Part shown: one piece after another, positions 1 to 46,108 of the stretch | Position numbering within the stretch: the stretch's first letter is position 1 | How the letters are laid out: each line of letters opens with the position of its first letter | Translations under genes and position numbers: made by a program | Notes under the pieces: generated by a model | Database searches by the model: none | Told to the model about the DNA's origin: nothing | What the model saw: the letters and a program-made list of their open reading frames with translations, nothing else | IMG/VR virus record: IMGVR_UViG_3300045988_154120 | Span: 1 to 46,108 of that record | From: a virus | Length of the DNA: 46,108 nucleotides | Direction: 5' to 3' (one strand)

Positions 1-55
1 ACTTTTCCAGCAACTGAGAAAACTTTTCTTTCTTCACATAATAAACATAATTCAC
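1..55. repeat. Terminal 55-bp overlap, identical to 46054..46108; shows the contig is circular with a 46,053-bp unit
   Basis: Base-by-base comparison of the first and last 55 nt gives an exact match. Confidence 0.95.
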
Positions 56-184
56 AGGCACATCTTCATCATCATGCGCATTGTATTCAAAAACTTTTTC
101 AACAAACTTAGAACAAATAACACCAATCTGTACATTATCATACTTTACAAAAACTTCTTTGTAAGAAAACTTATTTGTATCCAT
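1..184 (-). CDS. Hypothetical protein; N-terminal 61 codons of a 95-aa ORF that crosses the circular junction and continues 46053 down to 45950
   Basis: ATG at 184..182 with AGGAG 7 nt upstream. The frame stays open across position 1 into 46053 and ends at TAA 45952..45950. The ORF track misses it because it is split by linearisation. Confidence 0.5.
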   Translation of the reverse strand, partial: MDTNKFSYKEVFVKYDNVQIGVICSKFVEKVFEYNAHDDEDVPVNYVYYVKKEKFSQLLEK

Positions 185-206
185 TTCATCACTCCTAAAA
201 AACTTT

Positions 207-560
207 CTACACATCAACTAATGTTATCATAAACTTTTTATAATCTTCATCTGACTTTAGATAAATCTTATTGCAACCATTCATTACGTCTTCATAGTTT
301 AAGCAATCAATTTCATTATCTAAAAACTTTCTATATAAACTTTTGAATTGCGGTTCACAAATATAATGTTTAATAACGAGTATACCATTCTTATCATAAT
401 TACACCTATAAAACTTTTCATCTGCCATATAAACACATACAACACGATCTCCGTATTGTACAAATAAACTTTGTGTATTATTGATCATAAACAGCTTATT
501 AAGCTCCTCACCTATATTTATATGTTTTTCCCATAAAAACTTTGGTAATTTGTATTTCAT
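207..560 (-). CDS. Hypothetical protein (117 aa)
   Basis: Tracked ORF with AGGAG about 9 nt upstream, packed into the minus-strand early operon. Confidence 0.6.
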   Translation of the reverse strand: MKYKLPKFLWEKHINIGEELNKLFMINNTQSLFVQYGDRVVCVYMADEKFYRCNYDKNGILVIKHYICEPQFKSLYRKFLDNEIDCLNYEDVMNGCNKIYLKSDEDYKKFMITLVDV

Positions 561-609
561 TTTCTTTTCTCCTAAAAACTTTTATAAAAAACTTTTCATA
601 ATACCGTTC

Positions 610-885
610 CTATTTATCTGCAATCGTTTCTACATAACAATTATAATAAATATATCTTTTTCCATCATAGTCAAATTTTACATATCCACCATCCTTTGCT
701 TCAATATCAATTCTTCCCTCATAGCTTGCTAAAACTTTTCCATCTGCTGTATACACATTGATTATTCTATCCAATCCACCATTCAAATCAGATTTTACAT
801 CAGTACCAAAGCGATCCATAGATGCACATCCAAATAAGGAAACGCCAATCATTCCAACCATTAATAATTTGTATAATTTATTCAT
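610..885 (-). CDS. Putative lipoprotein (91 aa)
   Basis: Internal Met (MNKLYKLLMVGMIGVSLFGC...) with AGAGGA upstream. The signal peptide ends in the lipobox-like motif LFGC. Confidence 0.7.
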   Translation of the reverse strand: MNKLYKLLMVGMIGVSLFGCASMDRFGTDVKSDLNGGLDRIINVYTADGKVLASYEGRIDIEAKDGGYVKFDYDGKRYIYYNCYVETIADK

Positions 886-925
886 TTTATTCCTCTTTTC
901 TTTGACAATCCTATAAAGCACACAT

Positions 926-1090
926 TTATTCAAATTCAATATATCTTGTATCTTTCACTTTCCCACATTTCAAACACACAAGATACTGAGTCTCACCGCT
1001 GATACAATGAAACATCTCATTCTTTACACACCAAGTAAATTCATGCTTACAGAATAATCTTTTAAAAAACCATTTAATTTTGTTTATCAT
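926..1090 (-). CDS. Small Cys-rich (zinc-ribbon-like) protein, 54 aa
   Basis: Manual translation gives MINKIKWFFKRLFCKHEFTWCVKNEMFHCISGETQYLVCLKCGKVKDTRYIEFE. It is below the ORF-track cutoff and has only a weak SD. Confidence 0.4.
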   Translation of the reverse strand: MINKIKWFFKRLFCKHEFTWCVKNEMFHCISGETQYLVCLKCGKVKDTRYIEFE

Positions 1091-1235
1091 CTGAACTTCT
1101 TTCTATGTCCGATAACTATATAATTATCAGACTAACTACAAACCTTTTAAAAGCCTAGTAAATAGGCTACTTTGTAACACTTTTATAAAATAAAAACTTT
1201 ATGAAATTTTCAACCACGTTTTTATGCAATTAATC

Positions 1236-1523
1236 TCATCTTACTTCACCTGTTTCAATCATCTTTGCCGCTTGTAAAATTCCTGCCTTAACCCACTTAG
1301 ATTGATCATCATTATCAAAAACTCTTTTTGCGTTCTCTCTTAAACCTTTAACAATAGCATCAATCGAGACTTCTTTGTCTTTCTTTTCAAGAATGTATTC
1401 AATAGCATCATCGCATTTTCCAACCTTATTTGCCATAACAACAACATAGCCATCATCTAACGCTTTTTGCAATTCTTCAAAACTTTTCCCATCAAAAATG
1501 TATGATCTGATTACTTTCTGCAT
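1236..1523 (-). CDS. Hypothetical protein (95 aa)
   Basis: Tracked ORF in the early operon. Confidence 0.6.
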   Translation of the reverse strand: MQKVIRSYIFDGKSFEELQKALDDGYVVVMANKVGKCDDAIEYILEKKDKEVSIDAIVKGLRENAKRVFDNDDQSKWVKAGILQAAKMIETGEVR

Positions 1524-1560
1524 TGTTCATCCTCACTTATTTATTCAAATCTCCATATAA

Positions 1561-1791
1561 TTAATAACACCTGGGTATTGGAATTAAAGTAGTTATTCTT
1601 CCATTGTAGACAGGTATCAACGTAGTGCTGCAATGTGATGATGTATTAGACGATGTATTATTTGAACCATTAGAAGCAACAATCGCATATAACACACATA
1701 AAACAAATATAGTAATAATAAAACCAGATAATATCATTTCATCAATATGATCTCCAACCCATTCCCTTATTCTTTTTAATATCTCTATCAT
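1561..1791 (-). CDS. Small membrane protein (76 aa)
   Basis: Tracked ORF with one hydrophobic helix (ILSGFIITIFVLCVLYAIVA) and an ATGA start/stop overlap with the upstream gene. Confidence 0.5.
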   Translation of the reverse strand: MIEILKRIREWVGDHIDEMILSGFIITIFVLCVLYAIVASNGSNNTSSNTSSHCSTTLIPVYNGRITTLIPIPRCY

Positions 1792-2255
1792 TTGCTTAAA
1801 TCTCCCATAACGAGCTTTTTAAGCTCTTTTTTCATTGCGTAATACATTTTCATTCTGCTACAGTACTTTTCTCCTGAAAGCTTCTCAAACGACTCTCCAT
1901 CGATATAATGACGTTTCATATATAAACGAACATCATCATTTGGAATAAGATCAATAATTGTTTCAGCTTCTCTCATCTTTCCTAAGATAAGATTCTTGTC
2001 GTCTTCAAGCACTTTTTCTTTTGAAATAAACTTTACAAGAACATCATTTGTAATATCCATATTTTTCTTTGAATCCAACCTTTGTTCAAACGATGGAGAT
2101 TTTGGATCTGAAAATTCTTTTTTGCGAACCTCCAAATCCTTTAAAATTCCATCCAACGATTTAAACTTTCTTTCATAAATCTTGAACATTTCAAGTTTTT
2201 TAATCAGTGTATCCACCTGAACATCTACATATTCTTCATAATCCGTTTTACTCAT
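1788..2255 (-). CDS. Putative late-gene transcriptional activator (ArpU/DUF1492-like, with a sigma-70 region-4-like C-terminus)
   Basis: The C-terminus RLYMKRHYIDGESFEKLSGEKYCSRMKMYYAMKKELKKL fits the region-4 HTH pattern. It lies at the distal end of the early operon, as RinA/ArpU genes usually do. Confidence 0.45.
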   Translation of the reverse strand: MSKTDYEEYVDVQVDTLIKKLEMFKIYERKFKSLDGILKDLEVRKKEFSDPKSPSFEQRLDSKKNMDITNDVLVKFISKEKVLEDDKNLILGKMREAETIIDLIPNDDVRLYMKRHYIDGESFEKLSGEKYCSRMKMYYAMKKELKKLVMGDLSK

Positions 2256-2387
2256 TTTCTCTCCTATGCAATCTCTTCAATTTCCTCAATGCTGCATGAT
2301 GGAAATTTCATATAAAATTTGTACATTGCCATACTTTTTGATTCCTCCTGAACTTCCATCACACAAATATTATTGTCTTTGATATAT

Positions 2388-2600
2388 TTAATCCTGTATT
2401 TCTTTAACACCTTTATATCCTAACCTTTCTAATTCTTTTTTTCTTTCTTCATTTTCTCTACATTTAATCCATGTGCATCCTTCTACAAACCAATCATCTC
2501 CATATATGTCAAAAATCCGTTTCATAGTATAATAAAAAACATCTTCTTCGTCTAAGTGATCTACAATAAAAGCTAATTCTTCTCTTGGTATGAATTTCAT
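2388..2600 (-). CDS. Hypothetical protein (70 aa)
   Basis: Tracked ORF with GAGGAG upstream. Confidence 0.55.
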   Translation of the reverse strand: MKFIPREELAFIVDHLDEEDVFYYTMKRIFDIYGDDWFVEGCTWIKCRENEERKKELERLGYKGVKEIQD

Positions 2601-2698
2601 TTTGTCTCCTCAAATCCTTCATAAGAACTGCGATACATACATTTGTATGCTCGCAAGTCCTTTTTCTTTTGTTCCAATTCGTGCATTAACACTTCATT

Positions 2699-2797
2699 CT
2701 AATCTTCTAAATTGTTGATTCTTCCAGATACAACAACCGAATACAACATCATTGCTGCAATGCTACCGAAAAAGAGTCCTGCAATAAAATAAATCAT
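2699..2797 (-). CDS. Possible 32-aa single-pass membrane peptide
   Basis: Manual translation gives MIYFIAGLFFGSIAAMMLYSVVVSGRINNLED. It has a TGATG overlap with the upstream stop and no independent support. Confidence 0.3.
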   Translation of the reverse strand: MIYFIAGLFFGSIAAMMLYSVVVSGRINNLED

Positions 2798-3027
2798 CAC
2801 TCATTCTCTCCGACAAATTCAATCTGTTCTCTGTCTACGCAAAATCTAGCACCATCATTAAATTCGATGTCATACAAATATCTAGTCGTGCCAACTAGTA
2901 CACAAATGTTTTGCTGATGAACAATATTACCAACTTGACCGATGTAATCTTCTTTGTGTTTACCAGTACTACTAATCAATTCTTCTTCATACGTATCATC
3001 TAAACTCAGTAATATAGCTTTCTGCAT
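2797..3027 (-). CDS. Hypothetical protein (76 aa)
   Basis: Tracked ORF whose start abuts the stop of 3027..3635. Confidence 0.55.
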   Translation of the reverse strand: MQKAILLSLDDTYEEELISSTGKHKEDYIGQVGNIVHQQNICVLVGTTRYLYDIEFNDGARFCVDREQIEFVGENE

Positions 3028-3635
3028 TATTTGATTACCTCACAACTTTCTAGAATATCTTTAATCAATTCGTCACCATTAATATTCTTGAAATGTCCTT
3101 TTTCTTTCATTTCTTTTAGTAAACCCATTTCCTTGAACTTAAAATCAACCGAGAAATGTTGTAACAAATCGTATTCAAATTGAGTTAGTTTGAATGTTGG
3201 CTTTTCATGTGGCTTCTTTAACCATTCTTTAAATTTTTCGTTGCAATTATTTTCATTGTCTTTACATACATAAAATTCGCAATCACTGCAATAAACAACA
3301 CTATTACATAGTTTAGGTTTTCCTTTGACTATTGCTAGATTAAACATACAATTTTCTATGATTTCATCTTTAAAATGTTCATAATTAGTTTCTTGCTTGG
3401 ACTCTGATTCAAACCATCCTAATTCTTTACATTGTTGAATAATTGCCTGTAACTCATTTAAGTGAATGGTATGAAAGGTTTGATTAATTATTATTTGTTT
3501 ACCATTCAAATAAAATATAACTGAATCAGTTGGCCCAGAACATTTATTGTATCTGTAAGTATCATTTACTCCATCACTGGTATATTCTCTTTCAAATTCA
3601 TACCCTAATTGCTTAAACATCTCTTCTGCATTCAT
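3027..3635 (-). CDS. Paralog A of the MF-x-x-LGY family, with a Cys-rich C-terminal half (202 aa)
   Basis: The N-terminus MNAEEMFKQLGYEF...LQAIIQQCKELGWFE aligns by eye with the next two genes. Confidence 0.65.
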   Translation of the reverse strand: MNAEEMFKQLGYEFEREYTSDGVNDTYRYNKCSGPTDSVIFYLNGKQIIINQTFHTIHLNELQAIIQQCKELGWFESESKQETNYEHFKDEIIENCMFNLAIVKGKPKLCNSVVYCSDCEFYVCKDNENNCNEKFKEWLKKPHEKPTFKLTQFEYDLLQHFSVDFKFKEMGLLKEMKEKGHFKNINGDELIKDILESCEVIK

Positions 3636-3645
3636 TATATCGACC

Positions 3646-4053
3646 TCAATCTACAATCTTTCTGCCACAATTTGGACAATATCTCGGTGCGTATTCTTTC
3701 ATACATCTATCTTCTGGATAATCTTCATCAATTTCGATTTCGTTATAATTTTCGATAATAATTCCACAATTTGAACATTCAAATCCATCTACTAAATTAT
3801 ATTCTGAATTGTTGGTACAAGTTTCTTCTTCTAGCCATCCAAGTTCCTTTAATTGTTGTTGAATTGCTTTTAATAAAGCGTTATTTATCGTATAGGCTTC
3901 ATGGTCATCATACAATTCAACTTCTTTTTCTGTTAAATCAAACGTGATTTCAAGGTAACGAAACATTCCTTTTAGTTCTTTTGCATATATTAATTTTTTT
4001 GAATCTAAATTTCTTGTATATCCTAGCTTTTCAAACATATCTCTAGCATTCAT
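3646..4053 (-). CDS. Paralog B of the MF-x-x-LGY family, with a C-terminal CxxC...CPNCG zinc ribbon (135 aa)
   Basis: MNARDMFEKLGYT...LKAIQQQLKELGWLEE, plus CSNCG...CPNCG. Confidence 0.65.
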   Translation of the reverse strand: MNARDMFEKLGYTRNLDSKKLIYAKELKGMFRYLEITFDLTEKEVELYDDHEAYTINNALLKAIQQQLKELGWLEEETCTNNSEYNLVDGFECSNCGIIIENYNEIEIDEDYPEDRCMKEYAPRYCPNCGRKIVD

Positions 4054-4303
4054 AAGTAAATCCGCCTCCTAACTCATCTATTTGTTTATATATTGCTACT
4101 AACTCTTTGGGACTTAAAATTTGTTGAAAACATCCACCTTTTTGCCCAAAGTAATGAGCGTTATAAGTTTTATCCTTCAAATCGAACTGAATATAGCAAA
4201 AACTATTTCCGTAAGGCTTTCTATACGAAATAAAACGCTCATTTAGTATTCTTTCTCTTTCATAGCCTAATCTTTTGAACATTCCTTTAGCAGTTATTTT
4301 CAT
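4043..4303 (-). CDS. Paralog C of the MF-x-x-LGY family (86 aa from the internal Met)
   Basis: MKITAKGMFKRLGYER...AIYKQIDELGG. GAGGAAAA lies upstream of the ATG at 4303; the tracked start at 4318 lacks an SD. Confidence 0.6.
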   Translation of the reverse strand: MKITAKGMFKRLGYERERILNERFISYRKPYGNSFCYIQFDLKDKTYNAHYFGQKGGCFQQILSPKELVAIYKQIDELGGGFTYEC

Positions 4304-4658
4304 TTTGATTTTCCTCATATGGCTTTGGTAATTGTCTCCAAGCTAAATCTTCTATTTCAATTCCACTGAAAAGCTCATATCCTTCATCTGCTTCACACCA
4401 AGTATCTTGCCATACGCTATCACCATCAGACACAAGTATTTCTTCATCAACATCAGGCAACTCACAATTAAGTACACCTTCTTCATCAAAAGTGAACGGA
4501 ATCCATTCAAATGAATCTACCTTGTCAACTAATTCTTGCAATGTTCCACATGCGTTAGAATAAAAATCTTGCAAATACCTCTGAGTGTAATATCCATCAC
4601 CACTTTCATCTAACACTATGTTTCTGATTTTGTTTAAAGCTTCTTGATATTTATTCAT
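4287..4658 (-). CDS. DUF551-like phage protein (123 aa)
   Basis: The C-terminal pattern WIPF...LP...VLVSDG..VW...W.....AWRQLPKPY resembles the DUF551 signature (recalled from memory). Confidence 0.55.
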   Translation of the reverse strand: MNKYQEALNKIRNIVLDESGDGYYTQRYLQDFYSNACGTLQELVDKVDSFEWIPFTFDEEGVLNCELPDVDEEILVSDGDSVWQDTWCEADEGYELFSGIEIEDLAWRQLPKPYEENQNENNC

Positions 4659-4684
4659 ACGCTTTTATCTCCCTCTTTAAATCA

Positions 4685-4957
4685 TCAATAGAGTTGATAC
4701 TCATATGCCTTTATCTCCCTTTTTAAATCGTCAATGGCTTTCTTAACATCCTTTAAATCCATATCAAAGTTACTAACTAAATCTGCCATACGATTGTTAG
4801 AATAGCTCTGTAAAGCCGATTCTAGCGTTGTATGGTATGAGATAGGTTTTTGTACGCCTATCTCATTTCCTTCTTTATCCTTACCCTTTACGAACGTTAC
4901 AAGGGCGAATGAACCACTGCTAGAAGTGATTGCATAATTGTTTTGTAATCTAATCAT
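4685..4957 (-). CDS. Hypothetical protein (90 aa)
   Basis: Tracked ORF in the early operon. Confidence 0.55.
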   Translation of the reverse strand: MIRLQNNYAITSSSGSFALVTFVKGKDKEGNEIGVQKPISYHTTLESALQSYSNNRMADLVSNFDMDLKDVKKAIDDLKREIKAYEYQLY

Positions 4958-5211
4958 TTGTTGCCCTCTTTCATTATTTTTAAATCGAGCAAAAATCTTT
5001 TCATCAAAAAGATTTTGTTTGCCATTCTGTCTACAATTCTATGTAAACTCCATATTCTGCTATTATCAACTTCTGATAAGCAGTCAGATTCTTTTAAAAC
5101 ATTCTCCAACTCATCTTTATACTTTTTTAGACATTCTGTGTCATCTTCAATTTCTATAGTGTACATTTCAATTAAAGAATCAAGTCCTTCTTCAATCCTT
5201 GTTTTAATCAT
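4954..5211 (-). CDS. Hypothetical protein (85 aa)
   Basis: Tracked ORF with 4-nt overlaps to both neighbours. Confidence 0.55.
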   Translation of the reverse strand: MIKTRIEEGLDSLIEMYTIEIEDDTECLKKYKDELENVLKESDCLSEVDNSRIWSLHRIVDRMANKIFLMKRFLLDLKIMKEGNK

Positions 5212-5441
5212 TGTTCTTGCTCCTTTAGCTTTTTAACAAATTCATCAGTTTCTTTTTTGATTTGCACCATTCTTTTAAGCTTTCTCAAACTTGCGTTTTG
5301 CTTTTTTCTCAGTTTCTTCATAATTAATTCTTGTTCTTTTTTTGAATCATCCTCAAGCATTTGATTGAATTGTTCTTTAACCTTTTTTTTATACTCTTCT
5401 TCTGTGAATCTGTTTTTTTCTTCTAATTCTTTATCTGTCAT
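5208..5441 (-). CDS. Lys/Glu-rich hypothetical protein (77 aa)
   Basis: Tracked ORF with overlapping neighbours. Confidence 0.5.
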   Translation of the reverse strand: MTDKELEEKNRFTEEEYKKKVKEQFNQMLEDDSKKEQELIMKKLRKKQNASLRKLKRMVQIKKETDEFVKKLKEQEQ

Positions 5442-5646
5442 TTTTATTCTTTATCCTTTCATCAACTTTTTCTAAGCAATATTCCGTACAATTATCGTAT
5501 TTTAAACATTTGCCAAGCTTATACGCTACACATTTATTTTGTAAGCATTTATGTAGTACTGGTCTTGTAAATGTTCCTGTGCCAATCGTAATTGGTACAA
5601 CTTCTTCTTTTGAAGTTAAATCAGGACAAAATTTAATCATCTTCAT
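5431..5646 (-). CDS. Cys-rich hypothetical protein (71 aa)
   Basis: Tracked ORF containing 7 Cys. Confidence 0.5.
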   Translation of the reverse strand: MKMIKFCPDLTSKEEVVPITIGTGTFTRPVLHKCLQNKCVAYKLGKCLKYDNCTEYCLEKVDERIKNKNDR

Positions 5647-6007
5647 CTTTTTCTTCTTTCTGTTTCACTAATTCCTCATATTTATCGGCTATAAATCCAT
5701 CCATATCTTGTTTTGTGAACCCTAGATTTAATAAATCATCTTTATAATTCACTCCATAATTCCATGAATCTATATCTAAATAGTACTCTAGTGAATAGTT
5801 ATCAACATTTAACAATCTACAATTGCGTTCTAGAATGTATTGCTTATACTGCTCTATTTTTTCGGCTAAATCATTTATTTCTTTTTTTGCTTGTGCAACA
5901 TCTTCGCTATGTGATTCTTGTTCCTCTTTTAGCCTTCTTTTTAAATACTCGTTATTACTTTTTAACAAATCATATGTTTCTAGTGACATTTGAACAAACG
6001 CTTCCAT
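5633..6007 (-). CDS. Coiled-coil hypothetical protein (124 aa)
   Basis: Tracked ORF. Confidence 0.55.
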   Translation of the reverse strand: MEAFVQMSLETYDLLKSNNEYLKRRLKEEQESHSEDVAQAKKEINDLAEKIEQYKQYILERNCRLLNVDNYSLEYYLDIDSWNYGVNYKDDLLNLGFTKQDMDGFIADKYEELVKQKEEKDEDD

Positions 6008-6178
6008 TTAAAAATCATCCTCCTCATTTGAATCATCATTAATAATTGCGTTGTATAAGTATTCAATACGTTCTCTGTATTCTTCTTTTGTGATTTCTGA
6101 TAAAGGCTTTTTGAATGATGTAGGCAATAATTTAAATCCAAATTCTTTTTCAAATTCATCTAAATCTTTTTCCGTCAT
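6008..6178 (-). CDS. Acidic 56-aa hypothetical protein (missed by the ORF track)
   Basis: Manual translation gives MTEKDLDEFEKEFGFKLLPTSFKKPLSEITKEEYRERIEYLYNAIINDDSNEEDDF. It has an ATGA overlap with the stop of 6175..6429, and its TAA directly abuts the next ATG. Confidence 0.5.
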   Translation of the reverse strand: MTEKDLDEFEKEFGFKLLPTSFKKPLSEITKEEYRERIEYLYNAIINDDSNEEDDF

Positions 6179-6429
6179 ACTTCAACATCCTCATCTTTTG
6201 GCATTTCATAAACAAGTACTTCATCAATGTCAGCATATTTGATTCTAAAATAAATATCATTCAATACCTCCATTGCTTTTTCTTTGGTTGAATATTCGCC
6301 TAATTCTTGTTCGTATCTATCATAGTGCCCATGAATTGAGTAATAAACGCAACCATCAATATCGCATTTACAAATTCTAAGCGAATTAACGTTTGCTAAT
6401 ATATAATTGTTCTGTGTTCTAATCCACAT
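6175..6429 (-). CDS. Hypothetical protein (84 aa)
   Basis: Tracked ORF. Confidence 0.55.
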   Translation of the reverse strand: MWIRTQNNYILANVNSLRICKCDIDGCVYYSIHGHYDRYEQELGEYSTKEKAMEVLNDIYFRIKYADIDEVLVYEMPKDEDVEV

Positions 6430-6430
6430 C

Positions 6431-6928
6431 TTAGTACCCCTTTGCTAACCTTTCTTTGTTAATTTCATTCTTGCGAATATATTCTTTATAAATTTTTTCT
6501 AATGAAAATCCCATGTGCAATCCAAGTGCGATTACGTAAGCTAATACATCATCATCTTCTACACTACCAAGTACTCTGCTATACACATAAGCTTGTCCAA
6601 GCTCTGAATCAAACTTTAGTGTCCTATAGTTATATTCAATGTCCTCATTTTGATAACGACAATCACCATAAGTAATTTCAAACATTAACGCAAAATGAAG
6701 TACATCTACATATTCTTCAAATACTTTAGCTACATCTACAGGCTCTTGTGTAAATTTCCACCAACACCAATCAGATTTTTGAGCATGCATCAATTCGCCT
6801 AATTCATCAAATAATGCCCTTTCTAATTGTTGTCTAGAAACACTTGTAACATTGTGTTTCTTAAACACTTCTGCATCATGTTTATTTTGCCTGCATAGCA
6901 TATCTTTAATCATTTCTGTACTTGTCAT
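6431..6928 (-). CDS. Dimeric dUTPase / MazG-like all-alpha NTP pyrophosphatase
   Basis: The pattern ...LGELMHAQKSDWCWWKF......EEYVDVLHFALMF resembles phage dUTPase_2. AGGAGG precedes the ATG at 6928. Confidence 0.55.
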   Translation of the reverse strand: MTSTEMIKDMLCRQNKHDAEVFKKHNVTSVSRQQLERALFDELGELMHAQKSDWCWWKFTQEPVDVAKVFEEYVDVLHFALMFEITYGDCRYQNEDIEYNYRTLKFDSELGQAYVYSRVLGSVEDDDVLAYVIALGLHMGFSLEKIYKEYIRKNEINKERLAKGY

Positions 6929-6930
6929 TT

Positions 6931-7533
6931 CTATCCTCCTACATTTGGGCAAATACAATCCCAGTTATAATCATCGAATTTAACTTCTTCATCTTTGGTG
7001 ATTTCTCCATCAATAATTTCAATAATTTGGTTAAAGCACATTCCACATTCAAATGCATGAATTCTCATATCAACTCCATATTGCTTACAAGAATTTAATA
7101 GTTCTTCCGAACTAATACCCCATGCGAATTCTGCTTCAAGTCCAATTGCGATTTTTCCTTCATCGTTCCAATCATAAGTAAATACATCCAAGTCAAGAAT
7201 AAATCCTCTGCGAGTTCCTTTAATCCAGCATCTGCTACATTTAACACGACCATTATCATCATCCATCTTCAACGCTTCTAAATCTTCTGCATGAATATCT
7301 CTGATGTCCGTAACTTTGAAGTCAGTGCCATGAACTGCGTTGTATGAATTGATTGCAAACTTATCGAACTCAACAACTTTGTAATGTTCAAATTCTGCTC
7401 CGATTCTTTTCAAAGCCATAGCTTGTGAGCCATAACCTGCAAATAATTCTATAAGTCTAATTGGCTTTGTGATTTTCACTTCTTCGCACAGTATATCGAA
7501 AATCGTTAGCTGCTGTTCACTAATATTTTCCAT
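6931..7533 (-). CDS. Protein derived from a C5-cytosine methyltransferase: the N-terminal SAM-binding half is retained, the catalytic PC motif and C-terminal motifs are absent, and the C-terminus is Cys-rich
   Basis: IRLIELFAGYGSQAMALKRIG...VEFDKFAINSYNAVHG matches Dcm motifs I-II. Where DLLTYSFPCQ is expected the sequence reads DLDVFTYDWNDEG. The protein is only 200 aa. Confidence 0.6.
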   Translation of the reverse strand: MENISEQQLTIFDILCEEVKITKPIRLIELFAGYGSQAMALKRIGAEFEHYKVVEFDKFAINSYNAVHGTDFKVTDIRDIHAEDLEALKMDDDNGRVKCSRCWIKGTRRGFILDLDVFTYDWNDEGKIAIGLEAEFAWGISSEELLNSCKQYGVDMRIHAFECGMCFNQIIEIIDGEITKDEEVKFDDYNWDCICPNVGG

Positions 7534-7592
7534 TTATTTTTCCTTTCCAACATATCTTCAATCATTTATGTACTTGTCATTTATTTCTCCTT

Positions 7593-8156
7593 TTATTCAG
7601 CTATAAAATTTGTGATATATGTTAATTCTTTCATTCTTTCTACCGCTTCTTCTTTAATGAATTGCAAAGTTGCTCTCTTTGCTACTTCAAAACTTTTAAA
7701 CGGATGAACAATGCTTATTGTTTCTCCAAAATACAACGTAAAATATACATAAAACAATTTTGGCTCACTCTCGTTAATCTGGTTCTCTTCAATTGTTGCT
7801 ATTGCTCTGCTTTCATTGTAGGCATCAGTCAATACAAGTCGTGTTATTTTTTCCCCGTCAAATCTATTTTTTTCCCATATTAATTTCATATTTTCCTCTT
7901 CGGCAACAACTTCAGAATTGTTATCTTCTGTTCTTCTATGTTTTACATGATATTGTCCAGTTAATAGTCTATATAAACAAATTTTTCCACCAAAAAATTC
8001 AAGATTTCTAGAATCAAGTTCCATTGATCGTACTTCTAAATCTTCATTGAAATACAGTGGGTTGCATTGCTTAAACTCACCATCCACATCAAATGCATCA
8101 TATGGTTCTAAACCATTTTCTTCCATGAATTTTTCAATAACTTTTGATTCAATCAT
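7593..8156 (-). CDS. Hypothetical protein (187 aa from the internal Met)
   Basis: AGGAGG precedes the ATG at 8156, and there is an ATGA overlap with the stop of 8153..8359. Confidence 0.55.
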   Translation of the reverse strand: MIESKVIEKFMEENGLEPYDAFDVDGEFKQCNPLYFNEDLEVRSMELDSRNLEFFGGKICLYRLLTGQYHVKHRRTEDNNSEVVAEEENMKLIWEKNRFDGEKITRLVLTDAYNESRAIATIEENQINESEPKLFYVYFTLYFGETISIVHPFKSFEVAKRATLQFIKEEAVERMKELTYITNFIAE

Positions 8157-8359
8157 TCTATTTCCTCCAATTCCAATTCTTCGCATATTTTTACGATTAT
8201 AAATCCATTCCTTGAACGCTTTATTTTTCCTTTTTTCTGTTTGGAACACATGGATCTAAATGTATTAATTGTTGTTTCTAAAAACAATGCACATTCATCT
8301 TCTGTTCCAATACAAGCAGGAAGATCATCCTTGTATATTCCATATATTTTTCGTGCCAT
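8153..8359 (-). CDS. Hypothetical protein (68 aa)
   Basis: Tracked ORF whose start abuts the stop of the loader gene. Confidence 0.5.
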   Translation of the reverse strand: MARKIYGIYKDDLPACIGTEDECALFLETTINTFRSMCSKQKKGKIKRSRNGFIIVKICEELELEEIE

Positions 8360-9150
8360 CAGTTCAACCTGTAATTCTTTCCAGGCTCTTTCTCGATTTC
8401 AAAGAAGAAACCGTTGCATTTCTCAACAATGCGCCCAACTACCGCTTCATTTATATCGATCATTTCCTGACTTGTTCTTTCGCAGGATATGATCGTCTGC
8501 ATGTTGTTGTTATAGCGATAATCAATCAAATCAAAGATTGCTTTATCATCCAACCGATTGGCACTAGATTTGAACAAATCATCTAGATACAAGATTTGAG
8601 CGTGTTTAGCACGTTCTAGAAGCGAATAATCAAAGTTGCTAATAGAATTACTCAACTCAATGTATCTGACGTACAGAACGCGTTTATTTTGTTCGAGCAA
8701 CCAATTACTGATTCCTGAACATAGATGTGTTTTCCCACATCCACTCTGTCCTAAAAACATCAACCAATTACAAGGCATGTGTTCTGCAAAATTGTTTTTA
8801 CAATCCTGGATGTAATTCACTGCCATTTTCTTGATTGCTTCCTGCCAAGGATCAGATGCAACGAAATCATTGATTCTTTTATCCAACAAATCTTTTAAAC
8901 CGCTGTTCTTTTTGTTCTTCTCAATCCACTCACTGCGATAGCTTGACAGTTTCTCACAGTCATTTCTTTTTGAACAGAACACCTTTGTTGCAGCTACCAA
9001 GTATTTCCCGTCATAATACGCTGGCTTTTCCCAAATACCACAAGCGCCTGCTGCCATGCATTTGTCACAATCACTTTGGCAATGTTTGCTTTTAAGATAT
9101 TTCTTATTTTCTTCATTTTGTTTTTGGATTATTTCACTAACTGACTGCAT
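8359..9150 (-). CDS. DnaC/IstB-like AAA+ helicase loader with an N-terminal Cys cluster
   Basis: Walker A GQSGCGKTHL and Walker B ILYLDDL are present. It lies directly downstream of the replisome organizer. Confidence 0.75.
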   Translation of the reverse strand: MQSVSEIIQKQNEENKKYLKSKHCQSDCDKCMAAGACGIWEKPAYYDGKYLVAATKVFCSKRNDCEKLSSYRSEWIEKNKKNSGLKDLLDKRINDFVASDPWQEAIKKMAVNYIQDCKNNFAEHMPCNWLMFLGQSGCGKTHLCSGISNWLLEQNKRVLYVRYIELSNSISNFDYSLLERAKHAQILYLDDLFKSSANRLDDKAIFDLIDYRYNNNMQTIISCERTSQEMIDINEAVVGRIVEKCNGFFFEIEKEPGKNYRLN

Positions 9151-9950
9151 TACATCTTCATTCCTTTCGCGATCACAAAATTATTTGTTTTTTGTTTAGG
9201 TGCTACACTGTTCAGATAAATTTCAAACTTAGATCCAAACAACGTGTCAGGCCTTAGATACTTGTTCATCTCTGTATCGTTTAACCATTCATGCGCTTTC
9301 ACATCAATCACAAGCTTAAAGTCTTCTAATCTGAATCCCTCATTCCATCTAGCATGAATCTTATCTCTAGCAATTCGATTGCTATGTTTGTAATGCTTTG
9401 AACATTTAGAATTCAAGTAGTCAATAATTTCAACATAAGGGATTGTTTCTGATGCTGATAAATCAGTGTCGTCGGAACTTTCTTTTATATTTCTTTTATT
9501 AACTGTGTATATAAATGTTTTATTAACTGTCTTAGATTGGTCATTTTTGACCATTGTACATTGGTCATTTTTGACTATTCTACAATTGCCATTTTCGACC
9601 GTTCGATTAGTCACTTTTGACCAATCGATAGATAAAGCACTTTTTAACTTTTCTCCTACTTCTCCAAACGCATACCAAGTTGTATGATTCCATGGATTTT
9701 CGTTATAGTTTCCCTTAACTAACAAGTCCAGTTCAACCATTTTATTTAAGATTCTTTTTATCTTTTGAACATTCCAATAAGGGAACATTTTATGCAATCC
9801 TTCATATGTATTGAACGTCCAATATTTCCCGTCCTGGAAGTTGTAATTATTTGCTTCGTTCTTGCTGATCCAAAAACAAAACATATCGAACATGATAGCT
9901 ATTTCAACTCCATATTCATTTGCAATTTCCGCATCAAAACTATGTTTCAT
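9150..9950 (-). CDS. Phage replisome organizer (DnaD-like, with the conserved phage C-terminus)
   Basis: The C-terminal ...HARWNEGFRLEDFKLVIDVKAHEW......YLRPDTLFG.KFE.YLN pattern is present, together with internal 8-aa/24-bp repeats. Confidence 0.7.
   Translation of the reverse strand: MKHSFDAEIANEYGVEIAIMFDMFCFWISKNEANNYNFQDGKYWTFNTYEGLHKMFPYWNVQKIKRILNKMVELDLLVKGNYNENPWNHTTWYAFGEVGEKLKSALSIDWSKVTNRTVENGNCRIVKNDQCTMVKNDQSKTVNKTFIYTVNKRNIKESSDDTDLSASETIPYVEIIDYLNSKCSKHYKHSNRIARDKIHARWNEGFRLEDFKLVIDVKAHEWLNDTEMNKYLRPDTLFGSKFEIYLNSVAPKQKTNNFVIAKGMKM
9497..9624. repeat. Six repeats at roughly 24-bp phasing inside the organizer gene; candidate replication-origin iterons
   Basis: TTATTAACTGT occurs twice (about 9497 and 9521). 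TTGGTCATTTTTGAC(C/T)A occurs at 9537 and 9561, with degenerate copies at 9586 and 9608. Confidence 0.6.
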
Positions 9951-9957
9951 ACTATCC

Positions 9958-10221
9958 TCAAAATAAAGATATTTCCTTTATTCTCTTTCTATTCCTTATA
10001 TTACTTTTAGGCAGAATCACAAGCTCATAAAGCCTTCCATCCACCTGATAAAAACGATATGCTGCACCCATACAAGAAACATTTTTTCTTTGTACGAGAG
10101 CAGCTGTAATTCCATATTCTTCAAACATATAAACTGCATCAGGAACTACCTGTAGAACCTCATATGATGCATTTTGAACCTGGATAACATCACCTGTATT
10201 AACATTAGTAGCTTCTTTCAT
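9958..10221 (-). CDS. Hypothetical protein (87 aa)
   Basis: Tracked ORF. Confidence 0.5.
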   Translation of the reverse strand: MKEATNVNTGDVIQVQNASYEVLQVVPDAVYMFEEYGITAALVQRKNVSCMGAAYRFYQVDGRLYELVILPKSNIRNRKRIKEISLF

Positions 10222-10267
10222 TTGTTTCTCCCGTCTTGTATAATTACCTCGAAAAGAGGTAACTAAA

Positions 10268-10696
10268 ATGTTAAATATTGATCCAAATTATATTCTTGCC
10301 CTTATTACTTTTGTAGCACTTATTTCTCCGTCTATTGCAAATTATATAAACTGCAAATACAACACTAAAATACGTAAATTTGAAATACTAGAAGACAGAA
10401 ATTATCAGTTGTCAATTTTCAAAAGAGATATTTATTTAAATTATCTTGAATGTGCATCTTACATTATTGTTTCTAAAACAATGAATATACAAAGCGAGCA
10501 ACAATATAAAACATATTTTTTAAAAGCTTTATCTATTTCAGATAATCAAATCACTGAATATTTAATCAGGATTAATGATTTAATTACTGATAAAAAATAC
10601 AAAGATGCATTTGTGTTGCTTCAAGAACTATCTCCATTAATCCACAATCTAATTGAATTCGATATCTCTTTACACGAGCAAAAGACTGACAAGTAA
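10268..10696 (+). CDS. Membrane-anchored hypothetical protein (142 aa); a plus-strand moron inside the minus-strand early operon
   Basis: A TATAAT-like box and AGAGG SD lie upstream, and there is an N-terminal TM helix (ILALITFVALISPSIANYI). It runs opposite to all neighbours. Confidence 0.6.
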   Translation: MLNIDPNYILALITFVALISPSIANYINCKYNTKIRKFEILEDRNYQLSIFKRDIYLNYLECASYIIVSKTMNIQSEQQYKTYFLKALSISDNQITEYLIRINDLITDKKYKDAFVLLQELSPLIHNLIEFDISLHEQKTDK

Positions 10697-10819
10697 TACA
10701 ATCACTATTTCATAGATCCAATAAAAAATAACTCCTGGAAAATCCCATACAAAATAATTCACAACCGCTAAAATAAGGGCCATAATTATTATCACTGCCA
10801 TTGTTGTTGTTGCTGTCAT
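10670..10819 (-). CDS. Possible 49-aa hydrophobic two-helix peptide
   Basis: Manual translation gives MTATTTMAVIIIMALILAVVNYFVWDFPGVIFYWIYEIVIVLLVSLLLV. It starts 5 nt after the recombinase stop and overlaps the 3' end of 10268..10696 by 27 nt. Confidence 0.3.
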   Translation of the reverse strand: MTATTTMAVIIIMALILAVVNYFVWDFPGVIFYWIYEIVIVLLVSLLLV

Positions 10820-10824
10820 ATTCC

Positions 10825-11724
10825 CTACTTCCTTTTCGCATAACTCAATGATTCAAGATTCTGCTTTTTCATTTTCCTTGTTGTACGAACATAGATTCTT
10901 GTAGTTTCTAAACTAGAATGGCCCAAAATGTCAGCTAGTTCTGCAATCGCATTTTCACCATTCTGCATCAAATACTGAATTGCAAACAAATGTCTAAATG
11001 CATGAGGATGTACTTTACCAAGCTTAATCCCTCTGCATTTACCAGCAATCATCTTTAAGTCTCTAGACAACACACGAGCGTTTACAGGACTTTTCTTATC
11101 AGAAGATGTAAATATACACCCTTCTTCAATTTTGTTGTCCTTGCAGTATTTAAGGAGCTCCCTTCGCAAGTCTGAACGTAGAATGATTCCTCTACCTTTT
11201 CCTTTGTTCATAACATAGATATTGTCATTCTTTACTGCTTCTACAGTAAAGAACTGTAATTCGCTCAGCCTAATTCCCGTATACCCAAACACCTTCATAA
11301 TCTCGTATAAGTCCATACGATTGATTTCACGGGCTTTTTTCAGTAGTCTTTGAAATTCATTAGGCTCTAGAATATCATCCAAAGAATCATCTTTCTGGAC
11401 TCTTACGTTCTTCAATAAATTCTTTGAATAATATTTCTTTAGCTTAAGAAAATTAAAATCATCATCTGAATCAATGATTTCCGCATATTTAATAAATTTA
11501 TTAATAATCACGATATAATTATTCACTGTACTGATTTTATAATCATGCAGCAGTTTATCTTTAACAGTAACTATATCGCTCTTTTTTATTTCACCATCAG
11601 GCAATGAGTTAACAAACAAAGTAGCAACATGCTTGTATTTACGAATGGTATTCTTACTTTTTTCATCCGCTGTTTCTTCTTCAATAAACCCGTCAATTTT
11701 TGTTTGTAACTCATCCTTAGTCAT
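10825..11724 (-). CDS. Second tyrosine recombinase (XerC/D-like, 299 aa)
   Basis: The catalytic set is visible: TGIRLSEL (Arg), HPHAFRHLFA (His-x-x-Arg) and GHSSLETTRIYV (His...Tyr). An N-terminal SAM-like domain is present. Confidence 0.85.
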   Translation of the reverse strand: MTKDELQTKIDGFIEEETADEKSKNTIRKYKHVATLFVNSLPDGEIKKSDIVTVKDKLLHDYKISTVNNYIVIINKFIKYAEIIDSDDDFNFLKLKKYYSKNLLKNVRVQKDDSLDDILEPNEFQRLLKKAREINRMDLYEIMKVFGYTGIRLSELQFFTVEAVKNDNIYVMNKGKGRGIILRSDLRRELLKYCKDNKIEEGCIFTSSDKKSPVNARVLSRDLKMIAGKCRGIKLGKVHPHAFRHLFAIQYLMQNGENAIAELADILGHSSLETTRIYVRTTRKMKKQNLESLSYAKRK

Positions 11725-11725
11725 A

Positions 11726-11944
11726 TTACTTAACTACCCGGATGATTGTTGTAACCAAGATCTTAGTAGACAAGAACACACATACATTCAATGCAAGTAA
11801 AGCAATGTTAATTAATGTACACGCAACCACATAATTTTTAGGTTTTGGTTTCTCGTTAATGACAAGCTTGTCATCTAACTTATAAATGTCATACTTATCG
11901 AAATTTGGAATCTCCCAAGTTTCTTTCTCTTTTTCTTTTGTCAT
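11726..11944 (-). CDS. C-terminally membrane-anchored hypothetical protein (72 aa)
   Basis: Tracked ORF with a hydrophobic C-terminus (VVACTLINIALLALNVCVFL). Confidence 0.5.
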   Translation of the reverse strand: MTKEKEKETWEIPNFDKYDIYKLDDKLVINEKPKPKNYVVACTLINIALLALNVCVFLSTKILVTTIIRVVK

Positions 11945-12007
11945 TTTATATCTCCTTTTGATGCTACTGATTATTACACTTTTACAGTGTTGAAATAACC
12001 ATAGGCA

Positions 12008-12298
12008 TTAGCACTCTTTAGAGTGCTTTTCTTTTTGTCTTACCCTTTCATGAATCGAATATGCTCTATCTTGATGGTCTATTCTTTTCACCAAAATCCA
12101 ATCCTTAGCCAATATATCATTTGTTGTAATACCTGCCATACGAACAATATATCCTTTAAAAGGAATATAAGCGCCATAGCCATAAATAGCATTATCAAAC
12201 GGCACTAAATAGCCATTTACAGTTGTGAGGAATGATTTCTTACGTACCATTCCCATTTTTCTTTTCTTTGCCAGCTTAGTGGCTTTAACAATATTCAT
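12008..12298 (-). CDS. DUF2829-like protein, from the same family as the Thoeris anti-defence protein Tad2
   Basis: The N-terminal A.KLAKK.K...RKK pattern and the C-terminal TNDILAKDWILV resemble the DUF2829 signature ...LLAEDWEIV (recalled from memory). AAAGGAG SD is present. Confidence 0.5.
   Translation of the reverse strand: MNIVKATKLAKKRKMGMVRKKSFLTTVNGYLVPFDNAIYGYGAYIPFKGYIVRMAGITTNDILAKDWILVKRIDHQDRAYSIHERVRQKEKHSKEC
12010..12037 (+). terminator. Plus-strand intrinsic-terminator-like hairpin embedded in the last codons of 12008..12298
   Basis: AGCACTC-TTTA-GAGTGCT is followed by TTTCTTTTTG. The U-run is on the plus strand only. Confidence 0.5.
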
Positions 12299-12323
12299 TT
12301 TTTATTACTCCTTTAATTTTCTG

Positions 12324-12332
12324 TGATATAAT
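12324..12332 (+). promoter_or_regulatory. Extended -10 promoter-like box TGATATAAT on the plus strand
   Basis: The match to TGnTATAAT is exact and the -35 is weak. It lies about 35 nt upstream of the 12368..12397 terminator. Confidence 0.35.
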
Positions 12333-12365
12333 AATCATGTGATTAATTTACAAGGGCTCACTACC

Positions 12366-12626
12366 CTAGCACTCTTGGCCAAGAGTGCTTTTTATTTGTT
12401 CCTTCCAAATGTCATTAAGCGCACTTTTAGTCTCAGGAAAATACTCAACAAATATTGGAGTGGGAACTGCAAGAATCTTTCCAAGCATAGTGTCTCGATA
12501 TGATCCTTCAAATATTTCACCCTTTTTATTTTTTTGTCTGCGTAGATTATGTAAAATCTTTCTAGCCTGTGTATCCTTTACGGGTAATACAAGCATCACA
12601 TCTCTAACAGTCACATATGCTTTCAT
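12366..12626 (-). CDS. Putative excisionase-like or small HTH DNA-binding protein (86 aa)
   Basis: The N-terminus VTVRDVMLVLPVKDTQARKILHNLRRQ resembles Xis/MerR-type HTH domains. It lies upstream of the second recombinase. Confidence 0.4.
   Translation of the reverse strand: MKAYVTVRDVMLVLPVKDTQARKILHNLRRQKNKKGEIFEGSYRDTMLGKILAVPTPIFVEYFPETKSALNDIWKEQIKSTLGQEC
12368..12397 (+). terminator. Plus-strand intrinsic terminator: a perfect 22-bp palindrome plus a T-run, embedded in the last codons of 12366..12626
   Basis: AGCACTCTTGG/CCAAGAGTGCT is followed by TTTTTATTT. Confidence 0.6.
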
Positions 12627-12685
12627 TTCTTTTTGATCTCCTTTCCGTTATGTTCATGTGTATAATTGATATGGAGGTATAACAC

Positions 12686-13135
12686 ATGAAGTTACTAAAT
12701 ACTTTTAAATCACTACTCGATATCGCCAATAAAATTATTCCTAGTTTTAGAATCATACGTTTTAACTCAAAAGTAATTGATTATGAGTTACAAAATAAAA
12801 CTACTTTACTCTATATTCACCTTATAAACGATTCAAACTGTGATATAGAAATAAGAAACATTTCCATTGTCGATAACGATAAAGAATATCCTGTTCTCTT
12901 AGAACCTACCCTCATTAAAGTTGAAGGCGGTAAAGCTCAATATTCTTCTGCACTTCCTTTTCAAATGAATCCAAGGACGTCAAATTACGTTTATTTAATA
13001 TTCCGTAATTATGAAGGAAGGTCTTTAGAGATTGATAATCTTCTCTCTTTGAAATTTCAAATAAATCGTAAGGAGTTAGTGATAAATCAATTCCTACCTC
13101 GTAAATCTTATTATCTGCATAATAAGCGGAGGTAA
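12686..13135 (+). CDS. Hypothetical protein (149 aa); a plus-strand moron with its own strong promoter and SD
   Basis: TGTGTATAAT lies about 20 nt upstream and a GGAGG SD is present. It runs opposite to the early operon. Confidence 0.6.
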   Translation: MKLLNTFKSLLDIANKIIPSFRIIRFNSKVIDYELQNKTTLLYIHLINDSNCDIEIRNISIVDNDKEYPVLLEPTLIKVEGGKAQYSSALPFQMNPRTSNYVYLIFRNYEGRSLEIDNLLSLKFQINRKELVINQFLPRKSYYLHNKRR

Positions 13136-13154
13136 TTACATTTCCTTTTTCCAT
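12915..13154 (-). CDS. Possible 79-aa protein encoded antisense to the 3' half of 12686..13135
   Basis: A GGAG SD lies 7 nt upstream of the ATG at 13154 (MEKGNVITSAYY...). The frame is open for 220 nt opposite the plus-strand gene, which is unusual in AT-rich DNA. Confidence 0.35.
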   Translation of the reverse strand: MEKGNVITSAYYADNKIYEVGIDLSLTPYDLFEISKREDYQSLKTFLHNYGILNKRNLTSLDSFEKEVQKNIELYRLQL

Positions 13155-13170
13155 AACATTCTCCATAAAA

Positions 13171-13218
13171 TATAAAAAGCCCTGTGTAAACCTAAATAGT
13201 GGAATTTTACACAAGGCC
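13171..13218 (-). terminator. Minus-strand intrinsic terminator downstream of the RHH gene
   Basis: GGCCTTGTGTAAA...TTTACACAGGGC is followed by TTTTTATATTTT when read on the minus strand. Confidence 0.55.
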
Positions 13219-13375
13219 TAAATTTACATTTGTTTTGTACGTATAAAACGTGGTATACTACTAGTGGCCTTGTGCCTTGATGATGATGTGAATTTGTCGC
13301 AAACAATGAAACACATCAACATCCGATTTTCTAGGGTTCGTGTTCGGTCGCCAAACTAAATCACGTTCCCTATTT

Positions 13376-13549
13376 TTATTTTACTTTGTTAATGAGCATT
13401 CTGACATATTCAGAACGGCTCATTTTTTCTTTTTTACAGAGTTCATCAAGTTTATTTAAAGTTGATTTATCAAACCGAATCTCTGTTCTAACATTTTTTG
13501 GTTCTCCTATTACAGGTCTTCCCATCTTAGACTTTGCGACTTCATTCAT
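13376..13549 (-). CDS. Ribbon-helix-helix (CopG/Arc-like) DNA-binding protein (57 aa from the internal Met)
   Basis: MNEVAKSKMGRPVIGEPKNVRTEIRFDKSTLNKLDELCKKEKMSRSEYVRMLI fits the strand-helix-helix pattern. An AGGAG SD precedes the ATG at 13549. Confidence 0.65.
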   Translation of the reverse strand: MNEVAKSKMGRPVIGEPKNVRTEIRFDKSTLNKLDELCKKEKMSRSEYVRMLINKVK

Positions 13550-13656
13550 ACCGCTCCTTTCCCAATGAACAACATACTTTTGTACGTTGATTTGTCGCAC
13601 ATATATAATGACATATGTACGTAGTTATGTCAAACGGATTATGACGAAAATTCCCA

Positions 13657-13836
13657 CTATTCAGTTTTCAAAGAACTATCGGACTCGGGATGTTTATCTG
13701 AGTCCGTTTCTGAGTCTTTTCTTTTGCTCTGAGTCAAAATACACGCGATATATCCTCGATCATACTCATTGATGTCGTATCCCATCTTTCCCAGTGTATC
13801 CAAAGCGTCTTTAGTGACATTTTCCTCATCAGTCAT
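13657..13836 (-). CDS. First early gene, a 59-aa hypothetical protein (missed by the ORF track)
   Basis: Manual translation gives MTDEENVTKDALDTLGKMGYDINEYDRGYIACILTQSKRKDSETDSDKHPESDSSLKTE. A GAAGGAGG SD is present, and it lies just downstream of the early promoter. Confidence 0.55.
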   Translation of the reverse strand: MTDEENVTKDALDTLGKMGYDINEYDRGYIACILTQSKRKDSETDSDKHPESDSSLKTE

Positions 13837-13862
13837 TACATCCCTCCTTCAAAATACTTTTC

Positions 13863-13953
13863 GTATGTTACACATACATTATAAGTATGCGTTGCATACT
13901 ATGTCAACTTAAAATCGTTTAAATAATTTGTTTTTTTTGTATACTCGGCATAC
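13863..13953. promoter_or_regulatory. Three operator-like 15-bp inverted repeats, GTAT(G/A)-N5-CATAC
   Basis: Copies lie at 13863..13877, 13885..13899 and 13939..13953, in the divergent region between the CI-like gene and the early operon. Confidence 0.55.
13878..13907 (-). promoter_or_regulatory. Early promoter (TTGACA-N18-TATAAT) on the minus strand
   Basis: The -35 is at 13902..13907 and the -10 at 13878..13883, with an operator in the spacer and another over the predicted start site. Confidence 0.6.
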
Positions 13954-13989
13954 TTTTTAATGTATAATCACAGTGTAAGCAGTTAAGAG

Positions 13990-14403
13990 GTGAAAATTGT
14001 GGAAGAACATATTGGGTCGAGAATATATAAAGTACGTAAGCATTTAAATTTGAGTATGGAAAAATTCGGTAAACAAATAGGTATCTCAAAAGGTTCAATC
14101 AATAACATCGAAAAAGGAACTACCAATCCATCAAGTCAAACTATCAATTCTATATGTCGAGAATTCAATGTTGACTATGTGTGGTTAACAGATGGCATTG
14201 GAGACAATATGTTCGTTTCTATACCTGATTCAAAAATAGATCAACTAATCGAAGATTACGGCTTAAAACCAGAAGATAAATGGCTTGTGCGAGGATACCT
14301 TGAAGCACCACCTGATATAAAACAACAAGTTGCAGATTATTTGTGGTCAATTGTAAATAGAGAATTAGCTAAAAGAGAAAAAGAAAAGAGTAACAAGAAA
14401 TAA
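13990..14403 (+). CDS. CI-like XRE-family repressor (137 aa; alternative GTG start at 13999)
   Basis: HTH IYKVRKHLNLSMEKFGKQIGISKGSINNIEKG plus a C-terminal domain. It is divergent from the early operon. Confidence 0.8.
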   Translation: MKIVEEHIGSRIYKVRKHLNLSMEKFGKQIGISKGSINNIEKGTTNPSSQTINSICREFNVDYVWLTDGIGDNMFVSIPDSKIDQLIEDYGLKPEDKWLVRGYLEAPPDIKQQVADYLWSIVNRELAKREKEKSNKK

Positions 14404-14420
14404 CTTGTTACTCTTTGTTT
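14388..14420 (+). terminator. Intrinsic terminator of the repressor gene
   Basis: GAGTAACAAG-AAATAA-CTTGTTACTC is followed by TTTGTTT, and the stop codon lies in the loop. Confidence 0.65.
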
Positions 14421-14449
14421 ACTATATTTTTACTATATGTTTACTAATA
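14417..14449. repeat. Three tandem 11-bp repeats, (G/T)TTTACTA(T/A)AT
   Basis: TTTACTATAT occurs at 14418 and 14429 and TTTACTAATA at 14440, an exact 11-bp period. Confidence 0.6.
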
Positions 14450-14473
14450 AAAAAAGCTAGACTAAATCTAGCT
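14448..14473 (-). terminator. Minus-strand terminator after mazF
   Basis: AGCTAGA-N5-TCTAGCT, with a T7 run on the minus strand. Confidence 0.55.
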
Positions 14474-14490
14474 TATGTACTAGAATGTAG

Positions 14491-14817
14491 TTAATCAAAG
14501 ATTGATTGTACTGCATCTAGTACTTCTTGAAGAATGTGTCGAGGGCATTCTTCTTTTTTTGTTACTTTTCGTGCTTTTAAATCAAGGGTTTTTACATGTT
14601 CACATAAAACACATCCTGTAGTTTTCATTTTGGGGTCTAAAGGAATATGCATAGGGAAATTTTTCGTATTATTTGTAATAGGGCAAATAATATACAATCC
14701 CATAATTCTATTATAATCATCATTCGATATGATCAAGCACGGTCTGTCACCTGCTTGTTCATGGCCTCTAACGGGGTCTAAATTTGTGAACACTATATCG
14801 CCTTGTTTGTAGTACAT
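14491..14817 (-). CDS. mazF: MazF/PemK-family endoribonuclease toxin
   Basis: GDIVFTNLDPVRGHEQAGDRPCLIIS...ICPIT is typical of PemK/MazF. Its ATG overlaps the stop of the antitoxin gene. Confidence 0.85.
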   Translation of the reverse strand: MYYKQGDIVFTNLDPVRGHEQAGDRPCLIISNDDYNRIMGLYIICPITNNTKNFPMHIPLDPKMKTTGCVLCEHVKTLDLKARKVTKKEECPRHILQEVLDAVQSIFD

Positions 14818-15068
14818 TAAAAAACCTCCTTACCGACTACTTCATCAGACCATATTTCTTCTTGCTGTGTTGGGCCTTCATAATTGGCAAAACGTTCGGC
14901 AATAGACATACGTCTTTTCTTGTTTGGTGTAAGTGTAATTGAATTGCTTTCTACTGTCATTTGTAATTCATCGCCCGTTTTGAGTGACAGAAGTTCCATA
15001 ACTGCCATAGGCAATCTTATCCCTTGACTGTTACCCCATTTTGTAATTTTTAAACTGCTGTTTGACAT
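14817..15068 (-). CDS. mazE: MazE/AbrB(SpoVT)-type antitoxin
   Basis: KWGNSQGIRLPMAVMELLSLKTGDEL is the swapped-hairpin AbrB/MazE motif. It lies upstream of mazF. Confidence 0.8.
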   Translation of the reverse strand: MSNSSLKITKWGNSQGIRLPMAVMELLSLKTGDELQMTVESNSITLTPNKKRRMSIAERFANYEGPTQQEEIWSDEVVGKEVF

Positions 15069-15097
15069 AATATACCTCCCATCTCCTCTAAAATAAG

Positions 15098-15125
15098 TAT
15101 ATACATTGTATATTTATATTGTCAA
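15098..15125 (-). promoter_or_regulatory. mazEF promoter (TTGACA-N16-TATATA) overlapped by a 15-bp palindrome, ATATACA-T-TGTATAT
   Basis: The -35 is at 15120..15125 and the palindrome at 15099..15113. Confidence 0.55.
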
Positions 15126-15158
15126 CAAAAAAACGTCAATTATATTTGACGTTTTTTA
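15125..15158. terminator. Bidirectional intrinsic terminator
   Basis: An A7 run, AAACGTCAA-loop-TTGACGTTT, then a T6 run. Confidence 0.6.
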
Positions 15159-15191
15159 AAATTTGCGCACTAATACCTATATGTATTAGTG

Positions 15192-15329
15192 TTATTCATT
15201 TTTAGATGATAACAGAAGTCTTTGTGCATGATTATATAGAATTTGCAAATCATCCACATTAAGTTTTTCTACTAGGATAATTAATTTTGTTATCCATAAA
15301 TCCCTTTTCATAAGATCATCCCTTTCCAT
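15192..15329 (-). CDS. Possible 45-aa (or 39-aa) helical micro-protein
   Basis: Manual translation gives MERDDLMKRDLWITKLIILVEKLNVDDLQILYNHAQRLLLSSKNE. It lies between a promoter-like element and the 15125..15158 terminator, and its SD is weak. Confidence 0.3.
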   Translation of the reverse strand: MERDDLMKRDLWITKLIILVEKLNVDDLQILYNHAQRLLLSSKNE

Positions 15330-15347
15330 TCAGTTTTTATGAACAAA

Positions 15348-15398
15348 AAGGAAAACGTTTTCCTTATTCTAATATAAGTCTTAAATTTTATATGTCAA
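15348..15398 (-). promoter_or_regulatory. Promoter-like TTGACA-N16-TATATT followed at once by a perfect 18-bp palindrome, AAGGAAAACGTTTTCCTT
   Basis: The -35 is at 15393..15398, the -10 at 15371..15376 and the palindrome at 15348..15365. Confidence 0.4.
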
Positions 15399-15666
15399 TG
15401 CCTGCTTTGTATTAAATTGTACAAATATAATACTAATATGTACAAGTGGTTATATATTACATTACCAGTCTCGATTTTTTTTCGGGGGGTAGAATTTTTA
15501 ATGAAATTTTGGCTATATTATTAATGACTGATTTTTTTGTAAATGTTTATTAATATTTTGTATTTTTCATTACCCTTTTTAAAATGTGGTGTTATTATTC
15601 ATGTGTACATGATAAATATTTTAGGCTTTTTTCTATTCCCTCAAGAAAAGATTAGCAGAGAATGAA

Positions 15667-15712
15667 AAACAGATAGTGGTGTTGAGCAGCATACACTATC
15701 TGTTTTTCTTTG
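15667..15712. terminator. Intrinsic terminator hairpin
   Basis: AAACAGATAGTG-N14-CACTATCTGTTT followed by TTCTTTG, with an A-run upstream. Confidence 0.6.
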
Positions 15713-15821
15713 TACACATAAAAAAAGGAAGCAGTGTCGTTTTCAAGACTGCCCCCTCAAAACTAATGTTTTTCCTTGCACCTATAGTTTAACACAGATT
15801 AATAATAGATGTCACATTTAT

Positions 15822-15883
15822 AACAACTTATTCATCATATCAACAATGCTCTTATCTTTCGTATCAAACCAGTGTGCATATGT
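15822..15883. repeat. Orphan copy of the integrase 3' end: a 62-bp direct repeat of 16641..16702 with 2 mismatches
   Basis: Aligned by eye as AACAA(C/G)TTATTCATCATATCAACAATGCTCTTATCTTT(C/T)GTATCAAACCAGTGTGCATATGT. Confidence 0.85.
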
Positions 15884-15939
15884 TCAGTGGTATACAAATA
15901 TGTTACTACCAAGGTTCATTTAAATATTACAGTACATAA

Positions 15940-16374
15940 TCAATCGTTTTTATTCTTATTGTATAAAAATGATCCTATCAAAAATCCAAGTGGAGTAAAT
16001 ATAGCCACGAAACCTTTGCCATTCATGCCTTTTAAAACAAAATATATACCAGCTATCAAAACAATTATACAAATGATAAAAGCCATAATTTGCCCAATCA
16101 ATGTACTACGAACTTCGCTTTTTAGCATTTTCATTTCTAGTGATTGTCTATGTTTTGCCTGCTCTTCGGCCATCTTTAATATACGATCACCTGCTCCAGG
16201 TGTTACTTGTTCATATCTTGCAAAATCATCAGATGGTGGTAATGGACCGCTGAATGATTTTTGCATAGCCATCTGAACAAATTCTATTTGTTCTTCTTTT
16301 GGCATTTTGTCAAACTCATTTTCGATGTTATTTAAATCATTACTTGACTTTGAATTGAGCTGGGTTTCTTTCAT
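15940..16374 (-). CDS. DUF2335-like membrane protein; the start is uncertain (ATG 16374 preferred, tracked ORF extends to 16449)
   Basis: FSGPLPPSDDFARYEQVTPGAGDRILKMAEEQAKHRQ followed by two TM helices matches my recollection of DUF2335. Confidence 0.55.
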   Translation of the reverse strand: MKETQLNSKSSNDLNNIENEFDKMPKEEQIEFVQMAMQKSFSGPLPPSDDFARYEQVTPGAGDRILKMAEEQAKHRQSLEMKMLKSEVRSTLIGQIMAFIICIIVLIAGIYFVLKGMNGKGFVAIFTPLGFLIGSFLYNKNKND

Positions 16375-16555
16375 AATCCGACATAGCCTTTCTAATATCA
16401 TTTCCAATAGTAATCCAATCATTTGAAAGGCTTGCAGCATCATCCACAAACGTTCCTATCTTTATTTTTTTTATATTACTACCATTTATATCCATAACTT
16501 TACTTATTCCATATCCAAAACTAGAAGTAGCAAACGAAAACATATTCTTTTTCAT
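16340..16555 (-). CDS. Hypothetical protein (71 aa)
   Basis: Tracked ORF with AGGAGG 9 nt upstream. Confidence 0.5.
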   Translation of the reverse strand: MKKNMFSFATSSFGYGISKVMDINGSNIKKIKIGTFVDDAASLSNDWITIGNDIRKAMSDYERNPAQFKVK

Positions 16556-16636
16556 AGATTAACTCCTCCTATTCTATCTAAATATTACTTTAAGTGGAAA
16601 GAAAATACAATACTTTGTTAGTTGAAACTAACACTT

Positions 16637-17734
16637 TCACAACAAGTTATTCATCATATCAACAATGCTCTTATCTTTTGTATCAAACCAGTGTGCATAT
16701 GTATTGTGCAATGTTTCAACTGTATCTCCTAAGCGTTTGGCTATGTCAAAATCTGAGAATCCAGCTCCTGCCATGTTATTAATTAGAAATGATGCATGTG
16801 AATGTCTAAAATCATGAATTCTTATTTTAGGCAATTCCTCATCTTTTTCTTTCGCCTTATTGTATGCATCATCAAATCTTCTTTGTACTGTCTGAGGTGA
16901 TATTGGTTTATAATATCCAAATACAAATTTATCTTTTGTGAAATCATCCCATTTAGAACATTCTAAAAACCATTCTCGAAGCATTTTAGACAAAGTATTA
17001 GGCATTGTGATAGTTCTATAGCTATTGTTTGTTTTTGGCGGTGTAAGCCATTTATCAGGGTCTTTCTCTTTGTATCTATATGTTTTGTTGATGTCTATAG
17101 TTTGTTTTCTAAAATCAATGTCCTTCCATTGTAGGGCCATTGCTTCACCTTTTCGTAATCCCATATAGAATAAAACAGAATAAAAGCATTTCATCATTTG
17201 TTCATCTACTTCTTCAATGAATAAATCAAAATCATATTGCTGCCATATTGTCATTTCTTCTTTTCTTTCATTCAATCTGAGATCACGTTTCACATATGTC
17301 ATTGGATTGGTTGGAATGTATTCAGAAGTAACGCCAAATTTATATAGCTTATTTAAAAAGAAATATATTCTTGATACATATGCCTTTGAATATTTATCAT
17401 CAAATTTGTTGATCAAGTTTTGCATTTGCCTTTTATCTAGAAAATCAATATCTTTCATTTCCTTAGAAAGAACATTGTACAAATATTCATCTGATTTTAG
17501 TGTTGATTCTTTTACATACTTTTTATTATATTCTTTAAAAGCTTTATATAATCTATCAAAATTCATGTCTGATGGAAGCATAAAGAAATCTTTTCTGAAT
17601 TCAACCTCAGCTTTTTGTGCTTCCCATTTAGAATCAAAACCACGCTTACGATATCTCTTTATACATTTGCCATCTTTATATATTTTCCCGGCAAACATAT
17701 ATTTTCCTGTCTTCTTATCTAATTCCACTGCCAT
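16637..17734 (-). CDS. int: Phage integrase (tyrosine recombinase, 365 aa)
   Basis: GLRKGEA (Arg), IHDFRHSHAS (His-x-x-Arg) and LHNTYAHW (Tyr) are present. It is adjacent to attP-like repeats. Confidence 0.9.
   Translation of the reverse strand: MAVELDKKTGKYMFAGKIYKDGKCIKRYRKRGFDSKWEAQKAEVEFRKDFFMLPSDMNFDRLYKAFKEYNKKYVKESTLKSDEYLYNVLSKEMKDIDFLDKRQMQNLINKFDDKYSKAYVSRIYFFLNKLYKFGVTSEYIPTNPMTYVKRDLRLNERKEEMTIWQQYDFDLFIEEVDEQMMKCFYSVLFYMGLRKGEAMALQWKDIDFRKQTIDINKTYRYKEKDPDKWLTPPKTNNSYRTITMPNTLSKMLREWFLECSKWDDFTKDKFVFGYYKPISPQTVQRRFDDAYNKAKEKDEELPKIRIHDFRHSHASFLINNMAGAGFSDFDIAKRLGDTVETLHNTYAHWFDTKDKSIVDMMNNLL
16641..16702. repeat. Copy of the 62-bp direct repeat that forms the int 3' end (partner at 15822..15883)
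   Basis: Same alignment as for 15822..15883. Confidence 0.85.
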
Positions 17735-17772
17735 TTTTTGTGCCCTCTTATATGTCCATAATATGCAAAAAA

Positions 17773-17820
17773 GGGGTATAATTCAATATTTTAATATCAA
17801 ATTATACCCCAATATACCCC
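17773..17820. repeat. TATACCCC repeats, candidate integrase or Xis arm-type sites
   Basis: GGGGTATAAT (17773) and ATTATACCCC (17801) form a 10-bp inverted repeat, and a third direct copy TATACCCC lies at 17813. Confidence 0.55.
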
Positions 17821-17833
17821 AAAGCAAATAAAA

Positions 17834-17853
17834 AAGCCTTTATTTAAAGGCTT
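17834..17853 (-). terminator. Minus-strand terminator ending the lysis operon
   Basis: AAGCCTTT-ATTT-AAAGGCTT with a T-run on the minus strand. Confidence 0.55.
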
Positions 17854-17862
17854 AAATTTCAA

Positions 17863-17881
17863 TGGAGCAGATGAGGGGATT
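17863..17881 (-). other. Candidate attP core that mimics a tRNA 3' end
   Basis: The minus strand reads AATCCCCTCATCTGCTCCA, which parses as end of T-loop (AAT), T-stem 3' arm (CCCCT), acceptor 3' arm (CATCTGC), discriminator U and CCA. No full tRNA is present. Confidence 0.45.
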
Positions 17882-18050
17882 ATATAAATACTTCATATCT
17901 ATTGATATTTGATGTTATTTACATCATTATCTACGTGTTTTGATAACACTTTGTTGTTTTGTACCCCAAAATGTACCTCACTGCTTCACGCAAGAAAGAT
18001 AATACAGTATAAACTATATTATGTCAAACAATTTTTTATATTTTTTTATT

Positions 18051-19136
18051 TTATTCAATTTCTGTTAACGGTGTTGGGTCAACCCAAACACCACCAATCT
18101 TGACAATATTCTTTTGAACATTCACTGCATCGACTCTGATTCTAGATACGTAGACTACTGCATTTGTGGTATGCAGTACATTGTCATTATATCCATCTGA
18201 ATTTGGTACTTTATCTACCATACGAATAGGAAACCAACCGCCTAATTTAGACAAGTAGCAGCATAAATCATCACCAATTTTCTTCAAGCCTTGGTTGCCA
18301 ATTTTCATATGTACAGATGTAACATAGCTTCCTTCATGCAAGATTTGGTCGATAGCTTCTGCGCTAGACTGTGTAGCGCCTACTGGTGTATGGGGATCTG
18401 TATCAATACCCGCATCATCCGTCCATCCAATCGCTACCCCATTACGATCAACACGATATGGATATTTAGAGCCTTTAATAACTCTACCAATTGATCCGTT
18501 CCAATCTCCTTTTAAGATTTTAGAAGTTCCGTAGCAATTTACACTTAATGTATTTGTGCAGATAGGCGTACCGACTGAATACTTTTCACCACTTGGAGCA
18601 CTTGGTTGTGTTGGTTCTACAGTCTGGCCATCCAATTTAGAATTTACTTCTTGTGCTAATTGCTTCATCTTAGAATGTAAATAAGGCCCTGGACATGATG
18701 TTGCTGCGAACATTCTATGCTCAGTCAAGCTACCAGTTGAATCGCCAGTGTAGTTTAATCTGAATCCATATCGTTTACATACATCCACACATAGATTTAC
18801 TAATGCATTCCAAGCTTTTGATGAGATAGTCCATGTATCTGTATTATCATTAGCAATTTCAATTGTAATTGATTGGCAATCGTTGTAGTAGTTTGATGAT
18901 GTCCACGCTCTGTTTTCTTCGTCAACATTTGAAACAATCGTACCATCTGAGCCAATACAATAATTCGCACTAGCCATTCTTCCGCTTACTTGGAATGACT
19001 GAGCGCATCGCTCTGCTGTCCATTTGCAAGCCATGTGATGAGGTGTAATTTTACAAACTTTGTAGCCACCACGTCCACGCATATAGTTATCTGCACTAGC
19101 AGGAATATATTTATTCGCTAATTTAGAATATGACAT
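18051..19136 (-). CDS. Endolysin: N-acetylmuramoyl-L-alanine amidase (Amidase_2/PGRP-type) with C-terminal cell-wall-binding repeats
   Basis: ITPHHMA...ASANYCIG.DG.I...VDEENRAWTS...ITIEI...TEHRMFAATSCPG is present, and it lies downstream of the holin. Confidence 0.9.
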   Translation of the reverse strand: MSYSKLANKYIPASADNYMRGRGGYKVCKITPHHMACKWTAERCAQSFQVSGRMASANYCIGSDGTIVSNVDEENRAWTSSNYYNDCQSITIEIANDNTDTWTISSKAWNALVNLCVDVCKRYGFRLNYTGDSTGSLTEHRMFAATSCPGPYLHSKMKQLAQEVNSKLDGQTVEPTQPSAPSGEKYSVGTPICTNTLSVNCYGTSKILKGDWNGSIGRVIKGSKYPYRVDRNGVAIGWTDDAGIDTDPHTPVGATQSSAEAIDQILHEGSYVTSVHMKIGNQGLKKIGDDLCCYLSKLGGWFPIRMVDKVPNSDGYNDNVLHTTNAVVYVSRIRVDAVNVQKNIVKIGGVWVDPTPLTEIE

Positions 19137-19228
19137 TACTCTTCGCCTTCTTCTTTTCCATTTGATAGCTCTGATTGAGCTTCTTCTGATAATTCTTCAA
19201 ATTTTACTTCTTTTTCTTCATCATTCAT
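19136..19228 (-). CDS. Possible 30-aa highly acidic peptide between holin and endolysin
   Basis: Manual translation gives MNDEEKEVKFEELSEEAQSELSNGKEEGEE. GGAGGATG lies upstream and there is a TAATG overlap with the endolysin start. Confidence 0.3.
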   Translation of the reverse strand: MNDEEKEVKFEELSEEAQSELSNGKEEGEE

Positions 19229-19230
19229 TT

Positions 19231-19461
19231 TTATTCATCCTCCGGTACACTAATTTCAGGTAATCCACCAATACTAGTCAATAGCGAAACAACGCCTGAC
19301 AAAACCGCTGACGAAATTACAACTCGCCAATCAACGGCTTCTAACAATGCAGATGCTCCAATAACACCAACAGCAGTTTGAGCAATTGTCTTTAACGCTC
19401 TGATACTTGCATAATAGCCATATTGAATCCACCATTCTTTACTATATTTTTTCATTTTCAA
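19231..19461 (-). CDS. Holin (holin_4/LL-H-like)
   Basis: ALKTIAQTAVGVIGASALLEAVDWRVVISSAVLSGVVSLLTSIGGLPE is present, along with TM helices. It lies directly upstream of the endolysin. Confidence 0.8.
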   Translation of the reverse strand: MKMKKYSKEWWIQYGYYASIRALKTIAQTAVGVIGASALLEAVDWRVVISSAVLSGVVSLLTSIGGLPEISVPEDE

Positions 19462-19494
19462 ATACCTCCTATCCTAATGATAGTATTTAAATCG

Positions 19495-19513
19495 TTTGTA
19501 CACTGTACAAAAT
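19495..19513. promoter_or_regulatory. Copy 1 of the 19-nt element TTTGTACACTGTACAAAAT, whose core is a perfect 17-bp palindrome
   Basis: Identical to 41682..41700. It lies between a terminator-like hairpin and the holin SD. Confidence 0.6.
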
Positions 19514-19534
19514 AAAAGACCGTATTTAACGGCC

Positions 19535-20017
19535 TTATTGATACATATTAAACATGTCTCGTATATGTGTCTTAATCATTGTTTTTTCTTCATCTGAATC
19601 AACGCATCCATGAATCATAGTTACGATTTGTTGCATACATTTCATAGTCTTATCTAATTCACGATGAGACTTTTCTAAATCCATATCACCTTTTGTACGC
19701 GTATATTCTTCTTTGAACGCTTTATATTTTTTCAAATGTTCTGCAAGCTTATAAACAATATCTTCTGTTTCTGGATCATGAATATTATATCCATCATTAT
19801 CTTCTTTTAATCTTGCAACAGTTGAAACTCCATCTTTTCCTATCTCAATTTGATATTTATTTCTCATTGCTTCTATAGTTTCAATGTCTTTGATATTATC
19901 TAAAGCTTGAGATAATGCATGGAAATAAGATTCTGCATATCCATATTTCTCTAACATGTTTACTGACTCATGCATTATCTTCTCATTAACTTCCATTGCT
20001 TTATGCATATTTTTCAC
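19535..20017 (-). CDS. Hypothetical helical protein (160 aa)
   Basis: Tracked ORF whose start abuts the stop of 20018..20437. Confidence 0.55.
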   Translation of the reverse strand: MKNMHKAMEVNEKIMHESVNMLEKYGYAESYFHALSQALDNIKDIETIEAMRNKYQIEIGKDGVSTVARLKEDNDGYNIHDPETEDIVYKLAEHLKKYKAFKEEYTRTKGDMDLEKSHRELDKTMKCMQQIVTMIHGCVDSDEEKTMIKTHIRDMFNMYQ

Positions 20018-20437
20018 CTACGCAATCTTTTTAATGATGATATTTGCGTTTTGAACAGATAGATCTAAACCACTGTTATTTGCTAATGCAATTGTATAAG
20101 ATGCGCCACATGGAACTTGAATTAGAGTGTCTCCACTCACATTTCCATACGCACTTGCAGTTGCAACAGTATAAATAGATTGTGTTCCACCAATTGCTTC
20201 TCCGTTTTGTTCAAGTACTAAAGAAGCTTGCCCTGCCGCTGCACTCGTAATATCCGCAGTATAAGTTACTTCATAGATACCTGGCTTTGTTAGTGTAAAC
20301 AATCCACTTCCTAAATCGTGTGCCAACCATCCTTTACATGGACACTGGCAGGATTTACTTCTTACACGATCTGTAAGAAACAATACATTATTTGAATTAT
20401 CGACTGTCTGAACAGCCGTAGCAATACTATTAATCAT
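20018..20437 (-). CDS. Protein resembling the BclA C-terminal domain / ExsF (C1q/TNF-type jelly roll), 139 aa
   Basis: LTKPGIYEVTYTADITS...LVLEQNG...IQVPCGASYTIALANNS...IIIKKIA parallels the pattern seen in exosporium BclA-CTD/ExsFA (recalled from memory), and a CQCPC motif is present. Confidence 0.45.
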   Translation of the reverse strand: MINSIATAVQTVDNSNNVLFLTDRVRSKSCQCPCKGWLAHDLGSGLFTLTKPGIYEVTYTADITSAAAGQASLVLEQNGEAIGGTQSIYTVATASAYGNVSGDTLIQVPCGASYTIALANNSGLDLSVQNANIIIKKIA

Positions 20438-20524
20438 TTCTTTTATCCTCCTATTAAAATAGGGATAGCCTTTCGACTATCCCGTTAAATCCAAAGGCAA
20501 TTGCCTAATCACATATGTGCTAGA

Positions 20525-21148
20525 TTATAAGTTGTTGTAGCCATTACATCCACATCCGTTGTTGTAAGCGTAATATGGTGAACATGTAATGTATGCTGGT
20601 TTTGGTGTTGGTTGCAAAGTATTAATGATATTTGCAGATTGTGCCTGTTGACTTAATTGGAAATTAGCCGTCAATAAATCACGGTCACGATCAGCTAAAC
20701 GATCACGTAATTCTTGCATAGTGTTTGCATTGATCAACGCACGTGTTGCTTCACCTTCTGAATGAATTGCTGTTGTAATGTCACAAGTATTTTTGAAACT
20801 TTGAGCATTTACATTGTCAATTGCTCTTTGAGTGTTGCAGCAGCATTCTTGTTGCTGAGCTTGCAAGTTTTGAAGTCCTAACTGATTAGTATAGCGACTT
20901 TCTAATACATCACGTTGAGTTTGACAACCTGTTTGAGATACATTTGTGTTTGTGTTAAAAATGTCTCGTTTAATGAATTCTTCATTCAATAAAGAATCAT
21001 TTGTTAGGTTTCCGTTGCCATATCCTCCATATCCAAATAATACGAAGATTAGCAAGATCCAAATCCACCAACCTCCTCCGTCTCCAAAGCCGTCATTTCT
21101 TTCGGCTAAGTTGTAAGTTGGTTGAATTCCCATTCCGTTTTCCATCAT
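20525..21148 (-). CDS. Membrane protein with a Gly/Trp/Tyr-flanked TM helix (YjcZ tiny-TM-like), Q/N-rich coiled region and Cys clusters (207 aa)
   Basis: Contains GFGDGGGWWIWILLIFVLFGYGGYGNGN, an ECCCN motif and the C-terminal CSPYYAYNNGCGCNGYNNL. Confidence 0.5.
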   Translation of the reverse strand: MMENGMGIQPTYNLAERNDGFGDGGGWWIWILLIFVLFGYGGYGNGNLTNDSLLNEEFIKRDIFNTNTNVSQTGCQTQRDVLESRYTNQLGLQNLQAQQQECCCNTQRAIDNVNAQSFKNTCDITTAIHSEGEATRALINANTMQELRDRLADRDRDLLTANFQLSQQAQSANIINTLQPTPKPAYITCSPYYAYNNGCGCNGYNNL

Positions 21149-21189
21149 ATATGTTCTCCTTTCTTTCTATAATAACGGTTTAGCCGTTG

Positions 21190-21432
21190 TTACCTGATTC
21201 CAAATTGTTTTGCCATTTGTTGCAGTTGTTGCTTTTGTTGTGGATTTAAATTACCCATCATCTGATTTAAAATCATTTGTGGGTTTTGGCCACTGTTCAT
21301 AAGCATTTGAAATTGTTGAAATGCTTGTGGATTTTTCTGTGATAGCATATTCATTAACATTTGTTGGGGATTTCCCATATTCATCATATTCATTGGATTC
21401 ATATTACCCATAATACTTTTTAAAGGATTCAT
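21190..21432 (-). CDS. Low-complexity protein rich in Met, Asn, Gln and Pro (80 aa)
   Basis: MNPLKSIMGNMNPMNMMNMGNPQQMLMNMLSQKNPQAFQQFQMLMNSGQNPQMILNQMMGNLNPQQKQQLQQMAKQFGIR, with a 4-nt overlap to the upstream gene. Confidence 0.5.
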   Translation of the reverse strand: MNPLKSIMGNMNPMNMMNMGNPQQMLMNMLSQKNPQAFQQFQMLMNSGQNPQMILNQMMGNLNPQQKQQLQQMAKQFGIR

Positions 21433-21878
21433 TTTGTTTGTGCTCCTTTCTTTGGTTGTTCATTAGTTTGTTTTGGTGGTTTGCTTAATGCACATATCAA
21501 ATCATCTAATTTCTTTTCGATTCCATTTACACGATTTTCAATACTGTTAGAATTATCTTCCGTAATTTCTTCAAATTTGAACTTTTTAAATGTTCCATCT
21601 AAAGATTTCATATAAAAAATAGATTTATTGTTATCAAATAAAATCGTTGGTAAATTTGCATTCGCAAAGTTTCTAGCTTCCTGCTCATCGTTCACCCATT
21701 TTCCATTAAAATCAAAATTACCTTGTTGTTGTGGTGTAATCTGATTATTAATATTGATAGGTGGAATATTTGCATACTGTTGTACTTGCTGAATTTGTTG
21801 ATCTATCATTTGTCTTTGCTGCATCAAACTGTCAATTCGTGCTTGCGCTGGATTATAATTGTTATACATTTCAACCAC
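21429..21878 (-). CDS. Q-rich hypothetical protein (149 aa)
   Basis: Tracked ORF with AAAGAGGTGG upstream. Confidence 0.55.
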   Translation of the reverse strand: MVEMYNNYNPAQARIDSLMQQRQMIDQQIQQVQQYANIPPININNQITPQQQGNFDFNGKWVNDEQEARNFANANLPTILFDNNKSIFYMKSLDGTFKKFKFEEITEDNSNSIENRVNGIEKKLDDLICALSKPPKQTNEQPKKGAQTK

Positions 21879-21948
21879 CTCTTTACGATTTAATTATATG
21901 TTTACGTAATAAATAATTTAATACTCGAATAATACTCATAAAATACCC

Positions 21949-21981
21949 AAAATAAAATGAGCAATCACTATAGATTGCTCA
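21949..21981 (-). terminator. Minus-strand terminator whose loop contains the stop codon of the sigma-like gene
   Basis: TGAGCAATC-N6-GATTGCTCA followed on the minus strand by TTTTATTTT. Confidence 0.55.
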
Positions 21982-22201
21982 CATATTTATCGAACATTTT
22001 TCTAGCTTTGCATACTCTGTTCCTTATGGTTTGTACTTCCATATGTAATGCATCTGCAATTTCAGTACATGACATATCATATACGTATCTCATAATCAAA
22101 ACCTGTTCATATTTCTTTCTTAATCCAACAGACTTGATAAGTATTAATGCATCATTAGGACGTATCTCTTTTAATCTGTTAGCTTTGTTAATATAAACCA
22201 C
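21968..22201 (-). CDS. Small sigma-70 region-4-like HTH protein (77 aa)
   Basis: KKYEQVLIMRYVYDMSCTEIADALHMEVQTIRNRVCKARKMF fits the sigma region 4.2 / YlxM-like pattern. Confidence 0.55.
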   Translation of the reverse strand: MVYINKANRLKEIRPNDALILIKSVGLRKKYEQVLIMRYVYDMSCTEIADALHMEVQTIRNRVCKARKMFDKYVSNL

Positions 22202-22209
22202 CGCCTTTA

Positions 22210-22443
22210 TTAAATTCGTTGGTTTGAATTAGCTTCGCAAGAACAATTATTCACATGATCATCTTTCCAATAACCACAACAAACAATTGTAGAATAAAGA
22301 ACAATAATCACTAAAACCAATACTGTAATAATCGTTCTACTTGTTTTATAGTTTCGATCAATTAATTTTGAGCAAAAACCATAAATATTATCTACTTTTT
22401 CTTCTACATTCTGAAGTTTCTTGTTTGCATCTTTAATATCCAT
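22210..22443 (-). CDS. XhlA-like protein: N-terminal coiled coil with a C-terminal TM helix
   Basis: KKLQNVEEKVDNI... is followed by IITVLVLVIIVLYSTIVCCGYW. Its position in the cassette also fits. Confidence 0.45.
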   Translation of the reverse strand: MDIKDANKKLQNVEEKVDNIYGFCSKLIDRNYKTSRTIITVLVLVIIVLYSTIVCCGYWKDDHVNNCSCEANSNQRI

Positions 22444-22726
22444 TTTTATTACGATCCTCCAACGCTTCTACACGTTTAAACAAAGTAGTTATTTGTTCTT
22501 TTATTTGAGAAAGCTCAACTTCCATTGAATTACTTCCTTTTTTAATTTCTGAAATTGAATCTTTAATATCACTTAAATCCGATTTAATATGTTCTAATTC
22601 ATTCTTCAAAAATGCCATATTGGATATTTGTTCTCCATCCATCTTGCGTGTTCCACGATTATACGTAATAAATGCAATTACAAGCATGCATGCAGAAATA
22701 ATAACACTAAGATATTCACCGCTCAT
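22433..22726 (-). CDS. Membrane-anchored coiled-coil protein (97 aa)
   Basis: An N-terminal TM helix (VIISACMLVIAFITY) is followed by heptad-like LEHIKSDLSDIKDSISEIKK. Confidence 0.5.
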   Translation of the reverse strand: MSGEYLSVIISACMLVIAFITYNRGTRKMDGEQISNMAFLKNELEHIKSDLSDIKDSISEIKKGSNSMEVELSQIKEQITTLFKRVEALEDRNKNGY

Positions 22727-22737
22727 AGAAACACCAC

Positions 22738-22860
22738 CTATTTATTAATGATAGAATCTTTTTGTTCTACACTAATCCATCCAATAGAAGCAAAGATATC
22801 TAAATCATTATTTGTAAATAAGCCTAGTTCATAATACGATTTAATCAATTCATAACTCAT
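22738..22860 (-). CDS. xkdX: XkdX-family small protein (40 aa, missed by the ORF track)
   Basis: Manual translation gives MSYELIKSYYELGLFTNNDLDIFASIGWISVEQKDSIINK, which resembles the XkdX pattern (..YY.LGL.T..D...FV..G.IT.E.Y..I). Its ATG lies 1 nt after the upstream stop. Confidence 0.6.
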   Translation of the reverse strand: MSYELIKSYYELGLFTNNDLDIFASIGWISVEQKDSIINK

Positions 22861-22861
22861 G

Positions 22862-23209
22862 TTACTTCACTCCATTCATTTTAGCTTTTAACTGTGCAAT
22901 CTGTAACATTAATTGTGCGTTAATCTTATCTTGCTCAGTTGGTACTGCTTTTGGCCCTTCAATTGTTGGCTTATCTTCTTCTGCAACCTCAATCACTTTG
23001 CCTTCTACAAATTTATAATTGTATCGACCTTGTTCATCAATTAAGCCATTTTCTAGATATTGGCTTTGTGCGTGTGCGTATTTATCGCCTTTCCCTTTGT
23101 CAATTTCTGTCATAATTGATATTTCTTCTTCTGATAAGAAAATATCTGAATTAATAGATGTGATGTATCCATCTTGTAAGGATACATATACTTTATATTC
23201 GTTGTCCAT
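22862..23209 (-). CDS. Hypothetical protein occupying the XkdW position (115 aa)
   Basis: Tracked ORF lying between the fibre gene and the XkdX-like gene. Confidence 0.45.
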   Translation of the reverse strand: MDNEYKVYVSLQDGYITSINSDIFLSEEEISIMTEIDKGKGDKYAHAQSQYLENGLIDEQGRYNYKFVEGKVIEVAEEDKPTIEGPKAVPTEQDKINAQLMLQIAQLKAKMNGVK

Positions 23210-23217
23210 AGTTCCTC

Positions 23218-24126
23218 CTAGTAAATTTCTGCGTCTGCAATAATGTTTTTCATTCTTAATGTATAGTAGTCTACATTATTACCAATAACGACAAGACCAA
23301 TTCCGTATTTATTTGAATCAACACTTGTAACTTTTTCAGAAATCACTTCATCATTAGCCTTGTGTATATTACTATACGTGATTGTTGGATTCGTGCGCAT
23401 TTCTACTGGGAATAAACCACCTGCGCTTTGATAATATTGTCCATTACTACTAAATGCCGTTCTCGTACTTGCATACGGAATAAAATATATTTCCGGTATT
23501 ATTTGTAAAAATCGCGCACATTTCACTAATTCCTCTGCCGGATTTGGAGCAACAAAAGGGGTAGCGATTGATCCTTGTTCTAGTTTCACCCATTCAATCT
23601 TACAAGAGCTTCCTTTTGTAACTTGTATAATTACTTTTTTAGCTTGGCTTGCTAAGCCTATAGAATAAATCCCACTCGTTGTAATATTTAAATTGTTTCC
23701 ATTAGATGTACTGTCCATAACTGAAACTACAATACTTCCAGTTACTGAATCCACCTTCAATGTAAATAATGTTTCTGAATCAATTGGTCTTTCCAATTCC
23801 TGTGCAAAAAATCCACCGTCATTATTTTGACTGTCTGCGGATAGTGATATACCATCTGTAGAGGCATTTACATTTAAAGATAAATTTCTCCATCTATCTA
23901 CTGTATATCTTACTACCCCATCACTTGTATACTCTGCTTTTCCTCTCTGATTTATCTTAAAATTGGGATTAATCAACAAATTCGGGTTACTGAACTTATC
24001 CGACATATACGCCGTCACATCACCCATGCTTGATTTCTTTAGCCCATTTCCATCATGAACTGCAAAGATATCGCTATCTTTTAAAACACTTGCTTTCGTT
24101 AAATCTGTAAATTGTTTTCCTTGCAT
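23218..24126 (-). CDS. Putative tail fibre or receptor-binding protein (302 aa)
   Basis: The N-terminus FTDLTKASVLKDSDIFAVHDGNGLKKSSMGDV is typical of fibre anchor domains. It is the last large structural gene. Confidence 0.55.
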   Translation of the reverse strand: MQGKQFTDLTKASVLKDSDIFAVHDGNGLKKSSMGDVTAYMSDKFSNPNLLINPNFKINQRGKAEYTSDGVVRYTVDRWRNLSLNVNASTDGISLSADSQNNDGGFFAQELERPIDSETLFTLKVDSVTGSIVVSVMDSTSNGNNLNITTSGIYSIGLASQAKKVIIQVTKGSSCKIEWVKLEQGSIATPFVAPNPAEELVKCARFLQIIPEIYFIPYASTRTAFSSNGQYYQSAGGLFPVEMRTNPTITYSNIHKANDEVISEKVTSVDSNKYGIGLVVIGNNVDYYTLRMKNIIADAEIY

Positions 24127-24135
24127 ATTGTCCTC

Positions 24136-25053
24136 CTATTCTACTTTATATTTCCAGTCTGCAAGAAGTGTGTTTTGATTTTCATCAACTAGAGTTGTTT
24201 CATTATCAAAAAGCAATAAAGTATAAAAATGATTTTCTAAAATCATATCCATAATATCTGCAATTTGTTGCCTAACAGCATTTCCAGCTGTCGGATAAAT
24301 TGTTCCATCATACCCAATACGAATGTCTGTTATTTCAGTATTGGCATCAGGCAAGTTTCCGGAGTTAAATAATTGATCTACTCTAGACTTAAGAACACTT
24401 AAATCATTAACTCTAATTCCATATTTTGAAATTAAATCATTTAATTCTTGCACTCCTGAATCCTTGATACCATTTATTTTCGTGATACCTGTGTCTCTAG
24501 CATCTTTAATTTGATTTACTGCATTTGTGCATTCTTCTGAAACCAGTAAAAGCATAGTTGCAATCTCATCTCGTTCATTTTGATCTAATGAAGATGATTT
24601 TGCATAAATACTTTCAGGAGTAACTACTCTAGCAAGTGTTGTTGCCCAACGTTTTTGAATCACTCCGTCATCATCTACAATCACAGCACTAACCACGAAA
24701 TAAAGATCTCCTTTATTCTTTAGCGCATTATTTGGAACAACCCAAGAGAATTCACATGTGTCATAGTAAGTGACCTTATCCACAGCCAAAGATGAACCAA
24801 CAATCCCTTTTGAATCTCTATAGTTTATACGAATGAAAGCATCTTCCATCTTAAATACTTCCGATACTACATTCATAACTTTAAATTTTACATATTTAGA
24901 ATCTTTATCATATTGAACACCAAATACATTTTCAGGATCAGGTATATATATTTCACGTGTCTTTGCATCTACAACTAACGTTTCATTTCCTACACCTGCA
25001 TATGCATCTAAATCAAAACTAAGTGTTGCATTTAACTTTGCCATTTTATACAC
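24136..25053 (-). CDS. Baseplate or tail-fibre-associated structural protein (305 aa)
   Basis: Assigned from its position in the tail-tip module. Confidence 0.5.
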   Translation of the reverse strand: MYKMAKLNATLSFDLDAYAGVGNETLVVDAKTREIYIPDPENVFGVQYDKDSKYVKFKVMNVVSEVFKMEDAFIRINYRDSKGIVGSSLAVDKVTYYDTCEFSWVVPNNALKNKGDLYFVVSAVIVDDDGVIQKRWATTLARVVTPESIYAKSSSLDQNERDEIATMLLLVSEECTNAVNQIKDARDTGITKINGIKDSGVQELNDLISKYGIRVNDLSVLKSRVDQLFNSGNLPDANTEITDIRIGYDGTIYPTAGNAVRQQIADIMDMILENHFYTLLLFDNETTLVDENQNTLLADWKYKVE

Positions 25054-25339
25054 TCCTAACTACTAAAATCCCTGAAAGTGGTGTATCATGAATTCCATTT
25101 GTTTCTACAGTGATCATCCATTTGTACGTACCTTCTGTAAGAGCATCTGATGGACATTTGATTTTCAAATCTTCTTTAATATCCACACACTCAATAACTC
25201 TTGAGTTGTTCATAATCACAAATTGAACCTTGTCATTATTTCCTGGTATAAACGTATTTCCACTTTTAAAATTAAAAGAAACATCAGTAATAATCGTATC
25301 TCCTTTATTTATTGTGATTTGTTTGTTTTTTATTTCCAT
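25046..25339 (-). CDS. Small beta-rich structural protein (97 aa)
   Basis: Assigned from position; overlaps its neighbour. Confidence 0.45.
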   Translation of the reverse strand: MEIKNKQITINKGDTIITDVSFNFKSGNTFIPGNNDKVQFVIMNNSRVIECVDIKEDLKIKCPSDALTEGTYKWMITVETNGIHDTPLSGILVVRSV

Positions 25340-25351
25340 ATATGCTCCTTT

Positions 25352-26389
25352 CTATTTATATAGAATTGCTTTTTTCCATTCCAATCCATCAAAAACAAAT
25401 AATCTGCATAACTGATAATTACTTCTATTCTGTGTAACTGCTAATGAATAGCCACGCTTCCATCTTATTCCATCAAACTGCCATACTTCCATATGAGTAA
25501 ACGTTGTATTGAATTTAACGTTCACCCATGAAGATGTTCTGTCTAATGAATCTGTAACAAGTACTTGAATCGTTCTTTCTGTATTTTTTGGAACAGAATA
25601 TAGCTTAACTTCTCTAGAATCCACTGTGTTTTGACTTGAGCCATCTTTGTATGTTACTGATTTAACATGTCCATCATCCGATGTATGTACAGTGAATTTC
25701 ACATCATCTGTATTTCCACTACCTTTGATAATTTCAAAATCTACATAAGTTACATATACAGAAGCGTAGTTTTCCAATGTAGTGGTCTTTAATACCGTTT
25801 GTGACAAGCTATTTCCGCTACAGTCTGCCATATAAGATTCTACATGAAATTCATATTCTGTTTTCTGAGTAAGATCAGTAAAAGAATAATTTCCATTTAA
25901 ATTATTACTTACAAATTGTTCATCTTTATTAGAATATAAACGTAATGTATATAAGTTATATGGATTCGTTTTCAACTTTCCAAAAATTGAAATGTCATTG
26001 TTTCCAACACCTGATATCCATGCATCATATGATGGCAAATCAATTAATGGTGTAGTCAATCTTGCTATTCCTGATAAATTAGGCCATCCTTGACAACTCG
26101 CATTCCATTCAAAATACCGTTGTCTATTGCAGTACATAGGTTCATTAATTTCTCCTAGATAATACCATCCTGAATCCTGAATATAATTTAAATCCCACCT
26201 TGAAATAGTTTTAGAAAGTCCTCCAAGAGTAACAACATTGTTTGCTTGGATTTTGAAGTTTCCGGTGTACTTAAACCTTACATCCGCTTTAAATTTTAAA
26301 TTAGGATACGAACCTTCGTATCTCTCGTTGTAAGATTCAAACGTAAGTATTAAATACTGATTATATGGTAATGTTGCTAAAACAGTCAT
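25352..26389 (-). CDS. Baseplate or tail-tip structural protein (345 aa)
   Basis: Assigned from position. Confidence 0.5.
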   Translation of the reverse strand: MTVLATLPYNQYLILTFESYNERYEGSYPNLKFKADVRFKYTGNFKIQANNVVTLGGLSKTISRWDLNYIQDSGWYYLGEINEPMYCNRQRYFEWNASCQGWPNLSGIARLTTPLIDLPSYDAWISGVGNNDISIFGKLKTNPYNLYTLRLYSNKDEQFVSNNLNGNYSFTDLTQKTEYEFHVESYMADCSGNSLSQTVLKTTTLENYASVYVTYVDFEIIKGSGNTDDVKFTVHTSDDGHVKSVTYKDGSSQNTVDSREVKLYSVPKNTERTIQVLVTDSLDRTSSWVNVKFNTTFTHMEVWQFDGIRWKRGYSLAVTQNRSNYQLCRLFVFDGLEWKKAILYK

Positions 26390-26392
26390 ACA

Positions 26393-27001
26393 CTACTCCT
26401 CGTATTTGATATAGATATCCCCAGCTTTATCACCATCTTGTACAGTAGGATTTGTAGTTCCACTACGTACATTTACAGTAAGCTTTAATCGATCATCAAA
26501 TTGTTTTTGATATCCTTCCAATGTTTTAATAGTTGTTTGTGCCTTTGCAATCGCATCTAACAGATTTTTAAAATCTTCTGTTGAATCAATACCACTATCT
26601 AACGCAAAATTCTTTACAACTTTAATTTTAAATGTGAATGAAGTTACAAATGTATTATCTGAACTCAATACGATTTCAGCACTTACAATACCTGCTTCTG
26701 CTAGAATATTTGCAAACGTTTCTGTGTCAGAAAATGTAATTTCATATGCATTCGAGTTTTCAAATCGTGATACACTAGTCGCATCCACACTTACATTTAA
26801 TCCACTTGGTTTTTCAATCCACATAGTAGCCGTTAATGATGAGTCAGTTTCTGAAGGTTCATCTACAATCACATCATCGCTCACAAATACAATAAGTCCT
26901 CGTCCTGTATCTCCTTGAAGCATTTCCAACGTTAAATCAGAATTTTCTTTTGTAAGACTTACAGTTAAATGACTATATACAATCGCCATGTTATACCTCA
27001 C
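26393..27001 (-). CDS. Baseplate or tail-tip structural protein (202 aa)
   Basis: Assigned from position; overlaps Tal. Confidence 0.5.
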   Translation of the reverse strand: MRYNMAIVYSHLTVSLTKENSDLTLEMLQGDTGRGLIVFVSDDVIVDEPSETDSSLTATMWIEKPSGLNVSVDATSVSRFENSNAYEITFSDTETFANILAEAGIVSAEIVLSSDNTFVTSFTFKIKVVKNFALDSGIDSTEDFKNLLDAIAKAQTTIKTLEGYQKQFDDRLKLTVNVRSGTTNPTVQDGDKAGDIYIKYEE

Positions 27002-28580
27002 TTTCTAATACAAGATCTAAATCTTCAGGACGTTCCGTAATCAAGTTATAGGTCAATTTATTTAAATAAAACCTTTCTCGTTTTCCAAAATCAGTTTCTA
27101 CATAAATCGAATCATTTAACTTTAACATCTGTGCATCAGGCACATTAGATGAAAATAGTTCTTCAAATTTAATAGAAGTTTCTGTTTTTGGTTCTTGCAG
27201 TTCTTTCTCCAAAGATTTTTTTGTCTGTATTCTAAGATAGTTTCTAAAATTCGCTTCATTTGTAAATACGCCCAGTGTTGTTTTCTTTGCTTGTGAATCA
27301 TCCGCCATCAATTTGATATCGGAATATTCTTTTACATCAATTCTGTGAATTTCATCTGTATCCCAATTACTAGCCTTGACAATCTCGTGATTTGGTAGAA
27401 GTCGTCCATTATACGCTTTCGGTATGATTCCGGTAACTACATTTTCCATTGATTTTTTCTTAGTGTATTCAGACATTTCTTTATTACTTATAAAGAAACC
27501 ATTTGGTTTCAAATTGGAAGCATAGTAATCTGGATTTCCAAAGTAACAATCATAATTGTTGAACATCGCAACATATCTGTTATTTTCACATTCAGGCCAT
27601 CGGTTCATCATAGAATTTTCTTCTGTCCCAAACAAACATTGAATCAAATTATATCGAATCCAATATGCCGTTTGTGTAGAATCCACATCTTCAATCATCC
27701 ATTTACACGCATTTCCAACTTCGGCAGTACCTCTATCAGCAACAACAACTTTGTTACCATTGCCAATACTCGTCGAACTAGGATAGATGCCATAATATAT
27801 GTTTCCATATGGTGCAATTTCATAACTAGAACCATTATTAATGAACCACCATTTTTCTGAATTGTCTGAAGGACTTTCAGATAGACTGCCTAACACAACC
27901 TTTCCTGCATCCAATTTAAGCCATCTACATGAACACAACGATAAAATCCCGTATATGCTTCCAAATCTGTCTGAACCAATTTTTTTCAACATAAAAGTTT
28001 GAGCAGACGTTCTGTTTCTTTGATACATCTGTAATTGTATAGATGCATCTTCACTTGCGCCTGGAACATCCAAACAATACCCACTATTCTGAACATTTCG
28101 GAAATAAACGATTTTTTCATCCTCAGCATTAACGTTGGCATAGTTTGCATATTTTCCATGTCCATAAATTTTATAAGGATAATTTGGCCGTGAATTTGTG
28201 ATAATATCATTTGCGGTATTCACTGCATCTTGCCACGTACCACTCATAGTACGATCATCAAACACAAACACTTCTTTTTGTGAATCAAAGAACACATGTG
28301 TTGCATAGCATGTATATGTATCTTTTTGTTTGTTGTATTTTGGATACGCAATTCTATATAACTGTGGTTCTTCAAAATTTATATCCACTTTAAACACGGA
28401 TTCATCACTGATTTCCATACCCATCAAATCACTTTTTGGGAATTCTATTTCTACGCACCAAATAGAATTTCTTTCAAACACTGCTTTTGCACTAACACAA
28501 TGTTTTAAAATCACATCTCCATTACGTTCTTTCATTTGTGCATATGTTGTTTTTTTTCTAGAAAAGAATAAATGAATCAT
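26991..28580 (-). CDS. Tail-associated protein (Tal-like) with an inserted ricin-type beta-trefoil lectin-like segment
   Basis: It follows Dit. Residues about 155-300 show three repeats: GYCLDVPG...QLQMYQRN.TSAQTF, CRWLKLDAG...EKWWF and NKVVVAD...ACKWMI. Confidence 0.65.
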   Translation of the reverse strand: MIHLFFSRKKTTYAQMKERNGDVILKHCVSAKAVFERNSIWCVEIEFPKSDLMGMEISDESVFKVDINFEEPQLYRIAYPKYNKQKDTYTCYATHVFFDSQKEVFVFDDRTMSGTWQDAVNTANDIITNSRPNYPYKIYGHGKYANYANVNAEDEKIVYFRNVQNSGYCLDVPGASEDASIQLQMYQRNRTSAQTFMLKKIGSDRFGSIYGILSLCSCRWLKLDAGKVVLGSLSESPSDNSEKWWFINNGSSYEIAPYGNIYYGIYPSSTSIGNGNKVVVADRGTAEVGNACKWMIEDVDSTQTAYWIRYNLIQCLFGTEENSMMNRWPECENNRYVAMFNNYDCYFGNPDYYASNLKPNGFFISNKEMSEYTKKKSMENVVTGIIPKAYNGRLLPNHEIVKASNWDTDEIHRIDVKEYSDIKLMADDSQAKKTTLGVFTNEANFRNYLRIQTKKSLEKELQEPKTETSIKFEELFSSNVPDAQMLKLNDSIYVETDFGKRERFYLNKLTYNLITERPEDLDLVLESEV

Positions 28581-28582
28581 CT

Positions 28583-29380
28583 TTATTTCTCCCTATAATT
28601 ACGTATAATTTCTGCACGAATAGCACCAATATCCGTTGTGATCAATACATTATTTGAACCATAATTAAACTTAAGCCCGTCAAAAGATCCACTTGTTTTC
28701 AATGTGTCATATTTATACGTTCCATTTTTATAGTATGTTTTCATATAAGAATTCTCTGTATTGATTTCAACATACGAAATATCCGATGTACCGTTAAAAG
28801 GATTTGTGATTGTAAAATTATTTCCATTACAATTGATCGTAATGTTTTTCGCATTCATGGAAGTGTTATATAAACGATAGATCGGATATGCTGTTTCATA
28901 ATAATTCGCAAGTTCTACCTTTTTTCCACTTACAATATCGTATGGTCTTGAATACTTATTTACGTATCTGTAAGGTTCACAAATAAATGTGATTGTAAAT
29001 TCGCTTCCTCGTCCAAAGTCTCTTGAATCTATATCAAACGTTACATTTTTTACCTTCCAATAATGTTCTCTATCATCACTAGTTAACTCCAATATTCCTT
29101 TATTTCCATTGAAATATTGTTGGATTTTATAGATACGATCTAGATATTCTTTCTTGCTATTTAAAACAAAGTTGCATTTGATAGGAATTTTGCGATCTTG
29201 ATATACACCTGTATGACGATACGATGTAGTACCGTCACCAAGTGTAGATGTTTCTACAATTTCCTCTGCCATAGGAATAACAGGACGCTCACTTACCTTT
29301 AATAAATACATAATATTTTGCGTATAACGCAGTTTATTTTCAGGTGTAAATCTAAAATGATACATTCTATGAACCTCCAT
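28583..29380 (-). CDS. Distal tail protein (Dit); an alternative start at 29365 has a better SD
   Basis: It lies immediately downstream of the tape measure and its size is typical. Confidence 0.65.
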   Translation of the reverse strand: MEVHRMYHFRFTPENKLRYTQNIMYLLKVSERPVIPMAEEIVETSTLGDGTTSYRHTGVYQDRKIPIKCNFVLNSKKEYLDRIYKIQQYFNGNKGILELTSDDREHYWKVKNVTFDIDSRDFGRGSEFTITFICEPYRYVNKYSRPYDIVSGKKVELANYYETAYPIYRLYNTSMNAKNITINCNGNNFTITNPFNGTSDISYVEINTENSYMKTYYKNGTYKYDTLKTSGSFDGLKFNYGSNNVLITTDIGAIRAEIIRNYREK

Positions 29381-32300
29381 TTCCCCATGATTTCAACATG
29401 TCTCGAATTGATATAATTTCTTGTACAGTATCTGTAACAACATTTCCATCCAATTGCATAGGCTGTAGATTGATTGTTAGATCACAATTTCCAATCGCAT
29501 TAATCATTTGATCCAATCTATTTGTGATTGCACTCAAATTTATATTACCTACGCTTCCGCTTCGTGATGTAGTTCCACCCATAATAGCTGTTGTAGCATT
29601 CGCAACAGATGCATACGGACTGATATCAGAATATGTAGCAATTGCATCTGCACTCATTGGCATAATATCTGTGTCAACCACAGGTTTATCCGCATTAAAC
29701 AAAGATTGTGGAAAATAATTTTTACTGTTATCACCTTCAACAACTCTTGTCTTTTTTATAGTTGTATGTGTAACAGTGATAGGGTGATCGTCCGCATATT
29801 TTTGAGCTTTATCGATATTTGACTTAATATCTGTATAAGCTATAGCGGAGCTTGTAACCATACCGTCTAAGTGAGGTTGCAAAGATTTTTCCATCTTTCC
29901 GCCCATTTTTCCAACGGCTGATGATGTAGTACCATCATTCGCAAATACATCCGCAATACCGGTAACCGAATTCTGAGATTCTTTTTTCATCTTTTCTCCG
30001 GCTTTTTTAATTTTAGGATCTGTGTCTGACATCATCTTTGTTACTGCATCACTTACAGACATTTGTCCATTCGCAACTGCTGTTGCAACATCTGTAGGAA
30101 TTTGTTCTCCACTCATTCCAGCAGATTTTACTGCGTTTGCTAAAGTGATTAAATTGTTCATTGCGTTAGTAGCTTCTGAAATACTTCCACAATTCGCCAG
30201 GATTCCGTTTGCTACACTCATAGGAATAGAGCCACCAATCGTACCGGCTTCATCAACAAGTTGATTCATATTCATTAAAGTAGCCATATAGTTGGCTGCT
30301 TCTACCGCATTTGCAGTACCGTTTGTAATTCCTTCTTGAATACCAAGTGGAATTTGAATACCTGATTGCGCTGCCTGTGCTGCAATATCAGTCAATTGTG
30401 CCTTCATGGTTGTTCCCATCTGTTCAAACGACTGTGTTTCTAAGTAGTTAGATTGAAGAATGGATTGTGTCTGAGTTTCGTGCAATTTCGTATAAGAGTC
30501 TGCTAAATCCGTACATAATGTAGAAATTGATTCCCTCAATGCACTCGATTGATTCATGTAATCTTGCATCGAAATATGGCCTGCTGCATATTCTGCACTT
30601 AATTTTCTTAAAGAATCCGTTGTACTATTTATACTTTCCGTAAGCTCTGCATTCTTTAATTCCGCTTTTAATTGAGCAGCGGCATTTTTCTTTGCGATAC
30701 TTGCAAGTGCTTCTTGTTTTGCTTCTTCTTGAATCTGAGTAATACGTTCTTTAATTGCATCAATACTTTTATAGTTCGCATCCTCATTAAGATTTAGCTT
30801 GCCAGTATTCTCATCAATTTCTACCCCCAAATCAGGATAAAGTTGATTTAACTCCCTAACCGCTTCTGCAAGCATAGTCTTTTGTGTAGCATTTAAAGAT
30901 TCTTTTGCGTTAAGATCTTCAATTGTTTTCATCAAATGACTTGCGGTTTTGTTGTTTTGCGTATACTGAGCTACAATTTCACCCATACTTGTCTTGGTTT
31001 TAGACATTGACTTTGCATACTTCTCATAACCATCAATAACTTTTAATGTAACTGCATAATCTGTATCTTTATATGCAAGCTCTTTATTTGCAGTTTCCAT
31101 CGCTTCCTTGCGCTTTTTATCCGCCCAAACAACAGCACCTGCGAAAGCACCAAGTGCAACTGTAACAGCCGTGATTGCTGGATGTGTTAACACAAAACCT
31201 TTTCCTAACGAAACGATAGAAGTACTTGCCAATTCCCCTGCTTTTGCAGTATCCCCAAATCCATCAGCTACCTTTTGTAAACCTGGATGTGCTTTAGTAA
31301 AGAATTTAACAGCACCTTGCGTTGCACCAGCTACTTTACTTACACCTTTTGCGGTTGGATAAGCGGCTGCCGTCAACAATAACATCTTTGCGATTGTCTG
31401 TTGCGTACCTTCATCTAAATTAGAGAATGCGTTAGCTGCCTTTTTTACTATCTTTAATAGATCTGTTAAAGTAGGTGTAAATGCCTGACCTAATTCATTA
31501 CCAGCTTGTTTAATAGCTTCCCATGTTTGAGATAATTGAGATTTCAAAGTTGCATAACGCTTTTCTGCTTCGTTTGCCATTGCCGTATTGTCATTCCATG
31601 CATTTTTAGAAACATTTAATGCATTAGCCAATACATCCGAACTTTGTGCCAAAGCACCCATTGCCTGTGCTTGTCGTACTTCCTTAATGCCCAATTCATC
31701 CAATGTTTTTGTAACATCCGCCGATTTTCCAATACCTTCTACAAACTTTAAGAATGTTCCCGCTGCATCTTCTCCCCAAGCCTTTTGGAATTGTTGAGAA
31801 GTCATACCAGACACTTCCGCAAACTTTTGTAGGTTCTTATCTCCTGTAGAAACAGATATATCAATTTTCTTTAACATTTTAGAAACAGAGCTACCACCCG
31901 CAGCAGCTTCAATACCTAATGAAGATAATGCAGTTGATAATCCTAATACTTGGTTAGAATTAAAGCCTACCATCTTACCTGCAACACCTAATCTAGTAGC
32001 CATATCCATAATATCTGCTTCGGTTGTAGAGAATTTATTTCCCAAATCTACAATTGTAGAACCTAAACGAGAATAATATGTATTCGTCTTTTTAGACTGT
32101 GAAACCATTACGTTTGAGAACTTGGCAATACTTTGTGCTGCTTCTTCACCAACAAGATTTGTAGTATCACCCAATTCTGTAATAGTTTTAGTAAATCCAA
32201 CAATAGAATCTGTAGGGATACCCATCTGCCCTGCAAGCTCTGCATAATGGGCAATGTCTTGATATGTACTTGATGTATTTTGAGCTAGATCTTTTAATCC

Positions 32301-33137
32301 TTTATTGATTTTTTCAAACTGTTGAGGGGTTGCATTTACTGTTTTTGTAACACCAGTCCATGCATCCTCAAACTCAATAGCCGTCTTAGTAGCGGCTGCA
32401 ATACCTGCAAAAGATAACATAGACAATGGTTTTACAGTGTTCGCAAACTGTTCTGCTTTTGAACTTACTTTTCCTAACGTATCATACAGTCTTAACAATG
32501 TTTCATTCGTTGAAATGAATGAATTTGACATACCTGCCAATTCATTTTTAAGTCCTAAAGCACCCGCTTTTAAACCTAGATATGTGCGTTGAGAATCTTC
32601 GTATGTACTGCCTAAATCAACCAATACCTTTTTTTGTTCGGCAATGCCTGAAGTACAATCATCCATTGCTTCTTTTAAAGTGACATTTCGTGAAGCTAAT
32701 CTTTGGATAGCACTTTCACCTTGTTCTGCCGAACGCGTACCATTCGCAATAGCTTCTTTCCATGCATTGATTTGTTTATTGTTATCTGTATATTCTTTAT
32801 TCAAAGAATTGAACGTATGAGTGTAATTATCAACAGACTTAGTAGCAGAAGAAACTGCATCGGCCCACTGCTTCTGTGTCTTTGGATAATTCATCAGTTT
32901 CTTGTTATAGACTTCCAATTGCTTAGTTGTGCTTTTGATTTTATCTTGTAACAAGTTCTGATATGTCGCAAAGGACTGAAAATCTCCTTCGTTGAATTTC
33001 ATAGAAGATTTCAGTTTCGACATTGTTTTATCTAATCCTGCTGTTTCGGATTTTATTTTATTAATTGCTTTTTGAAAGCCAGTAGTATCTCCATCAATTT
33101 TTACGGAGATACCTCTTACTTGACTGTAACCTGACAA
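29367..33137 (-). CDS. Tape measure protein (1256 aa, TTG start)
   Basis: It is the largest ORF, has Ala/Gly-rich hydrophobic central segments, follows the G/G-T chaperone and has AGGAGG upstream. Confidence 0.9.
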   Translation of the reverse strand: MSGYSQVRGISVKIDGDTTGFQKAINKIKSETAGLDKTMSKLKSSMKFNEGDFQSFATYQNLLQDKIKSTTKQLEVYNKKLMNYPKTQKQWADAVSSATKSVDNYTHTFNSLNKEYTDNNKQINAWKEAIANGTRSAEQGESAIQRLASRNVTLKEAMDDCTSGIAEQKKVLVDLGSTYEDSQRTYLGLKAGALGLKNELAGMSNSFISTNETLLRLYDTLGKVSSKAEQFANTVKPLSMLSFAGIAAATKTAIEFEDAWTGVTKTVNATPQQFEKINKGLKDLAQNTSSTYQDIAHYAELAGQMGIPTDSIVGFTKTITELGDTTNLVGEEAAQSIAKFSNVMVSQSKKTNTYYSRLGSTIVDLGNKFSTTEADIMDMATRLGVAGKMVGFNSNQVLGLSTALSSLGIEAAAGGSSVSKMLKKIDISVSTGDKNLQKFAEVSGMTSQQFQKAWGEDAAGTFLKFVEGIGKSADVTKTLDELGIKEVRQAQAMGALAQSSDVLANALNVSKNAWNDNTAMANEAEKRYATLKSQLSQTWEAIKQAGNELGQAFTPTLTDLLKIVKKAANAFSNLDEGTQQTIAKMLLLTAAAYPTAKGVSKVAGATQGAVKFFTKAHPGLQKVADGFGDTAKAGELASTSIVSLGKGFVLTHPAITAVTVALGAFAGAVVWADKKRKEAMETANKELAYKDTDYAVTLKVIDGYEKYAKSMSKTKTSMGEIVAQYTQNNKTASHLMKTIEDLNAKESLNATQKTMLAEAVRELNQLYPDLGVEIDENTGKLNLNEDANYKSIDAIKERITQIQEEAKQEALASIAKKNAAAQLKAELKNAELTESINSTTDSLRKLSAEYAAGHISMQDYMNQSSALRESISTLCTDLADSYTKLHETQTQSILQSNYLETQSFEQMGTTMKAQLTDIAAQAAQSGIQIPLGIQEGITNGTANAVEAANYMATLMNMNQLVDEAGTIGGSIPMSVANGILANCGSISEATNAMNNLITLANAVKSAGMSGEQIPTDVATAVANGQMSVSDAVTKMMSDTDPKIKKAGEKMKKESQNSVTGIADVFANDGTTSSAVGKMGGKMEKSLQPHLDGMVTSSAIAYTDIKSNIDKAQKYADDHPITVTHTTIKKTRVVEGDNSKNYFPQSLFNADKPVVDTDIMPMSADAIATYSDISPYASVANATTAIMGGTTSRSGSVGNINLSAITNRLDQMINAIGNCDLTINLQPMQLDGNVVTDTVQEIISIRDMLKSWGNGGS

Positions 33138-33160
33138 TTTTAGTACCTCCTAAAATCTGC

Positions 33161-33777
33161 CTAAAATCTGTCAAAGTCGCTTTGGATTGCTTTACGAATA
33201 CGAATTTTGTTTTTTGAATTATTTACTTTGGACTGCATATTTCCACGCGCAATAATCAAATCAAACAATCTTCCTATGCCCATATCCTCTATTTCATCTA
33301 TTTTTAATCCTAAATTTAATCCACCTAATACTAAATCAGTGTAGCTTACGCTTCTTTTTTTTTATCATCTGAAACCACTTCATCGGATTCATCTTTTACC
33401 GTTGCTTTATTTGCATTGATAATTTGTTCTAGAATTACAACTCCACTCATTACATAGGTTTGATAATCTTCAATTTCATCCACAAAATCTTGGAACGCTT
33501 TTGTTTCTTTTCCATGATATGTGTCATACGTCTTGATACATACCCAAACTAATCTTTCAAAAAATAAAGATCCGTTTGCTTGCAATAAAACGAAATAAGG
33601 ATCTCGATCAGGATTTCCTTCACGAACATTTTTTTCGATAGCTTCACCAAATTTGATTTGCACTTCCTGAATATCCACTAACAAATCTCTGTTGAAACAA
33701 TCTCTATAAATGCTAGCCGTTTTGCCTTTATACAATAAATTATATTTTTTACCATCAATAGTTAATGTCTGTTCCAT
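33161..33777 (-). CDS. Tail assembly chaperone G-T fusion made by a programmed -1 frameshift at the A9 run (33355..33363)
   Basis: The -1 frame is open for 64 codons (RSVSYTDLVLGGLNLGLKIDEIEDMGIGRLFDLIIARGN...) and ends at TAG 33161..33163, just before the tape-measure SD. Confidence 0.55.
33346..33777 (-). CDS. Tail assembly chaperone (gpG-like)
   Basis: It lies between the major tail and tape measure genes and has a slippery A-run at its 3' end. Confidence 0.7.
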   Translation of the reverse strand: MEQTLTIDGKKYNLLYKGKTASIYRDCFNRDLLVDIQEVQIKFGEAIEKNVREGNPDRDPYFVLLQANGSLFFERLVWVCIKTYDTYHGKETKAFQDFVDEIEDYQTYVMSGVVILEQIINANKATVKDESDEVVSDDKKKEA

Positions 33778-33806
33778 ATAACCTCACAAAGAGGGGGTTG
33801 CCCCTC

Positions 33807-34451
33807 TTATAATGTGCTCACTTCCTTTCCATCATCACTTTGTACAACTACTGGTGTACCTTCTTCCTGGCTCACTTCACTAGCTTTTGGACTAGGTAAT
33901 GTTGGAGCAGTTGTAAAGAAACTCTCATAATTTGTATCACCTTTACGACATTTTGACTTTACCCATTGATGATCACCTTGTTCTACAGGAACAGCCGTAA
34001 TATCCATTGATGTTGTTTTTGGATCAGTGCTCTCTTCTTTTGTTTCACCTTCTACATTTGGTCGAGCAAATACAACCTTATAGAAGATATGTTTTGTAGC
34101 ACTTACATCACCTTCAAATTGGAACATCAACGCAACATTATTAGGCAACACATTTGCATCTTCTGCTAAGTTACCTTCTTCTGTTGTCACTGTATTGAAA
34201 ATCATTTTTTCGATTTCTTCAGGAATCTCAGACATTTCCAAATTTCCTGAATATCCATTGTTTGTATTCGTTGTGAAATACGCAGTGTTATCTGCATAAT
34301 ATGTATTTGTATCTCCTTCTGGATCTAGTGTTAATGATTTAGCACCTTTCCATGCAGTAGGCTTACCATATGTAATTGATCCTGCACTTTCTGTAATAGA
34401 ACATACATGTACATTTTTTAGACCGAATCGTACTTTGTTTTTTTCTGCCAT
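33807..34451 (-). CDS. Major tail protein
   Basis: Assigned from position and size (214 aa). Confidence 0.7.
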   Translation of the reverse strand: MAEKNKVRFGLKNVHVCSITESAGSITYGKPTAWKGAKSLTLDPEGDTNTYYADNTAYFTTNTNNGYSGNLEMSEIPEEIEKMIFNTVTTEEGNLAEDANVLPNNVALMFQFEGDVSATKHIFYKVVFARPNVEGETKEESTDPKTTSMDITAVPVEQGDHQWVKSKCRKGDTNYESFFTTAPTLPSPKASEVSQEEGTPVVVQSDDGKEVSTL

Positions 34452-34456
34452 AGTTT

Positions 34457-34867
34457 TTATCCTTTCAAATATTTTTCGATTAAACTTGGCAGTTCCTTGA
34501 TTGCGTTTGTTTCTCCATCCTTCCAGTGTTTGAATGCACGTGTACGTCTAGGAGAATTCCATAAATTATGTCCGTTTTCTAGTAAATGAGTTAATGAGTA
34601 TTCATGGCCACTCGCATAAATAACACCGCGAGTATGAGCTAATTCACGTTCTATCTTATATGTTATAGATCTTTTATATTTGCCCTTTCTGCGTGTGTTT
34701 CTATCTTCTACATTGGCCTTAGCTTTAACAATGTCTTTAGAATCTTTTGTAGTTTCTTCTACTGCTCTATCAATCTGCGCCAAAGAATGCTCTTTATATT
34801 CTTGAATCATCTTTCTGATTTCAGGCCCAAGCTGCGACATATCGCAATATACATCATTGACGGCCAA
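34457..34867 (-). CDS. HK97 gp10-family tail or neck component
   Basis: ...IYASGHEYSLTHLLENGH... resembles the gp10-family motif, and the position fits. Confidence 0.55.
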   Translation of the reverse strand: MAVNDVYCDMSQLGPEIRKMIQEYKEHSLAQIDRAVEETTKDSKDIVKAKANVEDRNTRRKGKYKRSITYKIERELAHTRGVIYASGHEYSLTHLLENGHNLWNSPRRTRAFKHWKDGETNAIKELPSLIEKYLKG

Positions 34868-35198
34868 CTAATGTCACCGTCCATTCAGTACAGTGTACTT
34901 TTTGAGTGTTTATATCTTCATCTGTGATGGTTTGGTATGGTATTTCTAATTCATCAAACATGTCTTCGATTTTAGCTTCTAATTCAAAGTCTTTTTGATC
35001 AGTCACTAATCTATATATGTAAGTTCCAATCTTACAATACGTTCTATTGTCTGCAAAGTAATTATTTGTATAATCCAATGCATAATTCCCATATGGGGTA
35101 TGGGGTTTTGATTTGAAACTGCCATATACAAATTGTCCTTCACCTAAAAGTTCAGTGAATTTAGCAACGATTTGTTGTCTTACCGTTACTGTTTCCAT
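34854..35198 (-). CDS. Head-tail joining protein (114 aa)
   Basis: Assigned from position. Confidence 0.45.
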   Translation of the reverse strand: METVTVRQQIVAKFTELLGEGQFVYGSFKSKPHTPYGNYALDYTNNYFADNRTYCKIGTYIYRLVTDQKDFELEAKIEDMFDELEIPYQTITDEDINTQKVHCTEWTVTLVGRQ

Positions 35199-35521
35199 TC
35201 TCCAGCATCCTGTTGAACATATAGTTCAATCGTATCTCCGGATGGGAATGTACGATACACCGCATACTTTTTATCGTTGTATTTCACTGTCGTTTCATCA
35301 TTGTAATCAATAGTAGGAATAACAAGCTTATACGCTAACTGTATGCCTGCCTGGTAGGCTTCATTAAATTCTTTTGAATAAATTCCACCAACTCGGCAAA
35401 ATACTTCCTTCTCCGTTTCATTAACATGTTCCACACCATCTGCATCCACATATCTTTCTTTTTCAATCAGATATGCCACATCATAATAAAGATTATTCTC
35501 ACGAGTATATTCATATGCCAT
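35186..35521 (-). CDS. Head closure / head-tail adaptor protein
   Basis: Assigned from position. Confidence 0.5.
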   Translation of the reverse strand: MAYEYTRENNLYYDVAYLIEKERYVDADGVEHVNETEKEVFCRVGGIYSKEFNEAYQAGIQLAYKLVIPTIDYNDETTVKYNDKKYAVYRTFPSGDTIELYVQQDAGEWKQ

Positions 35522-35522
35522 A

Positions 35523-35825
35523 CTATTTCACCTTCTTATGGGATTTATCTGTCATAAGAATCTGACGTAAATCCTCATATGTTTTAGCCATTGATTCTTT
35601 ATTTGAAGCATCCGTTGTACCAAATTTTGACATTACATATGCTATTACCGCTACTACAATTTCATCTTCTAAATCATCTTCATCAAATAAGATATTTAAT
35701 CTATCCAAATCGTATAAACATGCATTGATATACGTTTTGATTTCATCATCATAAGCATGTGATTTAGCTCTTGTAGCAGCAGTTCTAACACGTTCTAGAA
35801 GGCTTTCAGAAATATTGAACGCCAT
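35523..35825 (-). CDS. gp6-like head-tail connector
   Basis: It lies directly after the capsid gene and is 100 aa. Confidence 0.5.
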   Translation of the reverse strand: MAFNISESLLERVRTAATRAKSHAYDDEIKTYINACLYDLDRLNILFDEDDLEDEIVVAVIAYVMSKFGTTDASNKESMAKTYEDLRQILMTDKSHKKVK

Positions 35826-35835
35826 TATCTATCAC

Positions 35836-37278
35836 CTAAGCTTTCTTCGCACTGCTTTTTCGAGTGGTTTTCTTAGGCTCATCATCTAATAAAATAGGTT
35901 CTTCATCATTTAATGAATGTGCTTCTGCCTGGCTTTCATCTTTTGTAACATCTCCATTGCTTAAGCTACTTTTTTTTTTTAACAAGAAGATGTATTGAGG
36001 ATCTAATACTTTACCATCATTGATAACTAAAGCCTGAGTTACTTCTTCATTCTTTTCATAATCCCAGTACTTCTTCACACCAAACTGCATATTTGAGTTG
36101 ATTGCATAGGCTTCTTTTCCAACCCAATACATTCCGAAATATTCACCGTTTTGTGCTTCATCAAAATCTTTAAACGTATCGTTTTCAACGAAATTAACTG
36201 TTCTAGCTTTGAATGTTGCACGTTCTGCACCATCAATAGGATTATATGTTTCTGCATAAACAGGGCGATTATTATCGTCGGCCAACGTTTTAATGTTTGC
36301 TTCATATGTAGCAGGAGTCATTACAAACTCTGGTTTTAATTTACGCATTGATAAAGGAATCTTTGCGAACAATTTTGTTTGCCATGATTTCCAATCTTTC
36401 ATTTCTGCTTCCGTAAATTCAATAATGTGATCGGCTTTAATACGTCCTCCACTTACTTTATTAGCTTCTGTTAAAATACCTTCACATTCATTATTTGCAG
36501 AGTTACCTGTTAAAATTTCACGATCCATAGCTTCCAAATAAGCTTCTACAATAACTTTTGCTAATTCAGTTTCGAATGCATTTACAGTCAATACAGTCTG
36601 TAATAATGTACGTGCTAAACGGATTTCACCAATCAGATATCCAAATTGTACAAATTCTGTAACAGAACCGGCTTTTTGACGATCAGACACTGTTGTTTCT
36701 GTGATACGTTTAAATGTAGCCTTGAATGAACCGATAGGATATTTAACACCACCACGGAAATTTGTATGTAATACTGCATTGTATAAGTAACCACGTGATT
36801 TACTTAATTCAGTCATTACTTTCTGAACAATTGTTTCAGGAATTAAAATACCTAGATCGGCTGCTACACCTGCTTCTGCACTACGTTGTCTTAAAACTTC
36901 TGACTGTTTTCCTTTTTGAACGAATTCCATGAATGCACTACGATACTCCATACCGTCTTCCATTCCTTTTTTACGTTCTGACAAGTTTGTAGGCATTGAT
37001 GGATGTGCTTTGCTACGAGCTTGTTCCTGTTGTGTAACAAAAGCTTCATCTTCATCTACAATAGATTTTGCCATAGTATCTAAGAACGCTTGACGTTGTG
37101 CTACCTTGCCTTGTAACTCTTTGTCACGCTTTTGCAAGATATCAAATTCTGCCTGTAACATTTCCAAGTTTGTATTAGGATCGTTTTTGTTGACCTCATC
37201 TTGAATTTCTTTAAATCTTTTTTGAATCTGTTCGTGATTCATTGCATTGAATGCTGCTAGTTGTTGCTCTGTAAACAT
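35836..37278 (-). CDS. Major capsid protein (HK97-like) with an N-terminal coiled-coil delta region and a 43-aa charged C-terminal tail
   Basis: It follows the prohead protease and is 480 aa. Confidence 0.85.
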   Translation of the reverse strand: MFTEQQLAAFNAMNHEQIQKRFKEIQDEVNKNDPNTNLEMLQAEFDILQKRDKELQGKVAQRQAFLDTMAKSIVDEDEAFVTQQEQARSKAHPSMPTNLSERKKGMEDGMEYRSAFMEFVQKGKQSEVLRQRSAEAGVAADLGILIPETIVQKVMTELSKSRGYLYNAVLHTNFRGGVKYPIGSFKATFKRITETTVSDRQKAGSVTEFVQFGYLIGEIRLARTLLQTVLTVNAFETELAKVIVEAYLEAMDREILTGNSANNECEGILTEANKVSGGRIKADHIIEFTEAEMKDWKSWQTKLFAKIPLSMRKLKPEFVMTPATYEANIKTLADDNNRPVYAETYNPIDGAERATFKARTVNFVENDTFKDFDEAQNGEYFGMYWVGKEAYAINSNMQFGVKKYWDYEKNEEVTQALVINDGKVLDPQYIFLLKKKSSLSNGDVTKDESQAEAHSLNDEEPILLDDEPKKTTRKSSAKKA

Positions 37279-37889
37279 TAATTAATAGCCTCCTTAATCT
37301 GCAACAACAAACTCAGTCTTTCTCGTTTCTTTTCATTTTCTTTTTTAACCCGTTCCTCATCCATTAAAGACTTTGCCCTTGCTTCAATAGATGTTTGATC
37401 GTTTGCAGGAATCGACACTGCTGAAACATCATAAATTTTTGATACTTTACGTGTTGTCCACGTCTTTGTATCCCTATTATATGATTCCTCATCCACCATG
37501 TATCTCCATGACATCTGAGTCACCATTCCTGCCTGAATACTGTCGTACAAGCGCTTGGCCGCTTCTGTTCTTCCTAAGTCTGCTGCAACAAACAATCCAT
37601 GTTCATCTACTTCAACAATAAGTGAACCATTACTTGTACGTGCATATACCATTCCTCCATGATCAAATTGGAAGATGATATCACTCATATCAGCGTTATC
37701 CAAACTTGAACGCTCAATCAACTCATATACATCATTACCTTCGTAATCTCGATAAAGCACATAAGGTTCAAATGTAGTAGCATATCCTTCAACATAGTAC
37801 TGAGTATCAATCCGTTTATTTTCCGTCACCGGGTTCATTTGGAACGGGATCGAGCGCATTTGGATTTTGCTGTGGTTCGGTTTCCCCAT
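37278..37889 (-). CDS. Prohead protease (HK97 family)
   Basis: It lies between the portal and capsid genes and contains YVEGYATTFEPY. Confidence 0.7.
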   Translation of the reverse strand: MGKPNHSKIQMRSIPFQMNPVTENKRIDTQYYVEGYATTFEPYVLYRDYEGNDVYELIERSSLDNADMSDIIFQFDHGGMVYARTSNGSLIVEVDEHGLFVAADLGRTEAAKRLYDSIQAGMVTQMSWRYMVDEESYNRDTKTWTTRKVSKIYDVSAVSIPANDQTSIEARAKSLMDEERVKKENEKKRERLSLLLQIKEAIN

Positions 37890-39090
37890 TGTAACTAATT
37901 CCTCCTTGATTTGATTTAGTTACCTGGATATATTCACCTCGAATAAAACGTTTCTTACCTTCATCATCTGGTAAAGGCGCTTTGTTCATGATATTTAATG
38001 CCCCATTCGTATCAATCATTCCTCTATCGAACATTTGAGTCGCAACATTTAATTTTGTTTGTGTCGAATCATACTGTAAACGATCGCTTGTAAGAATGAT
38101 TTCACTACCATTCATAATCTGATTTACGGAATATAGCATTCCACTCAACACTTCTCCAACTTCAATAAAGAATGGTTCAATAATTGATTCATAAAATGCA
38201 TTCCATTCATCAGGTTTATATTTATTTTGTAAAATAGCTTCACTAATTCCAAAATAGCTATATACACTATTTTCAATTGCTTGCTTCTGCTTGGCATCCA
38301 CTAATAGTGGTTTACTTTCAATCGGTTTTACTTCATCAAAACGATTATCAACAAGGAATACACCTGTTTCATTCTTGTTCAGGTTATTTCTCAAGATCAT
38401 GTTTTGTTGTTCTTTATAATCCTCATCATCGTCAATTGGTGTTGAAATTTTAGCTAAGAATCGAACAATAGAACTCGACTTGATTGCATTGATTGCTCCT
38501 TCTTCCTGAGCAAGCATCAATTTAGCTGTTGTATCAAATGCATCATTAGTATCACCAAAGTAATCATTTTTATACTGCATTTGCCTTAAATGCCCTACTT
38601 TGCTATATTCAATCAATTTTGTTTCGCCATAGATGAAATTAAAATAAATATAAACTACACCATTGATTTCTTTTAACTGACACTGACTTGGTACTGCTGG
38701 CCACAATCCCTTTATCATTCCATATTCATCTTCAATTGGAATAATGAAAGCATTGTTTTCTGCAAAATATATAGTTGCCAGCCTTTTGTAAAATTGACTA
38801 GCTGTCATATAAGGATTTGGCTTTTTCTTAACCAAATAGTTATATATCTTGCTTTTGTATTCTTGGTTTGTAAGTTCAGGTGAAGCCTTTCCGCATGATG
38901 TAGCAATTCGATTGATACATGCTCTGCATAGTCCAATCTCATATATTCCACCATCATAGGATGAATACACTGGTGAATATCCACCTAAGCTTGCAAACAT
39001 TGAATGTAATTGATTTTGTTTAGGTGCTGGCTTATTTAGTCCTAATAGACTTCCTAGCAAACCAAATCTTTTTCTTCTGCTTTTAGCCAC
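37816..39090 (-). CDS. Portal protein (HK97 family)
   Basis: It follows TerL and is 424 aa. Confidence 0.85.
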   Translation of the reverse strand: MAKSRRKRFGLLGSLLGLNKPAPKQNQLHSMFASLGGYSPVYSSYDGGIYEIGLCRACINRIATSCGKASPELTNQEYKSKIYNYLVKKKPNPYMTASQFYKRLATIYFAENNAFIIPIEDEYGMIKGLWPAVPSQCQLKEINGVVYIYFNFIYGETKLIEYSKVGHLRQMQYKNDYFGDTNDAFDTTAKLMLAQEEGAINAIKSSSIVRFLAKISTPIDDDEDYKEQQNMILRNNLNKNETGVFLVDNRFDEVKPIESKPLLVDAKQKQAIENSVYSYFGISEAILQNKYKPDEWNAFYESIIEPFFIEVGEVLSGMLYSVNQIMNGSEIILTSDRLQYDSTQTKLNVATQMFDRGMIDTNGALNIMNKAPLPDDEGKKRFIRGEYIQVTKSNQGGISYNGETEPQQNPNALDPVPNEPGDGK

Positions 39091-40748
39091 TAATTCACCT
39101 TCCTTTTCTTGTTTTCAAGGCGGTATTTAAATGTATCCCACCATTTTTGTCTTACTGTATATGCATCAATAACAGATGCATATCCGTCAATATGTTTTCT
39201 TGGATCAGTTTTAATCATGCGAACACGATTGTCCTCCGCAACTTTCTTTAATGCCACACTAGACATGTGTGCTTGTAAAAGTCCATTTGTTCCTGTATGA
39301 ACAAATCCATCTCTTACATATCCTGTAAATTCATTAATAACCGGTGTAAGGTTAGTTCCCTGAATGACATCATCCATCTTGTATCCATATTTCTTCATAT
39401 CATCCACAAGATACTGAGCCGAATAACGGTCATATCCAACGACTACACAATAAATCTTGTATTTCTTACGTAGCATTTCAAACCATTCCGTAACATCTTC
39501 ATACCGTACAAAATTTTCCCCACTTGGACTTAAATATCCCAATTGAATAAATCTTGTATATGGTATTTTGTCTCTTTCTTCTAACTCCTTAATTTTTAAT
39601 GTTGGAAGCCAAAAATGAGTAAATATGTAGTCCTGCTCTTGAATTCGTATAACTACAGATGCGGCTGTTAAATCGGTTGTTTGTGACAAGTCAATTCCAC
39701 CAACTGCATATGTATGTGCAAAATCTTCAAATCTAAGTTCTTCACCTTTAACTTTGTTAATATCTTCTGCACTAAATAACGCTTCCGTTGAATTCTGTTT
39801 GATATTCGCATACTTTGTTATGAATTCAGCCTTATATGTAGGTGAGCTATGTGCTTTTAAAATTTCATTCTGCAAATATTCATAAGAAACCGATATTCCA
39901 AGGTTTGGCATTGCTTTTCTTAATTCAATAGGATCATCCCATTTTTGAATATCATCAATCATATAAAAGAAAGGCAACATTTGTTTTTCATCAGACGTAC
40001 CAAGTAAAACAGATGTTCCACGAACAAATAATTCATCATATAATCCTTCATCAATATAGTTTGCGGTACTTACAGGAATATAAAGTGGATCAGGTCTTGC
40101 ACCACCTGCCGACAACATTACGTTGTACATTTTCATACCCGCTTCACCTTCCCAGGCTGCAAACTCATCAAAGATTGTCAAATATGGGTTAAATCCGTCT
40201 GACTTCTTAGATGCAAAGGCAATTGGCTCCCATCTACAGTTGTTCTGTTTCATGTAGATATCTGTTCTACGTTTTTTCACTCTTTGACTCAACGCTTTAG
40301 AGTGTTCCATCATTTGATACAGAACGTTGTAAATGATCTGCGCTTGTTTTAACTTTGGCGCTATATTGTATATCTGCATACCTGCTTCATCAGACGTGAA
40401 TCCAACATCAAGTTCAATACCTGCACAAATAAATGATTTTCCTTGTTTTCGGCCCATGACCGTAGGTATTTCACGAAACTGCCTTTTTCCATTCTTATCA
40501 ACAAGTCCGAATATGCACGCAATATAGTATTTTTGCCAAGGCTCAAGCTTCACTTTTGTTGTTTTTCCTTCTACGTGATGACAAAACGTTTCAATAAACG
40601 CTATATGCATTTCTGCTTTTTTCTCATCATAGAAGAAATCTCCATTTGCTAAACCTCTTTCAACATATTGAAGATTAAGCTTTATCCACTTACCGACTAC
40701 ATCTTCACCCGATTTAATACGTTCTTTATAAATGTCTAGATATTTCAT
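39090..40748 (-). CDS. terL: Terminase large subunit
   Basis: A Walker A-like MGRKQGKS motif is present, it is 552 aa, and it overlaps TerS by 4 nt. Confidence 0.9.
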   Translation of the reverse strand: MKYLDIYKERIKSGEDVVGKWIKLNLQYVERGLANGDFFYDEKKAEMHIAFIETFCHHVEGKTTKVKLEPWQKYYIACIFGLVDKNGKRQFREIPTVMGRKQGKSFICAGIELDVGFTSDEAGMQIYNIAPKLKQAQIIYNVLYQMMEHSKALSQRVKKRRTDIYMKQNNCRWEPIAFASKKSDGFNPYLTIFDEFAAWEGEAGMKMYNVMLSAGGARPDPLYIPVSTANYIDEGLYDELFVRGTSVLLGTSDEKQMLPFFYMIDDIQKWDDPIELRKAMPNLGISVSYEYLQNEILKAHSSPTYKAEFITKYANIKQNSTEALFSAEDINKVKGEELRFEDFAHTYAVGGIDLSQTTDLTAASVVIRIQEQDYIFTHFWLPTLKIKELEERDKIPYTRFIQLGYLSPSGENFVRYEDVTEWFEMLRKKYKIYCVVVGYDRYSAQYLVDDMKKYGYKMDDVIQGTNLTPVINEFTGYVRDGFVHTGTNGLLQAHMSSVALKKVAEDNRVRMIKTDPRKHIDGYASVIDAYTVRQKWWDTFKYRLENKKRKVN

Positions 40749-41119
40749 TTAAATCTGCTCATGAACTCATCCAATTCATCACCTTTTTTTCCGGATACTT
40801 CTGTTGTTTTTGAAAGTGAAGTAGGTGACAAGCCAAGTTCTTTGCAGTACTTCATGATCTGATCACGTAATTGAACGGTAATAATGTAGTATGGCGAGCG
40901 TGATAAATTCGTTGCACCGCCCTTGTTCGTATATTCAACAACCATCTGTAGTGATTTGTAGCCATTTGCTTTACTTGAATCTCTCCATTGCTTCATTGTT
41001 GAATCATATTGGGCCAATGCATCTGCAAGTGAATCAACCGCAACCGAATATTCAGGAGAAAATGTGCCTAAATTCTCTAGTTGTGAATTGATTCTTTTTT
41101 TCCATGCTCCTTTTTGCAT
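40745..41119 (-). CDS. terS: Terminase small subunit (P27 family-like)
   Basis: Assigned from position, size (124 aa) and its association with an HNH gene. Confidence 0.65.
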   Translation of the reverse strand: MQKGAWKKRINSQLENLGTFSPEYSVAVDSLADALAQYDSTMKQWRDSSKANGYKSLQMVVEYTNKGGATNLSRSPYYIITVQLRDQIMKYCKELGLSPTSLSKTTEVSGKKGDELDEFMSRFK

Positions 41120-41520
41120 TCATCATCCTCCCTTCCACATCCTATAAGCATTCCGTTTTCATCAAACTCAAAAGATGGTTTACGTTTGGAATGTTCTTCT
41201 GCATGACATAAGTCACACAACGCTTCCAAATTAGAATCGCCAAATAGAATGTGTACATCTCTATAGTTGTCCTGGTCAATGTGCACTTTGTGGTGCACGC
41301 AAGTCGACCTGGTATAGATACCTTTTTTCAAACATCTTTCACAAAGTGGATGTGCCTTTCTATACGCTTTGCTTTTCTTTTCCCAAGCCTTGCTTGAGTA
41401 AAATTTTCTAGCATAATTTCTAGCACCTGTTTTTGTTGCTTCTGAACCATAATATTTTTTCATATCGCTACATTCAAAGTTTTGACCATAACTACAGTTA
41501 ACAGATTTAAAGGACGACAA
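41077..41520 (-). CDS. HNH endonuclease (tracked TTG start at 41520; the ATG at 41463 is more likely)
   Basis: CERC...CVHHKVHID...N...LCDLCHAEEH is an HNH motif. It lies next to the terminase genes, as in HNH-assisted cos packaging. Confidence 0.85.
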   Translation of the reverse strand: MSSFKSVNCSYGQNFECSDMKKYYGSEATKTGARNYARKFYSSKAWEKKSKAYRKAHPLCERCLKKGIYTRSTCVHHKVHIDQDNYRDVHILFGDSNLEALCDLCHAEEHSKRKPSFEFDENGMLIGCGREDDECKKEHGKKESIHN

Positions 41521-41561
41521 AAACTAACAGTAAATACTTTGAATGCAGTGATATGAAAAAA
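41455..41561. repeat. 26-bp inverted repeat (24/26 identity) enclosing the 5' end of the HNH gene
   Basis: The arms are 41455..41480 (TTTTTTCATATCGCTACATTCAAAGT) and 41536..41561 (ACTTTGAATGCAGTGATATGAAAAAA). Confidence 0.6.
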
Positions 41562-41681
41562 GACCCATGTTTCCACAGATCTTTTTTCAACGGGCACTAA
41601 AATGAAACAATCCAAGAACTACCTTGTTTGTTCTAGAAGATGTTTTCCAATCTTCACGACTACAGAATATCACGGTTTTTC

Positions 41682-41700
41682 TTTGTACACTGTACAAAAT
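41682..41700. promoter_or_regulatory. Copy 2 of TTTGTACACTGTACAAAAT, upstream of the packaging/structural operon
   Basis: Identical to 19495..19513. Confidence 0.6.
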
Positions 41701-42121
41701 GAAGAAATTCAGATTTTACCCCCTTGTCGCACACCCGTGACCCAGTTTTTTTGAACTCCCCACGCCGTTCCCCAAAGTGCAAAAAACTTTTTGAAAGATA
41801 GGGGCGGTCTATGCTGATCTGACCCATGCTATGGCGCTTTCAGGGTTAAAAATCAAACCTATGCAGCTATCACAACGCCGCCACGTTCACGGCTTCAGTC
41901 ATATGACATTTATATATTTGTTATTGTGTTGAAAGATGTTTCAACATGCATTGTTGAAAGCGTTGTTTCATAACATGGCCATGACTACATTAATAGAACA
42001 CACGCGCACGTTCTTATATATGCAATAAGTCTTGCATCACTCCAATATATTGGATTATATATATCAACTCCATACACTCCAACACGTCCATTGTCTTCCT
42101 GGAACTGAAGCAAACCCCCAC

Positions 42122-42146
42122 AAAAAAAAGGACGTTCACAACGTCC
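42122..42146 (-). terminator. Strong minus-strand intrinsic terminator
   Basis: GGACGTT-GTG-AACGTCC followed by T8 when read on the minus strand. Confidence 0.7.
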
Positions 42147-42316
42147 ATACATGTATATATTACTAGTCTGTTAACTATATGTTATAAGACTAGAACCGAA
42201 CACGCTTAAAAGCCTTTTAAATAGGCACTTGCGTGCATGTTTGAAAAGATAAAAGCTTTTTGAAAAAATGAGCACTAAAAAAAATAAGTTTAGGAGGTGT
42301 AAACATAGAAGAAAAA

Positions 42317-42340
42317 AGACACGCTCAATTTTGCGTGTCT
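42317..42340 (-). terminator. Hairpin at the XRE gene stop
   Basis: AGACACGC-N8-GCGTGTCT with a T-run on the minus strand. Confidence 0.5.
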
Positions 42341-42581
42341 AGTCTTTGTTTTCTTGTATATCATTTATATTTAATTCAATTATTTTTTCTTTTGTTGTCT
42401 TGTCAATTATATTTATTTCCAAGCCCATCCAATCGCATAACTTTATAAACTCACCTAAATTCATTCTATCGTTTGAAATCGTGTTACTTAATGATTGACG
42501 CGTACGGTTTATATGTTTTGCGTATTCTATTTGTGTTTTGTTTCGCATCGTGAACAACGCTTTTATTTTCTCTTTTAACAT
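42339..42581 (-). CDS. XRE-family HTH regulator (80 aa from the internal Met)
   Basis: MLKEKIKALFTMRNKTQIEYAKHINRTRQSLSNTISNDRMNL is an HTH. The N-terminal 57 codons of the tracked ORF cover the promoter region and are probably not translated. Confidence 0.7.
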   Translation of the reverse strand: MLKEKIKALFTMRNKTQIEYAKHINRTRQSLSNTISNDRMNLGEFIKLCDWMGLEINIIDKTTKEKIIELNINDIQENKD

Positions 42582-42623
42582 TTTTTGCCGTCCTTTCTTT
42601 ATGTGTATATTATCATATTTACT

Positions 42624-42708
42624 TTGTAAATTCAAACTACAACGTTGTAAATAAAAAATATTACATTCTATTATTGACAATGTAATATTTATGATGTACA
42701 TTGTAAAT
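42624..42708. promoter_or_regulatory. Divergent control region: three TTGTAAAT boxes, plus TTGACA-N17-TACATT driving the plus-strand operon
   Basis: TTGTAAAT occurs at 42624, 42645 and 42701. The -35 is at 42674..42679 and the -10 at 42697..42702. Confidence 0.5.
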
Positions 42709-42745
42709 GTCTTAAGAGACAAGCCACACGAAAGGAGGTGCAAAC

Positions 42746-42913
42746 GTGGCAAAGTATAAACGTAGCAAACCGATGAAACGTCGCGATAGAAAAAAGCGCG
42801 AAAAAAAAGAGCGCATGATTTCGTACCTATCCAAAACGTTCGAAATTATATACACGCTCTTAATCGGTGAAGCCCTCAAGCTTCTTGCTAAATATCTAAG
42901 TGACTTATTTTAG
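42746..42913 (+). CDS. 55-aa protein with a very basic N-terminus and amphipathic C-terminus (GTG start, missed by the ORF track)
   Basis: AGGAGG lies 6 nt upstream. Manual translation gives (M)AKYKRSKPMKRRDRKKREKKERMISYLSKTFEIIYTLLIGEALKLLAKYLSDLF. A hairpin follows at 42896..42922. Confidence 0.5.
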   Translation: MAKYKRSKPMKRRDRKKREKKERMISYLSKTFEIIYTLLIGEALKLLAKYLSDLF

Positions 42914-43040
42914 TCACTTAGGTACTTATATTATACCACGTTTTAAAATATGGAACTACTAAAAATAGCGTTATTACTATCGTTAGCATTTAATGCATAT
43001 CTTTTAAAAAAAATAATTGAAAAGTAAGGAGGTAAAGATT

Positions 43041-43541
43041 ATGTGTGAAATGAAAGCTTATATTACAAATTTAGGAAAATATAACGAGGGTGAATTGGTT
43101 GGAAAGTGGATCAGTTTCCCAATCGATGAGGACGATTTTCAAGATAAACTTGAAAGCATTGGAGTGAAAGAAAACACAATGTATGAAGAGTGGTTTATAA
43201 CTGATTATTATTGTTCATTGTTCGATATGTATGATGCATTCGGTGAATATCCAAGTATTGACGATATTAACGAAGTGGCTGAAGCATTAGAAGATAATGA
43301 AAGTGTATTCACTGCTTTATTGGAAGTATGCAGCTATGAGGACGCTTTAAAATACTTAAAAAGTGAAAATTATACTTTTTATCAGGGTATGACGTTGGAA
43401 GATGTAGCGCATGAATTAATTGAAGAATGTTACAACCTCCCAGAAATTGCACAAAAATATTTTGACTATGAAGCGTTTGCGTGTGATCTTGAGTATGATG
43501 GATATACTGAAACTTCAAACGGAGTTATTTGTTTATGGTAA
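43041..43541 (+). CDS. ardA: ArdA anti-restriction protein
   Basis: YITNLGKYNEGELVGKWISFPIDEDDF... closely parallels Tn916 Orf18/ArdA (YIANLGKYNEGELVG.WF.FPID). AGGAGG precedes the ATG at 43041. Confidence 0.9.
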   Translation: MCEMKAYITNLGKYNEGELVGKWISFPIDEDDFQDKLESIGVKENTMYEEWFITDYYCSLFDMYDAFGEYPSIDDINEVAEALEDNESVFTALLEVCSYEDALKYLKSENYTFYQGMTLEDVAHELIEECYNLPEIAQKYFDYEAFACDLEYDGYTETSNGVICLW

Positions 43542-43684
43542 CCCGCAAAGATCTTGACAAGATGAGCGCCTTCAAGGTGCTCATACTTGCATTTTTAAAA
43601 TTATATTTAGCAGCGTGCACATCTACATTGATCATGGGTATAATATTGGGCCTTTTAAATATCATACTCCCATTTATTTATTAA
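43535..43684 (+). CDS. Possible 49-aa membrane peptide
   Basis: Manual translation gives MVTRKDLDKMSAFKVLILAFLKLYLAACTSTLIMGIILGLLNIILPFIY. Its ATG overlaps the end of ardA. Confidence 0.35.
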   Translation: MVTRKDLDKMSAFKVLILAFLKLYLAACTSTLIMGIILGLLNIILPFIY

Positions 43685-43701
43685 TTGCAGGAGGTTAAAC
43701 A

Positions 43702-43974
43702 ATGGAACTTTTAGAAATTAAATTATTGCATAAATATGCAAGAATAAGATCATATATGAATGATCTTATTTCTGGTAATTTTGTTATATATGATTTTCTT
43801 TATGAATGTCTTGCGGATCATATTAAATCATTTATTTATGATCTTGCTTATATCGAAAATGAAAAAGTTATACGCGTTTATTATGATCAACTTTTAGTTG
43901 ATTCTAAACAAGTAAGCAAAGAACTTTATACACTTGTTATAACTATTTTTGAAGATAATGAATGGAGGTTTTAA
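43702..43974 (+). CDS. Hypothetical protein (90 aa)
   Basis: Tracked ORF with an AGGAGG SD. Confidence 0.55.
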   Translation: MELLEIKLLHKYARIRSYMNDLISGNFVIYDFLYECLADHIKSFIYDLAYIENEKVIRVYYDQLLVDSKQVSKELYTLVITIFEDNEWRF

Positions 43975-43976
43975 AA

Positions 43977-44207
43977 ATGAATAATAAAGAATATATTGAG
44001 TTTACAGAAAAAAAACTAGATCGACTAAATGGATCTAGCTGCAAGCCTTACACAATTACAAAACATTTAAACGGTTTATATGATCTTAACTATGGTTTAG
44101 ATACCATTGCTTGGATGCTTGAACCGCGCGAGCTTTGGCTACTTGTAAACACATTATATACATTGGATATTTTAGGAGGGCTAAAAAATGACAATGTGGA
44201 AGCGTGA
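43977..44207 (+). CDS. Hypothetical protein (76 aa from the internal Met)
   Basis: A GGAGG SD lies 8 nt upstream of the ATG at 43977. Confidence 0.55.
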   Translation: MNNKEYIEFTEKKLDRLNGSSCKPYTITKHLNGLYDLNYGLDTIAWMLEPRELWLLVNTLYTLDILGGLKNDNVEA

Positions 44208-44778
44208 ACGAAACCATTTTAATTATTATGTTACAAACGAAAGAAAACAACCACACATTTACGTTGAAGCGTTAGGAACTCCAAGCGCTTCAACTGAAAA
44301 AGTTTTAAAAGATCATGGTTTTAAATTTGATCATAATAAATGTATGTATGCAGCAGCTCAAACAAATGACTTGAGGTTGTTCGTGGCGCATGATCTTGAC
44401 AAGCTTTTCAACTATGATATTCAAATATATTTCAATACTGAAGCTAAAAAAGAACTTTTCGCGCCTGATATCCAAGAAATAAAAGATATCTGTTATTATT
44501 TCAAAATTTATAAATGCTATGTTGATATTTTAAATAAGGATCTTTTTAAGATCTGTAAGCCTGGATCAAAAAGCTTGCTAGCAACTTATAATACCAGCTT
44601 TAAAACTATAGATGTTTTTAATAGAAACAAGCTTATAGAAAGCTATGTGTATAATAATGGTAAAATCGAGAAAATGATCGTAGAAAAAGCTGCACCAAAA
44701 AAGAAGAAAGCAGCAACTACAGAAACAGAACAACAAAAAATCAATAAAATGTTAGAAGAGTTTGAGTTTCCATTTTAG
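44188..44778 (+). CDS. Hypothetical protein (196 aa)
   Basis: Tracked ORF with a GGAGGG SD. Confidence 0.6.
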   Translation: MTMWKRERNHFNYYVTNERKQPHIYVEALGTPSASTEKVLKDHGFKFDHNKCMYAAAQTNDLRLFVAHDLDKLFNYDIQIYFNTEAKKELFAPDIQEIKDICYYFKIYKCYVDILNKDLFKICKPGSKSLLATYNTSFKTIDVFNRNKLIESYVYNNGKIEKMIVEKAAPKKKKAATTETEQQKINKMLEEFEFPF

Positions 44779-44791
44779 GGGGTAAAAATAT

Positions 44792-45349
44792 ATGGGATAT
44801 ATTGGAAATAAAATGAGCGTGCGCGCTTATGAAGCTTATGAAAGTGGTGAAAAGCCACTTTCAAAATGGACTAAAAACGATATTATAGAATGCGTTTTAA
44901 ATGTTAGAAATGACTTTCAAGAAAAAGAATTAAAAATTTATAGCAAAGAAGTTTTAAAAGCTTTTCTAATCTGTAGCTCTTGGCATCATACGGGATCATA
45001 TTTCAATGAAACTAATTTCTATAGTTTAGATCTTGATTTTATTGAACTATCAAAAATTGAAATAATCCAGGTACTTGAAAAGAAGAAAAAAGATCTTGAA
45101 AAAGAGAAAGAAGAAAAAAAGATTTTAAAACTTCAAAAATGCAAATTTAAATATATTGAATGGGCCGGAACTCGAAAACATCCAAAAGCAATAGAAAAAG
45201 AATCATACGGCATCATAAAAGGATCATGGATATACTACAAAGACGGCAAAAAGTCATTAAATGGTAAATATGTTCATGTGGTTGAAATGCTTGAACGTGC
45301 ACCGCGCGGAACTGCTGCACTATTTAAACAAATTGAAAAGGACTTGTGA
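44792..45349 (+). CDS. Hypothetical protein (185 aa)
   Basis: Tracked ORF with a GGGGG SD. The N-terminus reads MSVRAYEAYESGEKPLSKWTK. Confidence 0.6.
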   Translation: MGYIGNKMSVRAYEAYESGEKPLSKWTKNDIIECVLNVRNDFQEKELKIYSKEVLKAFLICSSWHHTGSYFNETNFYSLDLDFIELSKIEIIQVLEKKKKDLEKEKEEKKILKLQKCKFKYIEWAGTRKHPKAIEKESYGIIKGSWIYYKDGKKSLNGKYVHVVEMLERAPRGTAALFKQIEKDL

Positions 45350-45363
45350 AAGTCCTTTTTTTA
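45337..45363. terminator. Bidirectional terminator at the convergence of the plus-strand island and the minus-strand early operon
   Basis: AAAGGACTT-GTGA-AAGTCCTTT followed by T-runs. Confidence 0.7.
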
Positions 45364-45912
45364 ATGTCTTCTCATTTCTTTTTGAATCAGCTTTTTTTTG
45401 ACTGGATTCGATGCGAAAAAGTTCATGAAAAGTTTTGTTTTAAACTCGTATTCTTTTTGATCCATTTCTTTTATATCCAAAACTCTTTTAAATATCACTA
45501 TCGCAATAAAGTTTGCAAACAAGTTTGCATCTTTTTCTATTTCCTGATTCTCATAGTGTTTGCTGCTTGAATCCTTATAACTTTCAAGTTCATTTTTCCA
45601 TATAGAAACGCTTCTTTCATCCATAGAAAATACTTTTTGATTCTTCTTATATACACATGCATATTGATATAAATGTCTAATTTCATGAGCTAGATATATA
45701 TAAACTAGACTTCTATCTTTGCATAAATCCAAGTTCACACAAATTACATTTTCTTTAGGGTATGATGTACATATGCTGGTATCTTTCACTTGAAAAAGTT
45801 CTTTATTGATTGGCTTATTTTTAAGATCATAAAACTTTTCATTTTCTTTAAAGTAAACTTTTGGAATCTTTATATTTAATAGTGTGCATAGAAAACTTAC
45901 ATAATCATTCAT
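45361..45912 (-). CDS. Putative zinc metallopeptidase-like protein with an HExxHxxQ motif
   Basis: YIYLAHEIRHLYQY carries the motif; the protein is 183 aa. Confidence 0.5.
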   Translation of the reverse strand: MNDYVSFLCTLLNIKIPKVYFKENEKFYDLKNKPINKELFQVKDTSICTSYPKENVICVNLDLCKDRSLVYIYLAHEIRHLYQYACVYKKNQKVFSMDERSVSIWKNELESYKDSSSKHYENQEIEKDANLFANFIAIVIFKRVLDIKEMDQKEYEFKTKLFMNFFASNPVKKKLIQKEMRRH

Positions 45913-45949
45913 GCATCCATTATATCTGAAAAACTTTATTTTGAAAAAC

Positions 45950-46053
45950 TTATTTATCTAGGATCAAAAAAACTTTTTCAAGTTGTTCTTGAGACGTTGG
46001 AAAAAACTTTTGAGATTCTTTTTCATACTTGCATAGAATCGAACCGTCAAAAA
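45950..46053 (-). CDS. C-terminal 34 codons plus stop of the junction-spanning 95-aa ORF (see 1..184)
   Basis: The frame runs continuously from position 1 to the stop TAA at 45952..45950. Confidence 0.5.
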
Positions 46054-46108
46054 ACTTTTCCAGCAACTGAGAAAACTTTTCTTTCTTCACATAATAAACA
46101 TAATTCAC
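46054..46108. repeat. Terminal overlap, a duplicate of 1..55
   Basis: Exact identity. Confidence 0.95.

What the first reader, a model, noticed from the sequence alone, without database searches (positions are those of the whole stretch)
1..745. Dense, strand-oriented array of AAAACTTT(T) motifs spanning the circular junction (part 1)
The plus-strand motif (A)AAAACTTT(T) occurs at about 19, 89, 197, 231, 322, 338, 410, 535, 574, 586 and 731, with variants at 149 and 166 and further copies at 1192 and 1479. All are in the same orientation. From composition I estimate that roughly one such 9-mer would be expected in the whole genome, and I saw only about 3 copies in the other ~44 kb (7689, 41781 and one inverted at 44296).

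On the coding (minus) strand the motif AAAAGTTTT falls in all three reading frames: AAG-TTT gives KF, AAA-GTT-TTT gives KVF and AAA-AGT-TT gives KS. It also sits in three consecutive intergenic spacers, twice as AAAGTTTTT(T)AGGAG directly fused to the SD. That argues for selection on the nucleotide motif rather than on a protein repeat.

Candidate roles are a binding array for a phage or host DNA-binding protein (a partition, silencing or second-origin site), bent A/T-tract DNA, or an RNA-level signal in the distal early transcript.
Basis: seen in the sequence. Interest (0 to 1): 0.7.

Follow-up and report, generated by a model that had tools for sequence, protein, structure and literature searches.

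The report
Oriented AAAGTTTT array overlaid on phage genes
A family of human-gut prophages keeps about two dozen same-strand copies of the short DNA word AAAGTTTT packed into about 1.5 kb of small genes just downstream of its late-gene activator, and selection acts on the DNA word itself, so it is a real hidden signal whose most likely reader is that activator.

Summary
The window is a circular 46,053-bp assembly. On the + strand, 16 of 18 AAAACTTT copies lie in 45831→wrap→1486. On the coding (−) strand, the core AAGTTT occurs 24 times in 1.5 kb (0.66 expected) and its complement never.

Synonymous-codon shuffles do not reproduce this (11 observed, 3.8±1.6 expected). Lys-Phe is coded AAG-TTT 11 of 12 times here and 8 of 44 elsewhere. 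Six copies fill intergenic spacers.

More than 90 related loci keep the array and its orientation. Motif columns vary 3–5 times less than the neighbouring columns.

The array is not the replication origin, because classical iterons lie inside the rep gene. It is not phased bent DNA. The small host sample showed no excess of the motif, which weakens a Chi reading.

The array begins just downstream of a DUF1492 (LtrB-family) late-activator gene. The motif also heads two paralogous cassettes (repeat, hairpin, promoter). One precedes the array operon and the other precedes cos-HNH-terS, which matches the known Ltr layout.

My best reading (about 0.33) is that these are extra Ltr recognition repeats forming a capture or titration hub. 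An RNA-level signal remains a close rival. I rate it a new variant of a known kind.

The parts
1..1486 (-). Array, part after the circular junction. The sense-strand motif is aAAAGTTTTt (AAAACTTT on the + strand). The dense core is 1-738, with outliers at 1193 and 1479.
   Evidence: Searches give positions and enrichment. One search gives the codon shuffles.
45831..46108 (-). Array, part before the junction. It has five 8-mers plus 6-mer variants at 45855, 45893 and 45946. Positions 46054-46108 duplicate 1-55.
1788..2255 (-). F3, a 155-aa DUF1492 / LtrB-family late transcriptional activator candidate. It is the proposed reader of the motif.
   Evidence: Pfam DUF1492 matches at E=5.5e-4, 20.5 bits against a cut-off of 21.5. 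phrog_36 'transcriptional regulator' also matches. PF07374 is precomputed for the 97%- and 92%-identical cluster representatives. The structure model is a helical hairpin plus a C-terminal three-helix unit, pLDDT 81. The gene is present in all 50 related loci that carry an array.
1085..1215 (-). Cassette A. It contains AAAGTTTTT-N8-AAAGTGTT-N2-AAAGT, then the hairpin AGCCTATTTACTAGGCT followed by TTTT, then a -35/-10-like pair (TTTAAA-17-GATAAT) inside the palindrome GTCTGATAA..TTATCGGAC. It precedes the array operon.
   Evidence: (conserved next to at least 5 different upstream and 3 downstream contexts)
42150..42285 (-). Cassette B, a paralogue of cassette A. It contains AAAAAGCTTTT, the hairpin GCCTATTTAAAAGGC followed by TTTT, and the palindrome AGTCTTATAACATATAGTTAACAGAC. 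It lies upstream of cos, HNH and terS.
   Evidence: (alignment A1)
207..560 (-). F2, a 117-aa gene of unknown function. It carries 6 AAGTTT copies and evolves fast, but its motif columns are conserved.
45950..46108 (-). F1, a 95-aa gene of unknown function that runs 184→1 and 46053→45950 across the junction. It carries 8 AAGTTT copies.
1..184 (-). 5' part of the F1 gene (see the previous entry).
610..885 (-). F4, a lipoprotein (lipobox LFGC; phrog_2316 / weak DUF5052 match). It carries 1 motif copy.
926..1090 (-). F24, a 54-aa zinc-finger protein and the first gene after cassette A. It carries no motif and is absent from many relatives.
45361..45912 (-). F5, a 183-aa HExxH protein (weak DUF6782 match). 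It carries 3 motif copies, all in its first 100 nt.
45336..45359 (.). Bidirectional terminator hairpin where the array operon and the + strand ArdA block converge.
41783..41794 (-). Isolated perfect AAAAAGTTTTTT, about 15 bp inside the putative right genome end. It is conserved in relatives.
41757..41767 (.). Putative cohesive-end segment CGGCGTGGGGA (cosN). It is bracketed by the ends of two independent related contigs and flanked by inverted A/T arms.
   Evidence: contig ends at 41768 and 41756; inverted repeat I5. This is an inference.
41476..41483 (+). Inverted motif copy (AAAGTTTT on the + strand), about 275 bp inside the putative left end and just upstream of HNH. It is conserved in relatives.

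Best explanation
The array is a cis-acting nucleotide signal written over coding sequence. It is not a protein repeat. I propose that AAAGTTT(T) is the recognition repeat of the phage's own late transcriptional activator, the DUF1492/LtrB-family protein encoded at 1788-2255, just upstream of the array.

In known Ltr systems (RinA, ArpU, LtrC; an LtrB member also activates its terS promoter), the activator binds two to four direct 7-nt repeats just distal to its gene. A terminator and the activator-dependent terS promoter follow.

This phage has that layout twice. Cassette A lies before the array operon. Cassette B lies before cos-HNH-terS.

The roughly 24 additional co-oriented copies spread through the next 1.5 kb would form a high-avidity landing pad for the activator. 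The structure model predicts a long helical hairpin suited to oligomerisation plus a C-terminal helical DNA-binding unit.

The inferred consequence is one of two things. The array may hold a local pool of activator, or it may titrate the activator so that the late promoters fire only above a threshold.

Shown: the array exists, it is on one strand, it is under nucleotide-level purifying selection, it always co-occurs with the ltr gene, and the two cassettes share their architecture.

Inferred: that the Ltr protein is what reads the motif, and what the extra copies achieve.
For: Selection on the nucleotide word. Synonymous shuffles fail to reproduce the count. Lys-Phe is coded AAG-TTT 11 of 12 times in the array genes and 8 of 44 times elsewhere; across relatives the figure is 277 of 281 in F1 and F2. 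Motif columns are 3-5 times less diverse than other columns in F2, with permutation p=0.004; in F1 p=0.06.

Turnover. Single sites are gained and lost, but each F2 homologue keeps 4-8 copies and each F1 homologue keeps 5-9.

Position relative to the ltr gene. In 48 relatives the 2.9 kb downstream of the ltr gene holds 12.8 sense 8-mers (range 6-17) and 0.5 antisense. The 2.9 kb upstream holds 0.23. The ltr gene is present in every locus that carries an array. This includes the most diverged relative, with a 77%-identical Ltr whose C-terminal segment (SRMKMYYAMKKELKKL) is unchanged, and which has 22 AAGTTT copies.

Cassettes. The motif heads a conserved cassette of about 95 nt (repeats, hairpin plus T-run, promoter-like pair). 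The cassette stays intact next to at least five different upstream contexts. It has a paralogue upstream of cos-HNH-terS.

Known biology. Ltr proteins, including a DUF1492 member, activate terS promoters. RinA, LtrC and ArpU need direct 7-nt repeats distal to their gene (PMC3753634). The same layout is directly visible in phage 80alpha: TGGCAGT twice, immediately after the rinA stop codon, then a hairpin, then terS.

Other local candidates drop out. The zinc-finger protein, the HTH gene at 42339-42752, MazEF and F5 are each missing from some relatives that carry the array.
Against: Nothing shows binding. The DUF1492 match of the window protein is just under Pfam's cut-off (20.5 against 21.5 bits). 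NCBIfam, PDB sequence search and Foldseek add nothing.

No diverged Ltr homologue with a different repeat could be found, so covariation could not be tested.

A pure decoy function does not explain why all 24 copies face the same way.

Cassette B carries AAAAAGCTTTT, with C where the array has T, in 19 of 20 variants. The second and third 'repeats' of cassette A are degenerate.

One or two small genes separate the ltr gene from cassette A, so the repeats are not strictly 'immediately distal'.

The copies show no -10 element at a fixed distance, so they are not individual promoters.
Confidence: 0.33

Rival explanations
1. The signal is read in the mRNA. AAAGUUUU is a lone G in an A/U context, repeated about 24 times in one transcript. 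It could be an entry or cleavage site for an endoribonuclease such as RNase Y (a preference for cutting after G in A/U-rich single strands, from my own knowledge). It could instead be the site of an RNA-binding protein, which would make the transcript a sponge or a translational operator. Copies abutting the Shine-Dalgarno sequences would process or gate the cistrons, and internal copies would set a short half-life.
For: An RNA reading explains the strict sense orientation without further assumptions: 24 copies to 0 in the window and 153 to 7 unique contexts across relatives. In every variant of the F2 and F1 spacers the motif sits directly 5' of the SD, as AAAGTTT(T..)(A)AGGAG, although the upstream contexts differ. 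All copies lie in transcribed DNA, including the copy before the cassette A hairpin and the copy in the late leader.
Against: No reader can be named. The phage's own MazF-like nuclease is absent from relatives that carry the array. The motif is neither avoided nor enriched in the rest of the sense strand, where AAG-TTT use matches the codon frequencies. Adjacency to the SD is nearly forced, because the spacers are only about 22-50 nt. The idea does not explain why the array starts at the ltr gene or why the motif heads two promoter cassettes. Rfam finds nothing.
Confidence: 0.25
2. The array is an orientation-dependent transcription barrier or speed bump. One version resembles stoperators: a repressor or other DNA-binding protein (not Ltr) sits on asymmetric sites and blocks or slows RNA polymerase moving one way. 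Another version is a non-template-strand element read by the elongation complex, like ops sites or the NusG TTNTTT pause motif. Either would keep the F2-F1-F5 genes silent or slow until the right time.
For: All copies are co-oriented with transcription, and they occur both between and within genes. About a third of the sites carry six or more T and so contain TTNTTT. The genes under the array are small accessory genes next to an anti-restriction block.
Against: Stoperators are about 13 bp, mostly intergenic and spread over the whole genome. Here all copies sit in one 1.5-2.3 kb stretch and about three quarters are intragenic. No repressor co-varies with the array: the HTH gene at 42339-42752 is missing from L169 and L172. 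Most sites lack a full TTNTTT.
Confidence: 0.1
3. The array is a directional DNA-transaction signal tied to the genome ends. It could be a Chi-like anti-exonuclease array that stops AddAB/RecBCD entering from the right cos end. It could be a pause for DNA entry or for the packaging motor. It lies 4.1-5.8 kb inside the right end, directly behind the ArdA block that would enter the cell first.
For: The putative cos lies at 41757-41767. The array, the perfect copy 15 bp inside the right end, and the inverted copy 275 bp inside the left end all present 5'-AAAGTTTT-3' on the 3'-ended strand to an enzyme entering from the nearer end (geometry inferred). ArdA is the first gene inside the right end. 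No recombinase or Gam-like gene was seen among the annotated genes.
Against: Two independent host flanks of 8.7 kb each show 0-2 AAAGTTTT and no AAAACTTT, which is about chance. AAGTTT (3-7) and AAACTT (4-6) are balanced. Known Chi sequences are G/C-rich (my knowledge). The motif is not enriched in the other 44 kb of the phage. The orientation had a 50% prior. The end-proximal copies were noticed post hoc, and the right-end copy belongs to an inverted repeat that flanks cos.
Confidence: 0.07
4. The array has no function of its own. It could be a residue of history (internal duplications in F1 and F2) or microhomology that promotes cassette shuffling in a mosaic region. Alternatively, a Lys-Phe-rich protein motif happens to be coded one way.
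For: F1 has a paralogue that shares the NKF, EKF and KVF positions. The region is highly mosaic. Conserved blocks start near motif copies.
Against: Flanks of the copies share nothing beyond about 10 nt. The copies lie in three frames and in six intergenic positions. Synonymous choice is 98.6% AAG-TTT in F1 and F2. Motif columns are more conserved than the rest of a fast-evolving gene. The paralogue has lost the 8-mers at the same Lys-Val-Phe site, using GTG for valine. The complement never occurs in the array.
Confidence: 0.05
5. The array is a second replication origin or a partition (centromere-like) site made of short iterons.
For: It consists of direct repeats in an A/T-rich stretch. Origins built from octamer iterons exist (P4 ori/crr, my knowledge).
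Against: A classical origin signature lies inside the initiator gene: three 22-nt and two 21-nt direct repeats at 9486-9623. No second initiator and no ParA, ParB or ParR was seen. The element integrates beside tRNA-Asp. Spacing is irregular (13-143 bp) and the copies lie inside genes.
Confidence: 0.03

Closest known systems
Ltr (RinA / ArpU / LtrA / LtrB=DUF1492 / LtrC) late activators of Gram-positive phages and their direct 7-nt repeats (Quiles-Puchalt et al. 2013, PMC3753634)
   Same: A DUF1492-type gene lies at the end of the early region. Short direct repeats lie distal to it. A hairpin terminator and a weak -35 promoter follow. A copy of this layout lies upstream of the packaging genes. 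The most enriched words are 7-mers, AAGTTTT and AAAGTTT.
   Different: Known systems have 2-4 repeats in one intergenic block of about 59 nt next to terS. Here about 24 copies spread over 1.5-2.3 kb, and three quarters of them are inside coding sequence. The ltr gene is 6.5 kb from terS, and the cassette is duplicated. Binding was not tested.
Stoperators of mycobacteriophage L5 and cluster A phages (repressor gp71; my knowledge)
   Same: Both have many copies of an asymmetric site, all oriented with the direction of transcription, lying between and within genes.
   Different: Stoperators are 13 bp, number about 24-30, are spread over the whole 52-kb genome, are mostly intergenic, and are read by the immunity repressor. 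Here the sites are 8-10 bp and all lie in one short stretch. No repressor is linked to them.
Titration or decoy arrays: P1 incA iterons for RepA, and E. coli datA for DnaA (my knowledge)
   Same: Each is a cluster of extra binding sites near the gene of the protein it binds, and each acts through site number rather than position.
   Different: Those arrays control replication initiators, lie outside coding sequence, and have longer sites (9-19 bp). Here the suspected protein is a transcription activator and the sites overlap genes.
Chi sites and Chi clusters that protect linear or rolling-circle DNA from RecBCD/AddAB (my knowledge)
   Same: Both are short, strand-specific and active in one orientation. 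The orientation here fits entry from the free right cos end.
   Different: The host flanks show no excess. The sequence is unlike the known G/C-rich Chi sequences. The motif is confined to one patch.
RNA-level multi-site elements: T4 RegB GGAG cleavage sites at early Shine-Dalgarno sequences, and CsrB-type sponge RNAs (my knowledge)
   Same: Both have a short motif repeated in one transcript, often at ribosome-binding sites.
   Different: No nuclease or RNA-binding protein can be assigned here. Most copies are inside open reading frames.

Membership tests
Ltr activator / direct-repeat late-promoter system | An Ltr-superfamily gene (RinA, ArpU, sigma70_r4, DUF1492 or LtrC) lies at the end of the early region | tested here: inconclusive
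   Pfam DUF1492 matches at E=5.5e-4, 20.5 bits against a cut-off of 21.5. PF07374 is precomputed for the 97%- and 92%-identical proteins. phrog_36 matches. NCBIfam, PDB and Foldseek give nothing.
Ltr activator / direct-repeat late-promoter system | Short (about 7 nt) direct repeats lie distal to the ltr gene, followed by a terminator and a promoter | tested here: met
   Cassette A at 1085-1215 has three AAAGT repeats, the hairpin AGCCTATTTACTAGGCT followed by TTTT, and TTTAAA-17-GATAAT. It is conserved in relatives. However, 1-2 small genes lie between the ltr gene and the cassette.
Ltr activator / direct-repeat late-promoter system | Only 2-4 repeats, confined to one intergenic block next to terS | tested here: not met
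   There are 24 AAGTTT copies in 1.5 kb, about 18 of them intragenic. The ltr gene is 6.5 kb from terS.
Ltr activator / direct-repeat late-promoter system | The same element controls the terS / morphogenesis operon | tested here: inconclusive
   The paralogous cassette B lies upstream of cos-HNH-terS, but its first repeat reads AAAAAGCTTTT. Promoter activity cannot be tested here.
Ltr activator / direct-repeat late-promoter system | The activator binds the repeats and activation depends on them | not testable with these tools
   This needs EMSA, ChIP or reporter assays.
Stoperators (L5-type) | Asymmetric sites are co-oriented with transcription | tested here: met
   The window has 24 sense and 0 antisense copies. 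Across relatives there are 153 sense and 7 antisense unique contexts in forward genes.
Stoperators (L5-type) | Sites are dispersed over the whole genome and mostly intergenic | tested here: not met
   On the array (+) strand, 16 of 18 8-mers lie within 1.7 kb, and most are intragenic.
Chi | The orientation is active for an exonuclease entering from the free DNA end | tested here: met
   The geometry follows from the putative cos at 41757-41767. The cos position itself is inferred.
Chi | Over-represented and strand-skewed in the host chromosome | tested here: not met
   Each 8.7-kb host flank has 0-2 copies, which is about chance, and AAGTTT and AAACTT are balanced. Only about 17 kb of independent host DNA was available, so this is a weak test.
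Iteron replication origin | Iterons lie at or within the initiator gene, or a dedicated initiator lies next to the array | tested here: not met
   Classical 21-22-nt iterons lie inside the rep gene at 9486-9623, 8-9 kb from the array. No initiator lies near the array.
Partition centromere (parS / parC) | Adjacent parA/parB or parM/parR genes and an extrachromosomal lifestyle | tested here: not met
   No par-type hit was seen among the local or genome-wide annotated genes. The prophages are integrated beside tRNA-Asp.
Phased A-tract intrinsically bent DNA | A/T tracts repeat in phase with the helix (about 10.5 bp) | tested here: not met
   The Rayleigh R is 0.365 at 10.5 bp. The best period over a scan of 8-40 bp gives R=0.52, which is inside the range for random positions (mean 0.48, 95th percentile 0.58).

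The most novel reading that the evidence does not exclude
The array is a directional barrier placed directly behind the first DNA to enter the cell. If the right cos end enters first, it brings in about 3.6 kb that carries the ArdA anti-restriction block. The array of about 24 one-way sites then pauses further genome entry, or halts an end-entering exonuclease, until the anti-defence proteins are made. This would be a T5-like two-step entry or a Chi-like shield in a temperate gut siphovirus, encoded as an overlapping code inside genes.
Probability: 0.07. Interest if true: 0.85.

Novelty: new variant of a known kind. Interest (0 to 1): 0.6.

Why it matters
This is a clear case of a second code laid over protein-coding sequence. 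Selection for a short DNA word has reshaped both the codon choice and the amino-acid content (a Lys-Phe excess) of two genes across a whole family of human-gut Erysipelotrichaceae prophages.

Such a hub could time late gene expression by titration. That is testable with one protein and a few reporters.

There is also a practical point. Gene callers and protein-family methods would not see this element, and it biases the protein sequences they report.

Tried and rejected
- Megablast of 25 kb against GenBank phages found no match. The best cultured TerL relative is 48% identical.
- A full-text search for the motif string returned only primers and unrelated hits.
- A scan of viral contigs for three spaced AAAGTTTT copies found many hits. 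Every irregular array belongs to this phage family; the other hits are regular tandem repeats in unrelated viruses.
- A genome-collection scan with F2 found nothing.
- F1 and F3 homologues are all close (at least 60% and 77% identical), and tblastn of F3 against phage records found nothing. An Ltr/repeat covariation test was therefore impossible.
- The F1 structure model has pLDDT 68 and no PDB fold match. The F3 model has pLDDT 81, but Foldseek hits are dominated by coiled coils.
- No -10 element lies at a fixed distance from the copies, so they are not individual promoters.
- There is no helical or codon periodicity.
- There is no Rfam family and no tRNA in the window.
- The zinc-finger protein F24, the HTH gene at 42339-42752 and F5 are rejected as readers for the same reason.
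- Look-ups of the endolysin and the integrase to reach host DNA failed, because the contigs end at att. The holin look-up succeeded.
- In the reverse-strand ArdA block the motif shows no orientation bias (17 sense, 13 antisense), so that block could not separate a transcription-linked reading from a genome-axis-linked one.
Full report
WHAT IS THERE

The window is a circular assembly. Its last 55 bases repeat its first 55, so the true length is 46,053 bp.

On the + strand AAAACTTT occurs 18 times in the non-redundant circle. Sixteen of these lie between 45831 and 1486 across the junction, a span of 1.7 kb. A simple binomial estimate puts the chance of that clustering near 1e-21 (my calculation). 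Only two further + strand copies exist (7689 and 41783), along with three inverted ones (41476, 44299, 45429).

Nearly all genes here run on the − strand, so the coding-strand motif is AAAGTTTT. An alignment of 26 sites gives the consensus aAAAGTTTTt and no longer conserved flank.

In the 1.5-kb core the 6-mer AAGTTT occurs 24 times, against 0.66 expected from the rest of the genome. The 8-mer occurs 15 times against 0.08 expected. The complement AAACTT never occurs in the core, whereas elsewhere the two orientations are balanced at 19 and 23.

IS IT MORE THAN CODING?

Yes. Shuffling synonymous codons within each of the eight local genes gives 3.8±1.6 8-mers (maximum 8) against 11 observed, and 9.6±2.2 6-mers against 21 observed. 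Shuffling codon order gives 0.5. Both the amino-acid sequence and the codon choice are therefore bent toward the motif.

The 21 coding copies fall 12, 5 and 4 in the three frames, coding KF, K/E-V-F and x-S-F/L.

Lys-Phe is written AAG-TTT 11 of 12 times in the array genes. Elsewhere it is written that way 8 of 44 times, which matches the genome's AAG and TTT frequencies. Six more copies fill intergenic spacers.

CONSERVATION

A protein scan with the 117-aa gene (F2) found 35 related viral contigs. A scan with the upstream regulator (F3) found 50. Exact-protein look-ups added human-gut metagenome contigs, among them a 1.74-Mb bacterial contig. In all, 93 of the 236 loci fetched carry an irregular array.

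In 48 relatives the 2.9 kb downstream of F3 holds 12.8 sense 8-mers (range 6-17) and 0.5 antisense. The 2.9 kb upstream holds 0.23.

In codon alignments, motif columns are far less diverse than other columns. In F2 the diversity at codon positions 1, 2 and 3 is 0.026, 0.017 and 0.053 in motif columns, against 0.141, 0.077 and 0.153 elsewhere. A same-frame permutation test gives p=0.004. F1 shows the same trend with p=0.06.

F2 itself evolves quickly, with position-1 diversity close to position-3 diversity, so the motifs are its most conserved feature. Individual sites come and go, but each F2 homologue keeps 4-8 copies and each F1 homologue keeps 5-9.

A paralogue of F1 present in some relatives keeps the AAG-TTT codon pairs but has lost the 8-mers. 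For example, Lys-Val-Phe is written AAAGTGTTT there.

A scan of viral contigs for three spaced copies of the 8-mer found irregular arrays only in this family. The other hits are regular tandem repeats.

GENOME CONTEXT

This is a temperate siphovirus with cohesive ends.
- Packaging and structure: HNH endonuclease, P27-type small terminase, large terminase, portal, protease and capsid at 41.5-35.8k, followed by tail and lysis genes.
- Integration and immunity: an integrase at 16637-17734, a CI-like repressor and a MazEF module.
- Replication: a DnaD/Phg_2220_C initiator and a DnaC-like loader.
- Accessory: a + strand block that starts with ArdA at 43017.

Relatives are integrated beside a tRNA-Asp gene, next to radC-mreC-polA. 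The host is probably an Erysipelotrichaceae member. A 'Solobacterium sp.' MAG carries a 99%-identical TerL, and the more distant integrase homologues that carry a source name mostly come from Erysipelotrichaceae.

The ends of two independent related contigs bracket CGGCGTGGGGA at 41757-41767, which is flanked by inverted A/T arms. I take this to be cos (inference).

THE LEAD

The array begins just downstream of a 155-aa gene (1788-2255) that matches DUF1492. The match is borderline for the window protein, and the Pfam domain is precomputed for proteins 97% and 92% identical to it. It also matches phrog_36, 'transcriptional regulator'.

DUF1492 is the LtrB family of the Ltr superfamily of late activators. 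The members studied bind two to four direct 7-nt repeats located just distal to their gene. These repeats lie ahead of a terminator and the activator-dependent terS promoter, and an LtrB member activates its terS promoter (PMC3753634). I checked the layout in phage 80alpha: TGGCAGT occurs twice, immediately after the rinA stop codon, then a hairpin with a T-run, then terS.

This phage has the same layout. After the small ltr operon comes a block of about 95 nt:
- AAAGTTTTT-N8-AAAGTGTT-N2-AAAGT;
- the hairpin AGCCTATTTACTAGGCT followed by TTTT;
- a weak promoter-like pair inside a palindrome.

The block is nearly invariant in relatives, although the DNA on either side of it differs.

A paralogous cassette lies upstream of cos-HNH-terS. 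Its first element reads AAAAAGCTTTT. A perfect AAAAAGTTTTTT lies 469 bp further on, about 15 bp inside the putative right end.

The F3 structure model (pLDDT 81) shows a long helical hairpin and a C-terminal three-helix unit. That is compatible with an oligomeric DNA binder, but Foldseek could not confirm the fold.

The other local candidate readers are each missing from some relatives that carry the array. These are the zinc-finger protein, the HTH gene at 42339-42752, MazEF and the HExxH protein.

BEST EXPLANATION AND ITS LIMITS

I propose that AAAGTTT(T) is the Ltr recognition repeat. The roughly 24 additional co-oriented copies would form a multi-site hub that captures or titrates the activator.

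This reading fits the position of the array, the direct-repeat nature of the copies, the cassettes and the universal co-occurrence with F3.

It does not by itself explain why every intragenic copy must face the same way. Binding is untested. Cassette B carries a C variant of the motif. No diverged Ltr homologue exists that would allow a covariation test. I put this reading at about one third.

RIVALS

RNA-level reading (about one quarter). This explains the orientation at once, and it explains the copies that abut the SD in every spacer variant. However, it has no named reader. It also does not explain the link to the ltr gene or to the promoter cassettes.

Polymerase barrier, stoperator-like or ops/NusG-like. 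This fits the orientation but not the confinement to one patch.

End-linked directional reading (Chi-like shield or entry pause behind the first-entering ArdA block). This fits the geometry, including the two copies near the genome ends. However, the 17 kb of host DNA I could reach shows no excess of the motif.

Second origin. This is disfavoured by classical iterons inside the rep gene at 9486-9623.

Partition. This is disfavoured because the element integrates into the chromosome and no par genes were seen.

Bent DNA. This is disfavoured because the copies are not phased with the helix.

Purely historical or protein-level origin. This is contradicted.

VERDICT

The feature is real, strongly non-random, conserved and under nucleotide-level selection. 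It is not a described element.

I file it as a new variant of a known kind: Ltr-type direct repeats expanded into an intragenic array. Membership is not proven, because the defining feature 'few repeats in one intergenic block' is not met and binding is untested.

Noticed in passing
window 1-55 and 46054-46108: The last 55 bases repeat the first 55 exactly. This is an assembly overlap of a circular or circularly joined contig, so the true length is 46,053 bp and one motif copy (19 = 46072) is counted twice in the raw window.
   Followed up: yes
window 9486-9623 (inside the rep initiator gene 9150-9950): There are three 22-nt direct repeats, each holding the palindrome TGGTCA-TTTT-TGACCA, and two 21-nt direct repeats, at 24-nt spacing. 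This is a classical phage origin inside the initiator gene.
   Followed up: partly
window 43017-45349 (+ strand): A block of genes is transcribed against the rest of the genome. It starts with an ArdA anti-restriction gene and ends at a bidirectional terminator (45336-45359). ArdA is the first gene inside the putative right cos end, so it would be the first to enter the cell if that end leads.
   Followed up: partly
window 41747-41797: The putative cos is the G/C-rich core GGGGAACGGCGTGGGG flanked by inverted A/T arms. The ends of two independent related contigs fall at 41768 and 41756, which suggests an 11-nt cohesive end, CGGCGTGGGGA.
   Followed up: partly
window 42130-42146 (- strand): A strong hairpin with a T8 run (GGACGTTGTGAACGTCC TTTTTTTT) lies downstream of the cassette B promoter-like region and upstream of cos/HNH. 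It may be a leader terminator in the late operon, which would call for antitermination.
   Followed up: no
window 1123-1150 and 42166-42191 (- strand): The two cassettes share the palindrome AGTCTnATAAnATATAGTTAnCnGAC, which overlaps the -10-like hexamer. It looks like an operator for a dimeric regulator separate from the AAAGTTTT motif.
   Followed up: no
window 14491-15068 (- strand): A MazE/PemK-MazF toxin-antitoxin pair lies between the integrase and the repressor. It is present in some relatives and absent from others.
   Followed up: partly
window 10825-11724 and 16637-17734 (- strand): There are two tyrosine recombinase genes. The 365-aa one lies next to attP. A second, 299-aa XerC/D-like one lies just upstream of the replication genes and is conserved in relatives.
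   Followed up: no
window about 17800-17900; L231 11395-11700: The attP core carries the 3' end of a tRNA-like sequence (AATCCCCTCATCTGCTCCA). In host contigs the prophage lies beside tRNA-Asp, followed by DUF1848, radC, mreC, polA, fpg, coaE and dnaB. One relative (L232) sits at a different host site.
   Followed up: partly
L233 and L234 (one 109-kb contig): Two related prophages lie in tandem on one host contig. The endolysin of one is followed directly by the integrase of the next.
   Followed up: no
L224 11443-12132; L002 5683-5982 and others: F2 and F1 are fused into one 229-aa ORF in the most diverged relative. Many relatives carry a second, diverged F1 paralogue between F1 and F5. Some relatives have an upstream in-frame ATG that extends F1 across the spacer (MCRKFFRSDE...).
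   Followed up: partly
L227 7252-7485 and the same position in L229-L231: A 77-aa Sigma70_r4_2 protein is encoded among the tail/lysis genes of some relatives but not others. It is another small sigma-region-4-like regulator in this phage family.
   Followed up: no

What the first reader, a model, noticed from the sequence alone, without database searches (positions are those of the whole stretch)
19535..22201. Six-gene cargo block wedged inside the XkdX/XhlA-holin-endolysin cassette
In PBSX-type modules the order xkdV-xkdW-xkdX-xepA-xhlA-xhlB(holin)-xlyA is contiguous. Here the XkdW/XkdX/XhlA-like genes (23209 down to 22210) are separated from the holin (19461) by 2.7 kb holding six genes.

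The six genes are:
- A 77-aa sigma region-4-like HTH that has its own terminator.
- A Q-rich 149-aa protein.
- An 80-aa protein rich in Met, Asn, Gln and Pro.
- A 207-aa membrane protein with a YjcZ-like Gly/Trp-flanked TM helix and Cys clusters (CCC and a C-terminal CGCNGYNNL).
- A 139-aa protein resembling the BclA C-terminal domain (C1q/TNF-type jelly roll).
- A 160-aa helical protein.

None of these looks like a virion or lysis protein. The composition recalls spore coat and exosporium building blocks. The layout of regulator, cargo and holin recalls holin-coupled release loci such as TcdR/TcdE or UviA/UviB. This is my best candidate for an undescribed phage-borne system.
Basis: partly seen in the sequence, partly recalled or inferred. 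Interest (0 to 1): 0.8.

Follow-up and report, generated by a model that had tools for sequence, protein, structure and literature searches.

The report
Widespread unknown phage late-gene cassette
The six genes are real: one small DNA-binding regulator plus a five-gene cassette of unknown function that is not spore-related and recurs, usually beside the lysis genes, in gut phages of Firmicutes, Bacteroides and a methanogen-assigned virus.

Summary
All six ORFs exist as described on the minus strand (A-F, 19535-22201) and evolve under purifying selection. A is a 77-aa sigma-region-4 HTH with its own terminator. E passes Pfam's BclA_C threshold. B, C, D and F match only PHROGs of unknown function.

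The block is not an oddity of this phage. The host is Holdemanella biformis, which has lost sporulation. B-C-D-E-F is a portable cassette:
- The D family has 1118 clusters at 50% identity.
- Its position varies: before the holin here, between holin and endolysin in a sister lineage, inside the head module, or after the lysis genes elsewhere.
- D relatives also occur in Crassvirales, a cultured Bacteroides phage and viruses assigned to Methanomassiliicoccales.
- None was found in 72,556 plasmids.

The spore-coat reading is therefore rejected.

Between A's terminator and B lie three 11-bp-spaced GAGTAT repeats and an invariant TATAAT without a -35 hexamer. The repeats change with the regulator across lineages, which suggests an A-dependent promoter.

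D has a conserved hydrophobic N-terminal anchor, a helical rod with CCC motifs and a Gly/Tyr/Cys tail. E is a C1q/TNF-type head.

My best guess, at low confidence, is a late-made, membrane-anchored rod-and-head complex acting with lysis. A virion fibre or a lysis-released cargo remain open. The function is undescribed.

The parts
22433..22726 (-). u97: 97-aa protein with an N-terminal TM segment and a coiled coil ('XhlA-like'). It is the upstream flank. Analogous TM/coiled-coil genes precede the cassette in other lineages.
   Evidence: One search gives the ORF. One search gives hydropathy 1.96. One search gives only weak PHROG 'hemolysin' hits. One search shows analogous genes in L012, L013, L014 and L016.
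22210..22443 (-). u77: 77-aa protein with a coiled coil and a C-terminal TM segment. Its stop lies 8 nt before the start of A.
   Evidence: KD19 2.97. It is conserved with the cassette in the lineage.
21968..22201 (-). A: 77-aa sigma-70 region-4-type HTH protein, the inferred activator of the cassette promoter.
   Evidence: Pfam Sigma70_r4_2 E=2e-10. PHROG sigma factor and Q-like hits. A small HTH, or an AgrB-like protein with a C-terminal HTH-like tail, fills the same slot in other lineages.
21957..21982 (-). T_A: intrinsic-terminator-like hairpin with a T-run, overlapping the stop codon of A.
   Evidence: A hairpin with a T-run sits in the same slot in L080, L070, L088, L012, L016, L014 and L021.
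21921..21948 (-). Three direct repeats at 11-nt spacing (GGGTAT, GAGTAT, GAGTAT). The last repeat covers about -40 to -35 relative to the -10 box. Inferred operator for A.
   Evidence: This is the only exact site in 46 kb. It is present exactly once in 62 of 65 lineage loci, while the spacer next to it varies. The repeat word changes with the regulator: TGAnAn in L080 and GATACT in L070/L088.
21893..21898 (-). TATAAT -10 box of the inferred promoter P_B. There is no -35 hexamer. It ends 7 nt before the GTAAAGAGG ribosome-binding region, and its first base is about 29 nt upstream of the B start codon.
   Evidence: Read from the sequence. TATAAT is retained in every intergenic variant listed for both lineages, at the same distance from the RBS.
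21429..21869 (-). B: 146-aa protein (phrog_21718). It has a Q/N-rich N-terminal helix, an invariant PPININN linker, a small alpha/beta domain, a C-terminal helix and a basic tail.
   Evidence: family alignment. (AF2 pLDDT about 90 for residues 56-98). (no solved-structure analogue; many uncharacterised gut-phage relatives)..
21190..21432 (-). C: 80-aa Met/Gln/Asn/Pro-rich protein. Its start overlaps the stop of B. It lies immediately upstream of D in nearly every Firmicutes-phage lineage where D's upstream flank was examined.
   Evidence: A Met-rich stretch resembling C lies in front of the hydrophobic segment in crAss-like D proteins (by eye).
20525..21148 (-). D: 207-aa core protein (phrog_16490/9288). 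It has a Gly/Trp-flanked hydrophobic anchor (about residues 24-42), a helical rod with TQ[RK][DE][VI]LExRY/CCC repeats, an ultra-conserved ...QQAQ..I...L.P.P.PAY.TCSPY segment and a Gly/Tyr/Cys tail.
   Evidence: 1118 clusters; anchor in 105 of 111 representatives, CCC in 94 of 111. One search gives secondary structure only (pLDDT 46). One search gives dN/dS 0.07.
20462..20483 (-). T_D: GNRA-loop hairpin with a T-run, lying directly against the RBS of E. It is preceded by a second small conserved hairpin (AGGCAATTGCCT).
   Evidence: same slot in L080 and L010, with a compensatory stem change in L010. (spacer fold z=-3.2). No Rfam family.
20018..20437 (-). E: 139-aa stand-alone BclA_C (C1q/TNF-type) domain protein (phrog_20016).
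   Evidence: Pfam 43.8 bits against cut-off 38. BclA is the top PDB match. Homologues are almost all stand-alone proteins of about 138-144 aa. dN/dS 0.07-0.12.
19535..20008 (-). F: 157-aa acidic protein. It is a core cassette member, recognisable by a C-terminal SD(F)..E...I...I..MF motif.
   Evidence: a relative hits phrog_28802, unknown function. No Pfam or PDB match.
19516..19536 (-). T_F: hairpin with a T-run after F. It is followed by a conserved 15-bp palindrome, TTGTACAGTGTACAA (19496-19510), ahead of the holin RBS.
   Evidence: palindrome shared with L010. A hairpin sits in the same slot in L080.
19231..19461 (-). Holin (context).
   Evidence: Phage_r1t_holin E=5e-12. phrog_443.
18051..19136 (-). 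Endolysin (context). It is the last late gene before attP and the integrase.
   Evidence: Amidase_2 E=2e-20. In prophage copies it abuts the host genes DUF1848, radC and mreC.

Best explanation
**Shown**
- The block is a regulator (A) plus one copy of a conserved, portable five-gene cassette (B-C-D-E-F) of tailed phages.
- A ends the tail-gene run, lies 8 nt after the preceding gene's stop codon, and is followed by a terminator-like hairpin.
- Next comes a promoter-like site with an invariant -10 box, no -35 hexamer, and three 11-bp-spaced repeats reaching the -35 position.
- B, C and D follow, tightly or overlappingly spaced. A hairpin then abuts the RBS of E. E and F follow, then a third hairpin, then holin and endolysin.

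**Inferred regulation**
- A binds the repeats and switches on P_B late in infection.
- E-F, and probably holin-endolysin, are reached by read-through of the two internal hairpins. These would act as attenuators or as stabilising RNA 3' ends.

**Inferred products**
- B, C, E and F have no signal peptide, so the proteins are made in the cytoplasm. Their ribosome-binding sites look strong by eye.
- D carries a family-wide hydrophobic Gly/Trp-flanked anchor, a long helical rod with CCC motifs and a Gly/Tyr/Cys tail. E is a C1q/TNF-type domain, trimeric in its characterised relatives.
- I propose that D and E form a two-piece 'anchor-rod-head' complex.
- C, which is Met-rich, would shield D's anchor. 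B and F would be assembly or adaptor factors.

**Function (my commitment, about 35-40% likely)**
The complex sits in the cytoplasmic membrane at the end of the lytic cycle and works with the lysis genes, as an egress or lysis-timing accessory. It does not build spores or alter the lysogen.
For: **Cassette and portability**
- The same gene order recurs in more than ten diverged lineages.
- The D family has 5112 word-indexed hits and 1118 clusters at 50% identity. It was absent from 72,556 plasmids.
- Selection is purifying.

**Regulation**
- Hairpins sit in the same three slots in the window, L080 and L010, with a compensatory change in T_D.
- The repeat array is unique in the window. In the lineage the repeats and TATAAT are constant while the spacer between them varies.
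- The repeat word co-varies with the regulator type.
- T_D's T-run touches the RBS of E, so E needs read-through.

**Late expression**
- In L080 the cassette lies between a Phage_holin_4_1 holin and the endolysin.
- In L013 and L015 it lies between portal/minor head protein and scaffold/major capsid protein. In both cases downstream essential late genes presumably depend on transcription that enters or starts within it.

**Membrane**
- An anchor with favourable Wimley-White energy is found in 105 of 111 representatives (median KD19 1.76).

**Link to lysis**
- Holin, endolysin or XhlA-like genes are adjacent or within a few kb in most lineages: the window, L080, L070, L018, L012/L016, Ceridwen, Dulem 33, C. 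perfringens phages, and the crAss-like phages cr53_1 and cr116_1.
- The host range spans Firmicutes, Bacteroidota and, by record labels, Methanomassiliicoccales. From general knowledge, the cytoplasmic membrane is the envelope layer these hosts share.

**No export**
- B, C, E and F lack hydrophobic N-termini.
Against: - There is no experimental or homology link to any lysis function.
- The regions next to lysis genes, and between minor head protein and scaffold, are general hot spots for accessory genes. Adjacency may therefore mean nothing.
- In Dulem virus 39 and Bacteroides phage C3_41T2LP the cassette lies among early or DNA-metabolism genes.
- D's anchor has no positive-inside bias on either side, so its topology, and even its membrane insertion, are unproven.
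- AF2 gave no confident model of D (pLDDT 46).
- The D-E interaction is inferred only from gene adjacency. In C. perfringens and crAss-like phages the E slot holds a protein with no detectable homology to E.
- Depositors of crAss-like and Bacteroides phage genomes labelled D 'spike protein/glycoprotein' or 'outer capsid protein/viral fiber', which points to the virion rival.
- Binding of A to the repeats is untested.
Confidence: 0.38

Rival explanations
1. Accessory virion fibre. D trimers form a coiled-coil shaft whose hydrophobic N-terminus plugs into the capsid or tail, as in reovirus sigma-1 or the adenovirus fibre. E, or its non-homologous substitutes, is an exchangeable receptor- or glycan-binding head. 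B, C and F are adaptor or chaperone proteins.
For: - Depositor labels for D homologues read 'outer capsid protein/viral fiber' and 'spike protein/glycoprotein'.
- E has a C1q/TNF-type head fold, like the tip of the BclA filament.
- The E slot is swapped for an unrelated beta-rich protein while D stays conserved, as happens with exchangeable fibre heads.
- The cassette lies just after tail-fibre genes here, after tail-protein and reverse-transcriptase genes in vir215 and cr53_1, and inside the head module in L013-L015.
- Products are made in the cytoplasm without signal peptides.
Against: - The cassette moves between siphoviruses, crAss-like phages and archaeal viruses whose virions share no obvious docking site.
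- It carries its own regulator and terminators, which is unusual for structural genes.
- A Gly/Trp-flanked hydrophobic stretch and Cys/Gly/Tyr tails are not typical of tail fibres.
- A deletion variant persists as a prophage.
Confidence: 0.25
2. Lysis-released cargo. The cassette makes an abundant cytoplasmic complex that is set free by holin and endolysin and acts outside the producer cell. It could be an adhesin or lectin, a membrane-active toxin against competitors, or a cross-linkable matrix around virions. The logic would resemble Stx under Q control or TcdR/TcdE.
For: - Regulator, own promoter, cargo and lysis genes lie in that order.
- No export signals are present.
- D has a membrane-partitioning segment next to a Met-rich partner.
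- E has a lectin-capable fold class.
- D's termini are rich in Cys, Tyr and Gly.
- Nearly every sourced hit comes from gut, faecal or rumen samples, one from wastewater.
Against: - No toxin, enzyme or immunity domain was detected.
- The apparent restriction to gut samples may be sampling bias.
- The benefit to virulent crAss-like phages is unclear.
Confidence: 0.15
3. Lysogenic-conversion moron. The cassette would be expressed from the prophage and place a membrane protein complex on the lysogen, for superinfection exclusion or an altered cell surface.
For: - It has moron-like anatomy: its own promoter and terminators, and a variable position.
- In Dulem viruses 33 and 39 it lies close to the integrase gene.
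Against: - Its activator A is embedded at the end of the late operon.
- The cassette occurs in crAss-like phages, described as incapable of lysogeny (abstract of PMC8375218). It also occurs in C. perfringens phages related to a group that was isolated by screening for virulent phages, in whose paper neither 'lysogen' nor 'integrase' occurs.
- E, B, C and F have no secretion signals.
- No PADLOC hit.
Confidence: 0.07
4. Spore-coat or exosporium building blocks supplied by the phage.
For: - E is a BclA_C domain.
- The compositions (Q/N-rich, Met-rich, Cys/Gly/Tyr-rich) recall coat proteins. F has a weak sub-threshold YppG hit (E=0.0036).
Against: - The host, Holdemanella biformis, is by elimination one of four Erysipelotrichaceae classed as Former-Spore-Formers, with a low sporulation-gene score and ethanol sensitivity.
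- D and E relatives occur in phages of Butyrivibrio and Bacteroides, in Crassvirales and in viruses assigned to Methanomassiliicoccales. From general knowledge, none of these hosts forms endospores.
- E has no collagen-like region.
- D has no YjcZ family hit.
- The limited-pattern genome scan returned only 10 loci. One lies at the edge of a prophage, those inspected further carry phage cassette genes, and several bin labels look implausible.
Confidence: 0.01

Closest known systems
BclA exosporium filament of Bacillus anthracis/cereus (Pfam BclA_C, C1q/TNF-like trimer)
   Same: E passes the BclA_C gathering threshold and aligns to the very C-terminus of BclA (...IIIKKIA against ...IIIEKVA). The idea of a head domain sitting on an elongated stalk is similar.
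   Different: E is a stand-alone domain of about 139 aa with no collagen-like repeats and no N-terminal exosporium-targeting region. The candidate stalk is a separate alpha-helical protein (D). The host does not sporulate, and the family is phage-borne.
Q-controlled Stx cargo in lambdoid phages; TcdR/TcdE and UviA/UviB loci
   Same: A dedicated regulator and promoter sit ahead of non-structural cargo that lacks an export route of its own and lies next to a holin. There are terminators to be read through.
   Different: A is 77 aa with region 4 only. It is neither a complete group-5 sigma factor nor a Q protein (Phage_antitermQ 21.7 bits, below the cut-off of 26). The cargo has no toxin domain. 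The cassette also occurs away from lysis genes.
Single-pass lysis-cassette membrane proteins: i-spanin Rz/LysB, class III holin T of T4, PBSX XhlA
   Same: D has an N-proximal hydrophobic anchor followed by a long helical, Cys-containing domain, and is encoded beside holin and endolysin.
   Different: No sequence or profile match to any of them. No lipoprotein partner is present. Most hosts are monoderm. D's anchor lacks flanking positive charges.
Trimeric viral attachment fibres (reovirus sigma-1, adenovirus fibre, PRD1 P5)
   Same: The design is the same: hydrophobic N-terminal anchor, coiled-coil or repeat shaft, and jelly-roll head. Depositors labelled D homologues accordingly.
   Different: Here the shaft and head are separate polypeptides. 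Trimer formation and virion attachment are untested. The resemblance rests on depositor labels and on architecture, not on a test made here.
Phage morons (autonomous promoter-gene-terminator units in late operons)
   Same: The position among related phages is variable, the cassette has its own promoter and terminators, and decay variants occur.
   Different: The cassette has five to eight genes and a dedicated activator. It is conserved across phages of different phyla and is also present in non-temperate phages.

Membership tests
BclA_C (PF18573) domain family | Profile match above Pfam's gathering score | tested here: met
   E scores 43.8 bits against a cut-off of 38, E=2.9e-11. Most homologues carry a precomputed PF18573 hit. 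BclA chains are the top four PDB hits, each weak on its own (E 0.14-0.31).
BclA-type exosporium glycoprotein | Collagen-like GXY repeat region and N-terminal exosporium-targeting domain, in a spore-forming host | tested here: not met
   E is 139 aa with no GXY repeats. The host H. biformis is, by elimination, among the Former-Spore-Formers.
C1q/TNF-like fold | Trimeric jelly-roll structure | not tested
TcdR/UviA/BotR group-5 sigma factors | Full sigma with regions 2 and 4 (about 180 aa) | tested here: not met
   A is 77 aa. Only region 4 matches (residues 27-68), and all NCBIfam sigma models score far below their cut-offs.
Lambda-type Q antiterminators (PF06530) | Profile match above the gathering score | tested here: not met
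   21.7 bits against a cut-off of 26, covering only the HTH part.
YjcZ family sporulation proteins | Match to the Pfam YjcZ or NCBIfam tiny-TM model | tested here: not met
   D has no such hit at E<=1 in Pfam or NCBIfam. The resemblance is compositional only.
PBSX-type XkdX/XhlA lysis-adjacent genes | Profile matches of the upstream genes | tested here: inconclusive
   The 40-aa gene scores 22.2 bits for Phage_XkdX, just below the 23.5 cut-off. u97 gives only weak PHROG 'hemolysin' hits (6e-5) among many coiled-coil hits. The 115-aa gene matches phrog_24451, unknown function.
Spanins (i-spanin/o-spanin) | Diderm host; an N-terminal TM coiled-coil protein paired with an outer-membrane lipoprotein | tested here: not met
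   No lipobox gene is present (read by eye). Hosts include monoderm Firmicutes. No D hit to spanin PHROGs.
Known anti-phage defence systems | PADLOC model match | tested here: not met
   No meaningful hit for A-F.
Conserved B-C-D-E-F cassette (defined here) | Co-linear phrog_21718 (B), Met/Gln-rich small protein (C), phrog_16490/9288 (D), phrog_20016 (E) or a substitute, and an F-type protein, preceded by an HTH regulator with a terminator | tested here: met
   Iterative HMM mapping across 24 representative loci. PHROG assignments. Terminators and promoter.

The most novel reading that the evidence does not exclude
B-F would be a previously unrecognised class of phage egress or membrane-remodelling machinery. 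It would be an anchor-rod-head complex made at the very end of infection under its own activator. It would be shared by tailed viruses of Firmicutes, Bacteroidota and methanogenic archaea, and so would form a further component class of lysis beside holins, endolysins and spanins. An even more speculative variant is that its Cys/Tyr/Gly-rich parts cross-link after release to coat or tether virions of gut anaerobes.
Probability: 0.15. Interest if true: 0.85.

Novelty: categorically new. Interest (0 to 1): 0.6.

Why it matters
The core protein D defines a family of more than a thousand 50%-identity clusters with no Pfam model and no described function. With its partners it forms a conserved, self-regulated cassette in very abundant human-gut prophages: the exact D protein is indexed in 1409 blocks of the assembly collection. 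Relatives occur in Crassvirales and in viruses assigned to archaea.

A module that crosses phylum boundaries, and by record labels domain boundaries, while keeping a stretch about 60% identical over 45 residues between C. perfringens and crAss-like phages probably serves a general step of the phage life cycle that is not yet understood.

Culturable systems exist for testing it:
- Holdemanella biformis, from which the D protein is recorded.
- C. perfringens phages of the CPD1/PMQ04 type.
- Butyrivibrio phage Ceridwen.
- Bacteroides phage C3_41T2LP.

I chose 'categorically new' by exclusion, because no known kind of system fits. It is not a demonstration of a new mechanism.

Tried and rejected
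- **Nucleotide search.** A search of 50,697 phage records found no close relative.
- **Family searches.** Pfam, NCBIfam, PHROGs and PADLOC on all six proteins gave only A (HTH), E (BclA_C) and PHROGs of unknown function.
- **PDB sequence and profile searches.** B, D and F gave nothing. A divergent E-family profile lost the BclA signal.
- **AF2 of B.** The small domain was modelled confidently but has no significant PDB analogue; the best match was E 0.2, and a collagen XVIII trimerisation domain reached TM about 0.5 without significance. BFVD returned only uncharacterised gut-phage relatives carrying automatic coiled-coil names.
- **AF2 of D.** It failed (pLDDT 46), so I ran no fold search on it.
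- **hhalign tests.** E against the substitute protein of C. perfringens and crAss-like phages showed no homology. B against the crAss 'n2' protein showed none.
- **Other sequence searches.** tblastn of B against phages found no match. D against plasmids found none. Rfam found nothing in the block.
- **Literature.** Searches on BclA/C1q in prophages, AgrB next to lysis genes, Holdemanella prophages, C. perfringens phage proteomes and the crAss 'spike' gene described none of these proteins. The virion-proteome paper for PhiCP39O/26F is not held.
- **Readings considered and dropped.** Spanin, T4-type holin, type IV pilin, an AgrD-like or RiPP precursor reading of D's Cys-rich tail (no modification enzymes in this lineage), and STI1/ubiquilin-type homology for C (no profile support).

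Full report
**1. Observation**

The window is a temperate siphovirus genome read on the minus strand. The gene order is HNH, large terminase, portal, capsid region, tape measure, Dit, tail-fibre genes, the block in question, holin, Amidase_2 endolysin, then integrase and early genes.

All six ORFs of the finding exist at the stated coordinates. I call them A-F:
- A: 21968-22201.
- B: 21429-21869, using the ATG start.
- C: 21190-21432.
- D: 20525-21148.
- E: 20018-20437.
- F: 19535-20008, using the ATG start.

- A matches Sigma70_r4_2 (E=2e-10). A hairpin with a T-run overlaps its stop codon.
- The skewed compositions of B and C are as stated.
- D has Cys clusters and a hydrophobic segment.
- E matches BclA_C above Pfam's threshold. 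BclA chains are its best, though individually weak, PDB matches.

These are real genes. dN/dS against two diverged lineages is 0.06-0.39, and D and E are the most constrained.

Some labels are not supported at family level. 'YjcZ-like' has no hit. 'XkdW' has no support, XkdX falls just below its cut-off, and XhlA rests on weak hits only.

**2. Host and abundance**

The exact D protein is indexed in 1409 blocks of the public assembly collection. Its prophage copies end at the endolysin, next to the host genes DUF1848, radC, mreC, polA and fpg.

NCBI records the same protein as WP_302129787.1 from Holdemanella biformis, an Erysipelotrichaceae species.

Browne et al. (PMC8340488) obtained H. biformis DSM 3989 from DSMZ for their comparison of four Spore-Forming and four Former-Spore-Forming Erysipelotrichaceae.
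- The four Spore-Formers are named, and H. biformis is not among them.
- It is therefore one of the Former-Spore-Formers. These have a low sporulation-gene score and did not survive ethanol.
- This alone makes a spore-coat role very unlikely.

**3. The block is a portable cassette**

The run u97-u77-A-B-C-D-E-F-holin is constant in all 65 lineage copies that I scanned. The tail-fibre genes upstream and the endolysin downstream are mosaic. One copy carries an internal deletion running from mid-D to the end of F.

Beyond this lineage, iterative HMM mapping shows the same co-linear genes in many diverged phages:
- **A 37-38 kb lineage (L080).** The order is Phage_holin_4_1 holin, HTH, B, C, D, E, F, endolysin. 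The cassette therefore lies inside the lysis pair.
- **L013, L014, L015 and L011.** The cassette lies inside the head module. In L013 and L015 it sits between portal/minor head protein and scaffold/major capsid protein.
- **L070.** It follows the holin and endolysin.
- **L018.** It precedes the XhlA-like, holin and M15 endolysin genes.
- **Butyrivibrio phage Ceridwen, Dulem viruses 33 and 39, and C. perfringens phages of the CPD1/PMQ04 type.** It lies downstream of the lysis genes or near the integrase.

Optional extra members are:
- a protein of about 70 aa, which I call G;
- F' (phrog_17879);
- a DUF7841 protein.

D is the universal core:
- It has 5112 word-indexed relatives.
- It forms 1118 clusters at 50% identity by exhaustive HMM search, and members are always stand-alone proteins of about 180-300 aa.
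- It has 282 relatives in IMG/VR and none in 72,556 plasmids.

A tblastn search with a C. perfringens phage D also hit genes in Crassvirales that depositors call 'spike protein/glycoprotein'. In these, a 45-residue C-terminal stretch is about 60% identical.

A crAss-like D in turn hit the cultured Bacteroides phage C3_41T2LP and two viruses assigned to Methanomassiliicoccales.

In cr53_1 and cr116_1 the D gene again lies next to holin, LysB-like or carboxypeptidase lysis genes. A DUF7841 protein is its neighbour in cr53_1, and in C3_41T2LP one lies a few genes downstream. In cr116_1 a small beta-rich protein like the one in the E slot of the C. perfringens phages follows D.

**4. Regulation**

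Three hairpins with T-runs lie after A, after D and after F. They occupy the same slots in L080 and L010. The hairpin after D keeps its GNRA loop and shows a compensatory stem change in L010.

A terminator after the regulator gene is seen in every lineage I examined.

Between T_A and B lie three repeats at 11-nt spacing (GGGTAT, GAGTAT, GAGTAT). The last one reaches the -35 position of an invariant TATAAT, and there is no -35 hexamer.
- The exact repeat pair occurs only here in the 46-kb window.
- The array is present once in 62 of 65 lineage loci, while the spacer next to it varies. This is a phylogenetic footprint.
- The repeat word changes with the regulator. It is GAGTAT/TAGTAT where A is 81% identical (L010), TGAnAn with the 25%-identical HTH of L080, and GATACT in L070 and L088.

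In L070 the regulator slot holds a multi-TM protein that matches AgrB (42.9 bits). It keeps a His...Cys pair at the spacing I recall for AgrB's catalytic residues, and it carries a C-terminal tail that looks like an HTH by eye. L088 has an AgrB-like gene of the same family further upstream of B.

I infer that A activates P_B. The T-run of the hairpin after D touches the RBS of E, so E-F must be reached by read-through. The D-E spacer folds better than shuffled controls (z=-3.2) and matches no Rfam family.

Because the cassette lies between essential late genes in L080 and in L013-L015, I infer that it is transcribed during lytic growth.

**5. The proteins**

- **B (phrog_21718).** It has a Q-rich helix, an invariant PPININN linker, a confidently modelled small alpha/beta domain and a C-terminal helix. 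No solved structure resembles it significantly. Foldseek finds many uncharacterised relatives in gut sipho-, podo- and myoviruses.
- **C.** It is Met/Gln/Pro-rich and lies immediately upstream of D in nearly every Firmicutes-phage lineage examined. In crAss-like D proteins a Met-rich stretch resembling C lies in front of the hydrophobic segment (by eye).
- **D, anchor.** A Gly/Trp-flanked hydrophobic segment is conserved in 105 of 111 full-length representatives. Median Wimley-White energy is -11 kcal/mol and median KD19 is 1.76. There is no positive-inside bias.
- **D, rod and tail.** The rod is helical, with about 29-residue TQ[RK][DE][VI]LExRY/CCC repeats that are duplicated in some homologues. 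It ends in a highly conserved Pro-rich ...PAY.TCSPY segment and a Gly/Tyr/Cys tail.
- **E.** It is a stand-alone BclA_C domain. In C. perfringens and crAss-like phages an unrelated beta-rich protein takes its place (hhalign probability 0.2).
- **F.** It is acidic and conserved through a C-terminal motif. It has no known relatives.
- **Export and defence.** B, C, E and F have no signal peptide. No defence-system model matches any of the proteins.

**6. Interpretation**

The well-supported layer is this: a self-regulated, late-expressed, phage-restricted five-gene cassette built around D, with a head-like partner.

The function is inferred. I favour a membrane-anchored rod-and-head complex acting together with lysis, at about 0.38, for three reasons:
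- D's anchor is a family-wide feature and is able to partition into a membrane.
- Lysis genes are adjacent or nearby in most lineages, including crAss-like phages, and the cassette lies within the holin-endolysin pair in L080.
- From general knowledge, the cytoplasmic membrane is the envelope layer shared by the hosts: Firmicutes, Bacteroidota and Methanomassiliicoccales.

The main rivals are an accessory virion fibre (0.25) and a lysis-released cargo (0.15). The fibre idea is helped by the depositors' fibre and spike labels and by the exchangeable head slot.

A lysogenic-conversion moron is less likely (0.07). The activator sits in the late operon, and the cassette occurs in phages that are not temperate.

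The spore-coat idea is rejected (0.01).

**7. Comparison with known systems**

The block is not a member of the TcdR/UviA sigma family, the Q antiterminators, YjcZ, the spanins or any PADLOC system. Each of these was tested and not met. E is a member of the BclA_C domain family but not a BclA-type exosporium protein.

In layout the block works like a Q/Stx-type or TcdR/TcdE-type 'regulator-cargo-lysis' unit. In protein design it resembles an anchor-rod-head fibre. No described system combines these parts, and my literature searches found no description of any of the families.

I therefore rate it as lying outside known kinds. That rating is by exclusion, because the function is unknown. Interest is moderate to high, because the cassette is so widespread and can be tested in cultured systems.

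Noticed in passing
L070:2744-3316; L012:4580-5137; L016:1927-2553: In some cassette lineages the regulator slot holds a multi-TM protein. Its N-terminal half matches AgrB (42.9, 24.8 and 18.1 bits). It has a His...Cys pair seven residues apart, the spacing I recall for AgrB's catalytic residues. Its C-terminal tail looks like an HTH by eye. A second multi-TM protein precedes it. A membrane peptidase joined to a DNA-binding domain, placed ahead of a phage cassette, is unusual.
   Followed up: partly
L112 (cr116_1) 4563-5459; L113 (cr53_1) 4293-5207; L114 (Bacteroides phage C3_41T2LP) 5989-6906; L115 (vir215) 5878-6759: D-family proteins occur in Crassvirales (labelled 'spike protein/glycoprotein' or 'outer capsid protein/viral fiber'), in a cultured Bacteroides phage and in viruses assigned to Methanomassiliicoccales. 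The host assignments are those written in the records.
   Followed up: partly
L105:6588-7025; proteins P0122 and P0310; L030 9130-9609; L081 7962-8618: Decay and mosaic variants of the cassette exist. They include a deletion from mid-D to the end of F, what appear from hit tables to be B-E and HTH-E fusion proteins, a stop codon splitting F, and a split D. In L092, B and C are replaced by tail-fibre-like genes.
   Followed up: partly
window 23218-26389 and the corresponding stretches of L003-L008 and L102-L111: In otherwise near-identical prophages the tail-fibre region just upstream of the cassette is highly mosaic, with weakly matched Beta_helix and DUF6273 variants and a GDSL-lipase variant. 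The endolysin also alternates, between Amidase_2+SH3_5 and Amidase_2 with another C-terminal domain.
   Followed up: no
window 19496-19510 (minus strand): A perfect 15-bp palindrome, TTGTACAGTGTACAA, lies between the hairpin after F and the holin RBS. It is conserved in L010 although the surrounding spacer differs. It may be an operator or promoter element for the lysis genes.
   Followed up: no
window 20484-20524 (minus strand), also in L080, L010 and L070: A second small conserved hairpin (AGGCAATTGCCT, followed by TTGGATTT) precedes the terminator-like hairpin in the D-E spacer. In L070 the stem sequence differs but still pairs. No Rfam match.
   Followed up: partly
window 10825-11724 (minus strand): A second integrase-family gene (phrog_1, E=1e-34) lies in the early region, in addition to the integrase at 16637-17734.
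   Followed up: no
L113 (cr53_1) 1335-2357; L115 (vir215) 4152-5186: A reverse-transcriptase gene sits just upstream of the D-containing region in both a crAss-like phage and the archaeal-assigned virus. In each case it follows a tail-protein gene, which in cr53_1 is annotated as similar to a major tropism determinant. The cr53_1 late genes, including D, contain in-frame stop codons (recoding).
   Followed up: no
alignment A1 columns 168-196 (P0104, P0105, P0112, P0117): D contains an internal unit of about 29 residues (CCCxTQ[RK][DE][VI]LExRY..QLGLQ) that is present in one extra copy in some homologues. The rod length therefore varies by whole repeats.
   Followed up: no
loci L011, L015, L016-L018: Cassette-bearing contigs are binned into MAGs labelled Bacteroidales, Odoribacter, Rickettsiales and Treponemataceae. 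These are probably phage contigs that were mis-binned, so MAG labels are unreliable for assigning hosts to this family.
   Followed up: no

Follow-up and report, generated by a model that had tools for sequence, protein, structure and literature searches.

What purpose is served by a single block of genes that runs against nearly everything else in a phage genome and carries its own regulatory switch? The question is raised by a 46,108-nucleotide viral sequence (hereafter, the window) that represents a circularly assembled temperate siphophage of the HK97-like cos type, whose host is probably Holdemanella (Erysipelotrichaceae), a gut bacterium. All of the sequence from 207 to 41520 and at 45361-46108 is coded on the minus strand, bar a few lysogeny genes. 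The block singled out by a first-pass annotation, at 42339-45349, proved on checking of its gene content to be the sole long plus-strand block of the window, with plus-strand ORFs at 42746-45349; positive GC skew is limited to 43001-45000. The island genes are tightly spaced behind strong Shine-Dalgarno sites, and terminators stand at either end. One bidirectional hairpin (42317-42340; -14.4 kcal/mol, z = -4.6) lies just beyond the end of the regulator gene. The bidirectional terminator that had been thought to end the block was located at 45336-45359 (-14.3 kcal/mol, z = -4.0), where it is common to the island and the convergent minus-strand early operon. We propose, with moderate confidence, that these genes form an accessory operon of the immediate-early, self-limiting kind, which gets incoming DNA past host restriction.

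Position of the island in the virion DNA

The cos cut was read from Illumina adapters retained in the IMG/VR contigs of relatives. The adapter follows directly after ...TTTTTTTGAAC and ...TTTTTTTAAAC in relatives L033 and L044, the contig of relative L028 stops at the identical base, and in L118, which represents the opposite end of the L033 contig, the adapter stands ahead of TTCCCC.... The absence of 11 nt at both contig ends points to a 3' overhang that was removed by end repair. In the window, where the cos motif is identical, 41756 is the last base of the left fragment and 41768 the first of the right one, leaving the plus-strand overhang TCCCCACGCCG at 41757-41767; the guess that cos lay within 41.5-42.3 kb was therefore correct. 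The same motif is present in the unrelated phage contigs L058, L068, L073, and L110.

Between the cut and the HNH gene lies a noncoding block (41601-41700) with 99% identity across ~71 related loci, as opposed to 93 to 94% for the neighboring HNH coding sequence. Its conservation and its location between the cut and the HNH and terS genes fit a candidate cosB-like terminase-binding site, with packaging begun toward terS. The HNH-terS-terL-portal-protease-capsid gene order and the cohesive end with a 3' overhang also characterize cos packaging of the HK97 type, which uses an accessory HNH nuclease (Kala et al. 2014, as cited in PMC9611059). Unlike in that system, the overhang is 11 nt long and, because HNH overlaps terS in this phage, cos is found upstream of HNH instead of separating the two genes.

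With the cut in this place, the island forms one terminal block of the virion DNA, HNH-terS standing at the other end, and its promoter, ~0.9 kb from its own virion end, reads inward. A minus-strand intrinsic terminator at 42130-42146 (GGACGTTGTGAACGTCC followed by T8), whose stem is kept in relatives, lies between the island switch and cos. By analogy, the island end would be packaged last and probably enters first. The last-in-first-out rule for lambda has, however, been challenged in vitro, where either end can eject first (PMC10287942), and siphophages may eject their DNA too quickly for the order to be of consequence.

Some credit, short of even chances, goes to a different reading, in which the cos side is a mere permissive module boundary that gathers accessory genes and the order of entry is irrelevant. 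The terminator-bounded island sits exactly between two convergent or divergent modules, with the early operon ending on one side and the packaging genes on the other, and homology breakpoints at 42283, 42847, and 43534 indicate frequent recombination. Hotspots of accessory genes next to cos are also known in P2/P4 (PMC9122126), and the in vitro behavior of lambda points the same way. What speaks against a boundary effect is recurrence in independent phage groups. In phages of Mycobacterium, Rhodococcus, Gordonia, and Paenibacillus, ArdA is encoded 3-5 kb from the right end and reads inward; in the actinobacteriophages and in Paenibacillus phage API480, it does so amid many small unknown genes, although the lineages, hosts, and regulators are different. 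In phages of the L5 type, the right-end promoter is controlled by the main immunity repressor and not by a separate island repressor. Likewise, the unrelated phage L073, which shares the cos motif, carries a cos-adjacent, regulator-led block with its promoter near the end and facing inward.

The regulatory switch and its leader

The XRE gene that the first-pass annotation had placed divergent from a TTGACA-N17-TACATT promoter is an 80-amino-acid CI/XRE-like helix-turn-helix (HTH) gene on the minus strand (42339-42581), with an ATG start and an AAGGA ribosome-binding site. A 137-amino-acid, TTG-started ORF at the same position was rejected as an artifact. Family matches of the regulator were weak (phrog_38278, 3e-5; PezA antitoxin, 5e-4; phrog_3 repressor, 2e-3) and fell below every curated family threshold. 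The protein aligns across the HTH with a 68-amino-acid regulator found in other alleles, which itself matches PF07022 (Phage_CI_repr) at 8e-4, and the best PDB matches of a profile built from the two were XRE-type HTH proteins (E of at least 0.017). The main immunity gene, also CI-like, is located elsewhere (13990-14403), which supports the view that the island has a repressor of its own.

The plus-strand promoter at 42674-42702 is a sequence match. Such matches are not in themselves above chance in number (22 found versus 25 expected); the position of the TTGACA promoter, however, recurs in every switch allele among the relatives. Around it lies a putative operator region (42624-42708), which contains the three TTGTAAAT boxes described previously, starting at 42624, 42645, and 42701, together with the palindrome TACAACGTTGTA and an inverted repeat, AATATTACAT...ATGTAATATT, that flanks the -35 element. 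The whole window contains 12 copies of TTGTAAAT versus 7.5 expected, 3 of them within these 85 nt. Box 1 (42701) falls within a leader common to alleles with different regulators and, for that reason, may not be an allele-specific operator.

Among relatives, the regulatory cassette is exchanged between two nonhomologous forms, one with a divergent HTH gene and the other with an in-line RHH gene. Alleles of the divergent form each carry their own repeats at the same place. In the in-line form, a palindrome in the promoter spacer covaries with the RHH beta-strand: ATATGCATGCATAT is paired with YRKYE[IF]RV and GTTATAAC-core palindromes with HYKRVTVLV, and further pairings are found in L016 and L039. 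The window itself retains a scar of the class II (RHH) cassette on the plus strand at 42283-42312, which consists of a Shine-Dalgarno site and first codons without the promoter; aagtttaggaggtgtaaacATAgaagaaaaa within it matches the sequence with which the RHH gene of class II relatives starts, ribosome-binding site included. The scar marks the first of the three homology breakpoints.

Downstream of the promoter comes a 55-amino-acid ORF of the class I switch cassette (42746-42913, plus strand), which starts at a GTG after GGAGGTG and encodes a protein that is rich in Lys and Arg in its N-terminal half and has an amphipathic helix at the C terminus. Two main alleles, alike in architecture, account for the ORF in 16/16 class I relatives, and its pN/pS of 0.68 indicates weak coding constraint. 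Two further elements had escaped the first-pass annotation. The stop codon of the ORF is overlapped by a conserved plus-strand stem-loop (42893-42924), of which four sequence alleles all fold into 12- to 15-bp stems (-17 to -20 kcal/mol, z = -5.8 to -6.7); pairing is kept by compensatory exchanges, for example from GTGAC/GTCAC to AAGGC/GCCTT; without a U-tract, it is not a canonical terminator. It is followed by a hydrophobic 25-amino-acid micro-ORF, MELLKIALLLSLAFNAYLLKKIIEK (42950-43027, plus strand), which lacks a Shine-Dalgarno site and whose stop codon overlaps the one that precedes ardA. Six variants of the micro-ORF were found in the 16/16 class I relatives, always 25 codons long, whichever slot gene follows.

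ArdA, its slot, and the core genes

The gene at 43041-43541 (plus strand, 166 amino acids) is indeed ardA. The protein matched PF07275 at 4e-35 (122 bits, cutoff of 27) over 153/155 model positions, phrog_2059 at 5e-29, and Tn916 Orf18 ArdA (PDB 2W82) at 6e-19 over its full length. With 41 D+E versus 10 K+R, it has a pI of 4.05 and a net charge of about -31; its pN/pS was 0.19. Across the 32 relatives in which gene presence was counted, ArdA occupies this position in only 10, and the rest carry one of four proteins unrelated to it, c12, c13, c17, or c27. Two of these equal its extreme acidity without homology to it (41 D+E and 11 K+R in c13, 51 and 14 in c17). Judged by its content among relatives, the gene that turns over as an anti-defense gene would is the ArdA slot itself.

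The downstream genes, all on the plus strand, present a different picture. The start of the 49-amino-acid membrane peptide gene (43535-43684) coincides with the breakpoint at 43534. The peptide, in which a charged N terminus (MVTRKDLDK) is followed by ~37 hydrophobic residues, was found in 30/32 relatives, with a weaker selection signal than that of the larger genes (pN/pS of 0.56). The next four ORFs, each preceded by a strong Shine-Dalgarno site, are under purifying selection (pN/pS of 0.17 to 0.32). An acidic 90-amino-acid protein (43702-43974; pI 4.6; pN/pS of 0.22) is optional, with its gene in 16/32 relatives. The 76-amino-acid core protein (43977-44207; pN/pS of 0.21) was found in 31/32, and all 212 of its homologs fall within this phage lineage, one of them named from Holdemanella biformis. 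The 196-amino-acid core protein (44188-44778; 30/32 relatives; pN/pS of 0.17) is restricted to the lineage as well, with just 23 clusters in 1.84 billion representatives. The 185-amino-acid protein (44792-45349) was present in 22/32 relatives and has the invariant motifs MS..A..AY..GE.P.SKW, SSWHHT, and GTRKHPKA; none of its 173 homologs has a Pfam domain, and they are also encoded within long small-gene arrays of large mobile elements, as well as by Firmicute plasmids.

The four larger proteins had been described as belonging to no recognized family, and our searches agree: none of the 55-, 49-, 90-, 76-, 196-, and 185-amino-acid ORFs matched Pfam, NCBIfam, PHROG, or PADLOC. The suggestion that the four are new anti-defense genes fared less well. 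The 76- and 196-amino-acid genes are near-universal and all four are under purifying selection, and the structure-based search that had been recommended revealed no known anti-defense fold in the two largest proteins. AF2 models of the 185- and 196-amino-acid proteins (pLDDT of 88.9 and 75.8, respectively) had no PDB match, and BFVD matches of the former were two uncharacterized proteins only. That the core genes are conserved, not fast evolving, and without anti-defense homology counts against the anti-restriction reading of the block.

A less probable reading, of which we are rather doubtful, is that only the first slot is anti-defense and that the core is a module for DNA establishment, recombination, or host takeover; for example, the tip of the 196-amino-acid protein may engage or titrate the partners of host SSB. 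The near-universal membrane peptide, 76-, and 196-amino-acid genes, the presence of the 185-amino-acid gene in 22/32 relatives, and their pN/pS values agree with such a division. In the 196-amino-acid protein, a beta-rich body and a variable Lys-rich linker lead to an invariant C-terminal tip, ...QQKINKMLEEFEFPF ([IL]N.M..[ED][EDA]F(EF)PF), that resembles the C terminus of a Firmicute SSB (...INISADDLPF), and a scan of 20 early and lysogeny ORFs revealed no canonical SSB. The resemblance is, however, not statistically significant (hhalign E = 0.11), and the structure search found no OB or SSB fold in the protein.

Least probable is that the island is a moron for lysogenic conversion or superinfection exclusion, in which case the prophage would express it and the lysogen would be guarded from other phages by the membrane peptide and the unknown proteins. 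In its favor, the block does not depend on the main immunity region for its promoter and terminators, the small membrane peptide is conserved, and P2-like prophage hotspots near cos carry defense genes (PMC9122126). Against it, ArdA is offensive and would, if constitutively expressed, leave the host without its own Type I protection, the close pairing of a strong promoter and a dedicated repressor speaks for a pulse and not steady expression, and PADLOC matched none of the proteins.

A proposed early operon and its known counterparts

The immediate-early operon that we favor would operate from an end that by analogy probably enters first. Once the DNA is in the cell, host sigma-A RNA polymerase would fire the near-consensus promoter, and the ensuing burst would yield the basic 55-amino-acid protein, ArdA, and the products of the genes that follow. 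ArdA, acting as a DNA-mimic dimer, would fill the groove in which Type I restriction-modification enzymes bind DNA, thereby protecting the unmodified genome. The divergent CI/XRE-like repressor would build up, bind the TTGTAAAT and inverted-repeat boxes overlapping the promoter, and turn the operon off, in the way that Aca proteins silence anti-CRISPR operons; in the lysogen, the operon would stay shut. The ArdA position would serve as a swappable slot, and the conserved, lineage-specific products encoded after it, namely the membrane peptide and the proteins of 76, 196, and 185 amino acids, may act in establishment or host takeover.

Several known systems resemble this scheme. Tn916 Orf18 ArdA shares the size, the extreme acidity, and mobile-element-borne Type I evasion (PMC2731889); here, in contrast, ardA is found in a temperate phage, heads the long genes of a cos-side operon with a putative repressor, and is interchangeable with unrelated genes. 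Aca-controlled acr operons also combine a strong promoter, a small anti-defense operon, and a dedicated small HTH or RHH regulator in or beside it, whose repeats overlap the promoter, with a predicted burst followed by repression (PMC6765145, PMC9410906). The island differs in that its cargo is ArdA, directed against Type I systems, without a known Acr, its regulator is divergent and not the last gene of the operon, and its repression is predicted. The leading regions of conjugative plasmids place anti-defense genes, including ardA, on first-entering DNA for early expression (PMC11541004). The island likewise has ardA, next to a protein with an SSB-like tail rather than alongside ssb and psiB; it lacks ssDNA promoters, psiB, and a true SSB, and it is injected as double-stranded phage DNA with a presumed entry order, not transferred as single-stranded DNA.

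A parallel in order of expression would be offered by T7 gene 0.3 (ocr) and the T5 pre-early genes, leading-end genes that are the first to be expressed, by host RNA polymerase; ocr is likewise a DNA-mimic anti-restriction gene. T7 and T5 enter the cell in slow stages, whereas we know of no staged genome entry in HK97-like siphophages, and the phage studied here is temperate and adds a dedicated repressor. The overall strategy is already familiar. The main value of the locus lies in its relatives, which swap uncharacterized candidate genes into the position of ArdA.

Genome organization and cohesive ends

Nucleotides 1 to 55 of the window recur exactly at 46054 to 46108, a signature of circular assembly. 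Thus, the window represents one complete phage genome of ~46.05 kb. Nearly every gene lies on the minus strand. The HNH nuclease gene (41520 to 41077, minus strand; PF01844 at 4e-5, phrog_144 at 2e-17) is followed in reading order by terS, terL, and the portal, protease, capsid, and tail genes, and Terminase_4 and TerL_ATPase/TerL_nuclease domains fall on the terS and terL genes of relatives. An HNH gene adjoining terS and terL is the arrangement of HK97-like cos packaging. The lysogeny region contains an integrase gene (10825 to 11724), the main CI-like repressor gene (13990 to 14403, plus strand), and a MazF-like toxin gene (14491 to 14817, minus strand; phrog_1936 at 3e-27). The last two are adjacent and probably form a prophage-borne toxin-antitoxin pair or abortive-infection moron. 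A 71-nt direct repeat with 93% identity (15813 to 15883 and 16632 to 16702, 819 nt apart) is found in the lysis/lysogeny boundary region.

Genes for a replication initiator, a DnaC-like loader, and a methyltransferase-like protein, together with many small genes, run across position 1 and wrap around to 46108 to 45361. The last gene of this early operon, convergent with the island, encodes a 183-aa protein (45361 to 45912, minus strand) with a HEIRH (HExxH) motif and a sub-threshold match to the metallopeptidase family DUF6782; it occurs in 21 of 32 relatives. We rejected it as an ImmA-like repressor partner because it occurs whatever the regulator allele and the DUF6782 match is sub-threshold. 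The early operons of relatives carry further genes of anti-restriction type, namely genes for restriction alleviation of the Lar-like type, for Dam, and for N6/N4 methyltransferases (contigs L005:16036-16665, L006:17251-17790, L001:19010-19714, and L003:17635-18079), so the lineage appears to evade restriction from more than one locus.

No GenBank phage matched the island or genome DNA in near and distant nucleotide search modes, and terL shares no more than 48% identity with its counterparts in known phages. Dozens of close relatives were found in gut metagenomes and IMG/VR. An NCBI protein homologous to one of the island products carries the species name Holdemanella biformis, and a scan of GTDB genomes produced a single matching MAG, labelled Solobacterium. 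The host is therefore probably a member of the Erysipelotrichaceae, an assignment that leans mainly on the single Holdemanella protein.

To map cos, IMG/VR was queried with a conserved 44-mer located just upstream of a G+C-rich patch. In the contigs of two relatives (L033 and L044), Illumina adapter directly follows ...CAGTTTTTTTGAAC or ...GAGTTTTTTTAAAC, and a third contig, L028, terminates at the identical base. The opposite end of L033's contig, L118, starts with adapter ...GCTCTTCCGATCT joined to TTCCCCGAAACGC. The adapter remnants (AGATCGGAAGAGC... or ...GCTCTTCCGATCT) occupy the 3' end of L033, one end of L044, and the 5' end of L118; the public contigs that bear them are IMGVR_UViG_3300045988_146550 and _160163. 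These remnants are contamination, yet they mark true physical DNA ends and so enable cos mapping. Projected onto the window, the cut separates a fragment whose last base is 41756 from one whose first base is 41768. The intervening 11 nt, TCCCCACGCCG, are missing at both ends, which points to a 3' overhang that end repair removed; a 5' overhang would instead have been filled in by this step and hence seen on both ends. Fixed ends with a single-stranded overhang, on which L033, L044, L118, and L028 agree to the base, are those of an HK97-like cos phage. The junctions were observed in relatives; the window carries the cos motif, (A)AC|TCCCCACGCCGTTCCCC, unchanged. The same core recurs in the phage contigs L058 (90 to 105), L073 (72 to 87), L068, and L110, the flanks of which are otherwise unrelated, suggesting a widespread terminase/cos type.

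The first-pass annotation had supposed that cos lies within 41.5 to 42.3 kb and the island at an end of the virion DNA, and the adapter junctions bear out both suppositions. Between the cut and the HNH gene lies a non-coding block (41601 to 41700) that is 99% identical in ~71 relatives, a level above that of the neighbouring coding sequence. This block is the clear candidate terminase-binding site. In lambda, cosB sits on the first-packaged side, and by this analogy the virion DNA would begin at 41768 (window orientation) and end with terS-HNH. Reading inward from 41768, the repressor gene is reached at 0.57 kb and the island promoter at 0.9 kb. The conserved non-coding stretch of ~500 nt that separates cos from the island (41768 to 42283) contains the inverted repeats GTTGAAAGATGTTTCAAC, AGAAC..GTTCT, and TAGTCT..AGACTA and a minus-strand terminator (42130 to 42146). 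Since transcripts of the early operon cannot read through the island, the late promoter of HNH-terS must lie within 41520 to 42339. Directly upstream of the HNH start, a hairpin with A and T runs on its flanks (41557 to 41590) resembles a terminator and could serve to insulate the late operon or to control entry into it.

The terminal position of the island follows from the junctions; packaging direction and ejection polarity are taken from lambda, HK97, and SPP1, by analogy with which the island DNA would plausibly be injected first. The location may instead reflect simply a recombination-permissive module boundary, a view favoured by doubts raised in vitro about last-in-first-out ejection in lambda (PMC10287942).

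Island genes and the exchangeable slot

Every element that the first-pass annotation had described was found where it had been placed. The plus-strand block (42339 to 45349) is real, and positive GC skew is confined to it. Transcription would start from a TTGACA-17-TACATT promoter (42674 to 42702) and stop at a bidirectional terminator (45336 to 45359). Consensus promoter matches are not above chance in the window (22 versus 25 expected); a TTGACA promoter is present at the equivalent position in all regulatory alleles of the relatives. The open reading frames for the 90-, 76-, 196-, and 185-aa proteins have strong Shine-Dalgarno sites and pN/pS values of 0.17 to 0.32 across relatives, indicating that they are real genes. 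Searches of all island proteins against Pfam, NCBIfam, PHROG, and PADLOC returned no match besides ArdA and weak HTH hints; in PADLOC, none of nine proteins had a match at E < 0.01, so the known defence-system components that would mark a prophage-encoded defence hotspot were not seen. Rfam searches over 41000 to 46108 yielded sub-threshold noise alone.

ArdA matches PF07275 with 122.1 bits (cutoff, 27) over model positions 1 to 153 of 155 (4e-35) and phrog_2059 at 5e-29. It aligns to Tn916 Orf18 (PDB 2W82) with an E value of 5.8e-19, residues 2 to 162 matching residues 2 to 160. With 41 D+E versus 10 K+R and a pI of 4.05, it has the composition of an acidic DNA mimic. Judged by its sequence, the island gene is a bona fide ardA.

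We then compared the 4.8 kb following cos in 32 loci (31 related contigs and the window) and clustered their open reading frames. The layout is constant: a regulatory cassette, a slot gene, the 49-aa membrane peptide, the 90-aa, 76-aa, 196-aa, and 185-aa proteins, and occasional extras, with the convergent early operon beyond. The core comprises the membrane peptide (30 of 32 loci), the 76-aa protein (31 of 32), and the 196-aa protein (30 of 32), and the 185-aa and 90-aa genes are less constant (22 and 16 of 32, respectively). The slot holds ArdA in 10 of the 32 loci and one of four other proteins (c12, c13, c17, and c27) elsewhere, with homology breakpoints at the slot boundaries (42847 and 43534). 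A strong hairpin (43562 to 43584; -20 kcal/mol, z = -5.3) is located in the 5' portion of the membrane-peptide gene, ~20 nt past the ArdA stop codon and 28 nt downstream of the 43534 breakpoint.

None of the four alternative proteins belongs to an annotated family or has detectable similarity to ArdA or to one another. We rejected the possibility that they are diverged ArdA proteins, given hhalign probabilities of <1% and no match to the Pfam ArdA model. However unrelated they are in sequence, c13 (156 aa; 41 D+E, 11 K+R) and c17 (184 aa; 51 D+E, 14 K+R) match ArdA in acidity, each with a pI of 4.05. Thus, two of the four candidate families carry ArdA-like charge. Because a fixed cassette and fixed downstream genes frame this single slot, c12, c13, c17, and c27 are candidates for anti-restriction or anti-defence proteins through guilt by position.

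The turnover at the slot identifies the ArdA position, and not the downstream genes, as the site of a fast-exchanged, anti-defence-like gene. The first-pass proposal that the downstream proteins are the anti-defence factors is not favoured; the terminal placement of cos and the island holds, and entry of that end first is plausible. The conserved core may instead serve establishment or recombination.

The 185-aa protein belongs to a family of ~170 clusters, none with a Pfam domain, in which the motifs MS..A, P..W.K, SWHH, and G.R.HP are invariant. Large mobile elements also carry its homologs, within extended arrays of small genes, as do a few Firmicute plasmids, the neighbourhoods of which gave no clear signal. 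A PDB sequence search produced no match, and a Foldseek search with its AF2 model (pLDDT 88.9) found no PDB match with E < 0.6 and just two uncharacterised relatives in BFVD. The 196-aa and 76-aa proteins are restricted to this phage lineage; for the former, an exhaustive HMMER search detected no family members beyond the lineage, and the PDB contained no match by sequence or by AF2 and Foldseek (pLDDT 75.8).

The C-terminal tip of the 196-aa protein, ...QQ.[IL]N.M..[ED][EDA]F(EF)PF, is invariant (...INKMLEEFEFPF in the window, within 44700 to 44778), and the Lys-rich linker upstream of it varies by indels. This tip resembles, at a similarity that is not statistically significant, the partner-binding peptide at the C terminus of Firmicute SSB (...QQPINISADDLPF). 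Only this open reading frame in the window has such an ending. Neither an OB-fold SSB domain (PF00436), any other Pfam domain, nor a fold match was found in the protein, and hhalign against plasmid SSB aligned the last 15 residues alone (E = 0.11).

Two interchangeable regulatory cassettes

The island regulator is encoded by an 80-aa gene (42581 to 42339, minus strand) with an ATG start and a ribosome-binding site; a 137-aa open reading frame with a TTG start was rejected in its favour. The 80-aa protein had no Pfam match, and its HTH model matches were far below cutoff (phrog_38278 at 3e-5, phrog_3 at 2e-3, PezA at 5e-4). Its allelic 68-aa counterpart matched Phage_CI_repr at 8e-4 with 20.1 bits (cutoff, 22). 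The two regulators align across a typical HTH, and both match phrog_38278. In the PDB, a sequence search with the regulator returned no match, and the best matches of the regulator profile were XRE-type HTH proteins (E = 0.017 to 0.9).

Putative operators, repeated or palindromic, overlap the promoter: three TTGTAAAT boxes, the palindrome TACAACGTTGTA, and a 10-nt inverted repeat around the -35 element. The TTGTAAAT box occurs 12 times in the window versus 7.5 expected, and three of these copies fall inside 85 nt (42624 to 42708). Different repeats occupy this location in other alleles.

The regulatory cassettes fall into two non-homologous classes. Class I, which the window shares with 15 relatives, comprises a divergent gene for a 68- to 80-aa HTH protein, the promoter, a 52- to 55-aa basic protein, a stem-loop, and a micro-ORF. 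The stem-loop overlaps the stop codon of the basic protein, and each of its four sequence alleles folds (-17 to -20 kcal/mol, z ~ -6), with compensatory changes. The hydrophobic micro-ORF has six variants, invariably of 25 codons, and its stop overlaps the Shine-Dalgarno site of the slot gene. There are at least four class I regulator sub-alleles, each with its own repeat motifs around the promoter.

Class II has no divergent gene; here, TTGACA-[palindrome]-TATAAT precedes a ~300-nt leader and a ribbon-helix-helix (RHH) gene. The palindrome in the promoter spacer co-varies with the sequence of the RHH beta-strand, which is, at the level of comparative sequence, the signature of an autorepressor and its operator. 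In six class II loci (L005, L016, L022, L037, L039, and L053), the RHH gene, ~830 to 900 nt after cos, appears to start with ATT or ATA, 5 to 6 nt past a perfect AGGAGGTG; such a start would keep translation of the repressor low. The window itself keeps a trace of class II, a scar of its ribosome-binding site that lacks a promoter (42283 to 42312). Both cassettes are found in tandem beside cos in L073 (340 to 1230), the contig of an unrelated phage sharing the cos motif: promoter, palindrome, and an ATG-start RHH gene, and a divergent HTH gene of the 68-aa type with a TTGACA promoter. They are followed by ~2 kb of small inward-facing genes, one of them GntR-like.

A proposed immediate-early, self-limited anti-restriction operon

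We propose that the island is an immediate-early, self-limited anti-restriction operon. Its near-consensus promoter would be fired by host RNA polymerase on the incoming DNA, and ArdA, or whichever slot protein is present, would neutralise Type I enzymes. The dedicated repressor would then shut the promoter and hold it shut in the lysogenic state, preventing ArdA from disarming the host. The sequence comparisons show the architecture, the identity of ArdA, the position of cos, and the co-variation of regulator and operator; expression timing, repression, and entry order are inferred. A prophage-expressed exclusion island is less probable in view of ArdA, the pairing of repressor and promoter, and the lack of any PADLOC match.

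The control logic resembles that of Aca-regulated acr operons (PMC6765145, PMC9410906), in which a small regulator is encoded in or beside the operon and putative sites lie in the promoter; the divergent HTH of the window and the in-line RHH of relatives conform to this pattern. No known Acr was matched, and ArdA is the sole identified cargo. Thus, the island would act like an Aca-controlled operon without being a member of that group. In its placement logic, the island is akin to plasmid leading regions (PMC11541004) and to T7 ocr. A further, joint reading goes beyond this likeness and is unlikely to hold in full. The island would do for the phage what a leading region does for a plasmid, and its architecture would be plug-in, a conserved, self-repressed cassette beside cos driving one hypervariable slot that has accepted at least four families unrelated to ArdA; c13 and c17 would be new DNA-mimic anti-restriction proteins; and the 196-aa protein would mimic the SSB C-terminal tail, hijacking or blocking the host SSB interactome during establishment.

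In phages of Mycobacterium, Rhodococcus, Gordonia, and Paenibacillus, ArdA is encoded 3 to 5 kb from the right end, reading inward amid many small genes of unknown function. Since these arrangements are already annotated, the island is a variant on a known theme, and ArdA-led early operons near genome ends, annotated in many phages, leave no paradigm changed. What is new here is a dedicated island repressor in two interchangeable forms, a single slot with ArdA-like acidic alternatives, and a cos map at base level. Leftover adapters in public viral contigs thus fix cohesive ends at single-base precision for an uncultured phage, which makes the leading-end argument possible for a temperate gut siphophage. 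The two interchangeable repressors suggest that burst-then-shut-off control of the anti-CRISPR type extends to anti-restriction genes.
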